64,000 bases of DNA from positions 1,152,001-1,216,000 of the forward strand of contig CAWBMP010000004.1 of NCBI GenBank assembly GCA_963790025.1. The letters are read 5' to 3'. Position 1 is the first letter of the stretch. Every line of letters begins with the position of its first letter. Positions 1 to 64,000 of this stretch are shown in pieces. Both the position numbers and the translations under genes were made by a program. A model generated the notes under the pieces. The model did not search any database and was not told where the DNA came from. It worked only from the letters and a program-made list of their open reading frames with translations. Source of the DNA: Nitrospirota bacterium (GTDB taxonomy: Bacteria > Nitrospirota > Thermodesulfovibrionia > Thermodesulfovibrionales > Dissulfurispiraceae).

Positions 1-495
1 AAGTTTCCGCTCCTTATTCGCCATGGCAGCTATCGGTGAATTATCCGTATGCCCCGCAATAGAAAAACCTTCCGGCAAAAACTCTATCCTGTCTCCATGG
101 CTCATCCAGACTTTCGACTTTTGCGTTATACCCCACAAGAGGTCGGAGTCGTCATCAATCATGAATTCGGCTTTTCCGTATTCTCTTTTCAAAGCCTTGG
201 CCACTTCCCCTCCCAGGCACCGGGCCATTAACTGCATACCGTAGCATACGCCAAGCACCGGGACGCCCAGGCTGAACACCTCCGGATCGGGAAAAGGAGA
301 ACCAGCATCATACACGCTGGAGGGGCCTCCTGAAAGGACAATCCCTTTCGGCTTGAAAGACTTTATCTTCTCAAGGGACGCATTGAAGGGAAATATCTCG
401 GAATAAACTTTGCTTTCCCGTATTCTTCTAGCTATAAGCTGTGTATATTGCGAGCCGAAATCCAGAACTAATATTTTATCGTTATGTGTCATCAT
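1..495 (-). CDS. guaA: GMP synthase (glutamine-hydrolysing), N-terminal part; runs off window start
   Basis: Manual reverse translation from ATG at 495: MMTHNDKILVLDFGSQYTQLIARRIRE...ILSGGP...VLGVCYGMQL, the GATase signature; directly downstream of guaB. Absent from the ORF track because it is truncated. Confidence 0.95.
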   Translation of the reverse strand, partial: MMTHNDKILVLDFGSQYTQLIARRIRESKVYSEIFPFNASLEKIKSFKPKGIVLSGGPSSVYDAGSPFPDPEVFSLGVPVLGVCYGMQLMARCLGGEVAKALKREYGKAEFMIDDDSDLLWGITQKSKVWMSHGDRIEFLPEGFSIAGHTDNSPIAAMANKERKL

Positions 496-585
496 TTAAA
501 TACGGTAATAAGGTTAAAGGTTAAAGAAAAATAAAATACATTTCAATTTTTTTTCGTTCAGCCTTTGACCTTTCACCTGCTTTGT

Positions 586-2046
<1,461 letters not shown>

Positions 2047-2305
2047 TCATCCACTCCCCTAATGCAAAGTAAGAAATAAAAAGTGAGAAGTAAAAAGCAA
2101 CGAACAAGCGACCTTTTCTTTATATCATTTTACTTATCACTTTTTACTTGTCTCTGTGTCTTTGTGAGTGAGATTATACCATTTCTTTGCAGACGGGGGC
2201 AAAATGAAGAATGAGAAGACAAAAGTTAAAAGTGAGGAGCAACCGGACGACGTTTTCTTTAGTCCTTTCACCTTTAACTTTTTACTTCTCACTTTTTACT
2301 TGTCT

Positions 2306-2971
2306 TTAAGAAATGAGGTCTATATTAACCTTCACGTGCAGCCGCTGCCTAACGCCGTCAACATAGGAGGCAAGTGCCGCATCCCTGTGGTTCGTCAGTA
2401 TTGCCTGCATCTTTTCATTGACAGCTTTTTCGTCACCCGAAATATTCTTGAGATCAAGAGGATTTACCTCAACAGCTGCCAATATAAGCTGCCTCATTTT
2501 TGCCGAAACAAGCTGTTGCCGAACTGAGGCCTCGAACATCTCGGGCGTCTGACGCTGTAGTTGAAGCGCCCTGAAGTAAATCTTCTGGCTAAAAACGCCA
2601 TCTCGCATAAACGTCGGTTCGTGAGTGATGACATCCTGAAGCTCCTTATCAGACACGCTGACACCCAGGTCTCCTGCCGCAATCAAAAGCACCTTCTCCG
2701 CTATGAGGCTATTGAGTACAACCTCTTTCAATTTAAGGTTCTTTTCCATTTCCTCGGTAAATTGGTCCTTGTAAGTGTCACGGAACGCAGTTCTCATCTG
2801 CTCATAGGCCCGCCAGAATTCTTCAGGAGCAATCTTTTCCTTGCCGATTTCGGCAACACTCGGCGCACCCGATTTGTCGACCGACCCCACCCCCCAGAAT
2901 ATGAAAGACAGGATGACAATTACGAACAATACATAAAAAAAACGTGCATGTTTACGCATAGACTGAAGCAT
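2306..2971 (-). CDS. SurA N-terminal domain protein (PpiD-like, membrane anchored)
   Basis: MLQSMRK followed by a TM segment (VIVILSFIFWGV), VAEIG..I, VSDKEL...I...F..DGVF; no PPIase domain. Confidence 0.8.
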   Translation of the reverse strand: MLQSMRKHARFFYVLFVIVILSFIFWGVGSVDKSGAPSVAEIGKEKIAPEEFWRAYEQMRTAFRDTYKDQFTEEMEKNLKLKEVVLNSLIAEKVLLIAAGDLGVSVSDKELQDVITHEPTFMRDGVFSQKIYFRALQLQRQTPEMFEASVRQQLVSAKMRQLILAAVEVNPLDLKNISGDEKAVNEKMQAILTNHRDAALASYVDGVRQRLHVKVNIDLIS

Positions 2972-2975
2972 TTAT

Positions 2976-3383
2976 TTAATACCTCCCCGAAAAAAAATCT
3001 TCAAGAATGTCCTTGTGGTCAAACGCTAAATTACCTGGAAGAGTGTCTTTATTGAATATGCATGCCTCCCCCGCATCATCTCCAGATCTTAAGGCCCCCT
3101 CGCCATCCGCTATGAATACAGTTGATATGCTATGCAGGCGGGCATCCCTGGCCGGATCAGAATAGGTGTGGAACTGCCTGACTAGCCGCACATCAAGACC
3201 CGTTTCCTCTTTCGCCTCACGCACAGCCGCAGTTTCAAGGCTTTCTCCGTAATCTACGAACCCTCCGGGAATTGCCCATCCAAGCGGAGGATTTTTCCGT
3301 TTGATCAGCACAATACCGTCCTGCCATTTTATTATTATGTCGACTGTGGGGAGAGGATTACGCGGATTACCAGGCATACGCAT
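2976..3383 (-). CDS. Nudix hydrolase
   Basis: Nudix box [23 protein letters not shown]. Confidence 0.93.
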
Positions 3384-3389
3384 TTATTT

Positions 3390-3635
3390 TCAGCTGTTGT
3401 TTTCTGCCTCCTCAATTCTCAGGTCCAGGATTTTCTCGGGGACAATAGTGGACACGGCATGCTTGTAGATAAGCTGTTCGTTCGCCTCTTTAAGCAGAAT
3501 GACAAAACTGTCGAACCCTTTGACAACTCCCTTCAGCCTCACTCCGTTTGTGAGATAAATCACCACGGGGATTTTTTCTTTCCGCAGCTGGTTCAGGAAA
3601 AGATCCTGAAGACTCTGCCCCCTGCTAATTCCCAT
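3390..3635 (-). CDS. hfq: RNA chaperone Hfq
   Basis: [33 protein letters not shown]; start re-called to ATG 3635 after an AGGAGG RBS. Confidence 0.96.
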
Positions 3636-3832
3636 GCCCCCTCCTAAAAAATTGTTAGAGGTCCAAGGTTTGAGGAACCTCAAGCTTCCTATTTACGATA
3701 AAGCATTTTTTCTAATTATTCAAGCGATATGTGAATAGTAGGTCAGTTCCAGCGCCGACATACAGCCTGCACCTGCCGCTCCCTTCCTTATAAACCCTGT
3801 GTTATACTATAAGAGGAAATGATGGTATAGAT

Positions 3833-4036
3833 ATGCCTATATTTGAATATACATGCGAAAAGTGCGGCAAGGAATTCGAAAAGCTTGTTTTCGGAAACCA
3901 GAAAGTGACTTGTGCTGCATGCGGGTCCGGGAATGTAAAAAAGAGGTTTTCGGTATTCGGAATGAGCGGGGTTGAGCGTGCCGCGTCTTCCGGGTGTTCT
4001 TCATGCAGTTCGGGTTCGTGTAGTTCTTGCAAATAA
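3833..4036 (+). CDS. FmdB-family zinc-ribbon protein
   Basis: [14 protein letters not shown]...CAACGS and a C-terminal Cys/Ser-rich tail. Confidence 0.88.
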
Positions 4037-4353
4037 TGGACGACCACAGCTATCAGATATCTGAATCCGTTGTCGAAACAGAGGACCTTCAGAAAACAAA
4101 AAAACCCTCGTTGTACAGAGTGTTGCTGCTCAACGACGATTACACTACTATGGAGTTTGTTGTCCACATACTTGAGTTCGTCTTTCACAAATCCCCTGTA
4201 GAAGCGACACAGATAATGTTCCATGTTCACAAGAACGGCTCAGGACTTGCCGGCACATATACCAGGGAGATCGCCGAAACAAAGGTAAATACCGTACTGG
4301 AACTTGCCCGTAAGAGCAAGTTCCCGCTTAAATGCATAATGGAGAAAGAATGA
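4036..4353 (+). CDS. clpS: ATP-dependent Clp protease adaptor ClpS
   Basis: [37 protein letters not shown]; start at MDDHS. Confidence 0.96.
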
Positions 4354-6617
4354 TCAACAAGGCACTGGAACTGACACTCGAAGCCACGATCCGCGATGCC
4401 GAAAACAAGAGACATGAATACCTGACCGTAGAGCACATACTCTTTGCAGCGCTTCACGATGATTGGGGAGTTGAAATAATTTCCAATTGCGGCGGCAATA
4501 TTGCTCGACTCAAGTCTCAAATCGAGAAATTTTTTGACGAAAATCTTCCCAAGCTGGCCGATAATGCTGACGCGTATACAAAACCAACCCTCGCCTTCCA
4601 GCGTGTACTTCAAAGGGCCCTGGGCCACGTGCAATCAGCAGGTAAGCAGGAGGCTGATGCAGGTGATATCATCTCGTCAATTTTCCTCGAAGAGGATTCT
4701 CATGCTGTCCACTTCCTGGAATCAGAGGGCATTACCAGGCTTGATGTACTCAATTACATTTCTCACGGCATATCCAAACTCTACAATGAATCCGACAATC
4801 AGGATTCCGAACATAAACACGAGCAGCCGTCTACCGCTGAACCGCAGAAGGGTGGGGCATTGCCGGCAAAAGACCCGCTCAGGCAGTTTACCGTAGACCT
4901 GGTGGAAAAGGCCGCACTCGGGGAGATCGATCCTCTGGTCGGACGTGAAGCCGAGCTTAAGCGGACCATTCAGGTCTTATGCAGGAGGAGAAAGAATAAT
5001 ATCATTTTTGTCGGTGAGCCCGGCGTGGGGAAGACCGCGATCGTCGAAGGGCTAGCGCTAAACATACAGCATGGAAAAGTACCGGAACTGCTCAAAAAAA
5101 CGAAGATATTTTCGATGGATATGGGAGCGCTGCTTGCGGGTACCAAATACCGCGGAGATTTTGAAGCGCGACTCAAGGCGACCCTTAAAAGCATCAGTAA
5201 AATTCCCGACGCGATTCTTTTTATTGACGAGATCCATACCGTGGTCGGGGCCGGCGCTACCAGCGGCGGCTCTATGGATGCCTCCAATATATTGAAACCG
5301 TTGCTGAACTCAGGTGCGCTGCGCTGCATCGGGGCTACCACTTACGAGGAATACAGGAACCATTTTGAAAAAGACCGTGCGCTCTCAAGAAGGTTCCAGA
5401 AAATCGAGCTTCAGGAGCCGGGCATAGATGAGACGGTACTGATACTGAATGGGTTGAGGAACTATTATGAGCGATTCCACGGTGTTACATATACAAGAAA
5501 CGCACTTAAAGCCGCGGCCGAGCTTTCAGCAAAATACATTAACGACCGTTTTCTGCCCGACAAAGCTATCGACGTTGTTGATGAGGCAGGAGCGGCGCTT
5601 AAACTTGACGCAACTTACAAGAACAAGCGTACTATCGGAGTTGCCGATATAGAAAGAGTAATTTCGAGAATAGCCAGGATTCCTTCGCGGTCGATTTCCA
5701 CATCCGACATTCATAGGCTTAAACAGCTTGAGGACGAATTAAAACAGTCGGTATTCGGCCAGGAGGATGCTATTCACTCTCTTGCGGCCTCTATCAAGCG
5801 GTCACGGGCAGGATTAGGTTCCCCGGAGAAGACTATCGGGTCATTTTTGTTTACCGGTCCCACAGGAGTGGGAAAGACAGAGGTTTCAAAGCAACTGGCT
5901 GCAGTATTAGGCGTCCAGTTCATCCGCTTTGATATGAGTGAATACATGGAGAAGCATACAGTGGCCCGCCTGATAGGAGCACCGCCGGGATATGTTGGCT
6001 TTGACCAGGGGGGACTGCTCACAGACAGTATCAGGAAGCACCCGTACAGCGTTCTGCTCATGGATGAAATAGAAAAAGCCCACCCGGACATTTTCAGCAT
6101 TCTCCTTCAGGTAATGGACTATGCGACATTGACCGACAATAACGGGAAAAAGGCTGATTTCAGGAACGTCATTCTTATTATGACTTCGAATGCAGGCGCA
6201 AAAGAATTGGCAAAAAACGTTATCGGCTTCGGCGACAGGAGCAGAGACACCCAGTCGAAGGGCAAAGAGGCCATTGACAGATTGTTCAACCCGGAATTCC
6301 GGAACAGGCTCGATGCCATTATCAGCTTTGCGCCGCTAACACCCCGGACAATGGAGAAGGTCGTGGATAAGTTCATCAAAGAGCTGGAGCGTCAGCTCAC
6401 CCCGAAAAAGGTCTCGATCTTTCTTTCCCCAGAAGCCCGGCAGTGGCTTGCCCAAAAGGGACATGACAGCGTCTACGGGGCGCGTCCCCTGGCCCGTCTC
6501 ATCCAAACAGAAATAAAGGACACTTTGTCGGAAGAAGTTCTATTCGGCAAATTGAGCAAAGGCGGTACGGTAAACATCAGCCTCGTCGAGGACCGTTTAA
6601 GCTTCAGCTACTCTTAA
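4350..6617 (+). CDS. clpA: ATP-dependent Clp protease ATP-binding subunit ClpA
   Basis: HEYLTVEH N-domain, two AAA+ modules ([16 protein letters not shown]), no ClpB middle domain, coupled to clpS. Confidence 0.96.
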
Positions 6618-6626
6618 CCCGCGATA

Positions 6627-7307
6627 ATGCCTATCTTTGGGCTGACAGACGATCTTATTTTCCCTCCACCCGAACTTGCCGACAAGGACGGCCTGCTTTG
6701 CGTTGGAGGGGACCTTAGTGAAGAGCGACTTTTACTCGCCTACTCAATGGGAATTTTTCCGTGGTATTCTGAGGATTATCCTATTTTATGGTGGTCGCCA
6801 GACCCGCGTCTCGTATTATTTCCTCAGGAATTAAAAGTATCAAGAAGCCTGGGGCAGGTGCTCAAAAAGAATATTTTCAAAATCACAATGGATGCAGCAT
6901 TTCCCGACGTTATCAAAAACTGCGCAGTCAGCCGAAAAAAGGAGGACGAGGGCACATGGATTACAGCGGAAATGGCGGATGCATATATACAAATACACCG
7001 TTCAGGTTTTGCCCATTCAGTTGAAAGCTGGTATGAGGGCGAATTGGCAGGAGGGCTTTATGGAGTTGCGTTGGGCGGCGCATTCTTTGGAGAATCGATG
7101 TTCGCAAAAAAAAGTAATGCCTCCAAGGCCGCTTTTGTTACTCTCGTTGAGCAGCTCATCAAATGGAACTTTACGCTTATCGATTGCCAGGTCACTACCG
7201 GGCACCTTATTAACTTCGGAGCACGGGAAATCCCCCGGTCTGCATTCATGCAGAGGCTGAAGCAGGCCCTCACAATGCCGACGAAAAAAGGACCTTGGGC
7301 GTTATAG
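6627..7307 (+). CDS. aat: Leucyl/phenylalanyl-tRNA--protein transferase
   Basis: GIFPW, WWSPDPR, GTWI, AHSVE, FFGESMF, LIDCQ motifs. Confidence 0.96.
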   Translation: MPIFGLTDDLIFPPPELADKDGLLCVGGDLSEERLLLAYSMGIFPWYSEDYPILWWSPDPRLVLFPQELKVSRSLGQVLKKNIFKITMDAAFPDVIKNCAVSRKKEDEGTWITAEMADAYIQIHRSGFAHSVESWYEGELAGGLYGVALGGAFFGESMFAKKSNASKAAFVTLVEQLIKWNFTLIDCQVTTGHLINFGAREIPRSAFMQRLKQALTMPTKKGPWAL

Positions 7308-7388
7308 CGTTCAGCGGACGGCAAACAGCGTACTGCATTTTAAAGCTTTAAACGCTGAACCCAGTACGCTGTATGCTAAACGTTTTTC

Positions 7389-7817
7389 TTATTCCGGATA
7401 TTTGAAGGGATTTGCCTTTAAAACTGCGTCCACTTTCAAAGGTACGCCCTTTAAGATAAAAACAGCCATTCCCCGATCTTCAGTTGTCTTTCCATCCCTC
7501 TTCCAGGTCCCCTTCCAGGAGACATTGACAGTCACAGTGCCTCCATCAATTTCGACCAGTACAGGAGTAAAAATCAATTCGGCAGAATTGAAACTCTTTA
7601 TGAAGCTGGTGATTTCCTTAAACCCTTCCTGAGTCGTATCTTTTTCGATGCCGAACACATCCCTTTTAAGGTAGGCTTCCTTTATCTCATCGATAAGAGC
7701 AAAACTTTCTGTTGCTATTTTTGAATCTTCCGTCACCTTCTTGACCTCTTTTTTCCCGCATGAAACAGTAAAGACAACCATGATAAGTAAAAGGGCCAAA
7801 CAAAAAAGCCTTTTCAT
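7389..7817 (-). CDS. Hypothetical lipoprotein
   Basis: Signal peptide with lipobox TVSC; GGAGG RBS upstream. Confidence 0.7.
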   Translation of the reverse strand: MKRLFCLALLLIMVVFTVSCGKKEVKKVTEDSKIATESFALIDEIKEAYLKRDVFGIEKDTTQEGFKEITSFIKSFNSAELIFTPVLVEIDGGTVTVNVSWKGTWKRDGKTTEDRGMAVFILKGVPLKVDAVLKANPFKYPE

Positions 7818-7948
7818 ATATATCCTCCATATAAACAGCGTTATAGCTTACAGCGCACGGCGTTCGGCGATAAAGCGCGTCAGCAATTATAGATGATTTG
7901 GTCCATTTTACTCTACCCCTTCCGTTTGTCTTCTGTTATCATAGCACT

Positions 7949-8392
7949 ATGAAGATAGTTGCGCAGAACAGAAAGGCCTACCATGACTACAGCATCGAGG
8001 ACACCCTTGAGGCTGGCATGCAACTCCTTGGCACAGAGGTGAAATCACTCAGGGACGGCAAGGCTAACCTTAAAGACAGCTATGTACTCATCAAAGATGC
8101 AGGGGTGTTTCTCTTCAATTGCCACATCAGCCCGTATACTCATGGGAACATAATGAACCACGAGCCGCTGAGGACAAGAAAACTCCTTCTGCACCGCAAA
8201 GAAATAGAACGACTGAAAGGCAAGGCCCAGATCAAAGGATATACCCTGATTCCGCTCAAAATCTATTTTAAGGGACCCTTTGCAAAGGTGGAAATTGGGC
8301 TTGGCAAGGGCAAAAGGGAATACGAGAAGAGAGAAACCATTAAAGAGCGCGAGGCCAAGCGAGTTATAGAACGCGCTATGAAGACCAAGTAG
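7949..8392 (+). CDS. smpB: SsrA-binding protein SmpB
   Basis: NRKAYHDY, LGTEVKSLR, RKLLLH, GKGKREYEKRE; adjacent to tmRNA. Confidence 0.97.
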   Translation: MKIVAQNRKAYHDYSIEDTLEAGMQLLGTEVKSLRDGKANLKDSYVLIKDAGVFLFNCHISPYTHGNIMNHEPLRTRKLLLHRKEIERLKGKAQIKGYTLIPLKIYFKGPFAKVEIGLGKGKREYEKRETIKEREAKRVIERAMKTK

Positions 8393-8434
8393 TCACAGGA
8401 TATATGGTATAATATGTTAGTTAGCAGTTTAGTA

Positions 8435-8779
8435 GGGGGCGATAGGACTCGACGGGGGTTATGAGGCTCAAGTTGCATGCCGTGGCTCCATCACCACGTA
8501 AAAAGGTGGAACAAACACAAACGCCAACAACGAACTGGCAATCGCTGCTTAACCAATAGCAGCACGCTCCTTCGGTGATGTCTGTGCGCTGAAACGAGCG
8601 TCATATAGCAGGCTGCCGTCGGATGACTCCCTTAATTCCGGCGAAAGACTAAGGGATAGGAGATCAGCAGGCCCGCCAGCCGGCATTCTGATTTCCGAGA
8701 ATCAAATAGGTTGGATATGCATGTAGAAGCTTGGGAGTAGTGCTTTCGGACGCGGGTTCGATTCCCGCCGCCTCCACCA
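8435..8779 (+). ncRNA. ssrA: tmRNA; tag reading frame ANNELAIAA* at 8523-8552
   Basis: 5' GGGGGCG...GACTCGAC, 3' T-arm GGGTTCGATTCCC and acceptor CGCCTCCACCA; tag ends in AA-stop; follows smpB; TGGTATAAT promoter at ~8405-8413. Confidence 0.96.
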
Positions 8780-8856
8780 TAAGTCTTTGAGAATATTGAC
8801 TAAGTTTCATTCCCCTTTCATTCCTGTCCCCAAGCAGGAATGATTTGCGGGCAACA

Positions 8857-8884
8857 AAAAAGCCTCCGTTAACGGAGGCTTTTT
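8857..8884. terminator. Bidirectional intrinsic terminator
   Basis: Perfect palindrome AAAAAGCCTCCGTTAACGGAGGCTTTTT between convergent ssrA and the toxin gene. Confidence 0.85.
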
Positions 8885-8909
8885 CAATGATTATTCCTTG
8901 ACTGTGGTT

Positions 8910-9164
8910 TTATCGCTTATAAACGTCGCCTCTTGACCTGATGAGGGCGATAAGAAGGGTTTTACCGATTAGTTCACAAAGTATCCTGTATTTGCCGACT
9001 CTGATTCTGTATATATTTTCTTCGCCGGTTATGGGCTTGATGTCAACGGGCAGTCCATCTGTAAGTTTTTGGAAAACGGAATCGACAAGTTCCTTGTAAT
9101 CAGCGGGTAATTTCTTATAGGCTTTTGCGGCTTTCTTGGAAAACTCTATCTCAAGTCTTTCCAC
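8910..9164 (-). CDS. RelE/ParE-family type II toxin
   Basis: 84 aa, basic; IEFSKKAAKAYKKL, IYRIRVGKYRIL, RGDVYK RelE-like motifs. Confidence 0.88.
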   Translation of the reverse strand: MERLEIEFSKKAAKAYKKLPADYKELVDSVFQKLTDGLPVDIKPITGEENIYRIRVGKYRILCELIGKTLLIALIRSRGDVYKR

Positions 9165-9352
9165 CGAACCGTCTCTTTCCGGGCGTGTTCTCTCCGAGTA
9201 GCCTTGATTTCAGTCTTTTCGATTTTTGAAAGCGGGGAGGTATCGCTTTCAACAACTGTCTTGTGAAAAATGTCCATTAACTCATTTTCCGGCAGCGTCT
9301 TCAGAATATTTACGAGCGCGTCTTCCGGTATCGTTAATGTTTTGGCAGACAT
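9146..9352 (-). CDS. Putative antitoxin
   Basis: Small gene upstream of and overlapping the toxin; ends in ETVRWKDLR; GAGG RBS before ATG 9352. Confidence 0.7.
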   Translation of the reverse strand: MSAKTLTIPEDALVNILKTLPENELMDIFHKTVVESDTSPLSKIEKTEIKATRREHARKETVRWKDLR

Positions 9353-9505
9353 AATATTACCTCGCGTATCAGTTTTCATCTACATTATACCAAAAACATT
9401 GAAGCCCGTTCCCGGTTTTCGTTCCTGACTCGTTCCTGATAGGCTTAAAAATGCTATAATTTCAATGGTAGCGTCGGGTTCGATTCCCGCCGCCTCCACC
9501 ATAAG

Positions 9506-10003
9506 TCAGTCGAATTCCCCAATTTCCGGTTCCCCATTTTCCGGTTCACCCGCCCAGATTCCGGGGAAGAAAAAATTTCTTATGTTTTCGAGGGCATCCA
9601 GCATCAAAGATATTATTTTATTCTGCCTCGACTTATCCAGTTCTTTATTTGATCCTAACCGGATTTTACCTTTACCCTCCATATGGGATATGACCGGGGC
9701 GAAAAATTCCTTATGTGTGTCCACAGGGACCCAAATCAAATCGCCATTACCTGTCTTATCAATAAGAACCCTCCTATAATCTTGCAGACCATACAAAAAC
9801 ATTTTTCCGGCGCCGGCCATATGAATAAAGTACTCACCTTCTTGCAGACCAACAATTGCCAGCCCTTTTCCATTCTTATAAATTGACCCTGGACGGCAAA
9901 CAACATCCCCTTTTACGTCACCAATAAAATCGCCTGCGAAAGACGCACCATAGAATTGGATTATTATTGATGCAGCCATTAAAACAATTGTTATCTTTTT
10001 CAT
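9506..10003 (-). CDS. Hypothetical secreted protein (alternative start 10084)
   Basis: Sec signal MKKITIVLMAASIIIQFYGASFA; RBS-like motifs before both candidate starts. Confidence 0.6.
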   Translation of the reverse strand: MKKITIVLMAASIIIQFYGASFAGDFIGDVKGDVVCRPGSIYKNGKGLAIVGLQEGEYFIHMAGAGKMFLYGLQDYRRVLIDKTGNGDLIWVPVDTHKEFFAPVISHMEGKGKIRLGSNKELDKSRQNKIISLMLDALENIRNFFFPGIWAGEPENGEPEIGEFD

Positions 10004-10105
10004 TTCCTCACCGTTAATCTTGTTGTAAAGTTTCTTAACTTCTAAACCATAAGTCTTTATAAAATCATATCTTTCTACTCCCATTGCTCCTTCTGAAATC
10101 ATATA

Positions 10106-10121
10106 CGCAATAACCTTGCCA
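10106..10121 (-). promoter_or_regulatory. Sigma54 (-24/-12) promoter
   Basis: Reverse complement TGGCAAGGTTATTGCG with exact GG-N10-GC spacing, upstream of the 9506-10003 gene. Confidence 0.65.
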
Positions 10122-10259
10122 AAGACAATGTCGCTTAATAATCATACTGTTGCATTCAGCAACGAATTAGAAAAACGGGCAGATTTGGGGATATAACCAA
10201 ATGCGACTGGTGAAAATCCCAATCTCTTTCAGGGTCAGGTTAGGTTCAGTTCAGGGCAG

Positions 10260-12941
10260 TTACAACTGCAAGGTCACTCTTATCATATCGTCGTCATCAT
10301 ATGTCTGTTTAAAGCCATATTTCCGGCCAAAATTCAACATCCTGGTATTGACCTTATGGATTTCCATCCAGACTGATTTCAAGCCGATTTCTGCGGCTAT
10401 CCTGATGCAATATTCCATAAGCACACTACCAACACCCTTGCTCTGCCATTGGTCGGATACTATAAAAGAAAGCTCGGCACTTTCAAGGTCGGGTAGTTTA
10501 TTCAGCCTCGCGTCACCAATGATTTCTTCCTTTTTCACCTTGACACATGCAATAAAAGCCAGCTCACGGTCATAGTCGATCTGACAGAATCTGACTAACT
10601 TTTCATGCGTCATATTACCGCTTATCAGGCTAAACCTCGAAGTAATCGTCTTGTTTGATAGTGATTCAAAAAAACGGCGCATGGCCGGTTCATCTTCCCC
10701 GCGAATGGGTCGTATTAGAAGGGGCGTCCCATCGTTCAGAGATAGTTCACTCACATATTTAAAGGGATATGTAGGGATCGAGAGGTGCGGGGCGCAGAGG
10801 TCTCCTTTGTTCCATTTGCATTCCTGATACACATCCAGGTCGATATAGATACTTGCATCAAGGACAATACCTTCCTTTTTTGTAAGTAAAAATGGGTTAA
10901 TATCGATCTCTTTAATTTGGGGAAAGTCGACGATCAATTGAGAGAATCTAACCATTATTTCTTCAAGATGCTCTAAAGAATCCCTGAAGAGATTCAGACC
11001 TTTGAGATATGGGTAGATTTTGGTGTCCTCCAATACGTGCCTTGCCAGAGTCTGGTTAAGAGGAGGCAGACCTATCGAATAATCCATCATAGCGCCACGG
11101 AATAAACCTCCCATTCCGAACACTATCACTGTGCCGAAATTCCAACTTTTTTTTGCACCTATCGCCAGTTCACAACCTTGTTTTATTATCATGGGTTGTA
11201 TTATCACATCCGCAGTGGCATAGCCAAAAGATGCAGACAGTTTTTTAAGAGACCCAAAGGCCTTTCTGACCGCCGGTGCGTCTTTAAGGTTTACAAGCAC
11301 GCCGCCTTTTTCGAGTCTGTCAGGGACCATTCCCGAAGCGGTTTTCAAAACTACCGGATAGCCGATTCTCTCAGACTCCAGGACGGCATCTTCTTCGTTG
11401 GAGATTCTTAAAGTCTGTGCTGCAGGGATTCCATATGCTTTAAGCATTTCGACTGCTTCATCCAAATGGAGCGATTGTCTGCCTGCCTCCGCAGCAACCC
11501 CGATAATTGCCTCCGCCTTTTCAATATCCGGCGTGAAATCTTTGAGAATAATCCCTGGGGTCTCCCGGAGATGGCGCATATTATTGTCATACTGATACAT
11601 GTATATAAAACACTTTACCGCCTGTTCAGGTGTTAAATAAGTCGGGATATTATTAGTGTTTAGAAATTCCATGGCATCAAGCACTGTTTCACCACCCATC
11701 CATGTTGTGAATATAGGGAAATATGGATTGGACATTGCAGCCGATACTATTGCTTCTGCAATATCTTTGGGGTCTATACCGGGGAAGGGAATATAGATTA
11801 ACAGGATGCCATCAACATCTTCATATATCAAACAGTTTTTTAATGCCTCCAAATAGTCGGCCGGTAATACATCCGAATGAAGATATATTGGATTTTGGAC
11901 CTGTCTTTCACCGGGAAGATCGTTGCTGTTACTTGTCAGTGTCTCGTTTGTCGGCTTGGCCAGTTCCCCGCCAAGCTTCACAAGCATGTCAACGGCCATA
12001 TGAGCGGGTGCAATGGAATTTGATATAACAGCCAGACGTTTGCCTTTAGGGCGATTTTGTTTTGCAAGAGTTTCTATCATGTATAAAGCGTCAACCATAT
12101 CATTTACCTTTACTGCGCCTGCCCTCTTAAAAGCAGCCTCATAGATTTTGTCCTCAGAGGCAAGAATACCGGAATGTGTCAGTGAAACAGAGGAGGGACT
12201 GTCCGCTTTGCCGGACTTTACAATTACGACGGGCTTGCTGCCTGCAAAGCTTCGCACGCCGGCCATGAAGCTTCTGCCATTTTTTATTTCTTGCACATGG
12301 AGAACAATTGCCCTCGTATGAGAATCCATCCCGAGAAAATCGATGAGATCCGAGAAATTGATATCCAGCTTGGCACCCAATGAAATAAAATAACTGAACC
12401 CGACGTTTTTGCTTATCGCATGTTCCAGGAATGCCGAAGCAAAGATTCCGCCTTGTGAAATAAAGGCGATGTTGCCTTTACGCGGTAATTTGGGCAAAAG
12501 ACCGGCGTTTAGATTTATATCGGGCCTCAGAAAACCCAGTGAATCGGGTCCCAGAATCCTGTAACCGTATATTGAGGCGTACTTTTTGATCTCGTCAGAG
12601 AGGATTCCCGGACCTTTGATTGGGTACTCGGAGGCGGGCGCTAAAATAATCACTCCCCTTACGTTCTTCTGTCCGCACGCATCCAGTATATCAGAGAAGG
12701 TTTCAGGATGGGAGGCCACTATGGCTAAATCTACGGGATAAGGGATGTCGATAATATTCCTGTATGATAAAATACCCTGCACTCCCTCCATCAGCGGGTT
12801 AACAGGATACACAATCCCTTTGAAGCCCTTATCAATCAGGTTTCTAAGAACATAATATCCAACGGCTTTCTTGTCTTCGCCGGCGCCAATAACGGCTATG
12901 CTTCGTGGATTGAATAAAACATCAAAATGCTTGATCGACAT
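10260..12941 (-). CDS. Bifunctional acetate-CoA ligase family / GNAT protein (Pat/YfiQ-type protein lysine acetyltransferase)
   Basis: FNPRSIAVIGA CoA-binding start, ATP-grasp region (IGYPVVLK, EIDINP), C-terminal GNAT (QIDYDRE, WQSKGVG). Confidence 0.9.
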   Translation of the reverse strand: MSIKHFDVLFNPRSIAVIGAGEDKKAVGYYVLRNLIDKGFKGIVYPVNPLMEGVQGILSYRNIIDIPYPVDLAIVASHPETFSDILDACGQKNVRGVIILAPASEYPIKGPGILSDEIKKYASIYGYRILGPDSLGFLRPDINLNAGLLPKLPRKGNIAFISQGGIFASAFLEHAISKNVGFSYFISLGAKLDINFSDLIDFLGMDSHTRAIVLHVQEIKNGRSFMAGVRSFAGSKPVVIVKSGKADSPSSVSLTHSGILASEDKIYEAAFKRAGAVKVNDMVDALYMIETLAKQNRPKGKRLAVISNSIAPAHMAVDMLVKLGGELAKPTNETLTSNSNDLPGERQVQNPIYLHSDVLPADYLEALKNCLIYEDVDGILLIYIPFPGIDPKDIAEAIVSAAMSNPYFPIFTTWMGGETVLDAMEFLNTNNIPTYLTPEQAVKCFIYMYQYDNNMRHLRETPGIILKDFTPDIEKAEAIIGVAAEAGRQSLHLDEAVEMLKAYGIPAAQTLRISNEEDAVLESERIGYPVVLKTASGMVPDRLEKGGVLVNLKDAPAVRKAFGSLKKLSASFGYATADVIIQPMIIKQGCELAIGAKKSWNFGTVIVFGMGGLFRGAMMDYSIGLPPLNQTLARHVLEDTKIYPYLKGLNLFRDSLEHLEEIMVRFSQLIVDFPQIKEIDINPFLLTKKEGIVLDASIYIDLDVYQECKWNKGDLCAPHLSIPTYPFKYVSELSLNDGTPLLIRPIRGEDEPAMRRFFESLSNKTITSRFSLISGNMTHEKLVRFCQIDYDRELAFIACVKVKKEEIIGDARLNKLPDLESAELSFIVSDQWQSKGVGSVLMEYCIRIAAEIGLKSVWMEIHKVNTRMLNFGRKYGFKQTYDDDDMIRVTLQL

Positions 12942-13019
12942 GCCCCGCTCCTGTCATGAATCACGGAGAGTCTGGTCAGTCAGTGGCCATTCCGGGTAGC
13001 GACAGCCAAGTATCTCAGT

Positions 13020-13054
13020 AAGGTCAGCGCAAAAATAACTCGTGCGCTGACCTT
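13020..13054. terminator. Stem-loop, possible terminator
   Basis: AAGGTCAGCGCA-N11-TGCGCTGACCTT immediately after the GNAT stop codon. Confidence 0.5.
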
Positions 13055-13659
13055 TATTCCAACCTCTTGCCGATAATCACCTCGTCGACAAATTCATTTC
13101 CGATTCTGATTCTCTTCACTTTAGTGCATTCCTGCAGAAAACCGGCTTTTCTGAATAAATTAAGGGAGCGTTTATTTGCCGTAAAAACAGTTGTCTCTAT
13201 CTCCTTAAATCCATGTTCCCTTGCCCACTCTTCGGCATACTGCAACATCCTTGAGCCAATGCCGAGTCCGCGAAACTCTTCTATGAGATGCAATCCTACA
13301 TTCAGAACCTGGGCCGTTTCCGGCCTGTGCCCGCCATCTGCCTGGAGGGCCTCAAGGATGCCAATGACACAGTCACACCCCGGAACGCACGGCGACTTTC
13401 CGGTCTCGGCTTGCAAAGGTCCCCTGTAGCCGGCGATTCCAACAAGGAGCAGGTTTTTGTTCCTGTCCAATGCGCTGATATATTCCCTTTCAGCACCTGT
13501 CTCCTTGCCGTACAGCTCCATCAAAACATAACTGCGTTCGGGGGCAAAAGACTTCAGTGCTCTGATAATGCCTTCCGCGTCCGCAGCTTCTGCCGGCCTG
13601 AGGGTAATTTCTTCTCCGCTTTTAATTAAAAACTTCTGAACCTCATCCATATATCCCAT
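13054..13659 (-). CDS. GNAT-family N-acetyltransferase
   Basis: FRGLGIGSRML acetyl-CoA motif A, NKRSLNLFRKAGF. Confidence 0.88.
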   Translation of the reverse strand: MGYMDEVQKFLIKSGEEITLRPAEAADAEGIIRALKSFAPERSYVLMELYGKETGAEREYISALDRNKNLLLVGIAGYRGPLQAETGKSPCVPGCDCVIGILEALQADGGHRPETAQVLNVGLHLIEEFRGLGIGSRMLQYAEEWAREHGFKEIETTVFTANKRSLNLFRKAGFLQECTKVKRIRIGNEFVDEVIIGKRLE

Positions 13660-13665
13660 CCGGTA

Positions 13666-14193
13666 TTATTTAATCACTCCGCATGCAACACGGTCCCCGC
13701 CACCGCCAAGCTTTTGCGGGATATCAGAGTAATTGTCACCACCAGCGTGTATCATCAGCGAACGCCCATGGAGTTCATCTATTTTCAGGCGCGGAGCAAG
13801 CACCGGCATTGTCGCATTTCCCATAGCGTCTACAAAGAGCCCCGGGAGATCTCCGAGGTGTCCCTCGCCGTAAGGGCCCTCATGCTTGCCTGTTCCAGCC
13901 GGATCATAATGGCCGCCGGCGGCGAAACCCACCAGCTTCTTGCCGTCTTTTACAACCGGGCCGCAATCGGGATTTTGATGAACATGGAAACCGTGTATGC
14001 CTGGTGTAAGGCCGCTAAGGTGCGGAGTGAAAATGGTGCCGTAAGGGCTTGAAGACACGGTCACCGTACCGATGGGTTTGCCAATTCCCCCGCTGTCTGT
14101 CAGATTGATCGGGACCACGAGGTCTGCCGCATAAGCCGAAAACGCACACAGAAGCACACAAAATACCAGCAACATTACTTTTTTCATGACCAT
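13666..14193 (-). CDS. sodC: Periplasmic Cu/Zn superoxide dismutase
   Basis: HGFHVH, GGHYDP, GHLGDLP, MIHAGGDNY, RVACGVI; Sec signal; start at 14193 or 14187. Confidence 0.95.
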   Translation of the reverse strand: MVMKKVMLLVFCVLLCAFSAYAADLVVPINLTDSGGIGKPIGTVTVSSSPYGTIFTPHLSGLTPGIHGFHVHQNPDCGPVVKDGKKLVGFAAGGHYDPAGTGKHEGPYGEGHLGDLPGLFVDAMGNATMPVLAPRLKIDELHGRSLMIHAGGDNYSDIPQKLGGGGDRVACGVIK

Positions 14194-14267
14194 CTCCTCC
14201 TTAAGAACAGAAATTAAGACTAGTGCAAAGGTAGAGGTGAGACCTCCTGAACAATTATACTGCAAGC

Positions 14268-15437
14268 TCAGCTTGACCGCAACGCATCCACAATATTCAT
14301 GCGTGAGGCCCTGACCGCAGGCAGCACGCCGCCCACAAAACCCATCAGGAGCGCAAAGGCCATGGCCTGATAAATAATCTTGAATGTCAGGGAGAAGGAG
14401 AAGGCAAGTTCTGAAAAAGTCTGGAAATTTACCGTCGAAATAGTGAGGAGTTGCATAAAAGAAGCGAAAAACAATCCGGCGCAGCCGCCTATAAAACCGA
14501 GCAGCAGGGACTCCACGAGGAAAGCGATCAGGATATTTGTCTTCTGAAATCCGAGCGCCCGCAAAGTGCCGATTTCGCTAGTGCGGTTGGCGACAGCGGA
14601 ATACATGGTGATCATTGCACCAATGACAGCGCCTATAGAGAATATGACGGTCAGCGAGAGCCCCAGAACCCTGAGAAATTTGGCCATCACTTTTGATTGT
14701 TCTTCATAAAAAATATTCTCTCTCTTTCCCTCGACAGTCATGCGTGGATCATTCTCAATGCGTTCTTTGACTGCGTCGAATGCCGCCGGGTCCGCCAGCT
14801 TGAAAGTAACCGAGGAATAGACATTCCTGCGAAACGACTGCATGAGCTGATCGGCATCACCCCATATTTCGGAATTAAAAGCGGTGTTTCCGGCGTCAAA
14901 TATTCCAACCACCGTCCAGTCGCGCATGCCGAAATGGAGGGTTTCACCGATTCCTCCCCCCTTGAACCTTTTGGCAATACTTTGTCCCGCCATGATTTCA
15001 GAGGAGCCAGACCTCGGCATGCGGCCTGACGTCAGCTTTACCTGCGGCCTCAGCAGCAGCGAATTTCTCGTTGTCCCTCTTATTACTACATTCGACGGCT
15101 TGTCGGTCCCGCGCTTCGGAAGATTAATCAGTACCACCAGCTCTTTTGCTACGAGGCGCTGTCCATCCACCCCCACAGCAATTTCCGGCTGAGTTTCAAT
15201 AATCGAGGCTGAAGTCCGGTCAACCCCGCTCTGCACCTCTGAATTGGCCCCTTTTCTTATTACGATAACATTATCGTAGGAACCAGTTTCGACAAGGGTC
15301 TTCCTGAGCCCCTCGGCGAGCATCAATATGGACGCAAAAACAAATACCACCAATGTCATGCCTGATGCAGTAAGCGCTGTAGTCAGCCTCCTAGTCCAAA
15401 GGTTGCGTATACTATAGGAGAACGGTATGTTTCCCAT
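14268..15437 (-). CDS. ABC transporter permease (MacB/FtsX-like)
   Basis: One N-terminal TM, large periplasmic domain, RTSEIGTLRALGF, three C-terminal TMs. Confidence 0.9.
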   Translation of the reverse strand: MGNIPFSYSIRNLWTRRLTTALTASGMTLVVFVFASILMLAEGLRKTLVETGSYDNVIVIRKGANSEVQSGVDRTSASIIETQPEIAVGVDGQRLVAKELVVLINLPKRGTDKPSNVVIRGTTRNSLLLRPQVKLTSGRMPRSGSSEIMAGQSIAKRFKGGGIGETLHFGMRDWTVVGIFDAGNTAFNSEIWGDADQLMQSFRRNVYSSVTFKLADPAAFDAVKERIENDPRMTVEGKRENIFYEEQSKVMAKFLRVLGLSLTVIFSIGAVIGAMITMYSAVANRTSEIGTLRALGFQKTNILIAFLVESLLLGFIGGCAGLFFASFMQLLTISTVNFQTFSELAFSFSLTFKIIYQAMAFALLMGFVGGVLPAVRASRMNIVDALRSS

Positions 15438-16595
15438 TTATCCGATCCTCCTTAGTCCGTCTGCAATCTGTATGTGTATTGCGCGCCACACAGGCACAAC
15501 CGCTGCGACCAGCCCTACCAGCAGGCCCGCGGCAATGTCCATATACAAAGTTGAGGGGGCGACATTAAATACCGGGAAATAGTTGCCCATCGCCGCAGCA
15601 AATGCCTTTGCAACCGGGAATGTTGCAGCAATCCCTGCTGCACAACCAGTCAGGGCAATTATCCCCGACTCTCCAAGAATCATGACGGCCAAATGGCCGC
15701 CGCCGAAACCGAGTGTTTTTAATATCGCATATTCGCCCAGTCGTTCCCTGGCGTTCATGGCCATGGTGTTGGCCATAACTACCATAATAATGATTATGAC
15801 AACAAACGATACCAGCTGTATGGCAACGATAATCGCCTCGGACATGGAGACAAAACCGAGCACAAAGGCCTTTTCGGTCTCCGTCAATGTCTCAGCAAGA
15901 GAATTCCTGAACATTGCATCAATAGTCTGTGAGACCTCGGCGGCAAGGCCGGGGCTTGTGACACCTATCAAATAAAAACCGACCTGGTCCGCTCTGGCAG
16001 GCGCCGTTTTTTTGAGTGTTTCATTCAGATAATCCCAGCGGAACAAAAATAGTGTTTCATCAGTGCTCTTGTCCCTGCCGTGATAGATGGCGCGCAGCAC
16101 AAATTCCCAATCACCGGGGAAGATAGTGCCTTTAAGAGTGACAGTATCTCCGATTTTCCAGTGGTATTTTTCCGCTATTTTTCTTCCCGCAAGCGCTGCC
16201 TTCCGGTCGCGAATAAAAGCGGCTTTCTGATCGTCGGGGACAATGAACTCAGGCGCCAAGGGTAAATAGTTTTTAGGGTCAACCGCAAAATTGGGAAAAA
16301 AGTTCTTCGCGTCGATGTAAATACCGCCGAACCAGTTTTCACGGCTCACGAATCTCACACCGGGCACATGACGGATCTTTTCCTCGTAAGACAGAGGAAG
16401 AGAAAAGACCAGGGATATGGCGTTTCTCGTAATCACACGGATCGCGGATGAGGCCTCGGCCCCGGCATACCAGGCACTTATTACTGTCCTTAACAGGCCG
16501 AAAGCAAGAATAGCAATCGTAATCCCCAGTATAGTCAGCCAGGCGCGAAGTTTATGACGGAAGGCGTTCTTAAAAATGAGTTTCAGTATGAACAC
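15438..16595 (-). CDS. ABC transporter permease (MacB/FtsX-like)
   Basis: [15 protein letters not shown] motif, same topology as the neighbour. Confidence 0.9.
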
Positions 16596-17274
16596 TTAAG
16601 ACGCCTTTGTCGAGATGTTTTATTACGTGCGCCTTTACGGCTGCGCGAGGATCGTGCGTAACCATTATAATCGTTTTGCCGGACTCGACATTAAGCCGTT
16701 CCATCAAGTCAAGTATCTCAGCGGCGGAAACGCGGTCAAGGTCACCAGTAGGCTCATCGGCTACGAGTATGGTTGGATCGGTCACAACAGCCCGGGCTAT
16801 TGCGACACGCTGCTGCTGTCCTCCCGAGAGCTGACCTGGATAATGGTCCATTCTGTCGGCAAGACCAACTACTCTCAGTGAGATTTCAACATGCTCCCGC
16901 CGTTCTGTGCGGGAAAGTCTTGTCAGCAGCAGCGGCAACTCCACATTTTCGAACGCAGTCAGCACAGGAATAAGGTTGTAAAACTGGAAGATAAAGCCGA
17001 CATTGCTTGCACGCCACCTGGCAAGCTCTGTTTCGGCAAGTGCAGTGATGTCAATACCGCCTACTCGCACGATGCCGCTGTCCGCCCTGTCAATGCCGGC
17101 TATCATATTAAGGAGGGTGCTCTTGCCTGAACCGGACGGACCCATAAGCGCCAGAAACTCCCCATAATTGATATCGAATGACAGATCATGCAACACCGGG
17201 ACTATCTGACTACCGCGGCGGTACGATTTGTTCAGGTTTTGTATTTCAACGATAGGCCGTGCTTCGGCTTCCAT
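16570..17274 (-). CDS. ABC transporter ATP-binding protein (LolD/MacB-like)
   Basis: [27 protein letters not shown]. Confidence 0.95.
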
Positions 17275-17275
17275 A

Positions 17276-18493
17276 TTATTTTTCAGCCACTTTTATTTTG
17301 GAACCGCTTTTCAATCCGGCTTGCGGCCTGGCAACTATTTTGTCTCCGGCCTTTACGCCTCCTGTTACCTCCAGCACGTCGCCTCTTTTAGGACCAAGTG
17401 TAACAGGCACCTCAACAGCACGATTATTCCTGATCAGAAAAACCGTTTTTCGACCATCATGGTCCACAACAGAAACAGGGTTAAGCGCAGTAAACGGAGT
17501 TTGTTCATCTAAGCCTGCCGGCCTCGAGAGGAATGCGACCTTTGCGCTCATTTCCGGCAAAATTCTTTTGTCTTTGTCGACAAAACGCGCTTTTACCATG
17601 ACCGTCCCCTTGCTCCGGTCGGCAGTAGGAACCACAGTGCTGATTTCTCCCCTGAAGCGGGAATCCGGCAATGCATCGAGCTGTATTATGGCAGGCTGTC
17701 CCACCCACACCTGCTGGAGATTGGACTCGGACACATCGGCCTCGACTTCCAGGGAACCCATATCGGCAATAGTCACCACAGCGGCCTTGGCATTTACAGC
17801 GGCCCCTATCGGTGTAACTATGTCGCCTACATCCGCATCTTTGGTCAGGACAACGGCATCGAAAGGCGCCCGTATAAGCGTGTATTCAATAGCGACATTC
17901 GCCCCTGCAAGCGCTGCTTCAGCCGCCTTGATAGAAGACTGGGTCCCTTCCACTGCTGCCACCGCTTTTTTGTATCGCGCCTCAGCCGTATCATAGTCAG
18001 CCTGCGCAACGTAACCCTTCTCCAGCAGCGCTTTCTGCCTTTTCAGCTCAACCGTCGCATCATCCAGTTCTGCCTTTGCCTGTTGCAGATTTGAGCGGGC
18101 CACATTCAGGTTGGCAGCAGCCTGGTTCCTGGCAGCAGTGACGTCTTTGCTTTCCAGTCTGGCGACGACCTCCCCTTCTTTTACAACACTTCCCTCCTGA
18201 ACACCCAGCCATACGAGTGTACCCGTTACCTTTGGGGCCACAGCCGCTTTGCGCTGGGCCACTACATAACCGCTTGCATTTAAGAGCGTAAAGGCCTGCG
18301 ACGGATACATCTTCGACACAGTTACAGCCTCCACATCCATCGCAGGGGTGAGTGCTCCCTGAAAATAGAGGAACACCACTGCAAGAAGTACTGCCCCCGC
18401 GATAACCAGGGGAAGCGGGACTCTGCGGCCGGCGCGTTGTGACGTTTCTGCTGTCTTTTGTATCTTCAGTTTTGAGAGATCTTCCTGTGCCAT
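17276..18493 (-). CDS. Efflux periplasmic adaptor (MacA/HlyD-like)
   Basis: TM anchor, lipoyl-like halves flanking a coiled coil, IRAPFDAVV; start re-called to MAQEDLSK. Confidence 0.9.
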   Translation of the reverse strand: MAQEDLSKLKIQKTAETSQRAGRRVPLPLVIAGAVLLAVVFLYFQGALTPAMDVEAVTVSKMYPSQAFTLLNASGYVVAQRKAAVAPKVTGTLVWLGVQEGSVVKEGEVVARLESKDVTAARNQAAANLNVARSNLQQAKAELDDATVELKRQKALLEKGYVAQADYDTAEARYKKAVAAVEGTQSSIKAAEAALAGANVAIEYTLIRAPFDAVVLTKDADVGDIVTPIGAAVNAKAAVVTIADMGSLEVEADVSESNLQQVWVGQPAIIQLDALPDSRFRGEISTVVPTADRSKGTVMVKARFVDKDKRILPEMSAKVAFLSRPAGLDEQTPFTALNPVSVVDHDGRKTVFLIRNNRAVEVPVTLGPKRGDVLEVTGGVKAGDKIVARPQAGLKSGSKIKVAEK

Positions 18494-18646
18494 ATGCTTT
18501 AAGCCAGGCCCAACCTGGGTCTTATTCTCCTCGAAAGTTGATCTTACGCACTGTCTTTTATTATATATCAAACCCCCTCAATATTTTGCCGCCACAGCCG
18601 ATAACATAGATAGGTAGTTAATGGAAAGGATTCAAAGGAGCGTGCC

Positions 18647-18778
18647 ATGGATCGGCAAATAATCAAAGAAATCATTTCAATCCTTATGGAAAGTTCCCTT
18701 TACTTCGAAATCTCCCCCCAAGAAAGGCTGGAAATTGTTAAAGGTCTTGTATCAAAGGTCAACTGGTGCCTGGGGTAG
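18647..18778 (+). CDS. Small hypothetical protein, 43 aa
   Basis: AAAGGAG RBS; MDRQIIKEIISILMESSLYFEISPQERLEIVKGLVSKVNWCLG; below the ORF-track cutoff. Confidence 0.6.
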   Translation: MDRQIIKEIISILMESSLYFEISPQERLEIVKGLVSKVNWCLG

Positions 18779-18780
18779 TT

Positions 18781-18933
18781 ATGAAAGATAAGCGTATCAG
18801 TAATATGAGTTCAGCAGAACTTTGGATTGATTTCAGAAAGACAGAGTCTCTGGATACAACCATGAAATTCCGGGAAATCCTCGCATTGGAAAACATAGAA
18901 CTGCTTCTCTGGAAAAGTTTCCCCTTAAACTAA
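18781..18933 (+). CDS. Small hypothetical protein, 50 aa
   Basis: ATG 2 nt after the previous stop; MKDKRISNMSSAELWIDFRKTESLDTTMKFREILALENIELLLWKSFPLN. Confidence 0.4.
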   Translation: MKDKRISNMSSAELWIDFRKTESLDTTMKFREILALENIELLLWKSFPLN

Positions 18934-18935
18934 TT

Positions 18936-18964
18936 TGTAACCTTCCAGCATCAATTTCCGACTT
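18936..18964 (+). promoter_or_regulatory. Putative ECF-type autoregulated promoter
   Basis: TGTAAC-N17-CGAC upstream of the ECF sigma gene. Confidence 0.5.
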
Positions 18965-18975
18965 AATGATACGTC

Positions 18976-19674
18976 ATGCGTACGCTTGATGTTTTTTATA
19001 ACAGTTCGTTTAAAATAAAAGCGGCGAGTTTACGATTGCCGTGTTCATTAACTTCGGGAGCGCAAGATATTTTGAGCGAACAGCATGACAACGAAATAAT
19101 CAAGAGCATCCTGAATGGTAATGCGGATGAATTCGAAATTATTTTAAAACGGTACGATGCATATATATTTAGTATTGTTTCTAAGCATTTACCCCTGGAT
19201 ACGATTGAGGAAGCGGCCCATGAAGTTTTTATAAGGATTTATAAATCCCTGCCCTCTTACAGGGCTGAGTCGCCTTTTAAGTATTGGATCTCGAAAATAG
19301 CTGTGCGCTATTGCTATGATTTCTGGAGAGAACGTTATAAATCAAGAGAAATGCCCATGTCATCCCTGACAGATGAGCACAGCAAATGGGTCGAGACGGT
19401 GGTATCAGAGCAATCAATGGAATCCTTTGAGAAAGAAGAGGTGCTCAAGGAATCCAGAGAAGTGCTTCAGTGGGCACTTAGTAAGTTGACAGCAGAGGAA
19501 AGAATGGTAATAACGTTGCTGTATTTAGAGGGACTGCCGGTGAAAGAAGCTGCCAATCTGCTGGGGTGGAGCGCCATCAATGTTAAAGTGAAGGCCCACC
19601 GGTCACGCAAAAAGCTCCGGAAGTTAATCTCCGAACTATTGGGGCAAAAAGGGGGCATCAATGAAAACGCATGA
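18976..19674 (+). CDS. ECF RNA polymerase sigma factor (true start may be TTG ~19072)
   Basis: Region 2 (EEAAHEVFIRIYKSL, FKYWISKIA) and region 4 (LEGLPVKEAANLLGWS..VKVKAHR). Confidence 0.92.
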   Translation: MRTLDVFYNSSFKIKAASLRLPCSLTSGAQDILSEQHDNEIIKSILNGNADEFEIILKRYDAYIFSIVSKHLPLDTIEEAAHEVFIRIYKSLPSYRAESPFKYWISKIAVRYCYDFWRERYKSREMPMSSLTDEHSKWVETVVSEQSMESFEKEEVLKESREVLQWALSKLTAEERMVITLLYLEGLPVKEAANLLGWSAINVKVKAHRSRKKLRKLISELLGQKGGINENA

Positions 19675-19978
19675 TGAAAACGCAGAGATAATTGAAAAAG
19701 CATTAAAATCAGCTTACCGTAAACAACATGATTATACGGTGAAGCCGGATTGGCAAAAGAGGGTCATGTCAACTGTCCTTTATCTCGATACTGCCCCATC
19801 ACAGAACAATATATGGGATACCCCTGATATATGGCGGGTTGCAGCGGCCGTAAGTATGAGTGCCCTCATCATGTTGGCATGCTCCTTCACCGCTAACATC
19901 GGGCCTGAATATGAAGCGGCAAAAATGTTTCTCGACGACCCGATGGGCATTATATTTACTCAACCTCTATTCCCGTAA
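19661..19978 (+). CDS. Putative single-TM anti-sigma factor
   Basis: Overlaps the ECF stop; one TM segment (WRVAAAVSMSALIMLAC). Confidence 0.6.
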   Translation: MKTHDENAEIIEKALKSAYRKQHDYTVKPDWQKRVMSTVLYLDTAPSQNNIWDTPDIWRVAAAVSMSALIMLACSFTANIGPEYEAAKMFLDDPMGIIFTQPLFP

Positions 19979-19993
19979 TCTAAGGAGTCAACC

Positions 19994-20386
19994 ATGAAAA
20001 AATGGAGAGTTTGGTTGGTAGTCGCAATTGTATTCGTGTCGGGAATTATTATAGGCGCCACAGGCACCGGATTCTATTTTCAACACACATTCCGAGGTAT
20101 TCTTCATCAGGGCCCGAGTGCGGTCAGGAACGTAATTATGAAGAAGCTCACCGCTGAACTAAATCTGACAAAGGACCAGCAGGAGGAAATAGGAGATATA
20201 TTAGAGGAAACCCAGTTCCAACTGCAGCAACTTCGTGTCCGTTACCATCCTCAAATGGAAGAAATAATAAACAACGGCGTTGCCACCATGAAAACAAGAC
20301 TTTCAGCAGAACAGCAAAAGAAACTGGACGCGCTATATGAGAAAGTAAAAATGCGCTGGAAGCTGAAGAAAAGCATGAGGGGATAA
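19994..20386 (+). CDS. Membrane-anchored periplasmic Spy/CpxP-like helical protein
   Basis: N-terminal TM; LNLTKDQQ and LSAEQQ (LTxxQ-like) motifs. Confidence 0.65.
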   Translation: MKKWRVWLVVAIVFVSGIIIGATGTGFYFQHTFRGILHQGPSAVRNVIMKKLTAELNLTKDQQEEIGDILEETQFQLQQLRVRYHPQMEEIINNGVATMKTRLSAEQQKKLDALYEKVKMRWKLKKSMRG

Positions 20387-20414
20387 TTGATCAATTCTGG
20401 TATAATGAATACGT

Positions 20415-21629
20415 ATGGCAACAACGTTCACGTGGTCCGGCAGGACGCCTTCTGGCGCTGTAAAAAGCGGCGAGACTGTCGCAGGCAGCAAGGATGAACT
20501 TATCTCAATCCTCAGAAAGCAGGGTATAACGCCGACCGTTATTTCCGAGAAAAAAGCTGTTTTAAAACTCTTTGGGCCACGAAAACAGAAAGTAACCGAC
20601 AAGGACCTCGTAATCTTCACCAGGCAATTTTCCACCATGTTCGGAGCCGGCATACCCATTGTACAGGGACTCGAAATACTATCGAAACAGAGCGAGAACA
20701 AATCTATGGGCGAGATTATAGGCCAGATAAAAAACGATGTTGAAACCGGCTCGAACCTTGCCACTGCAATGAAAAAGCATAAGAATATTTTCGACGACCT
20801 TTACGTAAACCTTGTTGCAGCGGGTGAAGCCGGAGGGGTTCTTGACGAAGTCCTGACTAGACTGGCAGGTCATATTGAAAAGACCATGAAGCTTAAGAAA
20901 AAGGTCAAGGGGGCCATGATATACCCGCTCATTGTGGTTTCAGTCGCAGTATTGGTACTCGCTATCATAATGGTATTTGTCATCCCAGTGTTCTCAAAAG
21001 TTTTCGGCGATATGGGCGTCAAACTTCCAGGGCCGACAAGAAGCGTTATCTTGCTGAGCAATTTTTTAAGCGGCATCGGGGGAGTCGTTATATTCGCGGT
21101 GTTTCTTGCTTCAGTCTTTGGAATTAAACAATTCAGAAGAACCGAGGCAGGCAAGGTCAAAACCGACCGGTTTATCATTAAATTGCCCGTATTCGGCAAT
21201 TTAATAAAAAAAGTTTCTGTTGCAAGGTTTACACGGACACTGGGCACCCTCTTAAACAGCGGCGTTCCGATACTGGACGGTCTCGAGATATGTGCCAAGT
21301 CCTCGGGAAACAAAGTCGTAGAGGAAATTGTCATAGGGGTAAAGACCGAGGTTGCTTCGGGCAGAACAGTTGCCGAGCCGCTTTCCAAATCACCGGTTTT
21401 CCCACCTATGGTCTGCCAGATGATAAGCGTTGGCGAATCAACCGGCGCACTTGACCAGATGCTAATCAAGATCGCGGATTTCTATGACGATGAAGTGGAT
21501 AATGCGGTCGCAAACCTCACAACCTTGCTGGAGCCTATGCTGATGGTGTTTTTGGGCGTCACTATAGGCTATATAGTTGTTGCACTATATTTGCCGATAT
21601 TCCGTCTGGGTGACGTCATAGGGAAGTAA
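20415..21629 (+). CDS. pilC: Type IV pilus inner-membrane platform protein PilC
   Basis: FTRQFSTM, AGEAGGVLD, GAMIYP, VGESTGALD T2SSF repeats. Confidence 0.95.
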   Translation: MATTFTWSGRTPSGAVKSGETVAGSKDELISILRKQGITPTVISEKKAVLKLFGPRKQKVTDKDLVIFTRQFSTMFGAGIPIVQGLEILSKQSENKSMGEIIGQIKNDVETGSNLATAMKKHKNIFDDLYVNLVAAGEAGGVLDEVLTRLAGHIEKTMKLKKKVKGAMIYPLIVVSVAVLVLAIIMVFVIPVFSKVFGDMGVKLPGPTRSVILLSNFLSGIGGVVIFAVFLASVFGIKQFRRTEAGKVKTDRFIIKLPVFGNLIKKVSVARFTRTLGTLLNSGVPILDGLEICAKSSGNKVVEEIVIGVKTEVASGRTVAEPLSKSPVFPPMVCQMISVGESTGALDQMLIKIADFYDDEVDNAVANLTTLLEPMLMVFLGVTIGYIVVALYLPIFRLGDVIGK

Positions 21630-21721
21630 GCATAGTAAAGATAGTAGGCAGTAGGCATTAAGCAGCAAAGGACAAGGAAAAAAACCTGTAGGTCAATTGC
21701 TTCTTTTTTGATGCCTACTGC

Positions 21722-23080
21722 TTACTTCTTACTGTTTTTGTGCTTCGACAGCCGGTAGCGGAACTCTCTGAAAGACAGTCCGAGGAGTGCTGCCGCCTTT
21801 GTCTTCACCCCACCCGACATCTCAAGCGCCTTTTCAAGAAAGTTTTTTTCGAGCGCACCCAAATATTCGTCCAGATTTACTCCACTATCAGACAGACCGG
21901 CAGGCAAATCAGTCCCTGAATGAACCTTGTTCACAGGAACATTACAGGCGGTGCATTTCAAATAGCCGTCCTCCGACAGGATTATTTCCCTCTCTATCAT
22001 ATTTTTTAGCTCCCTTACATTGCCCCTCAATTCCTGCTGCAGTGCATACTCCACGAACGCGGAATCTATTTTTACTATATTCTTCTGGAACTTTTTGGAC
22101 AGCACCTTCGCAAAGTGATCGATGAGAAGTGGGATATCCTCCTTCCTTTCTTTGAGAGTAGGCAACCGTATCTCAAAGGTCGAGAGCCGGTAATAAAGGT
22201 CGCTCCTGAACTCGTCTTTTTCCGAAAGATCGTTCAGGCCCTTATTGGTGGCCGCAATCACCCTAACATCCACCTCAATTTCAATATTGCTCCCGAGGGG
22301 CCGTATTTTTTTTTCCTCAAGAAAGCGCAGCAATTTCGCCTGCAGCGGCGGCGGCATCTCTCCTATCTCATCCAGAAAGAGGGTGCCGCCGTTTGCCTCG
22401 TCAATGAGCCCTCTTTTTGAGTTATAGGCGCCGGTGAATGATCCTTTTGTGTACCCGAACAGTTCACTTTCGAGGAGTTGGGCAGGCAGGCTCGCACAGT
22501 TAACTGCTATAAACGGTTTGGTATTCCTCATGCTCTTGTTGTGGATCGCCTTTGCCACAAGCTCTTTGCCTGTGCCGCTATCCCCCAGGATAAGGACATT
22601 GGTGTCAAAAGGCGCTATCTTCTCGATCACGTTAAATACCCGTTGCATAGCTTCAGATTTCCCGACGATACTCTGGTAGGAGTCGGCATATCGCTGAAGC
22701 TCTCTCACCTTTTTATGTAACAATATGTTTTCTTTTATATTTTTTAAAACAATCCTTATCTCGTCAATATTAAAGGGTTTGGTGATATAATCATAGGCGC
22801 CGAGCTTCATGGCTGTTATGGCAGTTTCAGTTGACGCAAATGCCGTTATTATAAGGACAACGGAGTCGGGGTAGAGTTTCTTGAACGTCTGTAGCAAGTC
22901 TATGCCGGAGCCGTCAGAGAGTCTGAGGTCGATAATAGCGAGATCGAAATACTGCTGTGCAAACAGCGACCCCGCTTCAACAATACCCGAAGCCTGATAT
23001 GTTTCAAATCCAGTTTCCACAAGAAGAAGATTCAACGACTTCCTGATATTCTCTTCATCATCAACTATAAGCGAAAGCAT
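21722..23080 (-). CDS. pilR: Sigma54-dependent response regulator PilR
   Basis: REC domain, AAA+ (GDSGTGKE, GSFTGA), C-terminal HTH LSFREFRYRL typical of PilR; located in the pilus locus. Confidence 0.88.
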   Translation of the reverse strand: MLSLIVDDEENIRKSLNLLLVETGFETYQASGIVEAGSLFAQQYFDLAIIDLRLSDGSGIDLLQTFKKLYPDSVVLIITAFASTETAITAMKLGAYDYITKPFNIDEIRIVLKNIKENILLHKKVRELQRYADSYQSIVGKSEAMQRVFNVIEKIAPFDTNVLILGDSGTGKELVAKAIHNKSMRNTKPFIAVNCASLPAQLLESELFGYTKGSFTGAYNSKRGLIDEANGGTLFLDEIGEMPPPLQAKLLRFLEEKKIRPLGSNIEIEVDVRVIAATNKGLNDLSEKDEFRSDLYYRLSTFEIRLPTLKERKEDIPLLIDHFAKVLSKKFQKNIVKIDSAFVEYALQQELRGNVRELKNMIEREIILSEDGYLKCTACNVPVNKVHSGTDLPAGLSDSGVNLDEYLGALEKNFLEKALEMSGGVKTKAAALLGLSFREFRYRLSKHKNSKK

Positions 23081-23207
23081 ATAACACCTCTGTACAAGGC
23101 AACGGGCTATAGGCGATAGACTATGGGTTAAAGGCCATGGCGAAATGTTGAAAAAAAAAGTTTATCTTTTGCCGATTGCCTGTCACCTATAGCCCGTTGC
23201 CTTTAAC

Positions 23208-24350
23208 TTATACCTTTTGCGGAAATATGATCGAAAATTTTGCTCCGCCAAGCGGAGAGGTACCGGCGAGAACCGTGCCGCCGAAGCCCGTTATGATTCC
23301 ATATGCGATTGCCAGCCCCAGCCCGGTGCCGTTTGGTTTAGTGGTAAAAAAGGGTTCGAAGATATTGTCCTTCATATCTTCATTGATACCGATGCCGTCA
23401 TCTTCCACTTCAATACATAGCTCCCTCTGGTCCTTTCTGAGTGCGACTCTCACGGTCGTCTGTGCTGCCTCGACCGCATTTTTAATAATATTATTGACAG
23501 CGATCTCCATAAAGGTCCTGTTTGCCGTGATTACAGCATCGCTCGCGTTGGTGAGAGTTATCTTTTTATCGCTCGCCTGGTGACTGACCAGCAGCTTCAG
23601 CATTGCAGAAAGATCGACATCTTCTTTCGGAGCATCAGCAGGCCTTGAGAACAGGAGGAAATCATTCACGAGGTTGATGAGACGTTTCACCTCGGTCATG
23701 AGCATATCTGTAAACTGCCTGTCGGTCCTGCCCTCATTCAGGAATTGCACAGCCGCCGATATCGAGGCAAGGGGGTTCCTTAATTCGTGTGCGAGATCTG
23801 CGCTTACCCTGTAAAGACGCTCATGCGCCTGCATTTTTATCTTTTCTTCTTCAAGACGCTTGATGTGGTGCTCCTGCTGCTCCATTCTCGTTTTCAGGTT
23901 ATCGCCCGCAAGAGCTATGAGGGAAAAAGCAAGAAGATGCAGCGAAATGTTGAGAACGCTCCCCCTTTCAAACATTATGCCGTAGCTATAGTACACCGCA
24001 CTATAAAGAATTGCAGAAATTGCCGGAAACAGAAGGATTTTCTTTGTTTTAATCAGGAATGACGAAAAAAAGATGGGGAACAAGTAAATAAGTGTCAAAA
24101 AAGAATAAATGCCAAAACTTATGTATACCATTGCAGAAATAAAGACAATATCAAGCAAAAAATCGAAATAGTTAACTTTCTTCGTGCTCACAACAAGCCG
24201 CAGGAGCACTATGGAAATATAGATGATCAGGATGTTTCTGAGGACCGGTACGGAGTAAGGCAGGCCAGCTATCTGAAATGCAATGAGCAGAGTCAGGGCA
24301 AAAATGAAACGACCAATGCGGTAATAATTGAAAAAAGACGAGGCATACAT
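23208..24350 (-). CDS. pilS: Membrane sensor histidine kinase, PilS-like (short, no PAS domain)
   Basis: About 6 TMs, AHELRNPLASI H-box, FFTTKPNGTGLGL G-box; upstream of pilR. Confidence 0.8.
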   Translation of the reverse strand: MYASSFFNYYRIGRFIFALTLLIAFQIAGLPYSVPVLRNILIIYISIVLLRLVVSTKKVNYFDFLLDIVFISAMVYISFGIYSFLTLIYLFPIFFSSFLIKTKKILLFPAISAILYSAVYYSYGIMFERGSVLNISLHLLAFSLIALAGDNLKTRMEQQEHHIKRLEEEKIKMQAHERLYRVSADLAHELRNPLASISAAVQFLNEGRTDRQFTDMLMTEVKRLINLVNDFLLFSRPADAPKEDVDLSAMLKLLVSHQASDKKITLTNASDAVITANRTFMEIAVNNIIKNAVEAAQTTVRVALRKDQRELCIEVEDDGIGINEDMKDNIFEPFFTTKPNGTGLGLAIAYGIITGFGGTVLAGTSPLGGAKFSIIFPQKV

Positions 24351-24447
24351 AAGCGTTATGGCGTACCGAGTTCAGCGTTTAGCGTTAACGGCAACAACAA
24401 ACCCTCAACAAACTGACAAAACATAATTGTGTGTAGTTTATAAATAA

Positions 24448-24484
24448 TGACATTTTTTGTCAATAAGGGTGACTTTTTTTGTCA
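24448..24484. promoter_or_regulatory. Tandem TGAC-N7-GTCA palindromes, putative PilR upstream activator sites
   Basis: TGACATTTTTTGTCA (24448-24462) and TGACTTTTTTTGTCA (24470-24484), 22 bp apart, ~75-110 bp upstream of the sigma54 promoter. Confidence 0.7.
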
Positions 24485-24557
24485 ATATCGTCCTGGCCGC
24501 TCACTTTCTGTCTAATAAAGAATATTTTAAAACAGGCAATTGCGACGTAGCCCATGA

Positions 24558-24573
24558 TGGCACAAAAGATGCT
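24558..24573 (+). promoter_or_regulatory. Sigma54 promoter of pilA
   Basis: TGGCACAAAAGATGCT, GG-N10-GC. Confidence 0.8.
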
Positions 24574-24695
24574 TTTATTATATAATAAAGACACTTTTGA
24601 TAACGGATGAAAAGTCGGGAATAACTACCATCAGAGGGTGCTCAAGCACAAAAAGAATCCGCCATTGGCGGATGAGCGTGAGAAGGAGGTCTTAT

Positions 24696-25118
24696 ATGAT
24701 TACCGCTATTCAGAGAAGGAGAGCGAGCGACGAAGGGGGCTTTACCCTTGTCGAATTATTAATCGTTATTGCTATTATCGCTATCTTGGCAGCAATAGCA
24801 ATACCGCAGTTCGCGCAGTACCAGGAGAGGGCCATAAGGGCAAGCATGCAGTCTGATGCGAAGAACGTTGCAACGATGGAAGAAGCAAACTTCGGAGATA
24901 CTCAAAGCTATACGTCCGTGGCGGCAACAGCATCAGGTGGAGCATTTTCGGTCGGCAGCCAACCTGCAAAGGCGAGCAAAGGCAACATAGTCAGCGTCCT
25001 AGCCGTGGCACCACCTACTAATACATATGTAATAACTGTTAACAATTCAAGTGCCGGGACAGGCTCAACAAATTACACTATGGACAACAGCGGTGGCATG
25101 GCTTTTGTTGGTCCTTAA
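24696..25118 (+). CDS. pilA: Type IVa major pilin
   Basis: AAGGAGGT RBS; prepilin cleavage G/FTLVELLIVIAIIAILAAIAIPQF; 125-aa mature protein. Confidence 0.93.
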   Translation: MITAIQRRRASDEGGFTLVELLIVIAIIAILAAIAIPQFAQYQERAIRASMQSDAKNVATMEEANFGDTQSYTSVAATASGGAFSVGSQPAKASKGNIVSVLAVAPPTNTYVITVNNSSAGTGSTNYTMDNSGGMAFVGP

Positions 25119-25144
25119 ATCAGTTTCCTTTACCGATGCATCTG

Positions 25145-25170
25145 CAAAGGGCGGCATATGCCGCCCTTTG
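25145..25170 (+). terminator. Stem-loop after pilA
   Basis: Perfect palindrome CAAAGGGCGGCATATGCCGCCCTTTG. Confidence 0.75.
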
Positions 25171-25222
25171 TTATTAATATGAATTAATGGCTTTAGACAA
25201 GTATCATTATTGAAAGCGAGCC

Positions 25223-27151
25223 ATGAACCGCTACGATCTGATATTTTTATCGTCTTTTGCGATCTTCACCTTTTTTCTTACACCGAACATAAACACCGGC
25301 GACGGCGGGGAACTGGCTACGGCAGCCTGGTTCCTCGGCACGGCCCACCCGTCGGGCTATCCCTTATATTTGATGATAGGCAAAACTTTTACTTTTTTCC
25401 CCTTGGGAAATATCGCTTTCAGGACCGCCATAATCTCCGCGTTGTTCAGTTCGCTATCTTTAACACTCATATACTGGCTCATGCTGCGTTTGACATCCAA
25501 CAGCGCAGCCTCATTGTTTGCAGTAACTGTGCTTCTCGTTTCTTATTCTTACTTTTCCCAGTCGGTCGTCGCCAAGTTCTATATGTTGAATCTATTTCTG
25601 ATACTGCTGTTATTTACACTGTGGGCAACTCGTGTCAACAGCGCTGAGCACGAAGCCGTCGACAAACAAAACGGGCCATGTGACACACAGCTTTTATATT
25701 TTACAATGTTCATTGCCGGGCTGATCACTGCCAACCACCATACAGGCATAATTATTCTGTGCCCCGTGGCGGTTGCCTGTTTTTTAACAAAAAACTATCG
25801 TCTCAAATTTAGTACAATATTTACCGGAATTGCGCTTTTTATGTCCGGATTTTTTACAAATAGCTATCTGATTATCCGGGGGAGCGCCGATCATTTTTTC
25901 AATGCTCAAAATATCGATGACTTCATTGACTTCTATAAGGTCGTTACACGGCAGGTTTACGGCGACAGCAGTACAATAGCTTCGACAAACCTTTTAGTTC
26001 ATGGATTCACTTCATATTGGTACGCTCTCAAAAATTTCCTTTCGATACTGACATCCAATTTCAGTTACTTTTCTTACGCACTTTTTCTTGTCGGTTTCAT
26101 CTATTTGATAAGAAAAAACCCGAAATTATTTATCTTCATTTTTATCAGCTTAACAATGTACGGGCCGGCACTTGCGAAATTGACGCTGGTTTCAAAAAAG
26201 CAATATGAAATAGATTATTACATTACTGCCAACCAATATTTTATCCCGGCCATCTCCTTCTTTATAATCGTGCTCGCAATCGGGTTCCACCACTGCGAAG
26301 AGATTCTGAAAGATAGAGGGCTAAAGCTTCTATCGAAGCTGCTCCCCGTCACCTTGGCCCTTTTCCCTCTGGTTTTTTTAGTTTCGCGGGCAACGGACAG
26401 TGACTACAGGACCGATTTTGTTCCATATCAGCTTGCCAAAGATACTTACTCCGTATTACCTCCCGATAGTGTCATTATGACATTTGGAGATAATGCCTCA
26501 TACCAGGGATGGTACCTGAAACTCGTCGGCAGATACCGCGAAGATATATGCCAGATCGCGTCAGGCAATCAAAAGACAATAGATTGGATGTTCCAGGGAT
26601 GCGACAAAAAAATTTATGGCACCGTCTTCCCAATGTTTTATTCGAGAAAATTTAATGAATTGGTGCCTATGATACTCAAATACAGGTATTATGGTACCGA
26701 TCCTATAAAGGATAAAGGGGCATACAAGCAATACCTATGCAGCGACGCTGTTTCTATCGATTATTTATACCTCCCCCGGGAGGTGTTCACAAGCAATAGA
26801 ACTGAACTAAGCAAGGATGCCGGTTCTTTTCTGAGCCGAAAACAGCTTGCGGCTGACAAGGTGATTAATCCTTCTGTTTGCCTCACCCACTTTACCGACG
26901 ACCTCTTTTCGAGGCAGCTTTGCTCCAGTTATGTCATCCACCTGACCAATATTGCCAGGCTTTATTCCGAGGCATCCTATCATAGGACAGGAGAGAAAGT
27001 TAAGGTGCAGGCGAGAGATATGCGGAGCGGATACACCCAGCCGCTCTATACTGTCGATGTCACGGAAAAAAACAGACCCTATCTGGAACTTTCAACCCAT
27101 ATATTGAGGTTTAACAAATGGCCGATATTATACATGCGCAAAAAAGAATAA
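25223..27151 (+). CDS. DUF2723 / TMEM260-like multi-pass GT-C glycosyltransferase
   Basis: GDGGEL...LGTAHPSGYPLY, YFSQSVVAKFY, NHHT, later FGDN...WY...YRED motifs; many TMs. Confidence 0.82.
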   Translation: MNRYDLIFLSSFAIFTFFLTPNINTGDGGELATAAWFLGTAHPSGYPLYLMIGKTFTFFPLGNIAFRTAIISALFSSLSLTLIYWLMLRLTSNSAASLFAVTVLLVSYSYFSQSVVAKFYMLNLFLILLLFTLWATRVNSAEHEAVDKQNGPCDTQLLYFTMFIAGLITANHHTGIIILCPVAVACFLTKNYRLKFSTIFTGIALFMSGFFTNSYLIIRGSADHFFNAQNIDDFIDFYKVVTRQVYGDSSTIASTNLLVHGFTSYWYALKNFLSILTSNFSYFSYALFLVGFIYLIRKNPKLFIFIFISLTMYGPALAKLTLVSKKQYEIDYYITANQYFIPAISFFIIVLAIGFHHCEEILKDRGLKLLSKLLPVTLALFPLVFLVSRATDSDYRTDFVPYQLAKDTYSVLPPDSVIMTFGDNASYQGWYLKLVGRYREDICQIASGNQKTIDWMFQGCDKKIYGTVFPMFYSRKFNELVPMILKYRYYGTDPIKDKGAYKQYLCSDAVSIDYLYLPREVFTSNRTELSKDAGSFLSRKQLAADKVINPSVCLTHFTDDLFSRQLCSSYVIHLTNIARLYSEASYHRTGEKVKVQARDMRSGYTQPLYTVDVTEKNRPYLELSTHILRFNKWPILYMRKKE

Positions 27152-27741
27152 AACAGGCTGTAATAATAGCTGTTTGTATGATTTGCATTGTGCTTCTGCG
27201 TCTTTCTTTGGACCAGTGGCAGGGCTATTCCAAAGGGGCGGAAGAACTGAAAAAGGGCAATTACAATAATGCTATTATGTATTTCGATCGCGTTCTTAAT
27301 GCACATATCCCATTCAGCCCTCTTGAGAATAAGGCTGAAAAAAACTTGCTCGCACTTGGTTCAAAGTTCGAAAATGAGAAGGAATATGAACTTGCCCTAT
27401 TATGCTACGAGACCATACGGACATCCCGGTATCTGACACGGCATTTTTTCATTCCCGGTGCTTCACGCATTCCGTACTTGAGCAGTAGGATTGCAGCCAT
27501 CAAGGCCCGGGATTTGGTCAGGGACGGCCTCGTCAGAGATTATAAAGAAGGGTATAATCAGCAGCTCGGAATAATGAGTAGAGATTTCTCACCTTCGGTA
27601 TTCTGGTCACTCATTGCCGTAGCATCCTTCTGGGCTTATATTGGATTTATTGTTCTGTGGATATTAGAAAGAAAACGGGTTTATGTATACATTTTCTGTC
27701 TCGCTTTCATTGTTTGGATGACCGGCCTGTATTTTGCATAG
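27118..27741 (+). CDS. Hypothetical membrane protein with a TPR-like soluble domain
   Basis: N-terminal TM, helical TPR-like segment (KGNYNNAIMYFDRVL), two C-terminal TMs. Confidence 0.6.
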   Translation: MADIIHAQKRIKQAVIIAVCMICIVLLRLSLDQWQGYSKGAEELKKGNYNNAIMYFDRVLNAHIPFSPLENKAEKNLLALGSKFENEKEYELALLCYETIRTSRYLTRHFFIPGASRIPYLSSRIAAIKARDLVRDGLVRDYKEGYNQQLGIMSRDFSPSVFWSLIAVASFWAYIGFIVLWILERKRVYVYIFCLAFIVWMTGLYFA

Positions 27742-27771
27742 TTTTTTATCGCATACTATAGAAACAGGAAT

Positions 27772-28896
27772 ATGCACGTAAAGGGAGTTTTAATACTAAA
27801 CAGGAGATGTATAAGGCATCCGGAAAAAGGCGGGTCGGAAGCCTATACACTCGATTTTGCAAAGATACTAATAGAACAAGGGCATAACGTTGAGTGGTTT
27901 TCTTCCAGGGCAAACGGCCTGAAAGACAGGGAAGAAATAGAAGGCATAAGATTTGTCAGAAAAGGCAATGAACTGACAACCCATTTTCACGGTCTTCTTT
28001 ACGCACTTAAAAGAAAAGAATGGCTCATAGTAGACGTATTCAACGGCATCGGTTTTTTCACTTTTTTCATGAAGAACTCCATAATCCTGATCTTCCAGAC
28101 TTACAATGAATTCTGGACTACTGAATTGGGCACTATTGGCTATCCTTTTAAATTAATTGAAAAAATATTATTGCGCTTATATAGAAACAAGCCGGCAATT
28201 ACGATTTCAGATTCAACATCTCAGGATTTAAGAGAGATTGGATTCACTGATGTCAAAATAATACATCCTTGTATTACCATTAATCCATTGGACCATGTCC
28301 CTGAAAAAGAGAGCACATTAAAGCTGGTTTATCTGGGGAGACTAAAAAAGACCAAAAATCCGGAAGATGCGATAAGAGCATTTCTTCTTGTAAGGGAAAA
28401 AATTAAAGATGCAAAACTTTGCATTGTAGGAGACGGACCACTGTCCGTTTCACTCAAAGAAAAATATAAAAATGAAAAAGGAGTATTTTTTTTAGGATAC
28501 TTAAATAACGAAAAAAAATACGAGTATCTGAAAAAGGCACATTTCTTGCTTATTCCTAGTATACGAGAAGGCTGGGGGATGGTAGTAATCGAGGCAAATG
28601 CAATGGGAACACCCGCAATAGGATATAAGGTAAAGGGGTTGCAGGATAGCATTAAAGACGGAGATACAGGAATTCTTGTGTCAGGATGTGAGGCCATGGC
28701 TTTAAAGGTTTTGGAGCATTGGACGGACAGACAAAAGTATTACAAACTATGCAAACAAGCCCTTGAATGGGCAAGAGAATTCTCCCAGAAAAAAACAAGG
28801 CAGGATTTTATGACATATCTGGATGAGGAAAGGCCGCATAACGCAGTCAAAACCGTTATAGAAGACTCTCGACAGGAGTCAAAACGTCTGCCATGA
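27772..28896 (+). CDS. GT4-family glycosyltransferase
   Basis: HPEKGGSE, YLGRL, PSIREGWGMVVIEANAMG (EX7E). Confidence 0.92.
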   Translation: MHVKGVLILNRRCIRHPEKGGSEAYTLDFAKILIEQGHNVEWFSSRANGLKDREEIEGIRFVRKGNELTTHFHGLLYALKRKEWLIVDVFNGIGFFTFFMKNSIILIFQTYNEFWTTELGTIGYPFKLIEKILLRLYRNKPAITISDSTSQDLREIGFTDVKIIHPCITINPLDHVPEKESTLKLVYLGRLKKTKNPEDAIRAFLLVREKIKDAKLCIVGDGPLSVSLKEKYKNEKGVFFLGYLNNEKKYEYLKKAHFLLIPSIREGWGMVVIEANAMGTPAIGYKVKGLQDSIKDGDTGILVSGCEAMALKVLEHWTDRQKYYKLCKQALEWAREFSQKKTRQDFMTYLDEERPHNAVKTVIEDSRQESKRLP

Positions 28897-28897
28897 T

Positions 28898-29632
28898 ATG
28901 AAAACTCTGGTAGTAATTCCAACATACAATGAAGAGAACAATATAGGTAAAGTACTGGACGCCACTCTGCAATTCCTCGGCGGTGACATCCTTGTGGTAG
29001 ATGACAATTCAACGGACGCAACAAAGAATATAGCCGGGAATTTTCTTAATGCCGGAAGGGTCCACATGTTGGAGAGACCCTCAAAACTCGGCCTTGGCAC
29101 CGCTTATATCAATGGTTTTCAGTGGGGACTCGAAAGAGGTTATGAATTATTTTTTGAGATGGACGCAGACAACTCCCACAATCCCGCTGCTCTCCCATGG
29201 TTTGTCGAAAAGATAAGAGAGGGATATGACATAGTAGTGGGCTCAAGGTATTTAAACAATACTATCAGTGTCGTGGGCTGGGATTTCAAAAGGCTGCTGC
29301 TTTCAAAGTTCGGCAACTGGTATGCTTCGACTCTGCTGGGGTTGAAGCAATTCACCGATTTGACAAGCGGGTACAGGTGCTATACGAGTAAAGCTTTGAA
29401 GGCAATAGGGCTTGAAAAAATAAAATCTAACGGCTACGCCTTCCAGATCGAGATGGTCTACAGGGGGAATGTAAAAGGACTAAAGATTGCTGAGATGCCT
29501 ATAATATTTTATGAGCGGGGCGGAGGGGGATCGAAAATGAGCAGGAACATCGTAAGGGAGGCGGTATTTTTACCTTTGAAATTACATTTTGAAGCAATCA
29601 GCAATATATTAAAAAGGAATAATGACAGATAA
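28898..29632 (+). CDS. Polyprenol monophosphomannose synthase-like GT2 (Ppm1/DPM1)
   Basis: VIPTYNEEN, VVDDNS.D.T, KLGLGTAYINGF, EMDAD.SH, DLTSGYR, SNGYAFQIEM, ER..G.SKM. Confidence 0.88.
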   Translation: MKTLVVIPTYNEENNIGKVLDATLQFLGGDILVVDDNSTDATKNIAGNFLNAGRVHMLERPSKLGLGTAYINGFQWGLERGYELFFEMDADNSHNPAALPWFVEKIREGYDIVVGSRYLNNTISVVGWDFKRLLLSKFGNWYASTLLGLKQFTDLTSGYRCYTSKALKAIGLEKIKSNGYAFQIEMVYRGNVKGLKIAEMPIIFYERGGGGSKMSRNIVREAVFLPLKLHFEAISNILKRNNDR

Positions 29633-31196
29633 TATTAATGCATCCTTAGAAACGGCAGCTAAAGGGACTGCGATTCTTATTTTCGGTACGGTAGCAAGTA
29701 ATATACTCTGGTTCGCCATAAAGCTTATAATAATCAAGACTTCAACTGCAGAGCAATTAGGTACCTATTCACTGGCAGTGGCTATTATCAGCGTAATCAC
29801 GCTGGTAGCGAGTCTTGGCGTCCATGAAGGGGCAACCAAATACGTATCCTCTCTGCTGGGAAAAGGAAAGAAAACTGAAGCTTCTGCAGCAGGCAAATTC
29901 TCACTAAAGACCGGGATGCTGTCAGGTACTGCAGCATGTACAGCTTTATTCTTGTTTTCCGGTACACTCTCGCGTCATCTTTTTTATAAACCCGAGCTTG
30001 AAAATCCGCTAAGAATCTTATCTATTAGTATTCCCTTCACCGTTCTTTCATGGATTTGTGTCTGGATTTTGCGGGGACATGGCGTGATGCGTGCCAAAGT
30101 TTATTATCTTGACATCGGCATTCCTCTTTTTTTTCTCATATTTTTAGCGCTTTCTTTTACACTATCGTTTTCGTTCAACAATATTCTGTATGCTTTTTCC
30201 CTTTCATCAATTGCCGTTTTTGCATCTGCAGGCATATATGGATATAAAAAAATAAAATTAAACGTCTTATCAATAAAAGGTGCGGTTCGATACGACGGAT
30301 TTGTAAATTTTTCCCTGGCCGCACTTTTTTTGGGTTTAATGCTTGTCCTCTTTGGATGGACCGATACGCTCGTTCTGGGACGGTATACGTCGCTGAAGGC
30401 AGTGGGAATATATAATATCGGCGTACTGCTTGCAAACCTTCTCTTGTTCCCATTCATTGCTGTCGGATTCGTTTTTATGCCTATGGCAGGAGAAATGTTC
30501 GCGCAGGGACGGCTCCCGGAACTGGGCAGAACATTTCAAATCCTGACCAAATGGATTTTTTCTGCCACATTGCCGATTTTTTTTGTTCTTTTCTTTTTTC
30601 CTGAAATGGTGATTGCTTTTTTGTTCGGGGTCCGATTCCTGGGAGCGGTCCTGCCTCTCCGTATTTTATCAGCAGGTTTCTTATTTCAAACTGCATTAGG
30701 GCCCGGTATTTCTATGCTTATGGCTATGGGGCATTCCCGTCATATCAGGAATATTTCCATTATGGGTACCTTTCTGAATATCTCCCTAAATTATCTGATG
30801 GTCAAGCGTCTGGGCCTGGGGTTGGCGGGCGCCGCAACAGCAACGATGCTCTCCTACTCTTCAATCAGCATTATGAATTGCCTCGTGCTTTACAGGATAA
30901 GCGGGTTCCATTCAGTTACAACCAGATACATCAGACCAATTGTCTGGTCAGCGGTTATAGGATCTGCAATATATGCTGTTGCCAAGATACTGCCGCTCAA
31001 TTTCTGGATGCTTCCTTTTTATTTGTTTTTTTTTATAGGCGGATATTTTGTCATGCTGCTTCTGAGCGGAGGGTTCGATGCGGAAGATATTATTTTACTG
31101 TGCCGGCTCTCAGAAAAGGTTGGCATAAAGTCGGACCGGATATGGAAGATCGCTTGTCAGTTCAATAAACATTTGGTGCCTGAACGCGATGAGTAA
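29622..31196 (+). CDS. Wzx-like oligosaccharide flippase (MOP superfamily)
   Basis: About 14 hydrophobic segments, LGTYSLA, TDTLVLG...VGIYN. Confidence 0.85.
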   Translation: MTDNINASLETAAKGTAILIFGTVASNILWFAIKLIIIKTSTAEQLGTYSLAVAIISVITLVASLGVHEGATKYVSSLLGKGKKTEASAAGKFSLKTGMLSGTAACTALFLFSGTLSRHLFYKPELENPLRILSISIPFTVLSWICVWILRGHGVMRAKVYYLDIGIPLFFLIFLALSFTLSFSFNNILYAFSLSSIAVFASAGIYGYKKIKLNVLSIKGAVRYDGFVNFSLAALFLGLMLVLFGWTDTLVLGRYTSLKAVGIYNIGVLLANLLLFPFIAVGFVFMPMAGEMFAQGRLPELGRTFQILTKWIFSATLPIFFVLFFFPEMVIAFLFGVRFLGAVLPLRILSAGFLFQTALGPGISMLMAMGHSRHIRNISIMGTFLNISLNYLMVKRLGLGLAGAATATMLSYSSISIMNCLVLYRISGFHSVTTRYIRPIVWSAVIGSAIYAVAKILPLNFWMLPFYLFFFIGGYFVMLLLSGGFDAEDIILLCRLSEKVGIKSDRIWKIACQFNKHLVPERDE

Positions 31197-31257
31197 TGCA
31201 GGGGACTGTATAGTAATAGCTGTGGAAAACTGAAATTAAGTCAATGAGGTACAAGGA

Positions 31258-32244
31258 ATGAAGCAGTGTCCCGGATGCAGACATGAAGTAACAACAAATT
31301 TTATAAGGACATTCAGGAGTGCTGTGGCCGGCAGAGACTTTCGACTTTACCACTGCGTCCGCTGCGACCTGATGTTTTGGGAACCCCGCATAATCGAGCC
31401 GGAATTTTACACAGGCAATAAACTGGGATATGCGGAGTTTCATTGTAATTTGCGGAAGTCCCTGCCCTTTTATTCAAAGCCTTTTTTTGGTTTACCCTCA
31501 TATAAAAAAGGCAGTCTCCTTGATGTTGGTGGCGGCGACGGGTTGTTCGCTGAAAAAGCTCAGGAAGCAGGTTTCGATGTGACAATGATAGATTTCGACG
31601 AAAAAAGTGTTCAGTCTGCAAGAAAGCGAGGCGTGCATAAAGCTTTCTCTTATTCTTTGGAAGATTTTATCCTGGCTTGCAAAGGGCAAAACCTTCAGTT
31701 CGATGTAATATCCTTTTTTGAAGTCCTGGAACATCAGGAGAACCTGGAACTTTTTATCAATAACATCAAAACGTTGCTGAAGCCTGACGGCTGGATAGTG
31801 GGAAGCACACCCAACAGGGACCGAATGTGCGCAAACCTCACAAGAAAACTTGACGGCCAGGATACTCCGCCGCATCATTTTTTCTGGTGGAGTAAAAAAA
31901 GTGTGGATAATTTTTTCGCGTCGCATGGTTTTGTTGTGGAGATACTCCCTACCAAGATAGACCTTGACGCCACTACAGCTAACGTGCTGGATTATATCTC
32001 GGGGGAAATTGTCAAAAAAATGAAAGATCGTATTTTCGGATCTAATATTGAAGGTTCCTGTGACAAAATCGGAACAACAAAACTGTCCCTTCTCTCTGCC
32101 ATGAAATACTTGCGCCGTTTCTTTCTATTGCCGCCAGGTTTGTTATTGAAACTGGCTTACGCTAGAAGCGGAGGATTCTCATTTTATTTTCACGGCCGTC
32201 TTCACGATGCAAATAACTCCGGGGGAAATAAAAACCAATACTGA
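31258..32244 (+). CDS. Class I SAM-dependent methyltransferase with N-terminal Zn-finger
   Basis: CPGC...CVRC, LLDVGGGDG, FEVLEH, LLKPDG, PPHH. Confidence 0.85.
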   Translation: MKQCPGCRHEVTTNFIRTFRSAVAGRDFRLYHCVRCDLMFWEPRIIEPEFYTGNKLGYAEFHCNLRKSLPFYSKPFFGLPSYKKGSLLDVGGGDGLFAEKAQEAGFDVTMIDFDEKSVQSARKRGVHKAFSYSLEDFILACKGQNLQFDVISFFEVLEHQENLELFINNIKTLLKPDGWIVGSTPNRDRMCANLTRKLDGQDTPPHHFFWWSKKSVDNFFASHGFVVEILPTKIDLDATTANVLDYISGEIVKKMKDRIFGSNIEGSCDKIGTTKLSLLSAMKYLRRFFLLPPGLLLKLAYARSGGFSFYFHGRLHDANNSGGNKNQY

Positions 32245-32246
32245 TT

Positions 32247-33077
32247 ATGGAAGAAATGCTGAATTCGAATCGGGCCATCAAATATCCCAAACGTGACCGT
32301 TTTGCTATTGAGGAGACACTTTTATTTATGTTGCGACTTGCATCATCAAATCATCACCCATTGCACAAGGGCGCAAGAATTTTGGATTTCGGCTGTGGTA
32401 TAGGCGATAGCGTTAATTATTTAGTAGAAAAGGAATATGATGCATATGGTATCGATATAGGAGAATTTTGGGATTCTGATTTTGATACGTATTGGGAAGT
32501 GAGAGAGAAACCCGATCCCGCTCTCTGTAAGAGACTATACAAGGTCGATATTAATAGCTATCGTATTCCTTTCCCCGATGAAACCTTTGATTTTGTATTC
32601 AGCGATACTGTTTTTGAGCATGTTTTCGACTTTCAAACATCATTAAGAGAGATAAATCGCGTCCTAAAAAAAGGAGCTTTTTCTATACATATGTTTCCCG
32701 GTACATTTACTCTTAAGGAAGGGCATACTTTTGTTCCCATTGTCCCTCTTTGCAGGAAGAAATGGTGGTTAACAATTTGGGCCCTCATGGGACGAAGGGC
32801 TCCCTGGCAAAAAGGCCTCGACTGGAGAAAAGTGGTTGATCTTAACATCGAGGTCATGAAAAGTACAAACTATCTGTCGAGACGAGAAATAGTAAAAATA
32901 GCAGATCGGGAAGGCATCAAAATTCGCTTTATTGGAGGTCCTATGCCCCTTAATCATCTAAGTGAGCGCTCCAGAAAGATTTATCATATATTAAATAAAT
33001 TTGGTCTTGGAGATTTTGCCACTCGCTTAGTTAGGCCATTCATTTCAGGAAGGCTTATGGCTTTCGAAAAAAGTTGA
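32247..33077 (+). CDS. Class I SAM-dependent methyltransferase
   Basis: ILDFGCGIG, PFPDETFDFV, VFEHV, RVLKKG. Confidence 0.87.
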   Translation: MEEMLNSNRAIKYPKRDRFAIEETLLFMLRLASSNHHPLHKGARILDFGCGIGDSVNYLVEKEYDAYGIDIGEFWDSDFDTYWEVREKPDPALCKRLYKVDINSYRIPFPDETFDFVFSDTVFEHVFDFQTSLREINRVLKKGAFSIHMFPGTFTLKEGHTFVPIVPLCRKKWWLTIWALMGRRAPWQKGLDWRKVVDLNIEVMKSTNYLSRREIVKIADREGIKIRFIGGPMPLNHLSERSRKIYHILNKFGLGDFATRLVRPFISGRLMAFEKS

Positions 33078-33078
33078 T

Positions 33079-33462
33079 ACTAAGCGAATCTTACGAGCAT
33101 ATCTTAAGAATGGAGGAGAAATCGCTGTGTGGGTTTATGCCGCATATTATGAGGGAGTGCAGAGGATAAGCTCACTTCTCAGAAAAATCACAACTAAAAT
33201 GCCCGAAAGGCTGGTGTACTCGTTGTCCTCTGTTGTTATACCTCTATATCATATATGGCCACTACTCACGATAATGTTTCCTCTATTACGGTTCAGCACG
33301 CATAAGAAGCCAAAATGGAGGTGGCTTGATACCTTTGATCGGTATACGCCTCATTATGCATGGAAGCACACATACCCTGAAGTATTTAACTGGTTTAAAA
33401 AAGCGGGTCTTAATAATATAACCCTTCTGGAAAGCCCCGTATCGATGAGGGGAAGAAAGTAG
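33079..33462 (+). pseudogene. C-terminal fragment of a class I methyltransferase
   Basis: In-frame (D)TKRILRAYLKNGGEIAVWVY...LDTFDRYTP.Y...HT.PEV..WF..AG; the N-terminal SAM-binding motif is missing. Confidence 0.7.
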
Positions 33463-33463
33463 T

Positions 33464-35311
33464 ATGTGCGGAATTTTCGGAATTTATAGACCTGGCAGCC
33501 CGATCGGTGAGGCTTTGTTAGGTAGGGCGATTGCTTCGACTTCATACAGAGGACCTGACGCTCAGGGAATGTACATCAATGAAAGAAAAACCGTCGGGCT
33601 TGCACACAAAAGACTATCTATAATTGATCTTTCTGATGCGGGAAGGCAACCGATGAGCGACAGCGAAGGAAGACTCTGGATTACTTTTAATGGTGAAATC
33701 TATAATTTCATGGAATTGAGAGAGGGGTTGATCTCTTACGGACACCGTTTTTCCTCGTTGTGCGATACCGAAGTCCTCCTTTATGCATATAAGCAGTGGG
33801 GAATCGATTGCCTCAGGCATTTAAACGGCATGTTTGCGTTCGGCATCTATGATTCTGCCGGGCAAAAAATTTTCCTGGCCCGCGACCGGCTGGGGAAGAA
33901 GCCGCTCTTTTATTCCACTTACTCTGGCGGGATCATTTTTTCATCCGAGCTGAAGGAGATACTTGCAACCGGCTCTGTGCCTGTCGATGTCGACAACGAA
34001 GCGGTGAACTACTATTTCTCTCTAGGATATATCCCGGGTGAGAAATGCATTGTACAGCATGTGAAAAAGCTCCCTCCCGGCCACTTTCTCGAGTATGATT
34101 GTTCGAAAGGTACAGCACAGTTAGGGCAATACTGGGACGTGCCTGAGTTTGAAGCGACAAAAAAAGAAGAGGAAATGCTCGAAGAAATTGAGGCCCTTCT
34201 TTCAGACTCTGTAAAAAAACGTCTCATCAGTGATGTCCCCCTCGGCGCATTTCTGAGCGGTGGAATTGATTCGAGCCTTCTGGTCGCCCTGATGAGAAAG
34301 GCACATAATGGCGAGATCAAAACGTTCAGTGTCGGGTTCGAAGGAAGCCGCTGCAGTGAAGTTGGACACGCCCGGCTTGTGGCCCGGCATTTCGGGACCT
34401 CGCATCGGGAAATTACCGTCGTCCCAAACTTCCGCGACGATCTTGAGCTTATATCTGGTCTAATGGATGAGCCCATATTCGACAGCTCTCTTCTGCCCAC
34501 CTATCTTCTTTCAAAACATACAAAGCAACATGTAACAGTTGCTCTTTCTGGTGATGGAGGAGATGAAGTATTCGGCGGCTACATTCATTATGCGTCAGCA
34601 CTGGTTGCACAAAATATTGCCAAATTTGCCATATCCCCTTTCCGTAAAACGGCAAAACTTGTTGCATCATATATGCCTGATGGAATGTTCGGCAGGAACA
34701 CCCTGTATGGAATATACGCGGGTGACAAGGCATGTTTTTCCTACCCTACCCAAATATTTAAAGAAGACGAGAGAGGGCAACTCCTTCATAGGGATTTTGC
34801 CGGAATAGTTGATATGAAGGCGCCGCGAATATACCGGGAGGCCCTAATGGATAAAAACTACGATTTCGTCAGTCAGATGTGTTATGCGGACATTAAAACA
34901 TTACTGCCCGACGACATTCTTGTCAAGGTAGACAGGGCCAGTATGTTTAATAGCCTTGAAGTAAGATGCCCTCTTCTGGATTATCGCATCGCTGAATATG
35001 CCTTCAGGCATATTCCGGGCAATTTTAAAGTTAGGGGCGGCATTAAAAAATACCTCCTCAAGAAGCTTGCCCAAAAACTCCTTCCCCTGGAGCTTGAGCT
35101 TGAAAGAAAACAGGGCTTCGATATTCCAGGAGACCTCCTTCTAAAGACGCACCTTACCGAAAGGCTTATGAGCTTCCCTCGAAATGACTTCATTTCACAA
35201 TCTTTCCTGTCAAAACTGATTAATGCTCAAAAAAACCGAAAAGGATCTTCGTGGCATAAGCTGTTCGCCATTTATTTTTTTATAAGGTGGTTAGAGGTGT
35301 GGAAAAAATAA
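33464..35311 (+). CDS. asnB: Asparagine synthase (glutamine-hydrolysing) family amidotransferase, glycan-cluster type
   Basis: MCGI N-terminal nucleophile, RLSIIDL, NGEIYN, LSGGIDSS, SGDGGDE, KVDRASM. Confidence 0.92.
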   Translation: MCGIFGIYRPGSPIGEALLGRAIASTSYRGPDAQGMYINERKTVGLAHKRLSIIDLSDAGRQPMSDSEGRLWITFNGEIYNFMELREGLISYGHRFSSLCDTEVLLYAYKQWGIDCLRHLNGMFAFGIYDSAGQKIFLARDRLGKKPLFYSTYSGGIIFSSELKEILATGSVPVDVDNEAVNYYFSLGYIPGEKCIVQHVKKLPPGHFLEYDCSKGTAQLGQYWDVPEFEATKKEEEMLEEIEALLSDSVKKRLISDVPLGAFLSGGIDSSLLVALMRKAHNGEIKTFSVGFEGSRCSEVGHARLVARHFGTSHREITVVPNFRDDLELISGLMDEPIFDSSLLPTYLLSKHTKQHVTVALSGDGGDEVFGGYIHYASALVAQNIAKFAISPFRKTAKLVASYMPDGMFGRNTLYGIYAGDKACFSYPTQIFKEDERGQLLHRDFAGIVDMKAPRIYREALMDKNYDFVSQMCYADIKTLLPDDILVKVDRASMFNSLEVRCPLLDYRIAEYAFRHIPGNFKVRGGIKKYLLKKLAQKLLPLELELERKQGFDIPGDLLLKTHLTERLMSFPRNDFISQSFLSKLINAQKNRKGSSWHKLFAIYFFIRWLEVWKK

Positions 35312-36414
35312 GGATTCTTGCTGTAATAGACCATCTGGGCAAAGGGGGGGCTGAAAGACAGTTTCTAAATCTTATTAATAACCTGGACATAGGGAGATTT
35401 GAACCACACATCTTTATCGCAGAAAGGGCCGGGGAGCGGTTTTCTGAATTATGTCCGCATATACAGACTCACGGCCTTTTGCGTTCACATAAACGCAAGA
35501 CTTTTAATGCCATAAAACTGCTCAGGGAAACTATAATTGATATCAAGCCATCTATTATTCAAACCTGGCTTGACTATTCAACATTTGTTACAGCAATAGC
35601 TCTAAAGACTATTTCTGTAAAGACAATATTTGTTGCATCCCACCGCACGAGCATAGAGGAGTTATATAATACTGAAGTGAAGTTCGGCAGAATAAAAAAG
35701 ACCCTGCTTATTCGGGCATACAGACAAGCGCAAAGAGTAACGACAAATTCAAAAATTCTAGTAGAACAGCTAAATCATTACGGCATTACAAAAAACAAAC
35801 TGATTTATAATGGCATAGATTTAAAGAATTACAAAAACCTGCCGTCCCGCGACGAACTGCGCAAGAAGTTAGGTCTGCCGACTGATACTTTTTATATTTC
35901 TTTTGTTGGGGCACTGGTTGAAAGAAAAGGCATACGATATTTTATAAAGGCGATAAAAAACACAAACAAAAATAATATGAAAGCACTTATAATCGGTGAT
36001 GGCGAGTTGCGGGACACAGTCAATACCATCACGAAGGAAGATTCCAGGTTTGTCTTACTGGGATTTCAGCCGAATGCAATCGAGTATATCAAAGCGTCGG
36101 ACCTTTTGGTCCTTCCCTCGCTCTATGAGGGATTGCCCAACGTAGTTATTGAAGCCATGGCGGTCGGCACGCCTGTAATCGCTACAAATGTTTATGGGAT
36201 GCCCGAACTCATCGAAGATGGCATAAACGGAACATTAGTGTCTGTTAAAGATAGCAAAAGTATCACATCCGCCATTGAATTTATCGAGGGGAATCCTGCT
36301 GTAGCGGCAAGATTTGTCGAGTCATCAGGGAGGAAAGCCGAGTTTTTCAATGTTGACCGGATGGTGAAAGAATATGAAACGCTATATTCAGAACTGTACG
36401 AAGATAATTTATAA
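35287..36414 (+). CDS. GT4-family glycosyltransferase
   Basis: GGAERQ, IYNGID, PSLYEGLPNVVIEAMAVG. Confidence 0.92.
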   Translation: MVRGVEKIRILAVIDHLGKGGAERQFLNLINNLDIGRFEPHIFIAERAGERFSELCPHIQTHGLLRSHKRKTFNAIKLLRETIIDIKPSIIQTWLDYSTFVTAIALKTISVKTIFVASHRTSIEELYNTEVKFGRIKKTLLIRAYRQAQRVTTNSKILVEQLNHYGITKNKLIYNGIDLKNYKNLPSRDELRKKLGLPTDTFYISFVGALVERKGIRYFIKAIKNTNKNNMKALIIGDGELRDTVNTITKEDSRFVLLGFQPNAIEYIKASDLLVLPSLYEGLPNVVIEAMAVGTPVIATNVYGMPELIEDGINGTLVSVKDSKSITSAIEFIEGNPAVAARFVESSGRKAEFFNVDRMVKEYETLYSELYEDNL

Positions 36415-36485
36415 TTGAAAATCCTTCATTTCAAGTTCTTGAGCAATTTGTTTAAGCAGGTAATCTGCAGATTAAGGAGGCGACA

Positions 36486-37508
36486 TTGGGAAAGAGGGCT
36501 TTAATTACAGGCATCACCGGTCAGGACGGCGCATATCTTTCAAAGCTGTTACTGGACAAGGGCTATGAAGTATACGGCGCATTCAGGCGTACGTCCGATC
36601 TGCATCTGAACCGTATAAAGTTTCTCGGCGTCGAAAACGACATACAATTTGTTCCGCTCGAACTACTTGAGTTTACCAATATCTACAGGACACTCGAAAC
36701 CATCAGGCCCGATGAAGTTTATAATCTTGGTGCGCAGAGTTTTGTGGGACTTTCCTTTGAACAGCCTGTTTTTACAGCCGATGTCACAGGTCTTGGCGTG
36801 CTCAGGATGCTGGAGGCCGTACGCGCCGTCAATCCGCAAATACGGTTTTATCAGGCATCCAGCAGCGAAATGTTCGGCAAATCAAGAGAGTTTCCCCAGA
36901 ATGAACAAACCCCCTTTCACCCCCGGAGCCCTTATGCGGTATCGAAATTGTTCGGGCACTGGATAGCTGTAAATTACTGTGAATCTTATGGAATGTTCGT
37001 CTGTTCCGGCATTCTTTTTAACCATGAATCTCCTCTCCGGGGACTTGAGTTTGTCACGAGAAAAATAACTCATGCTGTAGCAAGGATAAAACTGGGACTT
37101 CAGGAAAAGCTTTCTCTCGGCAATCTTGATTCTAGGCGTGACTGGGGATATGCGCCTGAATACGTTGAAGCAATGTGGCTAATGCTTCAGCAACCCGGAC
37201 CGGACAATTATGTCATTGCAACAGGTGAAACGCACAGCGTGCGGGAGTTTGCGGAGACGGCTTTCATGGAGACCGGGACCGAAATAGAGTGGACCGGAAA
37301 CGGGATTGCAGAAAAGGGTATGGATAAGGCTACGGGAAAGCCTCTTGTTGAAATAGACCCGCAATTCTTCAGACCCGCGGAAGTGGATGTCCTGACAGGA
37401 GATTTTTCCACGGCAAAGGTAAAACTAGGATGGGAGCCGAGGACCACATTTAATAAACTCGTCAGGATCATGGTGCAGCATGACATGAGTATCGCAGAAA
37501 TAGGATAA
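36486..37508 (+). CDS. gmd: GDP-mannose 4,6-dehydratase
   Basis: ALITGITGQDGAYL, YQASSSE, PRSPYAVSK, LFNHESP; TTG start after AAGGAGG. Confidence 0.96.
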   Translation: MGKRALITGITGQDGAYLSKLLLDKGYEVYGAFRRTSDLHLNRIKFLGVENDIQFVPLELLEFTNIYRTLETIRPDEVYNLGAQSFVGLSFEQPVFTADVTGLGVLRMLEAVRAVNPQIRFYQASSSEMFGKSREFPQNEQTPFHPRSPYAVSKLFGHWIAVNYCESYGMFVCSGILFNHESPLRGLEFVTRKITHAVARIKLGLQEKLSLGNLDSRRDWGYAPEYVEAMWLMLQQPGPDNYVIATGETHSVREFAETAFMETGTEIEWTGNGIAEKGMDKATGKPLVEIDPQFFRPAEVDVLTGDFSTAKVKLGWEPRTTFNKLVRIMVQHDMSIAEIG

Positions 37509-37526
37509 ATAACGCACATTTTTTTT

Positions 37527-38624
37527 ATGAAAATACTCCATCTCATCTACGATCATATGCGCAATCCCTGGGTCGGCGGCGGGGGCGCGGTAAGGGTTTA
37601 CAAGATATGCAAAAGGCTTGCCAGGCAGGGTCATGAAGTTACCATTTTCAGCGGAAACTATCCGGGAGCCGAGAACTATACTGAAGACGGGCTCCGGTTC
37701 TTTTTTGCAGGTAACAGCAAGAACTATGTCTTAAGCACCTTTTCATATGCATGGGAAGCCGCCTCACTGGTAAGAAAACAGGGACGCGATTACGACATTA
37801 TTGTTGAGGACTTTGCCCCGTGGAATCCCGTTTTCTCAACTTTCATGACAAAAAAGCCGGTTGTGCTTCATATCAATCATCGTGAAGGCATCAATATTCT
37901 CGGAAGGTGGTGGATCGCGGGATTGCCGTTTTTTTTGATCGAAAAATTCTATCCGTTGTTTTTCCGTCATGTAACAGCCCTTTCGGAGGAGACGAGAAAA
38001 AAAATCGGTATCGCCGGTGCAATGATAGTCCCGGCAGGCATCGACGGAGACTTTTTCAAAGACAACGACATGGTGAACAGCCCTGACAGGGAGTCACAGA
38101 CCTCCTTTCTCCTTTACTTAGGCAGGCTCCATATCAGGAACAAGGGGCTTGATACGCTCCTATGTGCCATGAAAGGTCTCGACTCTGAACTGCTTGTATC
38201 CGGCAGGGGCAAGGATGAGGATAGCCTGAAGCGAATGGCAAAAAAGCTTGGTCTTCAGAATGTCGGTTTTACCGGTTTTGTCGGAGAAGGAGAAAAAATA
38301 CATCTGTTGCGAAAAGCGCTGGCACTGGTTTTGCCATCCCGATTCGAGGGTTGGGGCCTGGTGGTCCTTGAGGCCGCTGCATGCGGCAAGCCTGTTATAG
38401 TAAGCGATATACCGGAGTTGCGGTATGCCGTGGATGCGGGGTACGGGATATCTTTCAAGACAGGCGACCCTGAAGATCTTGCCCGGAAGATAAGATTTCT
38501 TATAGACCACGAATCACTGAGAAGTGAGATGGGACGGAAGGCCCGCGAATATGCCAGGAACTACACATGGGACAAGATAGCTCTCGATGTTGAACAGTAT
38601 CTGTTAAAATTCACGACGCCTTAG
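37527..38624 (+). CDS. GT4-family glycosyltransferase
   Basis: NPWVGGGGA, YLGRL, PSRFEGWGLVVLEAAACG. Confidence 0.92.
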   Translation: MKILHLIYDHMRNPWVGGGGAVRVYKICKRLARQGHEVTIFSGNYPGAENYTEDGLRFFFAGNSKNYVLSTFSYAWEAASLVRKQGRDYDIIVEDFAPWNPVFSTFMTKKPVVLHINHREGINILGRWWIAGLPFFLIEKFYPLFFRHVTALSEETRKKIGIAGAMIVPAGIDGDFFKDNDMVNSPDRESQTSFLLYLGRLHIRNKGLDTLLCAMKGLDSELLVSGRGKDEDSLKRMAKKLGLQNVGFTGFVGEGEKIHLLRKALALVLPSRFEGWGLVVLEAAACGKPVIVSDIPELRYAVDAGYGISFKTGDPEDLARKIRFLIDHESLRSEMGRKAREYARNYTWDKIALDVEQYLLKFTTP

Positions 38625-38717
38625 CCTTTAGCCTTATGCTTTATGCTATACTAACCGGCAGTATAGAAAGCGCCGGACTTCCAGGCCGTGTAAAATAACT
38701 TTGCGGGAGAGAGTTAC

Positions 38718-41006
38718 GTGAAAGATGCTCAACTGAGTTTCGGACTAAGGTCTTTGATAAAGCATACTTGTCTGATTTTAACTCTTATTTTAGTGTTCTG
38801 CCATGCGTTCCCCGGACCGTCCTATTCAGATGAACCTGTCGTTACAGCCATAGAAGTAAAGGGCGTAAAACGTATTGAAGAGGGTTCGGTAAAAGCAAAA
38901 ATATCCCAGAAAATCAGTGAACCTCTGTCTAATGAAAAAACATCAGAGGATATAAAAGCCATTTATAAAATGGGCTACTTCGATGATGTGAAAGTTGATA
39001 TAGAGCCATTTGAGGGCGGCCTGAAGGTGACCTATGTGGTTAAAGAGAAGCCGACTATCATCAAGATAGACTTCCAGGGGAATACGGAATTCAAGGATGA
39101 TAAGCTGAAGGAAAAGATTACACTTACCGCCGGGGCAATATCCGACATAACACTTGTCAACGAGAACGCGCTTAAACTAAGGTATTTTTACGAGGATGAG
39201 GGTTACTATTTGGCCCACATTGTCCCTGTTTTAAGAAAGGCCGGTGCAGGAGAAGTGGCGCTGACCTACCAGATCGATGAGGGGCAAAAGGTCAAGATCA
39301 AAGAGATCAGGATCGAAGGCAATAAGGTCCTTTCGTCCGGAAAAATCAAAGGGGCAATGAAGACTAAAGAGAGAGGGATATTGTCCTTTATCCTTGGCAC
39401 CGGATACTACAAAAAAGAAGAGATGAGGGCAGATATAGAACGCATAAGAGACCTTTATTATAACAACGGCTATATTAAGGTCACTGTCGCCGAGCCGGTT
39501 TTACAAGTCACTGATGACAAAAAAGGGATGAAAATTTTCATACGTGTTTCCGAAGGAGATCAGTTCAAAGTGTCTTCTGTCGAAATTGAAGGCAACAAGG
39601 TATACAAGGAAGCTGAATTGAGAAAGCTGATCAACCTCGCCCCTAATAAAGTATTCGATAAATCCGTGCTTACAAAAGATGTAACAGCGCTAAACGACAA
39701 ATACGCGAACACCGGCTATGCGCTTGTTTCGGCATTCCCCGATCTTATTCCTGATGAGGAAAAGAAAACAGTAAGAGTTATTTATAGAATTAACGAGGGC
39801 GACAAATACACAGTCGGTAAAATCTCCATATCAGGCAACACCAAAACGAGAGACAAAGTAATACGCAGAGAAATCAAACTTGATGAGGGCGATACATTCG
39901 ATGCCTCTGCTTTGAAAAGAAGCTATGAACGTCTGAATAACCTCCAGTTTTTCGAAACGGTCGACATGTCTCCAAAACCGCGGCATGATGAGAAAATAGT
40001 AGACCTTGACGTAAATGTAAAAGAGAAATCGACCAGCTCTTTGAGCGTTGGCGGAGGTTACAGCTCTATTGACGGGCCTGTTGCCACGGCCAGTGTTACA
40101 ACAGGCAACCTGTTCGGCAGGGGGCAATATTTGAAACTGATGGGAGAACTTGGCGGCTCAAGTTCTTTTTATGAACTCTCTTTCAGGGAGCCGTGGTTTC
40201 TGGATAAACCCCTGGCATTGGGCGTTAGCCTTTATAAAACTTACCGCCAGTATGGAGATTACGACGCCAAAATCACCGGCGGTAGTGTGTTTTTGACCAA
40301 AAGCTTCTGGGAATACTGGGCAGCGTCAATAGCATACACTTTGGAGCAGGCAAACATTTACGACATCCAGTCGGATGCCTCATCTATCGTAACAGATCAG
40401 GCGGGGGTGCGCTTGACCAGCTCCATCAGCCCTTCACTAGTGAGGGACACCAGGGACAACTATTTAGACCCTTCAAAGGGCTCCCGTAATTCAATCGGCG
40501 TCACATTTGCCGGGTTAGGAGGAGACAATAAATTCTTAAAGGGACTTGCCGACTCTGCCTGGTATTTTCCCGTTGTCGGTCCTACAACTTTCATGGTAAG
40601 GGGCAGAATAGGATTAGCAACAGGTATGTTCGGCAAAGAACTGCCCTTATACCAGCGGTTTTATATCGGAGATATTAATACCGTCCGCGGCATCAACTAT
40701 GGGGATGCGGGCCCAAAGGATGTTAACGGGCAGCCGATCGGAGGCTTAAAAGAACTTATATTCAATAGCGAGTATATTTTCCCTATTGTCGCTGAATATA
40801 AGTTCAAAGGGGTTGTCTTTTTCGATGCGGGCAGGGCATATGATACAGGTGAAACTTTAGGCAGTGATCTCAGGTACACTACCGGTGCCGGTATTAGATG
40901 GATTTCTCCCATGGGTCCGATAAGGGTCGAGTGGGGCTATAATCTTAACAAGAAGCCTGGTGAGGCATCAAGCAAGGTTGGATTTACATTTGGTTCGTCT
41001 TTTTAA
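38718..41006 (+). CDS. bamA: Outer membrane protein assembly factor BamA
   Basis: POTRA repeats (GYF, GNTKTRDKVIRRE), VRG motif, ISPMGP, terminal Phe. Confidence 0.95.
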   Translation: MKDAQLSFGLRSLIKHTCLILTLILVFCHAFPGPSYSDEPVVTAIEVKGVKRIEEGSVKAKISQKISEPLSNEKTSEDIKAIYKMGYFDDVKVDIEPFEGGLKVTYVVKEKPTIIKIDFQGNTEFKDDKLKEKITLTAGAISDITLVNENALKLRYFYEDEGYYLAHIVPVLRKAGAGEVALTYQIDEGQKVKIKEIRIEGNKVLSSGKIKGAMKTKERGILSFILGTGYYKKEEMRADIERIRDLYYNNGYIKVTVAEPVLQVTDDKKGMKIFIRVSEGDQFKVSSVEIEGNKVYKEAELRKLINLAPNKVFDKSVLTKDVTALNDKYANTGYALVSAFPDLIPDEEKKTVRVIYRINEGDKYTVGKISISGNTKTRDKVIRREIKLDEGDTFDASALKRSYERLNNLQFFETVDMSPKPRHDEKIVDLDVNVKEKSTSSLSVGGGYSSIDGPVATASVTTGNLFGRGQYLKLMGELGGSSSFYELSFREPWFLDKPLALGVSLYKTYRQYGDYDAKITGGSVFLTKSFWEYWAASIAYTLEQANIYDIQSDASSIVTDQAGVRLTSSISPSLVRDTRDNYLDPSKGSRNSIGVTFAGLGGDNKFLKGLADSAWYFPVVGPTTFMVRGRIGLATGMFGKELPLYQRFYIGDINTVRGINYGDAGPKDVNGQPIGGLKELIFNSEYIFPIVAEYKFKGVVFFDAGRAYDTGETLGSDLRYTTGAGIRWISPMGPIRVEWGYNLNKKPGEASSKVGFTFGSSF

Positions 41007-41072
41007 ATAAAAAATCGGCTAAGGGCTAAAGGCCACCACTAGCCTTTCGCCTTAATACATTTGGAGGGGTAG

Positions 41073-41615
41073 ATGAGAAAAATTCTTTCAGTAATGATTG
41101 TTGGATTTGTGATACTTGTCAGCGGTTCACTGTCTACCGTTCATGCGGCCGAATTGAAAATAGGTTTTTGCGACATGGACAGAGCTGCAAACGAGTCCGA
41201 AGAGGGTAAAAAAGCGGTGCTCGGACTAAAGAATTTTATGTCTTCAAGGCAGACCTCACTGCAGGAAAAAGGCAAGGCAATCGATAAGATGAAAAGCGAT
41301 CTTGACAAACAGGGAGCCATCATGTCTCCTGACGCTAAGAAATCAAAAATGGAAGAATTAGAGCGTTCGGAAAGAGAATTCCAGAGGATGGTGTCCGATG
41401 CTAATTTAGAGTTTGAGAAAAAAAGGAGAGAGTTGACGGAATCTGTATATAAAGAAATAGTTGAAATAGTCGATAAATACGGACTGGAGCAGAAATACTC
41501 CGTTATTCTGCCGATTCAATCGTTGCTTTATGCAGATAAGCCTCTTGATATTACTGAAATTATCATCCAGAAATATAACGAAAAGAAGGGCGTGAAACCG
41601 ACTCCTGCGAAGTAG
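41073..41615 (+). CDS. skp: Periplasmic chaperone Skp/OmpH
   Basis: Signal peptide, KIGFCD, coiled coil, LLYA...DIT; between bamA and lpxD. Confidence 0.9.
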   Translation: MRKILSVMIVGFVILVSGSLSTVHAAELKIGFCDMDRAANESEEGKKAVLGLKNFMSSRQTSLQEKGKAIDKMKSDLDKQGAIMSPDAKKSKMEELERSEREFQRMVSDANLEFEKKRRELTESVYKEIVEIVDKYGLEQKYSVILPIQSLLYADKPLDITEIIIQKYNEKKGVKPTPAK

Positions 41616-41656
41616 GCGTTCTTCGCCGGGATTCGGAAGCAGTGCATTGAGAAAAA

Positions 41657-42673
41657 ATGAAATTACGAGAGCTTGCCGAACTGCTTGATGGGGAGGTCCA
41701 GGGTGACGGGGAAATTGAAATAACTGGCGCCGCAGGTATTTCCGATGCCCGGGCGGGAGATATTACTTTCCTTTCAGTCATGAAACTAAGGAAAGAGCTT
41801 GGGGAAAGCTGTGCAGCAGCCGTGCTGGTTAAGGACTTTGACCACGAAATAGGGAAGCCGCAGGTAAAGACAAAAAATCCGCACTATGCCTTCGCAAAGC
41901 TTCTCAGCCATTTTTACGGCAAGCGCATACAATATAGAGGTATCAGTAAAAATGCGTTTGTCTCGGAAGACGCCGAAATTGCCCGGAATGTGACTATTTA
42001 TGATTTCGCCTATATTTCCGGCAGAGTAAAAATCGGCCCGGGGACAGTAATTTTTCCCGGAGTATTTATAGGTGAAGAATGCAGTATGGGCGAGGACTGC
42101 ACCATCTATCCAAACGTTAATATAATGGATAAAACCCTTATAGGCAACAGGGTGATCATTCATCCCAATGCTGTTATAGGCTCCGACGGATTTGGCTACG
42201 TTTTTGAGGAAGGAAGACATAACAAGATACCCCAGGTCGGCAATGTCCGCATAGAAGATGACGTAGAGATCGGCGCTGGAGTCGCTATTGACAGGGCAAC
42301 GACCGGCTCTACTGTTATAGGGAAAGGGACCAAGATTGACAACCTCGTGCAGATCGGGCATAACGTGCAAGTCGGCAGCAATGCTATATTAGTGGCCCAG
42401 ATTGGAATAGGAGGGAGTTCCCTCATAGGCGATGGCGTTGTACTGGGGGGACAGGTAGGGGTTGCAGATCATGCAGTCATTGAAGCGGGAACAATGGTAG
42501 CTGCGAGATCTGGTGTTATGGGGGAGGTCAAACGCGGCGTCTATGCAGGAGTGCCCATGATACCGCATAAGGAGTGGCTTAAGGCCTCAGCACTGTTTGC
42601 CAGGTTACCGGAGCTGAAAAAAAGAATCGAAGAACTTGAAAAAAAGCTGGCCCATTTGAAAGAAAGTAAATAG
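41657..42673 (+). CDS. lpxD: UDP-3-O-acylglucosamine N-acyltransferase
   Basis: Hexapeptide repeats, [20 protein letters not shown]. Confidence 0.96.
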
Positions 42674-42750
42674 TGTCAGTGATTGGTGCCAGTTAAGTCC
42701 CCTATTTTACTGATACTCAAAACTGACATTGACACTGAAATGGAGGAGAA

Positions 42751-43182
42751 ATGATTGACATTAAGGAAATTTTATCTATTCTTCCGCATCGCTATCCTTT
42801 TTTGATGGTTGACAGTGTAATAGAACTTGACCCCGATGTCAAGGCAGTCGGGATAAAAAACGTTACAATAAACGAGCCCTGCTTCCAGGGACATTTCCCC
42901 AATAATCCTGTAATGCCCGGCGTGCTCATTGTTGAGGCAATGGCGCAGGTGGCCGGCATACTTGCCTTCAGATCAGGCATACAGGGAAAGACAGTATATT
43001 TTATGAGTATGGAGAAGGTTAAGTTCAGGAAGATTGTTATGCCGGGCGACCAACTCAGGCTTGAAGTCCATGTCACGCACAAAAGAGGCAATGTCTGGAA
43101 ATTTTCAGGCAACGCGTTTGTCGGAGACAAGTTGTCAGCAGAGGCCGAGTTTACCGCCATGGTTTCCGATAAAGATATTTAG
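42751..43182 (+). CDS. fabZ: 3-hydroxyacyl-ACP dehydratase
   Basis: LPHRYPFLMVD, FQGHFP..PVMPGVLIVEAMAQ. Confidence 0.97.
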   Translation: MIDIKEILSILPHRYPFLMVDSVIELDPDVKAVGIKNVTINEPCFQGHFPNNPVMPGVLIVEAMAQVAGILAFRSGIQGKTVYFMSMEKVKFRKIVMPGDQLRLEVHVTHKRGNVWKFSGNAFVGDKLSAEAEFTAMVSDKDI

Positions 43183-43190
43183 GAGGATTA

Positions 43191-43970
43191 ATGCCAGGAC
43201 AAATTCATAAAACAGCAATTGTTAGCCCTAAAGCCGAGATTGCCGAGACAGTTTCTGTCGGTCCTTTTTGTATGGTAGGTGAAGACGTAATAATCAAAAA
43301 GGGTTCGAAGCTTATTTCAAATGTGATTATCGAAGGGAACACCGAAATCGGTGAGCACTGCACCATTTACCCTTTTGCCGCAATCGGTTTGCCGCCTCAG
43401 GACCTTAAATACAAAGGCGAAAAAACCGGTGTCAAAATCGGCAAGCGAAACATAATCAGGGAATACACGTCAATACACAGGGCATCCGTTGGTGGCGATC
43501 GAGTGACCGAGATTGGAGATGCAAACTTCATTATGGCCTATGTCCATATAGCACATGATTGCAAAATAGGCTCCTCCATTGCAATGGCCAATGCCGCTAC
43601 CCTGGCAGGTCATGTCGTTGTAGAGGATTTTGCATTCATTGGGGGAGTTGTAGCCATACACCAGCATACCCGCATAGGCGCATATTCCATGGTCGGGGGG
43701 TTCAGTGGAATAGGGCAGGATATCCCTCCATACACAATGGCTTCCGGAGCGCGTGCAAAACTTTATGGACTGAATGTTATAGGATTAAAGAGACACGGTT
43801 TTTCAGACGAGGCAATTGCCAATCTTAAGAAGGCCTATAAGATCCTGTTCAGAGAGAAGCGGACTTTAAAAGATGCTTTAAAAAAGATTCAATCCGAGCT
43901 TTCCGGAGCAGCAGAGGTCGATAGGCTCGTGGAGTTTATCGAGAAAAATAAAAGAGGCATATGCAGATAG
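43191..43970 (+). CDS. lpxA: Acyl-ACP--UDP-GlcNAc O-acyltransferase
   Basis: PQDLKY, HIAHDC, LAGHV, GLNVIGLKR. Confidence 0.97.
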   Translation: MPGQIHKTAIVSPKAEIAETVSVGPFCMVGEDVIIKKGSKLISNVIIEGNTEIGEHCTIYPFAAIGLPPQDLKYKGEKTGVKIGKRNIIREYTSIHRASVGGDRVTEIGDANFIMAYVHIAHDCKIGSSIAMANAATLAGHVVVEDFAFIGGVVAIHQHTRIGAYSMVGGFSGIGQDIPPYTMASGARAKLYGLNVIGLKRHGFSDEAIANLKKAYKILFREKRTLKDALKKIQSELSGAAEVDRLVEFIEKNKRGICR

Positions 43971-44779
43971 GTATTATTGCCGGGACCGGTGAACTCCCTG
44001 AACTTATCGCAAGAGATGCTAAAGACCGTGGCTACAAAGTTATTACTATAGCACTGGAGAATCTTGCGTCTTCAGTGCTGAATGATATTTCTGATGAGAT
44101 CAAATGGATTAACGTCGGCAAATTGGGCGCTCTGATAGATGCCCTGAAAGATTCCGGGGTCAGCGAGGCCATTATGGCGGGGAAGGTCCCCAAGTCACTT
44201 CTTTACAAATCTAAAATCTCCCCTGATTTGCGTGCCGTCAAACTTCTCTTTTCCCTTAAGGACACCAGCGACGATTCCATCCTTAACGCGCTTGCGAAAG
44301 AGCTGGCAAAAGAGGGAATTAACATAATTGACACCGCAGCCTTCAGTTCGCACCTTCTAACACCGGCAGGGGTCTTGACCAGAGTTGCCCCTTCAAAAGA
44401 GGAATGGGCCGAAATCGAGTTCGGATTTAGAATTGCAAAAGCTATCGGTGAGCTGGATATCGGCCAGACCGTTGTTGTAAAAGGAAAGGCAGTAATGTCA
44501 GTGGAGGCTATCGAGGGCACCGATGAGGCGATACTCAGAGGAGGGAAATTGGCGGGTGGTGGGGCGGTAGTGGTTAAAGTCAGCAAACCCCAGCAGGACA
44601 TGAGACTCGACGTCCCAGTCATCGGTCCAACCACCCTGCAATCGATGATTGACGTCGAGGCCCGGGTACTTGCCATAGAAGCGAAAAGAAGTATAATTAT
44701 ACATAGGGGCAAATTAATCAGGGAGGCGGAGGAATCGGGCATATCAATTGTCGGATTGCCGCCGCAAAAGATAGAGTGA
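43961..44779 (+). CDS. lpxI: UDP-2,3-diacylglucosamine diphosphatase LpxI
   Basis: IIAG.G.LP, LDIGQTVVV, EAIEGTD, KPQQDMRLDVP. Confidence 0.92.
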   Translation: MQIGIIAGTGELPELIARDAKDRGYKVITIALENLASSVLNDISDEIKWINVGKLGALIDALKDSGVSEAIMAGKVPKSLLYKSKISPDLRAVKLLFSLKDTSDDSILNALAKELAKEGINIIDTAAFSSHLLTPAGVLTRVAPSKEEWAEIEFGFRIAKAIGELDIGQTVVVKGKAVMSVEAIEGTDEAILRGGKLAGGGAVVVKVSKPQQDMRLDVPVIGPTTLQSMIDVEARVLAIEAKRSIIIHRGKLIREAEESGISIVGLPPQKIE

Positions 44780-45780
44780 CACATATCGCCGCCATTAGAG
44801 CTGGCATGCATACGGTCAATAAAAACTGGCAGTTGATTTTTGTCCAGCTCATCACACTGGTTTTAAGCGGCTTGAGTTTTTTTATTATCGTGGGGCTGCC
44901 CATAGCCATCGCCTTCATCATGTTCGGGCTTGACCTCACGGAAATACTGCGCCTTAAAGATCTGGTAAGCGTATTTCAGGGATCTGCAGAGCTGCTGGAC
45001 AAATACTTTGCCATGGCACTGATCATACTCTTCAGTCTTCTTGTTTATCTGGCGTTTATCCTTGCAGTATGGGTCTACTCTATGGGTGGAATAATAGGGA
45101 TACTTGCCAAATCAATCCTGAACGAAATCGACAAATTCAGTCTGAAAATATTTTTCTCCGAAGGAAGACGTCTCTTTTTCGCTTTGTCGGTCTTTTCATC
45201 CATTATCGGCATCATATTCCTCATTATTGCCTTCTTCCTCGGCATTTTAGTCGGTGGCGCGTCAACGGTCATTGATCATGCAAAGAGCTACGAGGCAACG
45301 TTCGGGCTATTTATCAGTTTTTTCCTCTCGATGGTACTCATGTCCATCGGGATGGTCCTGATTCTGCTCACGCTCTCGGAAACAACATACGGGGTCGCTA
45401 ACCTTGCCTTTCACCATGCCGGGTCCATAGCCGCAATAAAAGATACGGCAATCTATCTTTATTCAAGGCCGGCTGCGATCGGCTTTTACACTGTTCTTCT
45501 GCTCGGATATATGGCAATCGGCTTCATAGTCGTCCTGATCGGCGCCCCCCTGACTTTTGTTCCGGTTATCGGACCCTTGCTTTCGCTCCCCTATCAATTG
45601 CTCACTTACATGTTTCAGGGGTATTTAAGCCTTATTATGCTTGCCTCTATATTCCATTATTACAAGGGCGATGTTCCCTCAGTACACCGGCTGTCCACAG
45701 AGGGTCCTGATATTTTTCAAGACAAAGAATATGCGCCAGCTCCTCCTCCCGATCAGACAGCGGGGCCTGAAGCAAGCTGA
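44776..45780 (+). CDS. Hypothetical multi-pass membrane protein
   Basis: About 6 hydrophobic segments; coupled to lpxI. Confidence 0.7.
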   Translation: MTHIAAIRAGMHTVNKNWQLIFVQLITLVLSGLSFFIIVGLPIAIAFIMFGLDLTEILRLKDLVSVFQGSAELLDKYFAMALIILFSLLVYLAFILAVWVYSMGGIIGILAKSILNEIDKFSLKIFFSEGRRLFFALSVFSSIIGIIFLIIAFFLGILVGGASTVIDHAKSYEATFGLFISFFLSMVLMSIGMVLILLTLSETTYGVANLAFHHAGSIAAIKDTAIYLYSRPAAIGFYTVLLLGYMAIGFIVVLIGAPLTFVPVIGPLLSLPYQLLTYMFQGYLSLIMLASIFHYYKGDVPSVHRLSTEGPDIFQDKEYAPAPPPDQTAGPEAS

Positions 45781-46459
45781 CACCGAACAGGATTTCGAAA
45801 GATTTCACCAGATGTTTCTTGAACGCCTCCTGGTCGAAATCATAAAGCAGGTCATTTAATCCCGCGGAACCGGCAGAAGGCGCAATATTTTTAAACACCA
45901 AGGTAAGTGCTGCGTGATCTATTGTTAACGGTATCGAGCCCTGCTGTAAAAAGCCTTCACCCCATCGTTTCTGAGCCGAGCCGATAAGTTTTTTCCCGTC
46001 AATGGTCAACTCCCCATAAGATGTGGATTCAAAGCAGAGCGGGTTTTTTGCAAGGTGCATTCCCTTCTCCCGCTCGACTTTCATCTTAACGGGAAGTCCC
46101 ATTTTTTCCAGCCCCAGCGAAAACGCACTGCTTATATGCCTGTAAGACCCAAGAAGCCCCTGAGAGAACAGGCCCTCGTTTTTTGCAGAAAAACTATACG
46201 TAAGCTCCTCTCCATGGAGAATACCCCTTCCACCTGTCGGTCTTCTTATAACCGGCACATCATGCGCAGCACAATAGCGGGTATCGATATCGGTGATCTT
46301 CTGAAATGCGCCGATACTGACGGACGGCCGCCGCCAGCAGTAAAGACGCAGGGTTGGAGGCGAGTCGCCATTCCGGACTGCAGCAGAAATGGCCTCGTCG
46401 AGGGCCATATTATACGCTGCATCACAGGGTCCGGAATCTATATATCGCCAAGTGGTCAT
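45647..46459 (-). CDS. Lipoate--protein ligase A / LipM family protein
   Basis: NMALDEA, LRLY.W, RRPTGGRGILH, GKKLIGSAQ. Confidence 0.9.
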   Translation of the reverse strand: MTTWRYIDSGPCDAAYNMALDEAISAAVRNGDSPPTLRLYCWRRPSVSIGAFQKITDIDTRYCAAHDVPVIRRPTGGRGILHGEELTYSFSAKNEGLFSQGLLGSYRHISSAFSLGLEKMGLPVKMKVEREKGMHLAKNPLCFESTSYGELTIDGKKLIGSAQKRWGEGFLQQGSIPLTIDHAALTLVFKNIAPSAGSAGLNDLLYDFDQEAFKKHLVKSFEILFGVSLLQAPLSDREEELAHILCLEKYQDPLWTAGVLREHRPCNNGI

Positions 46460-46494
46460 ATTCAGAATTCAAATAGGTTGCAAATGCAATGAGT

Positions 46495-46630
46495 GTAATG
46501 AAGGATATATCCTCGCTACAGGCACAAAATTCAGCCCTTCGGGCTAAGGTTTCGCTCCTGCTACACGCTTACTCGCCTAGAACTGCTACCAAGACTCCAC
46601 GATTCGCTCCAGAGATAAATCCTTAATTAC
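46495..46630. repeat. Possible MITE/REP-like element with 17-bp imperfect terminal inverted repeats
   Basis: GTAATGAAGGATATATC (46495-46511) vs GATAAATCCTTAATTAC (46614-46630), 15/17 match; internal AGCCC-TTC-GGGCT hairpin. Confidence 0.5.
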
Positions 46631-46655
46631 CCCGGCCGGACTGCAGATTTTATCT

Positions 46656-47843
46656 TCATTCAAAATCCGCATAGATCTCGCTGAACTTGATCCCGGCAAC
46701 GACTTTCTTATGATACTTGGCATGGAGTATACTATGCCCTTCTTTAAGCTCGTTGGATTTGATACCGTTTTCCAAGGCGAGGAATGTTTCTATAAACGCT
46801 GCAAGGTCATCAGTTGCCTTGATTAGTTCTCCGTCCCTGGGATTATACTCGTCCCTATTGAATTTGCGAGTTATCTCTTCGGACGCCGTGTTTTGATACC
46901 GTCCGTTTATCTCGACTATGCTCGAAAATTCATTCTCCGTAAACATCTTCATTTCCCGATGCCATAACTGGGGAATCAGAGCGTACACTTCTTTTTCCAT
47001 CTGTTCTTTCTCATATTCTTTAATAAGTTCTTCCAGTCCGCCGACGGACCTCTTTACCGGAGAAATTATATCACGGGTCAGCACCTCCGGCAGATCATGA
47101 AAAAGACCCGTGAAATAATTATTGATACAACGCCTATTGCAAGCCCGTATCCCAAGAGAGAACAAGTATGACAGCACTGCCACGATAAGCATATGCCCGA
47201 GCACAGATGTCTTAGGCACCCTGTGGATATGGCTCCACCTCAGTTGAAACCTCAATTGCCCGCACAAATCGATAAAATTTCTGAATTTTGCATAAAGAGC
47301 TAACTGCTGTATGCCTTTTAAGTCATAATATTTTTCCTGCTCGCTCCTCAGACTGCTCTTAATCTGCGGTATCTCAAACCCTTCGGGATTAGCGCGCTCT
47401 ATAATGTCAAATTCCCATTTTGTTGCATAAAAGTGGGCTGCTCTTAAAATCTTTCTGTTAAGCGTATCATCAGTATTTGCAAAGTAGTCCCTGAATTTAC
47501 AGCAAAAGTCCTCTCCCAACGGCGATATTACAGGCTGCAGCTTTTCATATACCCAGTCATTCATTTCGCGATATTTAACATTATCTTCTTTTATCTTATA
47601 AAAAATCTGCGGCTTCAGATCGGTAAGAACAAGACGTTGCAGAAATTCGAAAATACCTCCCTCAATTATTTCAATCCAATCGAACTCCGGCCGGTCTTCC
47701 TCGAATTTCCCCAAAAAAAACGCCACAATCATTTTGTGGGCCTGCTTGTCAAGTTCCCTCAACTCCACTGGGCGTATTTTATCGTTCCAGCGCTGCATAT
47801 TTGCAGCATCAAAAATCTTGAGCACCAGGGGTTTTCTGATCAC
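46656..47843 (-). CDS. HD-domain phosphohydrolase (tandem HD-like domains)
   Basis: MQRWND..LDKQAH, SVLGH, LFHDLPE..TRDIISPVK, D.LAAF. Confidence 0.85.
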   Translation of the reverse strand: MIRKPLVLKIFDAANMQRWNDKIRPVELRELDKQAHKMIVAFFLGKFEEDRPEFDWIEIIEGGIFEFLQRLVLTDLKPQIFYKIKEDNVKYREMNDWVYEKLQPVISPLGEDFCCKFRDYFANTDDTLNRKILRAAHFYATKWEFDIIERANPEGFEIPQIKSSLRSEQEKYYDLKGIQQLALYAKFRNFIDLCGQLRFQLRWSHIHRVPKTSVLGHMLIVAVLSYLFSLGIRACNRRCINNYFTGLFHDLPEVLTRDIISPVKRSVGGLEELIKEYEKEQMEKEVYALIPQLWHREMKMFTENEFSSIVEINGRYQNTASEEITRKFNRDEYNPRDGELIKATDDLAAFIETFLALENGIKSNELKEGHSILHAKYHKKVVAGIKFSEIYADFE

Positions 47844-48031
47844 TTTTTTTCTTCGAGAAGTATCTTATGCCTGAGCAGCGATATTTCTTTTAAGTGGCCC
47901 TCAAATGTCTTCTGCTCACCGAAAAGGTTCCTGAGAAAAATAGTGCCGCCCTCGGGGATCAGGACATCTACGTTTTCAAGGTATAGGTCCTCTTTTCCAT
48001 CTTTATAAATATATGCATTGGCTTCACACAT
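47840..48031 (-). CDS. CooT-family nickel-binding protein
   Basis: MCEANAY...E...L.NLFGEQK...HKI, the CooT pattern. Confidence 0.82.
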   Translation of the reverse strand: MCEANAYIYKDGKEDLYLENVDVLIPEGGTIFLRNLFGEQKTFEGHLKEISLLRHKILLEEKK

Positions 48032-48440
48032 GCACAACCTCCTTTATGCGTTCAATCAGTTTTTCTATCAAATGAGGCAGAGGTTCTTTTGCCGTGCCTA
48101 AAACCTCGACGTCCTCCTGGTTCAAAGGGAGCAGTATTTTTTTGGCTGGGGAGGAAGCGATTGCCTCCGCCACCTTTGGGGTGAGCTCACCCATCATGCC
48201 ATTTGCCATCATGATACTTAGAGGTCCGGTTATGATATCAACTCTGCGGGAATTCCATCTTATAGCATTTTCTCCGGTAGCGCCCTTGTTAGCACGCGAC
48301 TTCATCATTGCTGTAGTGGCGGTGGAGTTAGTACCGAGTGCTATGATTTCTATTCTATCTCCCAGTTCTTCTTTTAATCGCTTGATTATAAGGCCCCCGA
48401 TGCCCCCGCCCTGCCCGTCTACTACCGCTATTCTTGTCAT
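48024..48440 (-). CDS. DUF3842-family protein
   Basis: IAVVDGQGGGIG, ALGTNS.AT..M, GATGENAI, MGELTP. Confidence 0.85.
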   Translation of the reverse strand: MTRIAVVDGQGGGIGGLIIKRLKEELGDRIEIIALGTNSTATTAMMKSRANKGATGENAIRWNSRRVDIITGPLSIMMANGMMGELTPKVAEAIASSPAKKILLPLNQEDVEVLGTAKEPLPHLIEKLIERIKEVVHV

Positions 48441-48500
48441 ATTTTTAAGTATACCTTAATAAACAGGCTAAAAGCGAAGACGGTCAATCCTCTAACTTTT

Positions 48501-49769
<1,269 letters not shown>

Positions 49770-49845
49770 TTATCTCCTAACTTCATTTTTTTAGAAAATC
49801 CACGAATAAATAAGAAATCGTAATGATATAATAATATAACGCACT

Positions 49846-51585
49846 ATGATTAATCTCAAGATTACAAGTCTCCTTGATGGGAACCTCTCGCTTGACATGG
49901 CCCAGGGCAAATCTGTGTTGCTCAAGCCGGGAGAAATCTTAAAAGCAGAAGTTGTAAATGTCCTGCAATCAGGAGATCTAGTCCTCAAGATACAGGGCGA
50001 ACTCATTACCGCAAAAACCGAAGTGCCTTTGCAGCTGGGGGATACAGCTTTCTTTAAAGTATCTGATTCCCCAACATCTCCAAATCAGCTCAAACTTCAG
50101 TTCGTCGGCTTCGAGGACACTTCACATGGCGTTTCACTTCCCGAAAACTTCATGTCTACCACTCAAGGGCAGACCCTCGCCGGACTCATTCAGGAGCTGT
50201 CGGATAGTCTGTCGGCGCAGAACCTGAAATCGTCACTTGCCGAAAACCAAAGCAGTACCCAACCTCTTGCCCAGCAGGAAGGGACCCCCAATGCACCCCA
50301 GAAAGTCTCCGACTTTCAGGGGACCCCTGCAGCGAGCGGCAAAACAGATACGTTCCCTCTCGATAAAGTTGAAAGCCTTTTAAAGGCGCTGCCGTCCGAT
50401 ATTAATGTTTTGCCGGATGGGATAAAAACACAGTTGCAGGACCTCTTGCTTTCGAGCCTCAAATCAACGGGCCAGAGCATTCAGTCACGTCTTGACACGG
50501 CGCTGGACCAGCTTTCCGATACACTGAAAAACTCCCCTGTTGCCGAAAATTTCAAGGCAGATATAATGGTAAGTATGGAAAGGCTCCTTTCCTCACCACT
50601 TAAGGATGCAATTCTGAATACCGGGGTCGCTCTCGAAGCAAAGCTCAAATCAGCAGCATCGGCAATGCAGCTCAATCCTGTCGATATGCAGGAAGAGACA
50701 GAAGTATCTGCCGGGATTCCGGTTAGGGATGCAATTCTGAATACCGAAGTTGCTCCCGAAGCAAAGCTGAAACCAGAAGTTTTTACAATGCAGTTTAATC
50801 CTGTAGATGTGAAAGAAGAGACAGGGGTATCTGCCGGGATTCCGGATTTGCGACAAAGCGCGGAAGTTGTCAATGTCTCAGACAAGGCCAACACATCGGG
50901 CGGGGCAAACGATTCCGGCAAGGCCGGCGAGAACTTGATGCCAAGTCAGGCAGATGTGACAACCAATAAATCTGAAGACAAATCCGTGGTCTCCTCTCCT
51001 TTTCCTGCTCTTCAGAATGACCTGAAAGCAGTGCTTCTGGAATTGAAACAGCGGCTTGCAGTGTCGGCAGAAATCAGACAGGCCCCGCAAGACGCTAAAG
51101 CACCTGTTGGGGCGAAAGAAATGGTCCGCGACTCAGCTGCTTTAAAAGGACTGCAAGGTACGATCGAAGGTCTTCTGAAAGATGTCGAAACGTTTCAGGC
51201 TCTTTCTAAAACTACGGACTCATTCTACACCTTTCTTCCTGTCAATTGGAAGGAATTGAAGGATGGCGAGTTGTCATTCAAGCGGGGACGAGCAGGGACG
51301 ACAGGGGGCGACTCGTGCTCCTGCAGGATAAATCTTGATCTCGCCGACGCTGGTAACCTTTCGATACTGGTTTTGATGCATAATAAAGACTTCTTTATCT
51401 CTTTTAAGGCTGACAGTCCGGAAACCCATTCTACGATAGACACCGGTTTGGAGGAGCTTAGAACTTCGTTCGCGCAAAAGGGTCTGAGCCTCAAAGCTGC
51501 CCATATTCTCGACAAAACCGATACATCAATGGAAAAGCTCGATAAACTCGGTTCGTCTGATCGGATAGTAAGCATCAAAGCATGA
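49846..51585 (+). CDS. fliK: Flagellar hook-length control protein FliK-like
   Basis: Long low-complexity S/Q/P-rich middle, C-terminal T3S4-like domain (INLDL...GNLSI...EL..SF...GL), coupled to an FlhB-C-like gene. Confidence 0.7.
50604..50845 (+). repeat. 123-bp (41-aa) in-frame tandem duplication within fliK
   Basis: GGATGCAATTCTGAATACC at 50604 and 50727; [15 protein letters not shown]...VSAGIP vs [15 protein letters not shown]...VSAGIP. Confidence 0.9.
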
Positions 51586-51854
51586 TTGACAAACGTAAAA
51601 AAGCGGCGGCGTTACGATACAAACCTGATAAAGATGCCGCTCCCAAGGTTGTTGCAAAAGGGAGCGGGGCCATTGCTGAAAAAATACTCGCCATAGCGAA
51701 AGAGCACAATATTCCATTAAAAGACGATCCGCAGCTTGTAGAAGTGCTTTCAGCACTGGATCTCTATCAGGAGATTCCGCCCGACCTATACAAGGCAGTC
51801 GCCGAAGTGCTCGCGTTTGTCTATAAAATGACAAAGAAAGTCCCTAAGCTGTAA
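51582..51854 (+). CDS. FlhB C-terminal-like (EscU/YscU/HrcU family) small protein
   Basis: AAALRY...[34 protein letters not shown]. Confidence 0.9.
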
Positions 51855-51862
51855 CAAGAAAT

Positions 51863-51955
51863 AACCACAGAGAGCACTGAGAAATACTTTGAGCACTCTG
51901 AAAAGACTTTATGTAATTTTTTATACAAAAGAATTCCTCTGTGCGCTCTGTGGTT
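51863..51955. repeat. Long imperfect inverted repeat with 9-nt periodicity
   Basis: AACCACAGAGAGCACTGAG ... CTCTGTGCGCTCTGTGGTT (17/19 match). Confidence 0.7.
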
Positions 51956-51989
51956 TGAGATTTTTGATGTTTAATAAGGGTAATGGGTA

Positions 51990-52646
51990 ATGAGCAATAG
52001 TGAGAAAAGGGCCCTGCTGAAAATATATGATAAACTCTTCTCTTTTTATGGTCCCCAGCATTGGTGGCCAGGAGATAGCCCTTTCGAAGTTGCGGTAGGT
52101 GCTATTCTCACCCAGAATACAAATTGGTCAAATGTCGAAAAAGCAATCGTCAACCTTAAAGCTGCACGTCTTCTCAGTGCCCGTGCACTGAACAGGGTCC
52201 CAACTACGCAGCTTGCTTTACTAATACGTCCGTCGGGATACTTCAATATAAAAGCAAAGAGACTGAAAGCATTCCTGGCTTTTCTGTTGAAGGCATATCG
52301 CGGCAGTTTGAAAGAGATGGGAAAAGGCGACACTGTTTCACTCAGGCGGGCACTCCTTAATGTGCACGGCATAGGGCCTGAAACAGCCGATTCAATTCTC
52401 CTATATGCCCTCCACAAGCCCGTGTTCGTTATCGATGCCTATACAAGACGGGTCATGTCCAGGCACGGCATAATGGACTATGGCTCCTCTTATGATGAAT
52501 ACCAGCTCATGTTCCACCGGATGCTTGAAAAAGATATCAGTTTCTTCAATGAATATCATGCCCTTCTTGTCATGGTGGGCAAGGATTTCTGCAAGCCCAA
52601 GCCTCTTTGCGGGCGATGCCCTCTGTGCGATGAGCGACGTGCCTAG
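51990..52646 (+). CDS. Endonuclease III (HhH-GPD) domain protein
   Basis: PQHWWP, GAILTQNTNW, GIGPETADSILLYA, C-X6-C-X2-C 4Fe-4S-type motif. Confidence 0.9.
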   Translation: MSNSEKRALLKIYDKLFSFYGPQHWWPGDSPFEVAVGAILTQNTNWSNVEKAIVNLKAARLLSARALNRVPTTQLALLIRPSGYFNIKAKRLKAFLAFLLKAYRGSLKEMGKGDTVSLRRALLNVHGIGPETADSILLYALHKPVFVIDAYTRRVMSRHGIMDYGSSYDEYQLMFHRMLEKDISFFNEYHALLVMVGKDFCKPKPLCGRCPLCDERRA

Positions 52647-52667
52647 GCATTATATTTTTTCCAAAAA

Positions 52668-52684
52668 TGTAATACTTCTGTAAC
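52668..52684 (+). promoter_or_regulatory. Pho-box-like 11-bp-phased direct repeat upstream of the PhoH gene
   Basis: TGTAAT-ACTTC-TGTAAC followed by a -10-like CAATAAT about 12 nt later. Confidence 0.45.
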
Positions 52685-52903
52685 ACAGTTTATGCAATAA
52701 TAAAGAAGAAGATGGAATGCGATAACCGTGATAATCCTATCGTAGAAACCTCGGATAGTCAGCAGCATCCACTTTTCGTCTCTCTCGCTACATTTCCAGC
52801 CCCACCGAGCTCTCACGTCTCTTCTCTTGAAGATTTGAGTGTCCGGTCGGAGATTCCAATATTGAGTTTAAAAAGAATTTACACACCTGTGGAGGGCAAG
52901 CAG

Positions 52904-54187
52904 ATGAAAAAAATTTTTGTGCTGGACACAAATGTCCTGATCCATGACCCTACCTCAATCTACAAATTCGACAACAACGATGTGACCATTCCTTTTGTCG
53001 TGATAGAGGAACTGGACAGCCTGAAAAAAGGGCGGGGGGAGATCGCTGCTTCTGCCAGACAGGCACTTAGAATAATAGACGAATTAAGGGAAAAAGGTTC
53101 TCTCTCATCAGGAGTCACAATGGAATCAGGCGGCATTATGAAAGTATGCCTGCCGGAAAATAAGTCTTCGGCAAAATTTCTGGACAATGGGACAGAGGAC
53201 AACCAGATCATAAAAACCGCGCTCGATATTTCAAAAAAAAATCCGGCGGATGCAGAAGGAAATACGCTTCCGGTGATACTAGTCTCAAAAGATACAGCGG
53301 TCAGAATAAAGGCCGAATCGCTGGGAATTCCTGTCGAGGACTACAAGAATGATAAGACCTCACTTTTCCAGCAGTATGGCAAGGTACTTATCAACGGCGA
53401 CGATACCAACGGAATCTTTTCCCAGCGCTATTTGCTGTCTGAAAACGGTTTGTATAAGCTGACGGGAAAAGATAAACTCAAAGCCGTGAAGCGGTCCAAG
53501 GAGTTAATGGGCATAGGGCCTCGAAATCTGGAGCAGGAGTGCGCAGTAGATGCGCTGACAGATCCTTCAGTCGAAATAGCAGCGCTTATAGGCAATGCGG
53601 GCACGGGCAAAACCCTTTTCGCGCTTGCCGCCGGACTTCATCAGACATCACAGATCACAAGGAAATCCGCGCTTTACGAACAGGTCATCGTCTCGAGGCC
53701 GATAGTTCCCATGGGCAATGATCTTGGCTACCTGCCGGGAGATATAGATGAGAAACTTACACCGTGGATGCAGCCGATTTTCGATAATCTGGAGGTCATC
53801 GTCAACACGCCGAGGGGCATAATAAAAGACAGGACCAATGCGTCCTCTCTAAAGAGCTATCAGTATCTTATGGATGCTGATCTCTTGCAGGTTGAACCGC
53901 TGACCTACATAAGAGGTCGCAGTCTGCCCAAGCGTTATTTCATCATTGATGAAGCGCAAAACCTCAGACCTATCGATGTCAAAACTATTGTCACCAGGTG
54001 CGGCGAGGGAACAAAAATAGTTTTTACTGGCGATCTCAATCAGATCGACACACCTTATCTCGACAGGACGAGCAACGGCCTTGCGTATTTGATAAGCCGC
54101 TTTATTAATGAGGAGAATTTCTGCTTTATCAATCTGAAAACAAGTGTGCGGTCAAAACTGGCGGAACAGGGCGCGCACCTCCTGTAA
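52904..54187 (+). CDS. PIN-PhoH (PhoH2/YbeZ-YlaK-like) family protein
   Basis: PIN domain VLDTNVL..EELD..DN.I..SKD; PhoH ATPase GNAGTGKT, GYLPG, YIRGRS, IIDEAQN, TGD..QID; GGAGG RBS. Confidence 0.92.
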   Translation: MKKIFVLDTNVLIHDPTSIYKFDNNDVTIPFVVIEELDSLKKGRGEIAASARQALRIIDELREKGSLSSGVTMESGGIMKVCLPENKSSAKFLDNGTEDNQIIKTALDISKKNPADAEGNTLPVILVSKDTAVRIKAESLGIPVEDYKNDKTSLFQQYGKVLINGDDTNGIFSQRYLLSENGLYKLTGKDKLKAVKRSKELMGIGPRNLEQECAVDALTDPSVEIAALIGNAGTGKTLFALAAGLHQTSQITRKSALYEQVIVSRPIVPMGNDLGYLPGDIDEKLTPWMQPIFDNLEVIVNTPRGIIKDRTNASSLKSYQYLMDADLLQVEPLTYIRGRSLPKRYFIIDEAQNLRPIDVKTIVTRCGEGTKIVFTGDLNQIDTPYLDRTSNGLAYLISRFINEENFCFINLKTSVRSKLAEQGAHLL

Positions 54188-54210
54188 GGAAGAGATCGGC
54201 AAGTGTAGGA

Positions 54211-54267
54211 TGCAGTAAGGTTTTAGAATTGTGCAATAAAGTTTTGCATTTCATGCAGTAAAGTTTT
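54211..54267 (+). repeat. Three 14-bp direct repeats TGCARTAARGTTTT
   Basis: At 54211, 54232 and 54254 (spacing 21 and 22 bp). Confidence 0.75.
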
Positions 54268-54270
54268 GTT

Positions 54271-54305
54271 AAGGGGTTGCCTCTGAAATCGGGGCAACCC
54301 TTTTT
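54271..54305 (+). terminator. Intrinsic terminator after PhoH
   Basis: GGGGTTGCC-loop-GGCAACCC followed by a T-run. Confidence 0.8.
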
Positions 54306-54493
54306 CTCTTTGAATCAAGTATCCGAGGCTTCTATATCACACAGGAAATCGGTTCCGTTGCGGTGTCCACCTGAAAACCCGCGCGGCTGACATCCTGTCA
54401 AAGACGTTGAATGCCGATCGTAACATCTATTTGTGGCGATTTTGGGGTGAAGGGAAATGTAAACAATATAGACCTGACCCTCAGTTCTCTTTA

Positions 54494-54598
54494 TATCAGT
54501 GCTTTCAAGATTGTCAAAAATCGCAGAGAGTGAAAGAGGACGAAAAGCCATGAAACAAATATTTCACATGCTAAATGCATGAACGCAAGCCTGACCCC
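54494..54598 (+). mobile_element. Right-end remnant of the RAYT-like Y1 transposase element
   Basis: 105 bp matching 59357-59461 with 2 mismatches, ending GCAAGCCTGACCCC. Confidence 0.9.
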
Positions 54599-54630
54599 AC
54601 CAATCCACCCTCTACTTTAAAACTGTCTGC

Positions 54631-55383
54631 CTAATGGGGAAGCTTACGCTTGCACGTAAGTAAGTTAAAGAAATCTTGAGTATCGTTCACAATCATCTCC
54701 TGTATCGGTCTAAGCCACCCTTCAGGGCATCTTTTTTCCAACATGCATTGAGCAGAAAATCTCATAGGCCTTAATATAGGTTTTCGACCATTATGAAGTA
54801 ATTCCCATAACGTCTCATGCACTTTATTCAAAAAAATAAAAATCTTAGCCAATTCACGCACATTTGTTTTCGTATACAGATCGTGGATAGCTTTTGCATC
54901 AGACAGCTCTTTATGAGCAAGGATTTTGTGTCTTATAGCCTTGTAATTACTTTCGTAAATTTGGCGGTATTTCTTTATATGTTTTCTGATTCTACGGAAA
55001 TCCGTAACAGACGGTTCATAGGCCGTTTTTATGAAATTATCTGTATCGTAAGAACTTAGTCCTTCGCGGCGTTTTCTATCACCCAGCAAGCTTTTTGAAA
55101 AAATGTTCATATTGTTTTGTGCAGAAGCGATCAATCTATCAATATTGTGTTTGGATTTCTGATCAAAAATCCTTCCCAAGACAATAAAGAAACTGGTATG
55201 AAGTCCTCCTACCATTGTTAGCCAAAAAAGAGGAGAGCGGTTCACTTTTTCATGCGCTTTTTTATCGCGACCGATAATTGTGTTGATTGCCCAGTATGCG
55301 AAAAAAAACTGAATACCCGAATCCACTTCGGTTCTAAAAGTCGAAAGCTCATGCTCGAAAATTTGTTCCAGATCGTTAATCAA
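54631..55383 (-). CDS. HEPN (AbiU2-like) domain protein, putative RNase
   Basis: All-helical; LGRIFD motif and R-X5-H (RHKILAH) HEPN signature; AT-rich; TTG start. Confidence 0.7.
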   Translation of the reverse strand: MINDLEQIFEHELSTFRTEVDSGIQFFFAYWAINTIIGRDKKAHEKVNRSPLFWLTMVGGLHTSFFIVLGRIFDQKSKHNIDRLIASAQNNMNIFSKSLLGDRKRREGLSSYDTDNFIKTAYEPSVTDFRRIRKHIKKYRQIYESNYKAIRHKILAHKELSDAKAIHDLYTKTNVRELAKIFIFLNKVHETLWELLHNGRKPILRPMRFSAQCMLEKRCPEGWLRPIQEMIVNDTQDFFNLLTCKRKLPH

Positions 55384-55588
55384 CCTTTAGTATGTATCCC
55401 TATCATTTATGGAAGGCTGAAATATATGCGCATTTTATTGCAGATTATGCGCAATCTACACAGAAACTCGCGAGTTATTACGGCCAGTCCAATTATGGAC
55501 AAACACAATGAATATTGCAATAGCTTTTTTAAAAAAGTCAGAACCATAATTTGTCGCACCGTGTAAAAGAACCATAATCCGTTCGCAT

Positions 55589-56659
55589 CTATATTTCCGA
55601 GTTAATTTTGTCCTTTCCTATTGCAAAAACACCAGTTGTTAAAGCATGTCTGTCTTTTTCTTTTATCGTCCGATTCGTTATCTTTGCCATAAAATCATTA
55701 CATAGAGACTCGATTATTTCTTTCTTATTTCCTATTTTAAGTTTATATGCTGGAGATTGACCGCATCCACAATTAATTTGAATATCTAAGTCCTTTTGAT
55801 ATGGTGGTTTCAGCGATAAATTAATAACACAAGGTTGATAGAAAGCCTCAGGTGCTAATCTCACCCCCGCTTCACTCATCATATGCAGTATGCGGCTGAA
55901 AGCAAAGTGACCATCCCATTTATTGGACTTAATCGGCTCAATGCTAAGAATGCAACTATCTCCCGGAGAATTTATGATAACCACGTTTATAAAAAGATCA
56001 CTTGCTACTCCTGGCCCTTTGTTAGAAAGTAAAATACCTATTTGCATTCCGATTGCATCACCACGCTCGGCTTCTATCCTTGCAGGCCCTACCGTGAACA
56101 TAGGGAAAACATTAGGTTGTGGTCTTCGTCCAAATAGGCCTGCTAATACAGCATGTGGAATATGCACAAAGCTTGATCCGGCCCTTATAAAATATTGGTA
56201 CTGATACTTTCCATTAAGAACTACTTGATGTGGAGCGTTATCACTTCGTGGAATGTAAGTAACAACATATCCCTCATCCGTGTCTTCAATATTGACTATA
56301 TGGCTTTGTATCCCTACATGTGGTGGAACTGTGCAACTGGATATCGCCCCCTCTATCCAACTAGCATATTTTTTTGTATCCAGAATGGGAAACCTTGATC
56401 CTGCTACATCAGCACCCTCTTTAGTCCGTGCGCAATCAACTCCCCATACAATCACGCCGCCTTCAGAATTTCCAAAGCCAGAAATTGCTTTAGCTAAATT
56501 CTCCCTATCGCTTGAATGAAGGAACTTGCCTGCACCTCGATCGGCGGACCTTTTGAAATCCAGAAATAACTCTTCATATTTTCTGGTAATAATGAACTCA
56601 TCAATAGCTTTGAATCCCTCTCTCCTGATCTTCTCAAATATATCTTCAGCTCTTCCCAT
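55589..56659 (-). CDS. Schlafen/AlbA_2-domain protein with a beta-rich C-terminal domain
   Basis: EELFLDFK, AISGFGNSEGGVIVWGV, PRS..APH, YFIRAGSS motifs. Confidence 0.8.
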   Translation of the reverse strand: MGRAEDIFEKIRREGFKAIDEFIITRKYEELFLDFKRSADRGAGKFLHSSDRENLAKAISGFGNSEGGVIVWGVDCARTKEGADVAGSRFPILDTKKYASWIEGAISSCTVPPHVGIQSHIVNIEDTDEGYVVTYIPRSDNAPHQVVLNGKYQYQYFIRAGSSFVHIPHAVLAGLFGRRPQPNVFPMFTVGPARIEAERGDAIGMQIGILLSNKGPGVASDLFINVVIINSPGDSCILSIEPIKSNKWDGHFAFSRILHMMSEAGVRLAPEAFYQPCVINLSLKPPYQKDLDIQINCGCGQSPAYKLKIGNKKEIIESLCNDFMAKITNRTIKEKDRHALTTGVFAIGKDKINSEI

Positions 56660-57220
56660 TAGTTTATCCTACCTTATAATGGTTGCAATCATATTTCGCG
56701 GTTAATAACCGCATCTTCATGTTTTCCTCTTTAGCTTAAATACTTCTCAAAATCATTCGTCGTCGTCATCTCTTCTTTATAGTGCTTTTACATGCTTTGG
56801 GACCCATCCCCGGTTATTGTGTAACTATGAATTAGAAAATGTCCATTTTGAGGGTCCTGGATGAAGATTACCGCTTGTATTCCGCACAATGACACGGATG
56901 GTCAGATGCATGTTAATCGGCTCGAATTATGAGCCACTATCGGCGTTCAATTTTAACGAGACCAACTTGTTATTTTATCTTTGATTTCAGGTCATGGTCA
57001 CAGATTTCGGTCAATGGGGTCAGGCTTGCATACGTGCATTTAAGTGTGTTATATCTTGGGATCATAGCAAGGCCGCCACGCATAGAATTTCCCGGAGCAT
57101 TTTATCATGTAATAGTCCGTGGCAATCTGAAGCAGGACATTTTTATAGATGAACAAGATAGGCTTGAGTATCTTGAGCGCATAAAACGTTATAAAGAAAA
57201 ATGCGGATTTATTTTTTATG

Positions 57221-58665
57221 TGTCGCGCCAAAATGATAATGTCCTATAGTACCAATTTAGAAATGTCCTATTGAGGTAATGCTATACTGCCTCTTTTTGA
57301 GAGGGAGGCGGGATGGCAGAAGGGGACATTATCATGGTACGGCAGAAGGAATTGAGGATATTGCATGTAATTCACAAAGTAATCGAAGGAGAGATAACTC
57401 AGAGGCTGGCAGCCGAAATTATTTCAATGAGTGAAAGACAGATAAGGAGAATAGTTAAACGTATAAGCGAGGAAGGGGATACAGGAATAAGGCACCGATC
57501 TCGCGGCAGACAATCGAACAGACAAAGGCCAAGGAAGCTCAAAGAAAGGGTTATCAAGTTATATAAGGAGCGGTATAAAGGATTTGGGCCTACTCTGGCA
57601 GCAGAAAAGCTCTTTGAGATAGACGAAATAAAGATAAGTGATGAGACCTTACGCTTATGGCTTATTGAGGCAGGAGAATGGCAGAAAAGACGAAAAAGAA
57701 AGATACATAGACAATGGCGTCCACGGAAAATGAATTGTGGGGAAATGTTGCAGATGGATGGCTCACATCACAAATGGTTTGAAGACAGAGGCCCACAATG
57801 TGTTCTAATGGCCTATATAGATGACGCAACGGGCAGAGTATATGGCAGGTTTTATGAATACGAGGGCACAATCCCTGCGATGGACAGTTTTAAGCGGTAC
57901 ATAAGGAAATATGGCATTCCTATGAGCGTATATTTTGATAGGCACAAGACCTATAAATCTTCATCTGAGCCCTCCATAGAGGACGAGATTAACGGCACTG
58001 AACCCTTGAGCGAGTTTGGCAGAGCATTGGCAGAACTTGGAGTAAAACGCATTCATGCTTATTCTCCTCAGGCGAAAGGGCGCGTGGAGAGGCTGTATGA
58101 AACGTTACAGGACCGACTGGTAAAGGAACTGCGACTGCGCGGAATCAACACAATAGAAGAAGCAAACATGTTCATGGAAGAACATTATTGGGCTGACTTT
58201 AATAAGAAATTTATGGTTCATCCGCATCATAAGGAAGATATTCATAGGGCTATTCCAAAGGGACTTAACCTCAACAGGATATTATGTATACGGTCAGAGC
58301 ATACAGTAGGAAATGACAATACTATACGGCACAATAAAAAAATCTATCAGCTTAAAGAGGCGTTTCCAAAGAAGACGAGAGTAATAGTCGAAGAACGCAT
58401 TGACGGCACGATGTTAGTAATGTACCAGGATAGGCGCATTAAGTATAAAGAAATTGATGCCCGGCCGGAAAAGATGAATAAAGAGAAAAGCACCATTAGA
58501 CGATATTCACAAAATAGCGTGCCGGCAAAAGATCATCTCTGGAGAACATCACAAGACCTTATATTCAAAAGGCAAGAGTTGAGGAAAAGGTTGAGGAAAG
58601 CAGCAGCGTAAAAACCGGACATTTCTATTTTGGTAAAAATAGGACATTTCTAAATTGGCTTGACA
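57221..58665 (+). mobile_element. IS1202-family (former ISNCY) insertion sequence, 1445 bp, 16-bp target duplication
   Basis: Ends TGT...ACA with repeated ATTTAGAAATGTCCTAT-type sub-terminal motifs; GGATTTATTTTTTATG duplicated at 57205-57220 and 58666-58681, single in the uninterrupted copy. Confidence 0.9.
57313..58611 (+). CDS. DDE transposase (IS1202/ISNCY type)
   Basis: N-terminal HTH, FGPTLAAEKL, LQMDGSHH.WFE, YFDRH, SPQAKGRVER. Confidence 0.92.
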   Translation: MAEGDIIMVRQKELRILHVIHKVIEGEITQRLAAEIISMSERQIRRIVKRISEEGDTGIRHRSRGRQSNRQRPRKLKERVIKLYKERYKGFGPTLAAEKLFEIDEIKISDETLRLWLIEAGEWQKRRKRKIHRQWRPRKMNCGEMLQMDGSHHKWFEDRGPQCVLMAYIDDATGRVYGRFYEYEGTIPAMDSFKRYIRKYGIPMSVYFDRHKTYKSSSEPSIEDEINGTEPLSEFGRALAELGVKRIHAYSPQAKGRVERLYETLQDRLVKELRLRGINTIEEANMFMEEHYWADFNKKFMVHPHHKEDIHRAIPKGLNLNRILCIRSEHTVGNDNTIRHNKKIYQLKEAFPKKTRVIVEERIDGTMLVMYQDRRIKYKEIDARPEKMNKEKSTIRRYSQNSVPAKDHLWRTSQDLIFKRQELRKRLRKAAA

Positions 58666-59966
58666 GGATTTATTTTTTATGCATACATCCTTATGACAAA
58701 CCATGTACATTTACTCATTGAGACCCCCAAAGCGCCTTTATCAAAGATAATGCAACTTATAAATTTCACATACACAAAGTATTTTAATAAGAAATACAAT
58801 AAAGTCGGGCATCTTTTTCAGGGCAGGTATAAGTCTTTTCTGTGTGACCGGGACGAATATCTTTTAGGGCTGCTCAGATATATACATCTGAATCCGGTAC
58901 GTGCAGGAATAGTAAGCAGACCGGAGGCTTACAAATGGAGCAGTCATAATCAATACTTAAAGGAAGGTAATGGGATAGTTGACGCTGACAGGGTATTAAG
59001 GCTTTTTTCGGAGAAAGTATCAGAAGCTAGGAAGCGATACAGAGGTTTTGTAAAAGAGGCGATAGGAGCTGAAAGAGAGGACTCTTTTTACGAGGCTGTA
59101 GATCAGCAGATAGTAGGAGGCGATAAGTTTTTAGAAATAATAGAAGATAAAATTGATGAATTGGACAGGCCGATAAGAAAGCTTACCTTGAAAAAGGCCA
59201 TAAAGGCAGTAGAGGAAGTGACAGGCGTACTTTGGGATGGGATAAGCTCCCGAAGCAGGAGGAAGGAAGTAATATTTGCGCGAGGATTATTAGTTGGGGT
59301 ATGGAGAGAGGCGGGGCATCGGATGGTGAACTTACAGCCCCAACTGAGGAGGGACTTATCAGTGCTATCAAGATTGTCAAAAATCGCAGAGAGTGAAAGA
59401 GGACGAAAAGCCATGAAACAAATATTTGACATGCTAAATGCATGAACGCAAGCCTGACCCCAGCAATCCCCAGAAGGAAAGTCTTACAATGGAAACAATC
59501 GGCTAAAGTGCATATTTCTGTGAGCAAGTCATTAACTGCCGAACTCGGAAAGAACGTGTGAAAATCAGCGCGTGAATAGCCTATAGAAATGATTGTCTTC
59601 AAGATGGCCGGGGTTGGAACGCATCCACCTGCTACTCCTCCATACTGCAAATAATATTGAATGAAGAGTTCCGATACAATGCGTCAAATTCTGGTTATGG
59701 CTAGTATTTCAAAAAGTAGCACCTTTCAGCAATCTTCCGACATTAGCATCTCCTTGATCGTAAAGAGTTAAATCAGTTCGGGTGAAGTGGTTACATTCAG
59801 CAGCTATACCAAAAGGGAACAATGAGCAACAAAAGTTGACAATACGGCAAGCAAAATTGTAAATTACTTCGTTTTGAAAACGATATGCATAAAAGTGTTT
59901 TTGCATTTCATCTAAAATTACTAGTCTGTATTTAGATAAATATATAAATGAAGATGGAGGGTTCAA

Positions 59967-60803
59967 GTGAAAAAACGCGTGTTGCTTCTTGTACTCATGG
60001 TACTGTTATCTAGTGGTATTGCGTATTCGGCAGATAGCACTGCACCTTCACAGACTTCCGGTGCCGGCAATTACGGTTTTTTCGTGAACCTTGGGTATGA
60101 CGGCAGCTACCTTGAATCCAAGTATTATTTGAGAAACGGAGCATATAATGGTAAGCTCAATGGCTGGCTTAACGGCATAGACGTTGAAGCACGCTATGAA
60201 ACGATAGAACTTTGGACTCGAGGTCGTTTTGAGTACAGCGGGTCCAGCGACGTCAAACTCACTTCTCCTTCAGGTGCAATATCCTATCCTGGCAATGAGA
60301 ATTTTTACAGGTATGAGCTCGCATTAGGCTATAAGGTCTTAAATCTCGGATCTTCTACCCTTACACCCTACGTAGGCTATGGGCACAGAAGAAATAATAA
60401 TGATAATGGTTCCTCTGCAGTAAGACAATTTTTTTACAGGTGGGATTATGTTCCCGTCGGATTGAACTATGTGTACAGTTTTAAGGGCTGGTCGCTAGGT
60501 GCTGATGCTGCACTGCAAGTACCCTTCAGTATATCGGCGCATGCCATCGACACGACTGGGTCAAAAGGTTCAGCTGATGTTCGTTCCGGAATAGGCGTCA
60601 AAGCCGAAGTACCGATAACTGTAGACATTTATAAGCCAAAGGCGACAGATAGACTCAAAGTACTCGGACTTTTCATTCCCTATTATCAATACTGGCGACA
60701 AGAAGCAAGTGATACCATAAATACAAACATCACTCATGGTTATCTCACTAAAGTGAGGACAAACGTATTTGGGTTTAAAATCGGCGCAGGTCTCAATTTC
60801 TAA
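59967..60803 (+). CDS. Outer-membrane beta-barrel protein
   Basis: Sec signal (…IAYS), alternating aromatic beta-strands, TPYVGYG, terminal GAGLNF; GGAGG RBS. Confidence 0.78.
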   Translation: MKKRVLLLVLMVLLSSGIAYSADSTAPSQTSGAGNYGFFVNLGYDGSYLESKYYLRNGAYNGKLNGWLNGIDVEARYETIELWTRGRFEYSGSSDVKLTSPSGAISYPGNENFYRYELALGYKVLNLGSSTLTPYVGYGHRRNNNDNGSSAVRQFFYRWDYVPVGLNYVYSFKGWSLGADAALQVPFSISAHAIDTTGSKGSADVRSGIGVKAEVPITVDIYKPKATDRLKVLGLFIPYYQYWRQEASDTINTNITHGYLTKVRTNVFGFKIGAGLNF

Positions 60804-60821
60804 TGAGCACGGTATAGCCTT

Positions 60822-60854
60822 CAAAAAGGGCAGAGAATGACTCTGCCCTTTTTG
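60822..60854. terminator. Bidirectional intrinsic terminator
   Basis: CAAAAAGGGCAGAG-AATGA-CTCTGCCCTTTTTG. Confidence 0.85.
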
Positions 60855-61036
60855 TGTTATTTGAGAACAAGTTCTTTCTCTGCACTGGGCGGTATTAATC
60901 TTTCGTCAGCTTACAAATGTAGGTGCAGACTTGATATGAACCCTGAGTATTTCCACTCGTACTCCGCAGCATATTCAGGATAGCCTCCAATGCGTGTTCC
61001 TGTGAGGACTTTTACATTGAGATAACAATAAAGATG

Positions 61037-61558
61037 TTAATCTGATGAATAAACCTTGAGGGCACTCCTCCACAAGTCGTCCTCTTCCCCGACTAACTCC
61101 CTGAGGTCGCGTCTGATTATTGCTTCGGAATTGTTTGTCTTTCGTATTCGTTCTGCTTTCTGGGTCAACTCGTTCGGTATATGACCCGATTTCTTCATCT
61201 TCTCTATTATGCTTCCGGTATCCTTTTCATAGCAGTTGTCAAATCGTATCTTCCTTACAAAAATAATTCTGCCGTGCATGCACATATGAGGTTCTATAAT
61301 CTCTCTGGACCTATTGAAACATCTCTGGGCATGTTCTGCCAGTTTGTCTGCTTCAGCGTTATCCTTGACAAGATTGTTATAGTCAACGATCAGTCCCCAA
61401 TTCTGGGACGGCAGCAGATATCGCTCAATGATTCTGATGGCAGATCCGATTCTATTAATGGAAAATGGGTCCTTATTGTCTGGATAAAATCTGCCCTCTG
61501 GGAGGCCGTCTGAAGGACACCTTCCAAGATACAAGACAAGTTCGCAATAGTTAGCCAT
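61037..61558 (-). CDS. Hypothetical protein
   Basis: Open frame of ~173 aa; no recognised motif; start uncertain. Confidence 0.5.
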   Translation of the reverse strand: MANYCELVLYLGRCPSDGLPEGRFYPDNKDPFSINRIGSAIRIIERYLLPSQNWGLIVDYNNLVKDNAEADKLAEHAQRCFNRSREIIEPHMCMHGRIIFVRKIRFDNCYEKDTGSIIEKMKKSGHIPNELTQKAERIRKTNNSEAIIRRDLRELVGEEDDLWRSALKVYSSD

Positions 61559-61771
61559 GAAGTTATAAGGCAAATCCAAATGTATAACGTATAAAGTTAT
61601 TATCAAAAAAGTCAGGCTACTTTTATCATATCACTTACCAAAATAATCCGTTACTTTTCATGAAATCTGGTGCGAGCAGAGTTCTTTGAGAAATGTTTCG
61701 ACTTCATCTTTAGCTCATTCCCTTATTCTTTAAGACTTAGCTTAATTTGACGTTGGATTTCGTATGGCTAA

Positions 61772-63064
61772 TCAAACCTTCCAGTTTTCCCTATCCATGG
61801 CAACTTTTTTAATATAGTCCCTTATCCATCCGCCGATAGCCCGTGAAAGATAAAAAGCGGGGTAAAGCAGGTCCTCACCTTTTTTGATCATCCCTTCTTT
61901 TTTGGCTATTGATTCGAGATCAGTTCCCGGATATATTCGTATTCCTGCTTTCAGAGTTACGAGATCGGGAGAAAGTTCCTCCACGAATTCTATGCTCCTG
62001 GTGACTGTCTCCTTTGTTTCTCCCGGCCCTCCGAACAGGAGAAAACATCCATACTTGATGCCATTGGCCCTCGCAAGCCTCGCAGCTTTTCTCACATTGT
62101 CGAGCGTGAAACCTTTCCGCAGGTTCTTTAGCATAAGTTCGTGGCCCGATTCATTACCAAGACTCATAAACCGGCAACCGGACTTTTCCATCAACTCGAA
62201 AAGTTCCTCATCGCCGAATGCGGGGTTAAGGATAGTCTGCCAGCTTATATTAAGGTTCTGCACTATAATTTCCCTGCAGAAATCCTTAGCTTGGGAGAGG
62301 GGGAAGTTAAAGATATTATCTACGACATAAAAGCGCCGGATATTTTTTTCTCTGTTCAGTGATACCATTTCACTGACGGACCCGTGCAGGTCCCGAGAGC
62401 GGCATTTTTTTCCTTCAAGCAACGGAGTTGAACAGTAGATGCATTTCATATGGCAGCCCCGTTTGGTCTGAACGGTTATCCCGCCCGGCAGTTCCGTCTT
62501 CGCCTCATGATAGGCTGTCGCATCGAAATCGGCGTATGCGGGAGATGACCACTGCTCAGGACGGGAAAGATATGTTGGACTATTCACTATAATTTGACCA
62601 TTCTTCCTCCAAACCGCGCCAGGAACTTTGTCGAAACTGCCATCCCGCATGGCATCGAGAAGCATGGGTAACGCCTCTTCTCCCTCTCCAAAAATACCGA
62701 TGTCGGCGCCAAGGAAGCGAAGGCAGCCGGAAGGATGTATATTAAATCCTGATCCACCCACTATGACAGGGGCGCTGCTCTGCGTACGAATTTCCGAAAC
62801 GACGTCGAGACTGCTGTGCAGATAAAAGACCGGATTACCCATGTCTTGGTTGTCGATATTTCTGATGGACAGCCCGACAACATGGGGACTAAAATCATTC
62901 AGGATGGAGCGCAATTCATTCTTCCAGTCTTCGAGAAACATAAGGTCGACCACCATCACCTCATGACCGGTACGCCTCAGAGCTCCGGCAATAAATGCGA
63001 GCCCAAGGGGAAACGGAGCAGTAAGGTCCATGATTCTGTTTTCGGATATAAGAAGTACTTTCAT
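61772..63064 (-). CDS. Cobalamin-binding radical SAM protein
   Basis: PLGLAFIA, VGLSIRNID, GEGE B12-binding domain; RGCHMKCIYC CxxxCxxC motif; start re-called to MKVLLIS. Confidence 0.9.
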   Translation of the reverse strand: MKVLLISENRIMDLTAPFPLGLAFIAGALRRTGHEVMVVDLMFLEDWKNELRSILNDFSPHVVGLSIRNIDNQDMGNPVFYLHSSLDVVSEIRTQSSAPVIVGGSGFNIHPSGCLRFLGADIGIFGEGEEALPMLLDAMRDGSFDKVPGAVWRKNGQIIVNSPTYLSRPEQWSSPAYADFDATAYHEAKTELPGGITVQTKRGCHMKCIYCSTPLLEGKKCRSRDLHGSVSEMVSLNREKNIRRFYVVDNIFNFPLSQAKDFCREIIVQNLNISWQTILNPAFGDEELFELMEKSGCRFMSLGNESGHELMLKNLRKGFTLDNVRKAARLARANGIKYGCFLLFGGPGETKETVTRSIEFVEELSPDLVTLKAGIRIYPGTDLESIAKKEGMIKKGEDLLYPAFYLSRAIGGWIRDYIKKVAMDRENWKV

Positions 63065-63128
63065 GTTTCTATTATAATAAAACAATTGTAATCCAGACGT
63101 ATGAAGGAAACAATGTGGTTGAAACAAT

Positions 63129-64000
63129 GGGGTCAGGCTTGCATACGTGCATTTAAGTGTGCCATATTTTGGCATCATGGCAAGGCCGCCACGCATAGAA
63201 TTTCCCGGAGCATTTTATCATGTAATAGTCCGTGGCAATCGGAAGCAGGACATTTTTATAGATGAACAAGATAGGCTTGAGTATCTTGAGCGCATAAAAC
63301 GTTATAAAGAAAAATGCGGATTTATTTTTTATGCATACATCCTTATGACAAACCATGTACATTTACTCATTGAGACCCCCAAAGCGCCTTTATCAAAGAT
63401 AATGCAACTTATAAATTTCACATACACAAAGTATTTTAATAAGAAATACAATAAGGTCGGGCATCTTTTTGGGGGCAGGTATAAGTCTTTTCTGTGTGAC
63501 CGGGACGAATATCTTTTAGGGCTGCTCAGATATATACATCTGAATCCGGTACGTGCAGGAATAGTAAGCAGACCGGAGGCTTACAAATGGAGCAGTCATA
63601 ATCAATACTTAAAGGAAGGTAATGGGATAGTTGACGCTGACAGGGTATTAAGGCTTTTTTCGGAGAAAGTATCAGAAGCTAGGAAGCGATACAGAGGTTT
63701 TGTAAAAGAGGCGATAGGAGCTGAAAGAGAGGACTCTTTTTACGAGGCTGTAGATCAGCAGATAGTAGGAGGCGATAAGTTTTTAGAAATAATAGAAGAT
63801 AAAATTGATGAATTGGACAGGCCGATAAGAAAGCTTACCTTGAAAAAGGCCATAAAGGCAGTAGAGGAAGTGACAGGCGTACTTTGGGATGGGATAAGCT
63901 CCCGAAGCAGGAGGAAGGAAGTAATATTTGCGCGAGGATTATTAGTTGGGGTATGGAGAGAGGCGGGGCATCGGATGGTGAACTTACAGCCCCAACTGAG
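63129..64000 (+). mobile_element. RAYT-like HUH/Y1 transposase element, copy 2 (runs off window end)
   Basis: Same left TIR as 57016; near-identical sequence without the IS insertion. Confidence 0.92.
63177..64000 (+). CDS. HUH/Y1 (RAYT/IS200-like) transposase, partial; predicted 306 aa
   Basis: MARPPRIEFPGAFYHVIVRGN...MTNHVHLL...YIHLNPVRAG; open to the window end, so absent from the ORF track. Confidence 0.9.
   Translation, partial: MARPPRIEFPGAFYHVIVRGNRKQDIFIDEQDRLEYLERIKRYKEKCGFIFYAYILMTNHVHLLIETPKAPLSKIMQLINFTYTKYFNKKYNKVGHLFGGRYKSFLCDRDEYLLGLLRYIHLNPVRAGIVSRPEAYKWSSHNQYLKEGNGIVDADRVLRLFSEKVSEARKRYRGFVKEAIGAEREDSFYEAVDQQIVGGDKFLEIIEDKIDELDRPIRKLTLKKAIKAVEEVTGVLWDGISSRSRRKEVIFARGLLVGVWREAGHRMVNLQPQL

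Follow-up and report, generated by a model that had tools for sequence, protein, structure and literature searches.

To what does a bacterial enzyme of the TMEM260 family attach sugars when its gene directly follows that of a type IVa pilin? In the literature searched, no substrate has been assigned to the bacterial members of this family (DUF2723, CAZy GT117). Searches of the literature outside subscription journals found no paper that treats TMEM260 and pilin together, no bacterial study among the matches listed for DUF2723/TMEM260, and nothing relevant on pilin glycosylation through an O-mannosyltransferase or polyprenol. The question is raised by a gene cluster in a 64,000-nt stretch of DNA (referred to here as the window) from a Nitrospirota bacterium of the Dissulfurispiraceae (GCA_963790025.1, contig CAWBMP010000004.1, 1,152,001-1,216,000, forward strand). 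Because a set consisting of a GT117 enzyme, a small membrane partner and a GT2 glycosyltransferase follows pilins in several phyla, this set most likely puts sugars on the pilus, and the cluster is probably a polyprenyl-phosphate-sugar-dependent pilin O-glycosylation system. For a bacterial GT117, the locus and its relatives point to a specific predicted substrate, namely the pilin encoded next to it, as well as to an enzyme that would make the donor and a dedicated partner.

Organization of the gene cluster

The gene positions given in an earlier, sequence-only reading of the window were all confirmed by ORF calls and by Pfam and NCBIfam matches. The features are as follows.

20415-21629, + strand: pilC (Pfam T2SSF)
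21722-23080, - strand: pilR (Pfam Sigma54_activat, Response_reg, HTH_8)
23208-24350, - strand: pilS (HisKA, HATPase_c and 6TM_PilS, the last at 27.0 bits against a cut-off of 27)
24558-24572, + strand: sigma-54-like -24/-12 element (TGGCAC-N5-ATGC, one mismatch), about 125 nt 5' of the pilA start
24696-25118, + strand: pilA (140 aa; PF07963, E-value 4e-8)
25144-25171, + strand: strong hairpin 3' of the pilA stop, with a weak U-rich tract after it (RNA folding)
25223-27151, + strand: GT117/TMEM260-like DUF2723 gene (642 aa; PF11028)
27118-27741, + strand: 3-TM partner, a 207-aa membrane protein (34-nt overlap with the GT117 gene)
27772-28896, + strand: GT4a, a GT4 glycosyltransferase, cytoplasmic GT-B (Pfam)
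28898-29632, + strand: GT2, DPM1/Ppm1/AglJ-like (244 aa; PF00535)
29622-31196, + strand: MOP flippase (Pfam/NCBIfam)
31258-32244, + strand: methyltransferase MT1 (Pfam/NCBIfam)
32247-33077, + strand: methyltransferase MT2 (Pfam/NCBIfam)
33127-33462, + strand: orf111
33464-35311, + strand: AsnB-type amidotransferase (Pfam/NCBIfam)
35287-36414, + strand: GT4b, a GT4 glycosyltransferase (Pfam/NCBIfam)
36486-37508, + strand: gmd (TIGR01472, 470 bits, cut-off 415)
37527-38624, + strand: GT4c, a GT4 glycosyltransferase (Pfam), the conserved end of the extended cassette
Start at 38718: bamA, after GT4c

Every gene from pilA to GT4c (24696-38624) lies on the + strand, and pilR and pilS are divergent from pilA. 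The middle part, from the flippase to gmd (29622-37508), varies in gene content even among genomes of the same genus. As the sequence-only reading had stated, Pfam finds no Wzy_C/WaaL/PglL-type gene in the cluster; the genome has five Wzy_C genes, all of them elsewhere.

The pilin and its putative control elements

The pilA product carries the prepilin motif G/FTLVELL (the slash marking the cleavage site), giving a mature protein of 125 aa. It shows the hallmarks of a type IVa major pilin, namely a G/F-T-L-x-E leader, a hydrophobic α1 helix, and adjoining pilSR and pilC genes; because of this pilSR/pilC context, PilA is likely to be the major type IVa pilin. The sequence-only reading had counted 20 Ser/Thr in the last 73 residues and no Cys, and both counts are exact. 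There are 24 Ser/Thr in the mature protein, and the C-terminal disulphide-bonded loop of type IVa pilins is absent from this Cys-free PilA. The position of Ser71 holds Ser/Thr in all 17 of the aligned GT117-adjacent pilins, and that of Ser94 in 15 of the 17. Ser71 (Ser56 of the mature protein), found within D-x-Q-S-Y, is therefore put forward here as a candidate glycan acceptor. TMEM260 acts on extended, unfolded segments (10.64898/2026.03.17.711096), a point against the proposal in so far as the pilin head would have to be reached in its folded state.

The sigma-54 pattern has 45 matches across the window versus 54 expected, which is not above chance, and it is through its position alone that the element before pilA is suggestive. 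The hairpin after pilA has a 12-bp GC-rich stem (z-score -3.5 for 25105-25230) and is likely an attenuator or terminator. It was revealed by folding; a simple scan for terminators gave no + strand match downstream of pilA. A hairpin after pilA is also present in other pilin-accessory cassettes (PMC11841053).

A GT117 enzyme homologous to human TMEM260

The GT117 enzyme matches PF11028 over residues 27-192 (82.6 bits, cut-off 24.2) and is encoded by the sole PF11028 gene of the genome; the family as a whole comprises 10,062 clusters at E ≤ 0.001. When a family profile of 32 sequences was compared with the PDB, human TMEM260 (9rql_A) was the only match, with residues 6-433 aligned to residues 31-464 at an E-value of 2.7e-53. 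The homology to TMEM260 suspected in the sequence-only reading is thereby upheld over the whole GT-C core. Human TMEM260 (CAZy GT117; PDB 9rql, 9rqm, and 9rqn) is an ER protein O-mannosyltransferase of IPT domains, whereas the Nitrospirota enzyme is bacterial and periplasmic, with a pilin as its predicted acceptor.

The functional residues of TMEM260 include the donor-binding D52, H67, R264, and Y267, as well as the catalytic base D441 (10.64898/2026.03.17.711096). These correspond to D27, H42, R243, Y246, and D423 of the GT117 enzyme, so that five of six functional residues are kept; D27 is the Asp of the GDGGE motif. The first four are present in 28 of 28 GT117 orthologues, and D423 in 27 of 28. 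In TMEM260, R355 contacts mannose, and an R355A substitution retains about 20% activity (10.64898/2026.03.17.711096). Its position is occupied here by Gln338, and by Gln in all 28 orthologues. The two enzymes also have in common that a DPM1-type lipid-phosphate-sugar synthase is at hand; an oligosaccharide donor is possible for the GT117 enzyme. Sequence likeness to TMEM260 ends at residue 433, leaving the C-terminal 200 residues of the GT117 enzyme without a sequence match, and Pfam finds no TPR in the chain. TMEM260 has a luminal Rossmann-like domain and a TPR domain within its one chain; at the Nitrospirota locus, a separate 3-TM helical protein is encoded by the overlapping gene.

A small membrane partner

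According to its structural model (pLDDT 90.3), the partner consists of TM1, a six-helix periplasmic helical-repeat domain, TM2, and TM3, with no strands. In 35 of the 43 loci a homologue is encoded directly 3' of GT117; no Pfam family is matched above threshold. The sequence-only reading had described this protein as TPR-like. That description is only weakly borne out. The model is all-helical, the TPR_1 match reaches 20.6 bits against a threshold of 27.8 (TPR_1 appears below threshold in 10 of 33 partner members), and fold matches to TPR or helical-repeat proteins are not significant: Foldseek gave no match at E ≤ 0.001, and VIA-align gave Z ≤ 10.7 to designed and natural helical repeats, under the level that is meaningful for such repeats. 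Comparison by hhalign with two fused GT117-TPR proteins gave probabilities below 1%, and Pfam found no TPR in 10 more distant GT117 proteins, 7 of them pilin-adjacent. As a speculative hypothesis, the partner might supply in trans the TPR “fingers” of TMEM260 that are missing here; its predicted role would be that of an acceptor-recruiting or stabilising subunit.

As at this locus, the gene directly after pilA in the tfpW (plus tfpX) system of Pseudomonas aeruginosa group IV strains encodes a GT-C enzyme, and the next one a small membrane protein. TfpW carries out pilin D-arabinofuranosylation from a polyprenyl-phosphate sugar donor, with multiple pilin Ser/Thr modified (bioRxiv 10.1101/2020.04.19.049825). 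TfpW has its TPR domain in cis, whereas Pfam finds none in the GT117 chain, and no enzymes of the D-Araf pathway (DprE1/DprE2) are among the Pfam/NCBIfam matches of the cluster. In TfpX/TfpY-like proteins, three TM helices at the N-terminus precede a domain in the periplasm that is rich in beta structure (PMC11841053), and the partner was rejected as a member of this group, given its strand-free order of TM1, six-helix domain, TM2, and TM3.

Predicted donor synthesis and transfer

The GT2 enzyme (PF00535, E-value 5e-23) has no TM segment. It aligns with the Dol-P-Man synthase of P. furiosus (5mlz) over residues 1-220, the whole catalytic domain, with an E-value of 3e-25 and with the MDAD motif aligned, and is predicted to be a polyprenyl-phosphate hexose synthase. 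It falls well below all NCBIfam equivalog cut-offs, the best matches being AglJ (75.3 bits against 325) and PpgS (60.1 against 370). A lipid-P-mannose (or related) donor had been proposed in the sequence-only reading; mannose as the sugar is a guess, as R355 is replaced by Gln and no equivalog cut-off is reached. Orthologues of GT4a (50-71% identity) occur in 17 loci, and its slot is occupied by a GT9 enzyme in 8 loci of other lineages. GT4c has PimA and PimB as its best solved relatives, and its orthologues (45-71% identity) occur in 11 loci. The best NCBIfam matches, all sub-cut-off, are AglJ for GT2 and Agl16 for GT4c, and the matches of GT4a include Agl16. Among the conserved parts of the cassette are GT4/GT9 enzymes, which are cytoplasmic, together with a methyltransferase and a MOP flippase.

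In the proposed pathway, the soluble, DPM1-like GT2 would take a hexose from a nucleotide sugar and attach it to polyprenyl phosphate on the cytoplasmic side of the membrane. The lipid-linked sugar, perhaps after extension by GT4/GT9 enzymes and methylation, would then be flipped. In the periplasm, GT117 would transfer it to Ser/Thr residues of PilA that has yet to be built into the fibre, with the dedicated 3-TM helical partner working alongside. The pilin as acceptor, the nature of the sugar, the role of the partner, and each catalytic step are predictions of this scheme. Shielding of pili from phage, raised in the sequence-only reading, would be a speculative role.

Elements of the scheme are familiar from other systems. 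In actinobacteria, Ppm1 makes polyprenyl-phosphate mannose, and Pmt, a GT-C enzyme, transfers mannose to Ser/Thr outside the cytoplasm (PMC5882110). The combination of a DPM1-like synthase with a GT-C enzyme acting on extracytoplasmic Ser/Thr is thus common to both. However, Pmt belongs to GT39 rather than GT117, its substrates are Sec-exported proteins generally, and the Ppm1/Pmt unit is not known to have a pilin linkage, a dedicated partner of small size, or any genes for GT4/GT9 enzymes, methyltransferases, or flippases. PglL/TfpO (PilO) enzymes also modify pilin Ser/Thr in the periplasm, and tfpO, too, follows pilA (PMC11841053). They belong to the Wzy_C family, which is unrelated to GT117, and no phosphoglycosyltransferase is among the Pfam/NCBIfam matches of the cluster. 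PglL/TfpO use undecaprenyl-diphosphate-linked glycans, the synthesis of which is begun by a phosphoglycosyltransferase.

Linkage to pilins across genomes

The sequence-only reading had made its proposal depend on a conserved linkage of pilin, DUF2723, and GT2 genes, and this linkage was upheld across phyla. In a species-level genome collection (Nitrospirota, Aquificota, Desulfobacterota, and others), 37 of 43 GT117 loci were informative, and 32 of these have a pilin ORF immediately upstream on the same strand (the exceptions are L058, L073, L074, L077, and L078). In a second set, taken from relatives and having some genomes in common with the first, a pilin ORF is placed likewise in 17 of 18 loci. 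As a control, a phylum-wide sample of PF11028 genes has an upstream pilin in 11 of 28 informative loci, and families f17 and f22 in none of 12. A 56-row tree requires 2 changes of the pilin label, compared with 16.0 when labels are shuffled (none of 500 shuffles was as low); the clade of the window, with a support of 99, contains 28 rows from several phyla, all pilin-adjacent. The pilin adjacency of GT117 exceeds chance.

A GT2 orthologue is present in 27 of the 43 loci. Eight of the 35 partner-bearing loci have no GT2 in the stretch covered (L051, L057, L061, L062, L065, L066, L075, and L080), and in at least 2 of these the contig ends shortly past the partner gene. Among relatives, whose genomes are mostly metagenome bins and are not independent of each other, a GT2 orthologue (≥ 52% identity) occurs in 16 of 16 GT117-positive and 3 of 45 GT117-negative genomes; in four of the former it lies far from GT117 or on a different contig. 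The order pilin-GT117-partner-(GT-B)-GT2 recurs in several phyla. In its minimal form (L070), the unit comprises just pilin, GT117, partner, and GT2, with an AMP-ligase gene on one side and a secretin gene of the opposite strand on the other; a seven-gene cassette (L069) is flanked by mur genes and a MutS-like gene.

An STT3/AglB-type enzyme in sister genera

Two sister genera have an STT3/AglB-type oligosaccharyltransferase instead of GT117, one with a close glycan cassette and the other with pilSR and two pilins. In G012 and G026, two of the three GT117-negative genomes that keep GT2, this enzyme is encoded directly 3' of the pilins. A further genome, G018, likewise has an STT3-type enzyme after pilins, and PF11028 is found in none of G012, G026, and G018. 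In G012 the enzyme is followed by orthologues of GT4a, GT2, MT1, orf111, AsnB, GT4b, and GT4c (47-66% identity). Except for gmd and MT2, the genes of the cluster's middle part are found again next to the STT3-type enzyme of G012. None of the 16 GT117-positive genomes has an STT3 orthologue, and G050 has GT2 without either GT-C enzyme. No partner homologue was found beside the STT3-type loci (ORF lists of two loci and tblastn, the third locus being covered on its upstream side), and hhalign detected no homology of the GT117 profile to the STT3-like protein or to a TPR protein of the sister genera, as befits different families. With the cassette, or pilSR and pilins, lying beside an STT3-type enzyme, the cassette is linked to the glycosylation of proteins rather than to LPS, and the exchange of transferase in front of a closely similar cassette suggests a modular make-up of pilin glycosylation islands.

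Archaeal N-glycosylation (Agl) systems consist of AglJ, soluble glycosyltransferases, a methyltransferase, a MOP-type flippase, and AglB. The same classes of parts are found in the cassette, with AglJ and Agl16 as the sub-cut-off best matches of GT2 and GT4c, and an AglB/STT3-type enzyme follows the sister-genus pilins. The cassette differs in its bacterial host and its predicted pilin target, and with GT117 as transferase the linkage in the window would be O- rather than N-.

Transfer of a single sugar is not the sole reading of the locus, as GT4/GT9, methyltransferase, and MOP flippase genes are conserved and a close cassette serves an STT3-type enzyme. Possibly, though this is held only tentatively, GT117 and its partner form an O-oligosaccharyltransferase that moves a short, methylated glycan en bloc from polyprenyl monophosphate to pilin Ser/Thr: GT2 would start the glycan, GT4/GT9 enzymes would extend it, the MOP protein would flip it, and GT117 would transfer it. 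If so, one lipid-linked glycan pathway would be interchangeable between a GT117 O-transferase and an STT3/AglB-type N-oligosaccharyltransferase, with islands swapping the transferase module and retaining the glycan module.

Alternative explanations

GT117 could instead be a general periplasmic protein O-glycosyltransferase in the manner of Neisseria PglL or actinobacterial Pmt, with the pilin as one substrate among many and the gene order reflecting co-regulation. Other GT117 clades in the phylum indeed have several copies per genome without a pilin link, any other O-glycoproteins of this genome would depend on its single GT117 gene, and the extended cassette resembles general glycosylation islands. 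This explanation is nevertheless unlikely in view of the invariant pilin adjacency of the clade across phyla, and of two genomes with two or three GT117 copies (G048 and G052) in which every copy lies 3' of its own pilin. Moreover, GT117 diverges in step with pilA (within-genus identities of 46-75% and 54-79%), while GT2 (69-82%) and pilSRC (72-84%) change less, and two same-genus genomes without a PilS match, one of which is only 74% complete, also have neither GT117 nor GT2.

A further possibility is that the target of the cluster is a glycolipid of the envelope (LPS core, O-antigen, or lipid A), modified in an ArnC/ArnT- or GtrB/GtrC-like manner, the pilA neighbourhood being incidental. An envelope-glycan role is compatible with position, because bamA-skp-lpxD-fabZ-lpxA-lpxI follows straight on from the cluster, both in the window and in other genomes of its genus, and the GT-B slot of the 8 loci noted above holds GT9, a heptosyltransferase family. 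A GT2 and a GT-C enzyme are also the standard pair for glycolipid modification in the Arn and Gtr systems. Against this, the bamA/lpx neighbourhood is seen in just two genera of the family, that of the window and one more (L021, L024, L027, and L045), whereas the pilin context extends across phyla, and the cassettes of L069 and L070 are flanked by unrelated genes. The one homologue with a solved structure is an O-mannosyltransferase of proteins, and its catalytic base is conserved here; moreover, the slot after the pilins is taken in sister genera by a protein oligosaccharyltransferase, followed in G012 by the same cassette. A glycolipid target is accordingly judged quite improbable. Lastly, in its position after pilA and its small 3-TM protein the locus is reminiscent of Pseudomonas pilin-accessory cassettes (PMC11841053), such that GT117 and its partner might be TfpY-like pilus-assembly accessory proteins without transferase activity. 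The invariance of donor-binding and catalytic residues in the clade, the co-occurrence of a lipid-sugar synthase, and a partner topology (1+2 TM, helical) unlike that of TfpY-like proteins leave this idea with very little in its favour.

Were pilin O-glycosylation by GT117 borne out, GT117 would be the third enzyme family in this process, beside PglL/TfpO and TfpW, and would offer a simple bacterial model for TMEM260, the loss of which causes a human heart and kidney syndrome. Cultivable carriers of the locus include Hydrogenobacter, Thermodesulfovibrio, and Sulfurihydrogenibium.

Organization and setting of the glycan cluster

The glycan genes form a tight run on one strand (24696-38624), in the layout that the sequence-only reading had described and that ORF calls and Pfam and NCBIfam scans bear out.

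Genes of the cluster (identities from Pfam and NCBIfam scans)
24696-25118, +, pilA (Pfam, NCBIfam)
25223-27151, +, TMEM260-like/DUF2723 enzyme, GT117 (PF11028, 82.6 bits against a cut-off of 24.2)
27118-27741, +, 207-aa membrane protein, the partner (34-nt overlap with the GT117 gene)
27772-28896, +, GT4a, a GT4 (Pfam, NCBIfam)
28898-29632, +, GT2, 244 aa (Pfam, NCBIfam)
29622-31196, +, MOP flippase (Pfam, NCBIfam)
31258-32244, +, methyltransferase MT1
32247-33077, +, methyltransferase MT2
33127-33462, +, orf111, small ORF
33464-35311, +, AsnB-type amidotransferase
35287-36414, +, GT4b, a GT4
36486-37508, +, gmd
37527-38624, +, GT4c, a GT4

On the 5′ side lie pilC, together with pilR and pilS, which are divergent from pilA; on the 3′ side lie bamA, skp, lpxD, fabZ, lpxA, and lpxI. 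A strong hairpin (25144-25171) directly follows the pilA stop codon, and a sigma-54-like element is found at 24558-24572, a pattern whose count across the whole window is not higher than chance. The genome has a single PF11028 gene and 11 prepilin motifs. G+C at 24001-36000, which covers the pilA-glycan cluster, is 0.41-0.43, as against 0.45-0.51 in most flanking stretches; lowered G+C is often seen in variable surface-glycan islands. Elsewhere in the window, CoA-binding, succinyl-CoA-ligase-like, ATP-grasp, and GNAT domains are fused in an 893-aa protein (10260-12941, -) of the protein lysine acetyltransferase type, whose gene adjoins another GNAT gene and one for a Cu/Zn superoxide dismutase.

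Descent of the GT117 enzyme from the TMEM260 family

A profile built from 32 GT117 family members matches only one protein of solved structure, human TMEM260 (9rql; E 2.7e-53), with profile positions 6-433 aligned to residues 31-464, in agreement with the homology to TMEM260 proposed from the sequence. The window enzyme is thus a member of the TMEM260 family by descent, and its relatives are named "glycosyltransferase family 117 protein" by NCBI. In the preprint on the TMEM260 structure (10.64898/2026.03.17.711096), the Dol-P-Man donor is bound by D52, H67, R264, Y267, and R355, and D441 is the catalytic base. These residues align with D27, H42, R243, Y246, Q338, and D423 of GT117, the first five of which are invariant across 28 orthologues of the window's clade, while D423 is kept in 27 of the 28. 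Five of the six functional residues are therefore retained, and the sugar-contacting arginine (R355) is replaced by a conserved glutamine. The last 200 residues of GT117 show neither a sequence match to TMEM260 nor TPR repeats, and at long range the C-terminal part is the most divergent region of the protein. Two copies are irregular: that of Thermodesulfovibrio sp. N1 (L075:5935-7831) is split into two overlapping ORFs, by a frameshift or an assembly error, and that of genome G025 (contig C47, L008) carries one in-frame TAG.

Linkage of GT117 to pilins

GT117 homologues are present in 16 of 61 relatives' genomes, and 17 of the 18 loci taken from these relatives have a prepilin ORF immediately before GT117, in the same orientation, the contig of the 18th beginning within the gene. 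A species-level scan (one genome per species; some genomes shared with the 18-locus set) yielded 43 GT117 loci, from Nitrospirota, Aquificota (Aquificaceae, Hydrogenothermaceae), Desulfobacterales and Desulfurellales bins, Methylomirabilis, Patescibacteria, and unclassified bins. Carriers of the cassette that can be grown in culture include Hydrogenobacter sp., Thermodesulfovibrio sp., and Sulfurihydrogenibium. Pilin-DUF2723 linkage had been set beforehand as a refutation test, and it survived: a pilin is encoded upstream in 32 of the 37 loci with at least 400 bp of upstream sequence, the exceptions being L058, L073, L074, L077, and L078. In a control sample of PF11028 across 151 genomes of the phylum (32 positive), an upstream pilin was found at 11 of 28 informative loci, and at none of the 12 loci from two other families of the phylum, f17 and f22.

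In a quick maximum-likelihood tree (LG+G4) built on the first 460 residues of 56 rows, from which L075 with its frameshift, several near-duplicates, and loci truncated at a contig end were omitted, the window falls in a 28-row clade (SH-aLRT 99) of mixed phyla in which every row is pilin-adjacent, as is every row of a second clade of eight (99); in a 12-row clade, 11 rows lack the pilin. The pilin label needs 2 changes on this tree, as against 16.0 when labels are shuffled, and none of 500 shuffles reached so low a number. Pilin adjacency is a property of clades and not of chance, although related rows are not independent.

The pilin and its candidate acceptor sites

PilA has a prepilin leader and the motif G|FTLVELL, and a recount agrees with the earlier figure of 20 Ser/Thr among its last 73 residues; the protein has no Cys. 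Ser71 (mature Ser56), in a D-x-Q-S-Y motif where the head domain starts, is Ser or Thr in all 17 aligned GT117-adjacent pilins, and Ser94 in 15 of the 17; judged from this conservation, both are candidate acceptor sites only. Within the genus, the fastest-changing genes of the locus are GT117 (46-75% identity) and pilA (54-79%), GT2 (69-82%) and pilS, pilR, and pilC (72-84%) being slower. Two same-genus genomes without GT117 and GT2 gave no PilS match, one of them being only 74% complete.

The predicted lipid-sugar synthase, the partner, and the conserved cassette

GT2, a predicted polyprenyl-phosphate hexose synthase without a TM segment in its sequence, aligns across its whole catalytic domain, including the MDAD motif, with the Dol-P-Man synthase of P. 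furiosus (5mlz, E 3e-25). In NCBIfam it comes closest to AglJ, PpgS, a haloarchaeal Dol-P-hexose transferase, PgfS, and ArnC, polyprenyl-phosphate glycosyltransferases without exception, every one scoring far under its cut-off. An orthologue of at least 52% identity occurs in 16 of 16 GT117-positive relatives versus 3 of 45 negative ones. In four genomes (G057, G038, G040, and G052) GT2 is distant from GT117 or on a separate contig; the two genes thus co-occur even when unlinked.

The partner was modeled with high confidence (pLDDT 90.3, pTM 0.75) as TM1, six helices, TM2, and TM3, and the six-helix domain would be periplasmic according to the positive-inside rule. Of the "TPR-like membrane protein" coupled to DUF2723 in the sequence-only reading, the membrane protein stands, but the likeness to TPR proteins is not significant. 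We read the partner as a putative subunit of the GT117 transferase. Its topology differs from that of TfpX/TfpY-like proteins, as these are described in PMC11841053.

A tblastn search with the window's proteins against the 43 species-level loci yielded the counts below.

Conservation of cassette genes at 43 GT117 loci
Partner, directly downstream of GT117: 35/43
GT2 orthologue: 27/43 (55-82% identity)
GT4a: 17/43 (50-71% identity)
GT4c: 11/43 (45-71% identity)

Three of the eight partner-less loci stop at a contig end, and the other five are from Patescibacteria or of the f17 type. After the partner, the order GT4a-GT2-methyltransferase-GT4c-MOP flippase, the last at times replaced by a protein of 390-400 aa, is found in Aquificota and Desulfobacterota bins and in G004, of the window's genus; GT9-GT2 at eight loci; GT2 alone at L070 and L050; and no GT2 within the stretch covered at six loci. 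L070 is the minimal form, in which pilin, GT117, partner, and GT2 are bounded by an AMP-ligase gene on one side and a secretin gene of the opposite strand on the other, and L069 has a seven-gene cassette flanked by mur genes and a MutS-like gene. Since these flanks differ, the bamA/lpx neighborhood does not belong to the cassette as such but characterizes the window's genus and, in the same family, one further genus (L027). From the flippase to gmd, the window's cluster is variable even inside the genus. In some cassettes a 387-403-aa protein (L052:11955-13166; also L054, L056, and L071) occupies the slot in which an MOP (Polysacc_synt) flippase of similar size sits elsewhere; the L052 copy, the one scanned, has no Pfam match, and the protein is probably a divergent flippase. 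In G009, of the same genus, a GT9 takes the place of GT4a, and a DUF6364 gene and a PIN-domain gene (L041:8596-9271), likely toxin and antitoxin partners, have been inserted between the GT117 partner gene and this GT9.

Comparison with known systems

Linkage, homology, and co-occurrence support the earlier proposal that the pilin, the TMEM260-type enzyme, and the DPM1-like GT2 form one system, and pilin O-glycosylation is the probable function of the cluster. The combination of a lipid-phosphate-sugar synthase with a periplasmic GT-C enzyme resembles actinobacterial Ppm1/Pmt and TfpW of P. aeruginosa, where the GT-C enzyme is likewise encoded after pilA. A Wzy/WaaL/PglL-like gene is absent from the cluster, as had been claimed: the five Wzy_C genes of the genome all sit elsewhere, and with none in the cluster, a PglL/TfpO system was rejected as its identity. 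A search of the openly available literature found no publication joining TMEM260 with a pilin, and found DUF2723 only in the TMEM260 discovery paper, which names "distant homologs in bacteria" and gives them no function (PMC10214176).

STT3-type enzymes in sister genera

The GT117-negative relatives that retain a GT2 orthologue are G012, G026, and G050. In G012, a pilin and a pilin-like gene precede a 669-aa STT3/PglB/AglB-family protein (PF02516, E 6e-11; PF21436, E 2e-9), followed by orthologues of the cassette (GT4a 47% identity, GT2 66%, MT1 54%, orf111 64%, AsnB 64%, GT4b 59%, and GT4c 47%) and an MOP protein. In G026, pilC, pilR, pilS, and two pilins precede an orthologous STT3-like gene with a WWDWG motif, and in G018 a third orthologue is preceded by two pilins.

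STT3-type genes after pilin genes
L117:9859-11868, -, G012
L121:9187-11166, +, G026
L124, about 1501-3432, -, G018

These genomes represent three sister genera of the window's family, and PF11028 is absent from all three; conversely, the STT3 orthologue is found in none of the 16 GT117-positive genomes. A partner homologue is absent beside the two STT3-type loci with examined flanks. The glycan cassette, in closely similar versions, is thus paired with one or the other of two GT-C protein glycosyltransferases that are unrelated to each other, always immediately after pilins; this argues from gene content that the whole cluster, and not its first genes alone, would serve protein glycosylation. 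GT117 may transfer more than one sugar. The pilins beside the STT3-type genes have N-x-S/T sites (presence alone was scored), and these loci are candidates for N-glycosylated bacterial pili and for an exchange of the transferase module. The orf111 product has no Pfam or NCBIfam match, but it is conserved from end to end in the cassette of G012, there between MT1 and AsnB, and is therefore taken as a real gene of the glycan pathway. G026 also encodes two proteins of 570-660 aa with C-terminal TPR repeats, one adjoining the GT2 orthologue and one following the STT3-like gene (L118:10974-12959, -, and L121:11914-13632, +); their N-terminal 460 residues have no assigned family, and each may be an additional GT-C-like enzyme that bears a TPR domain.
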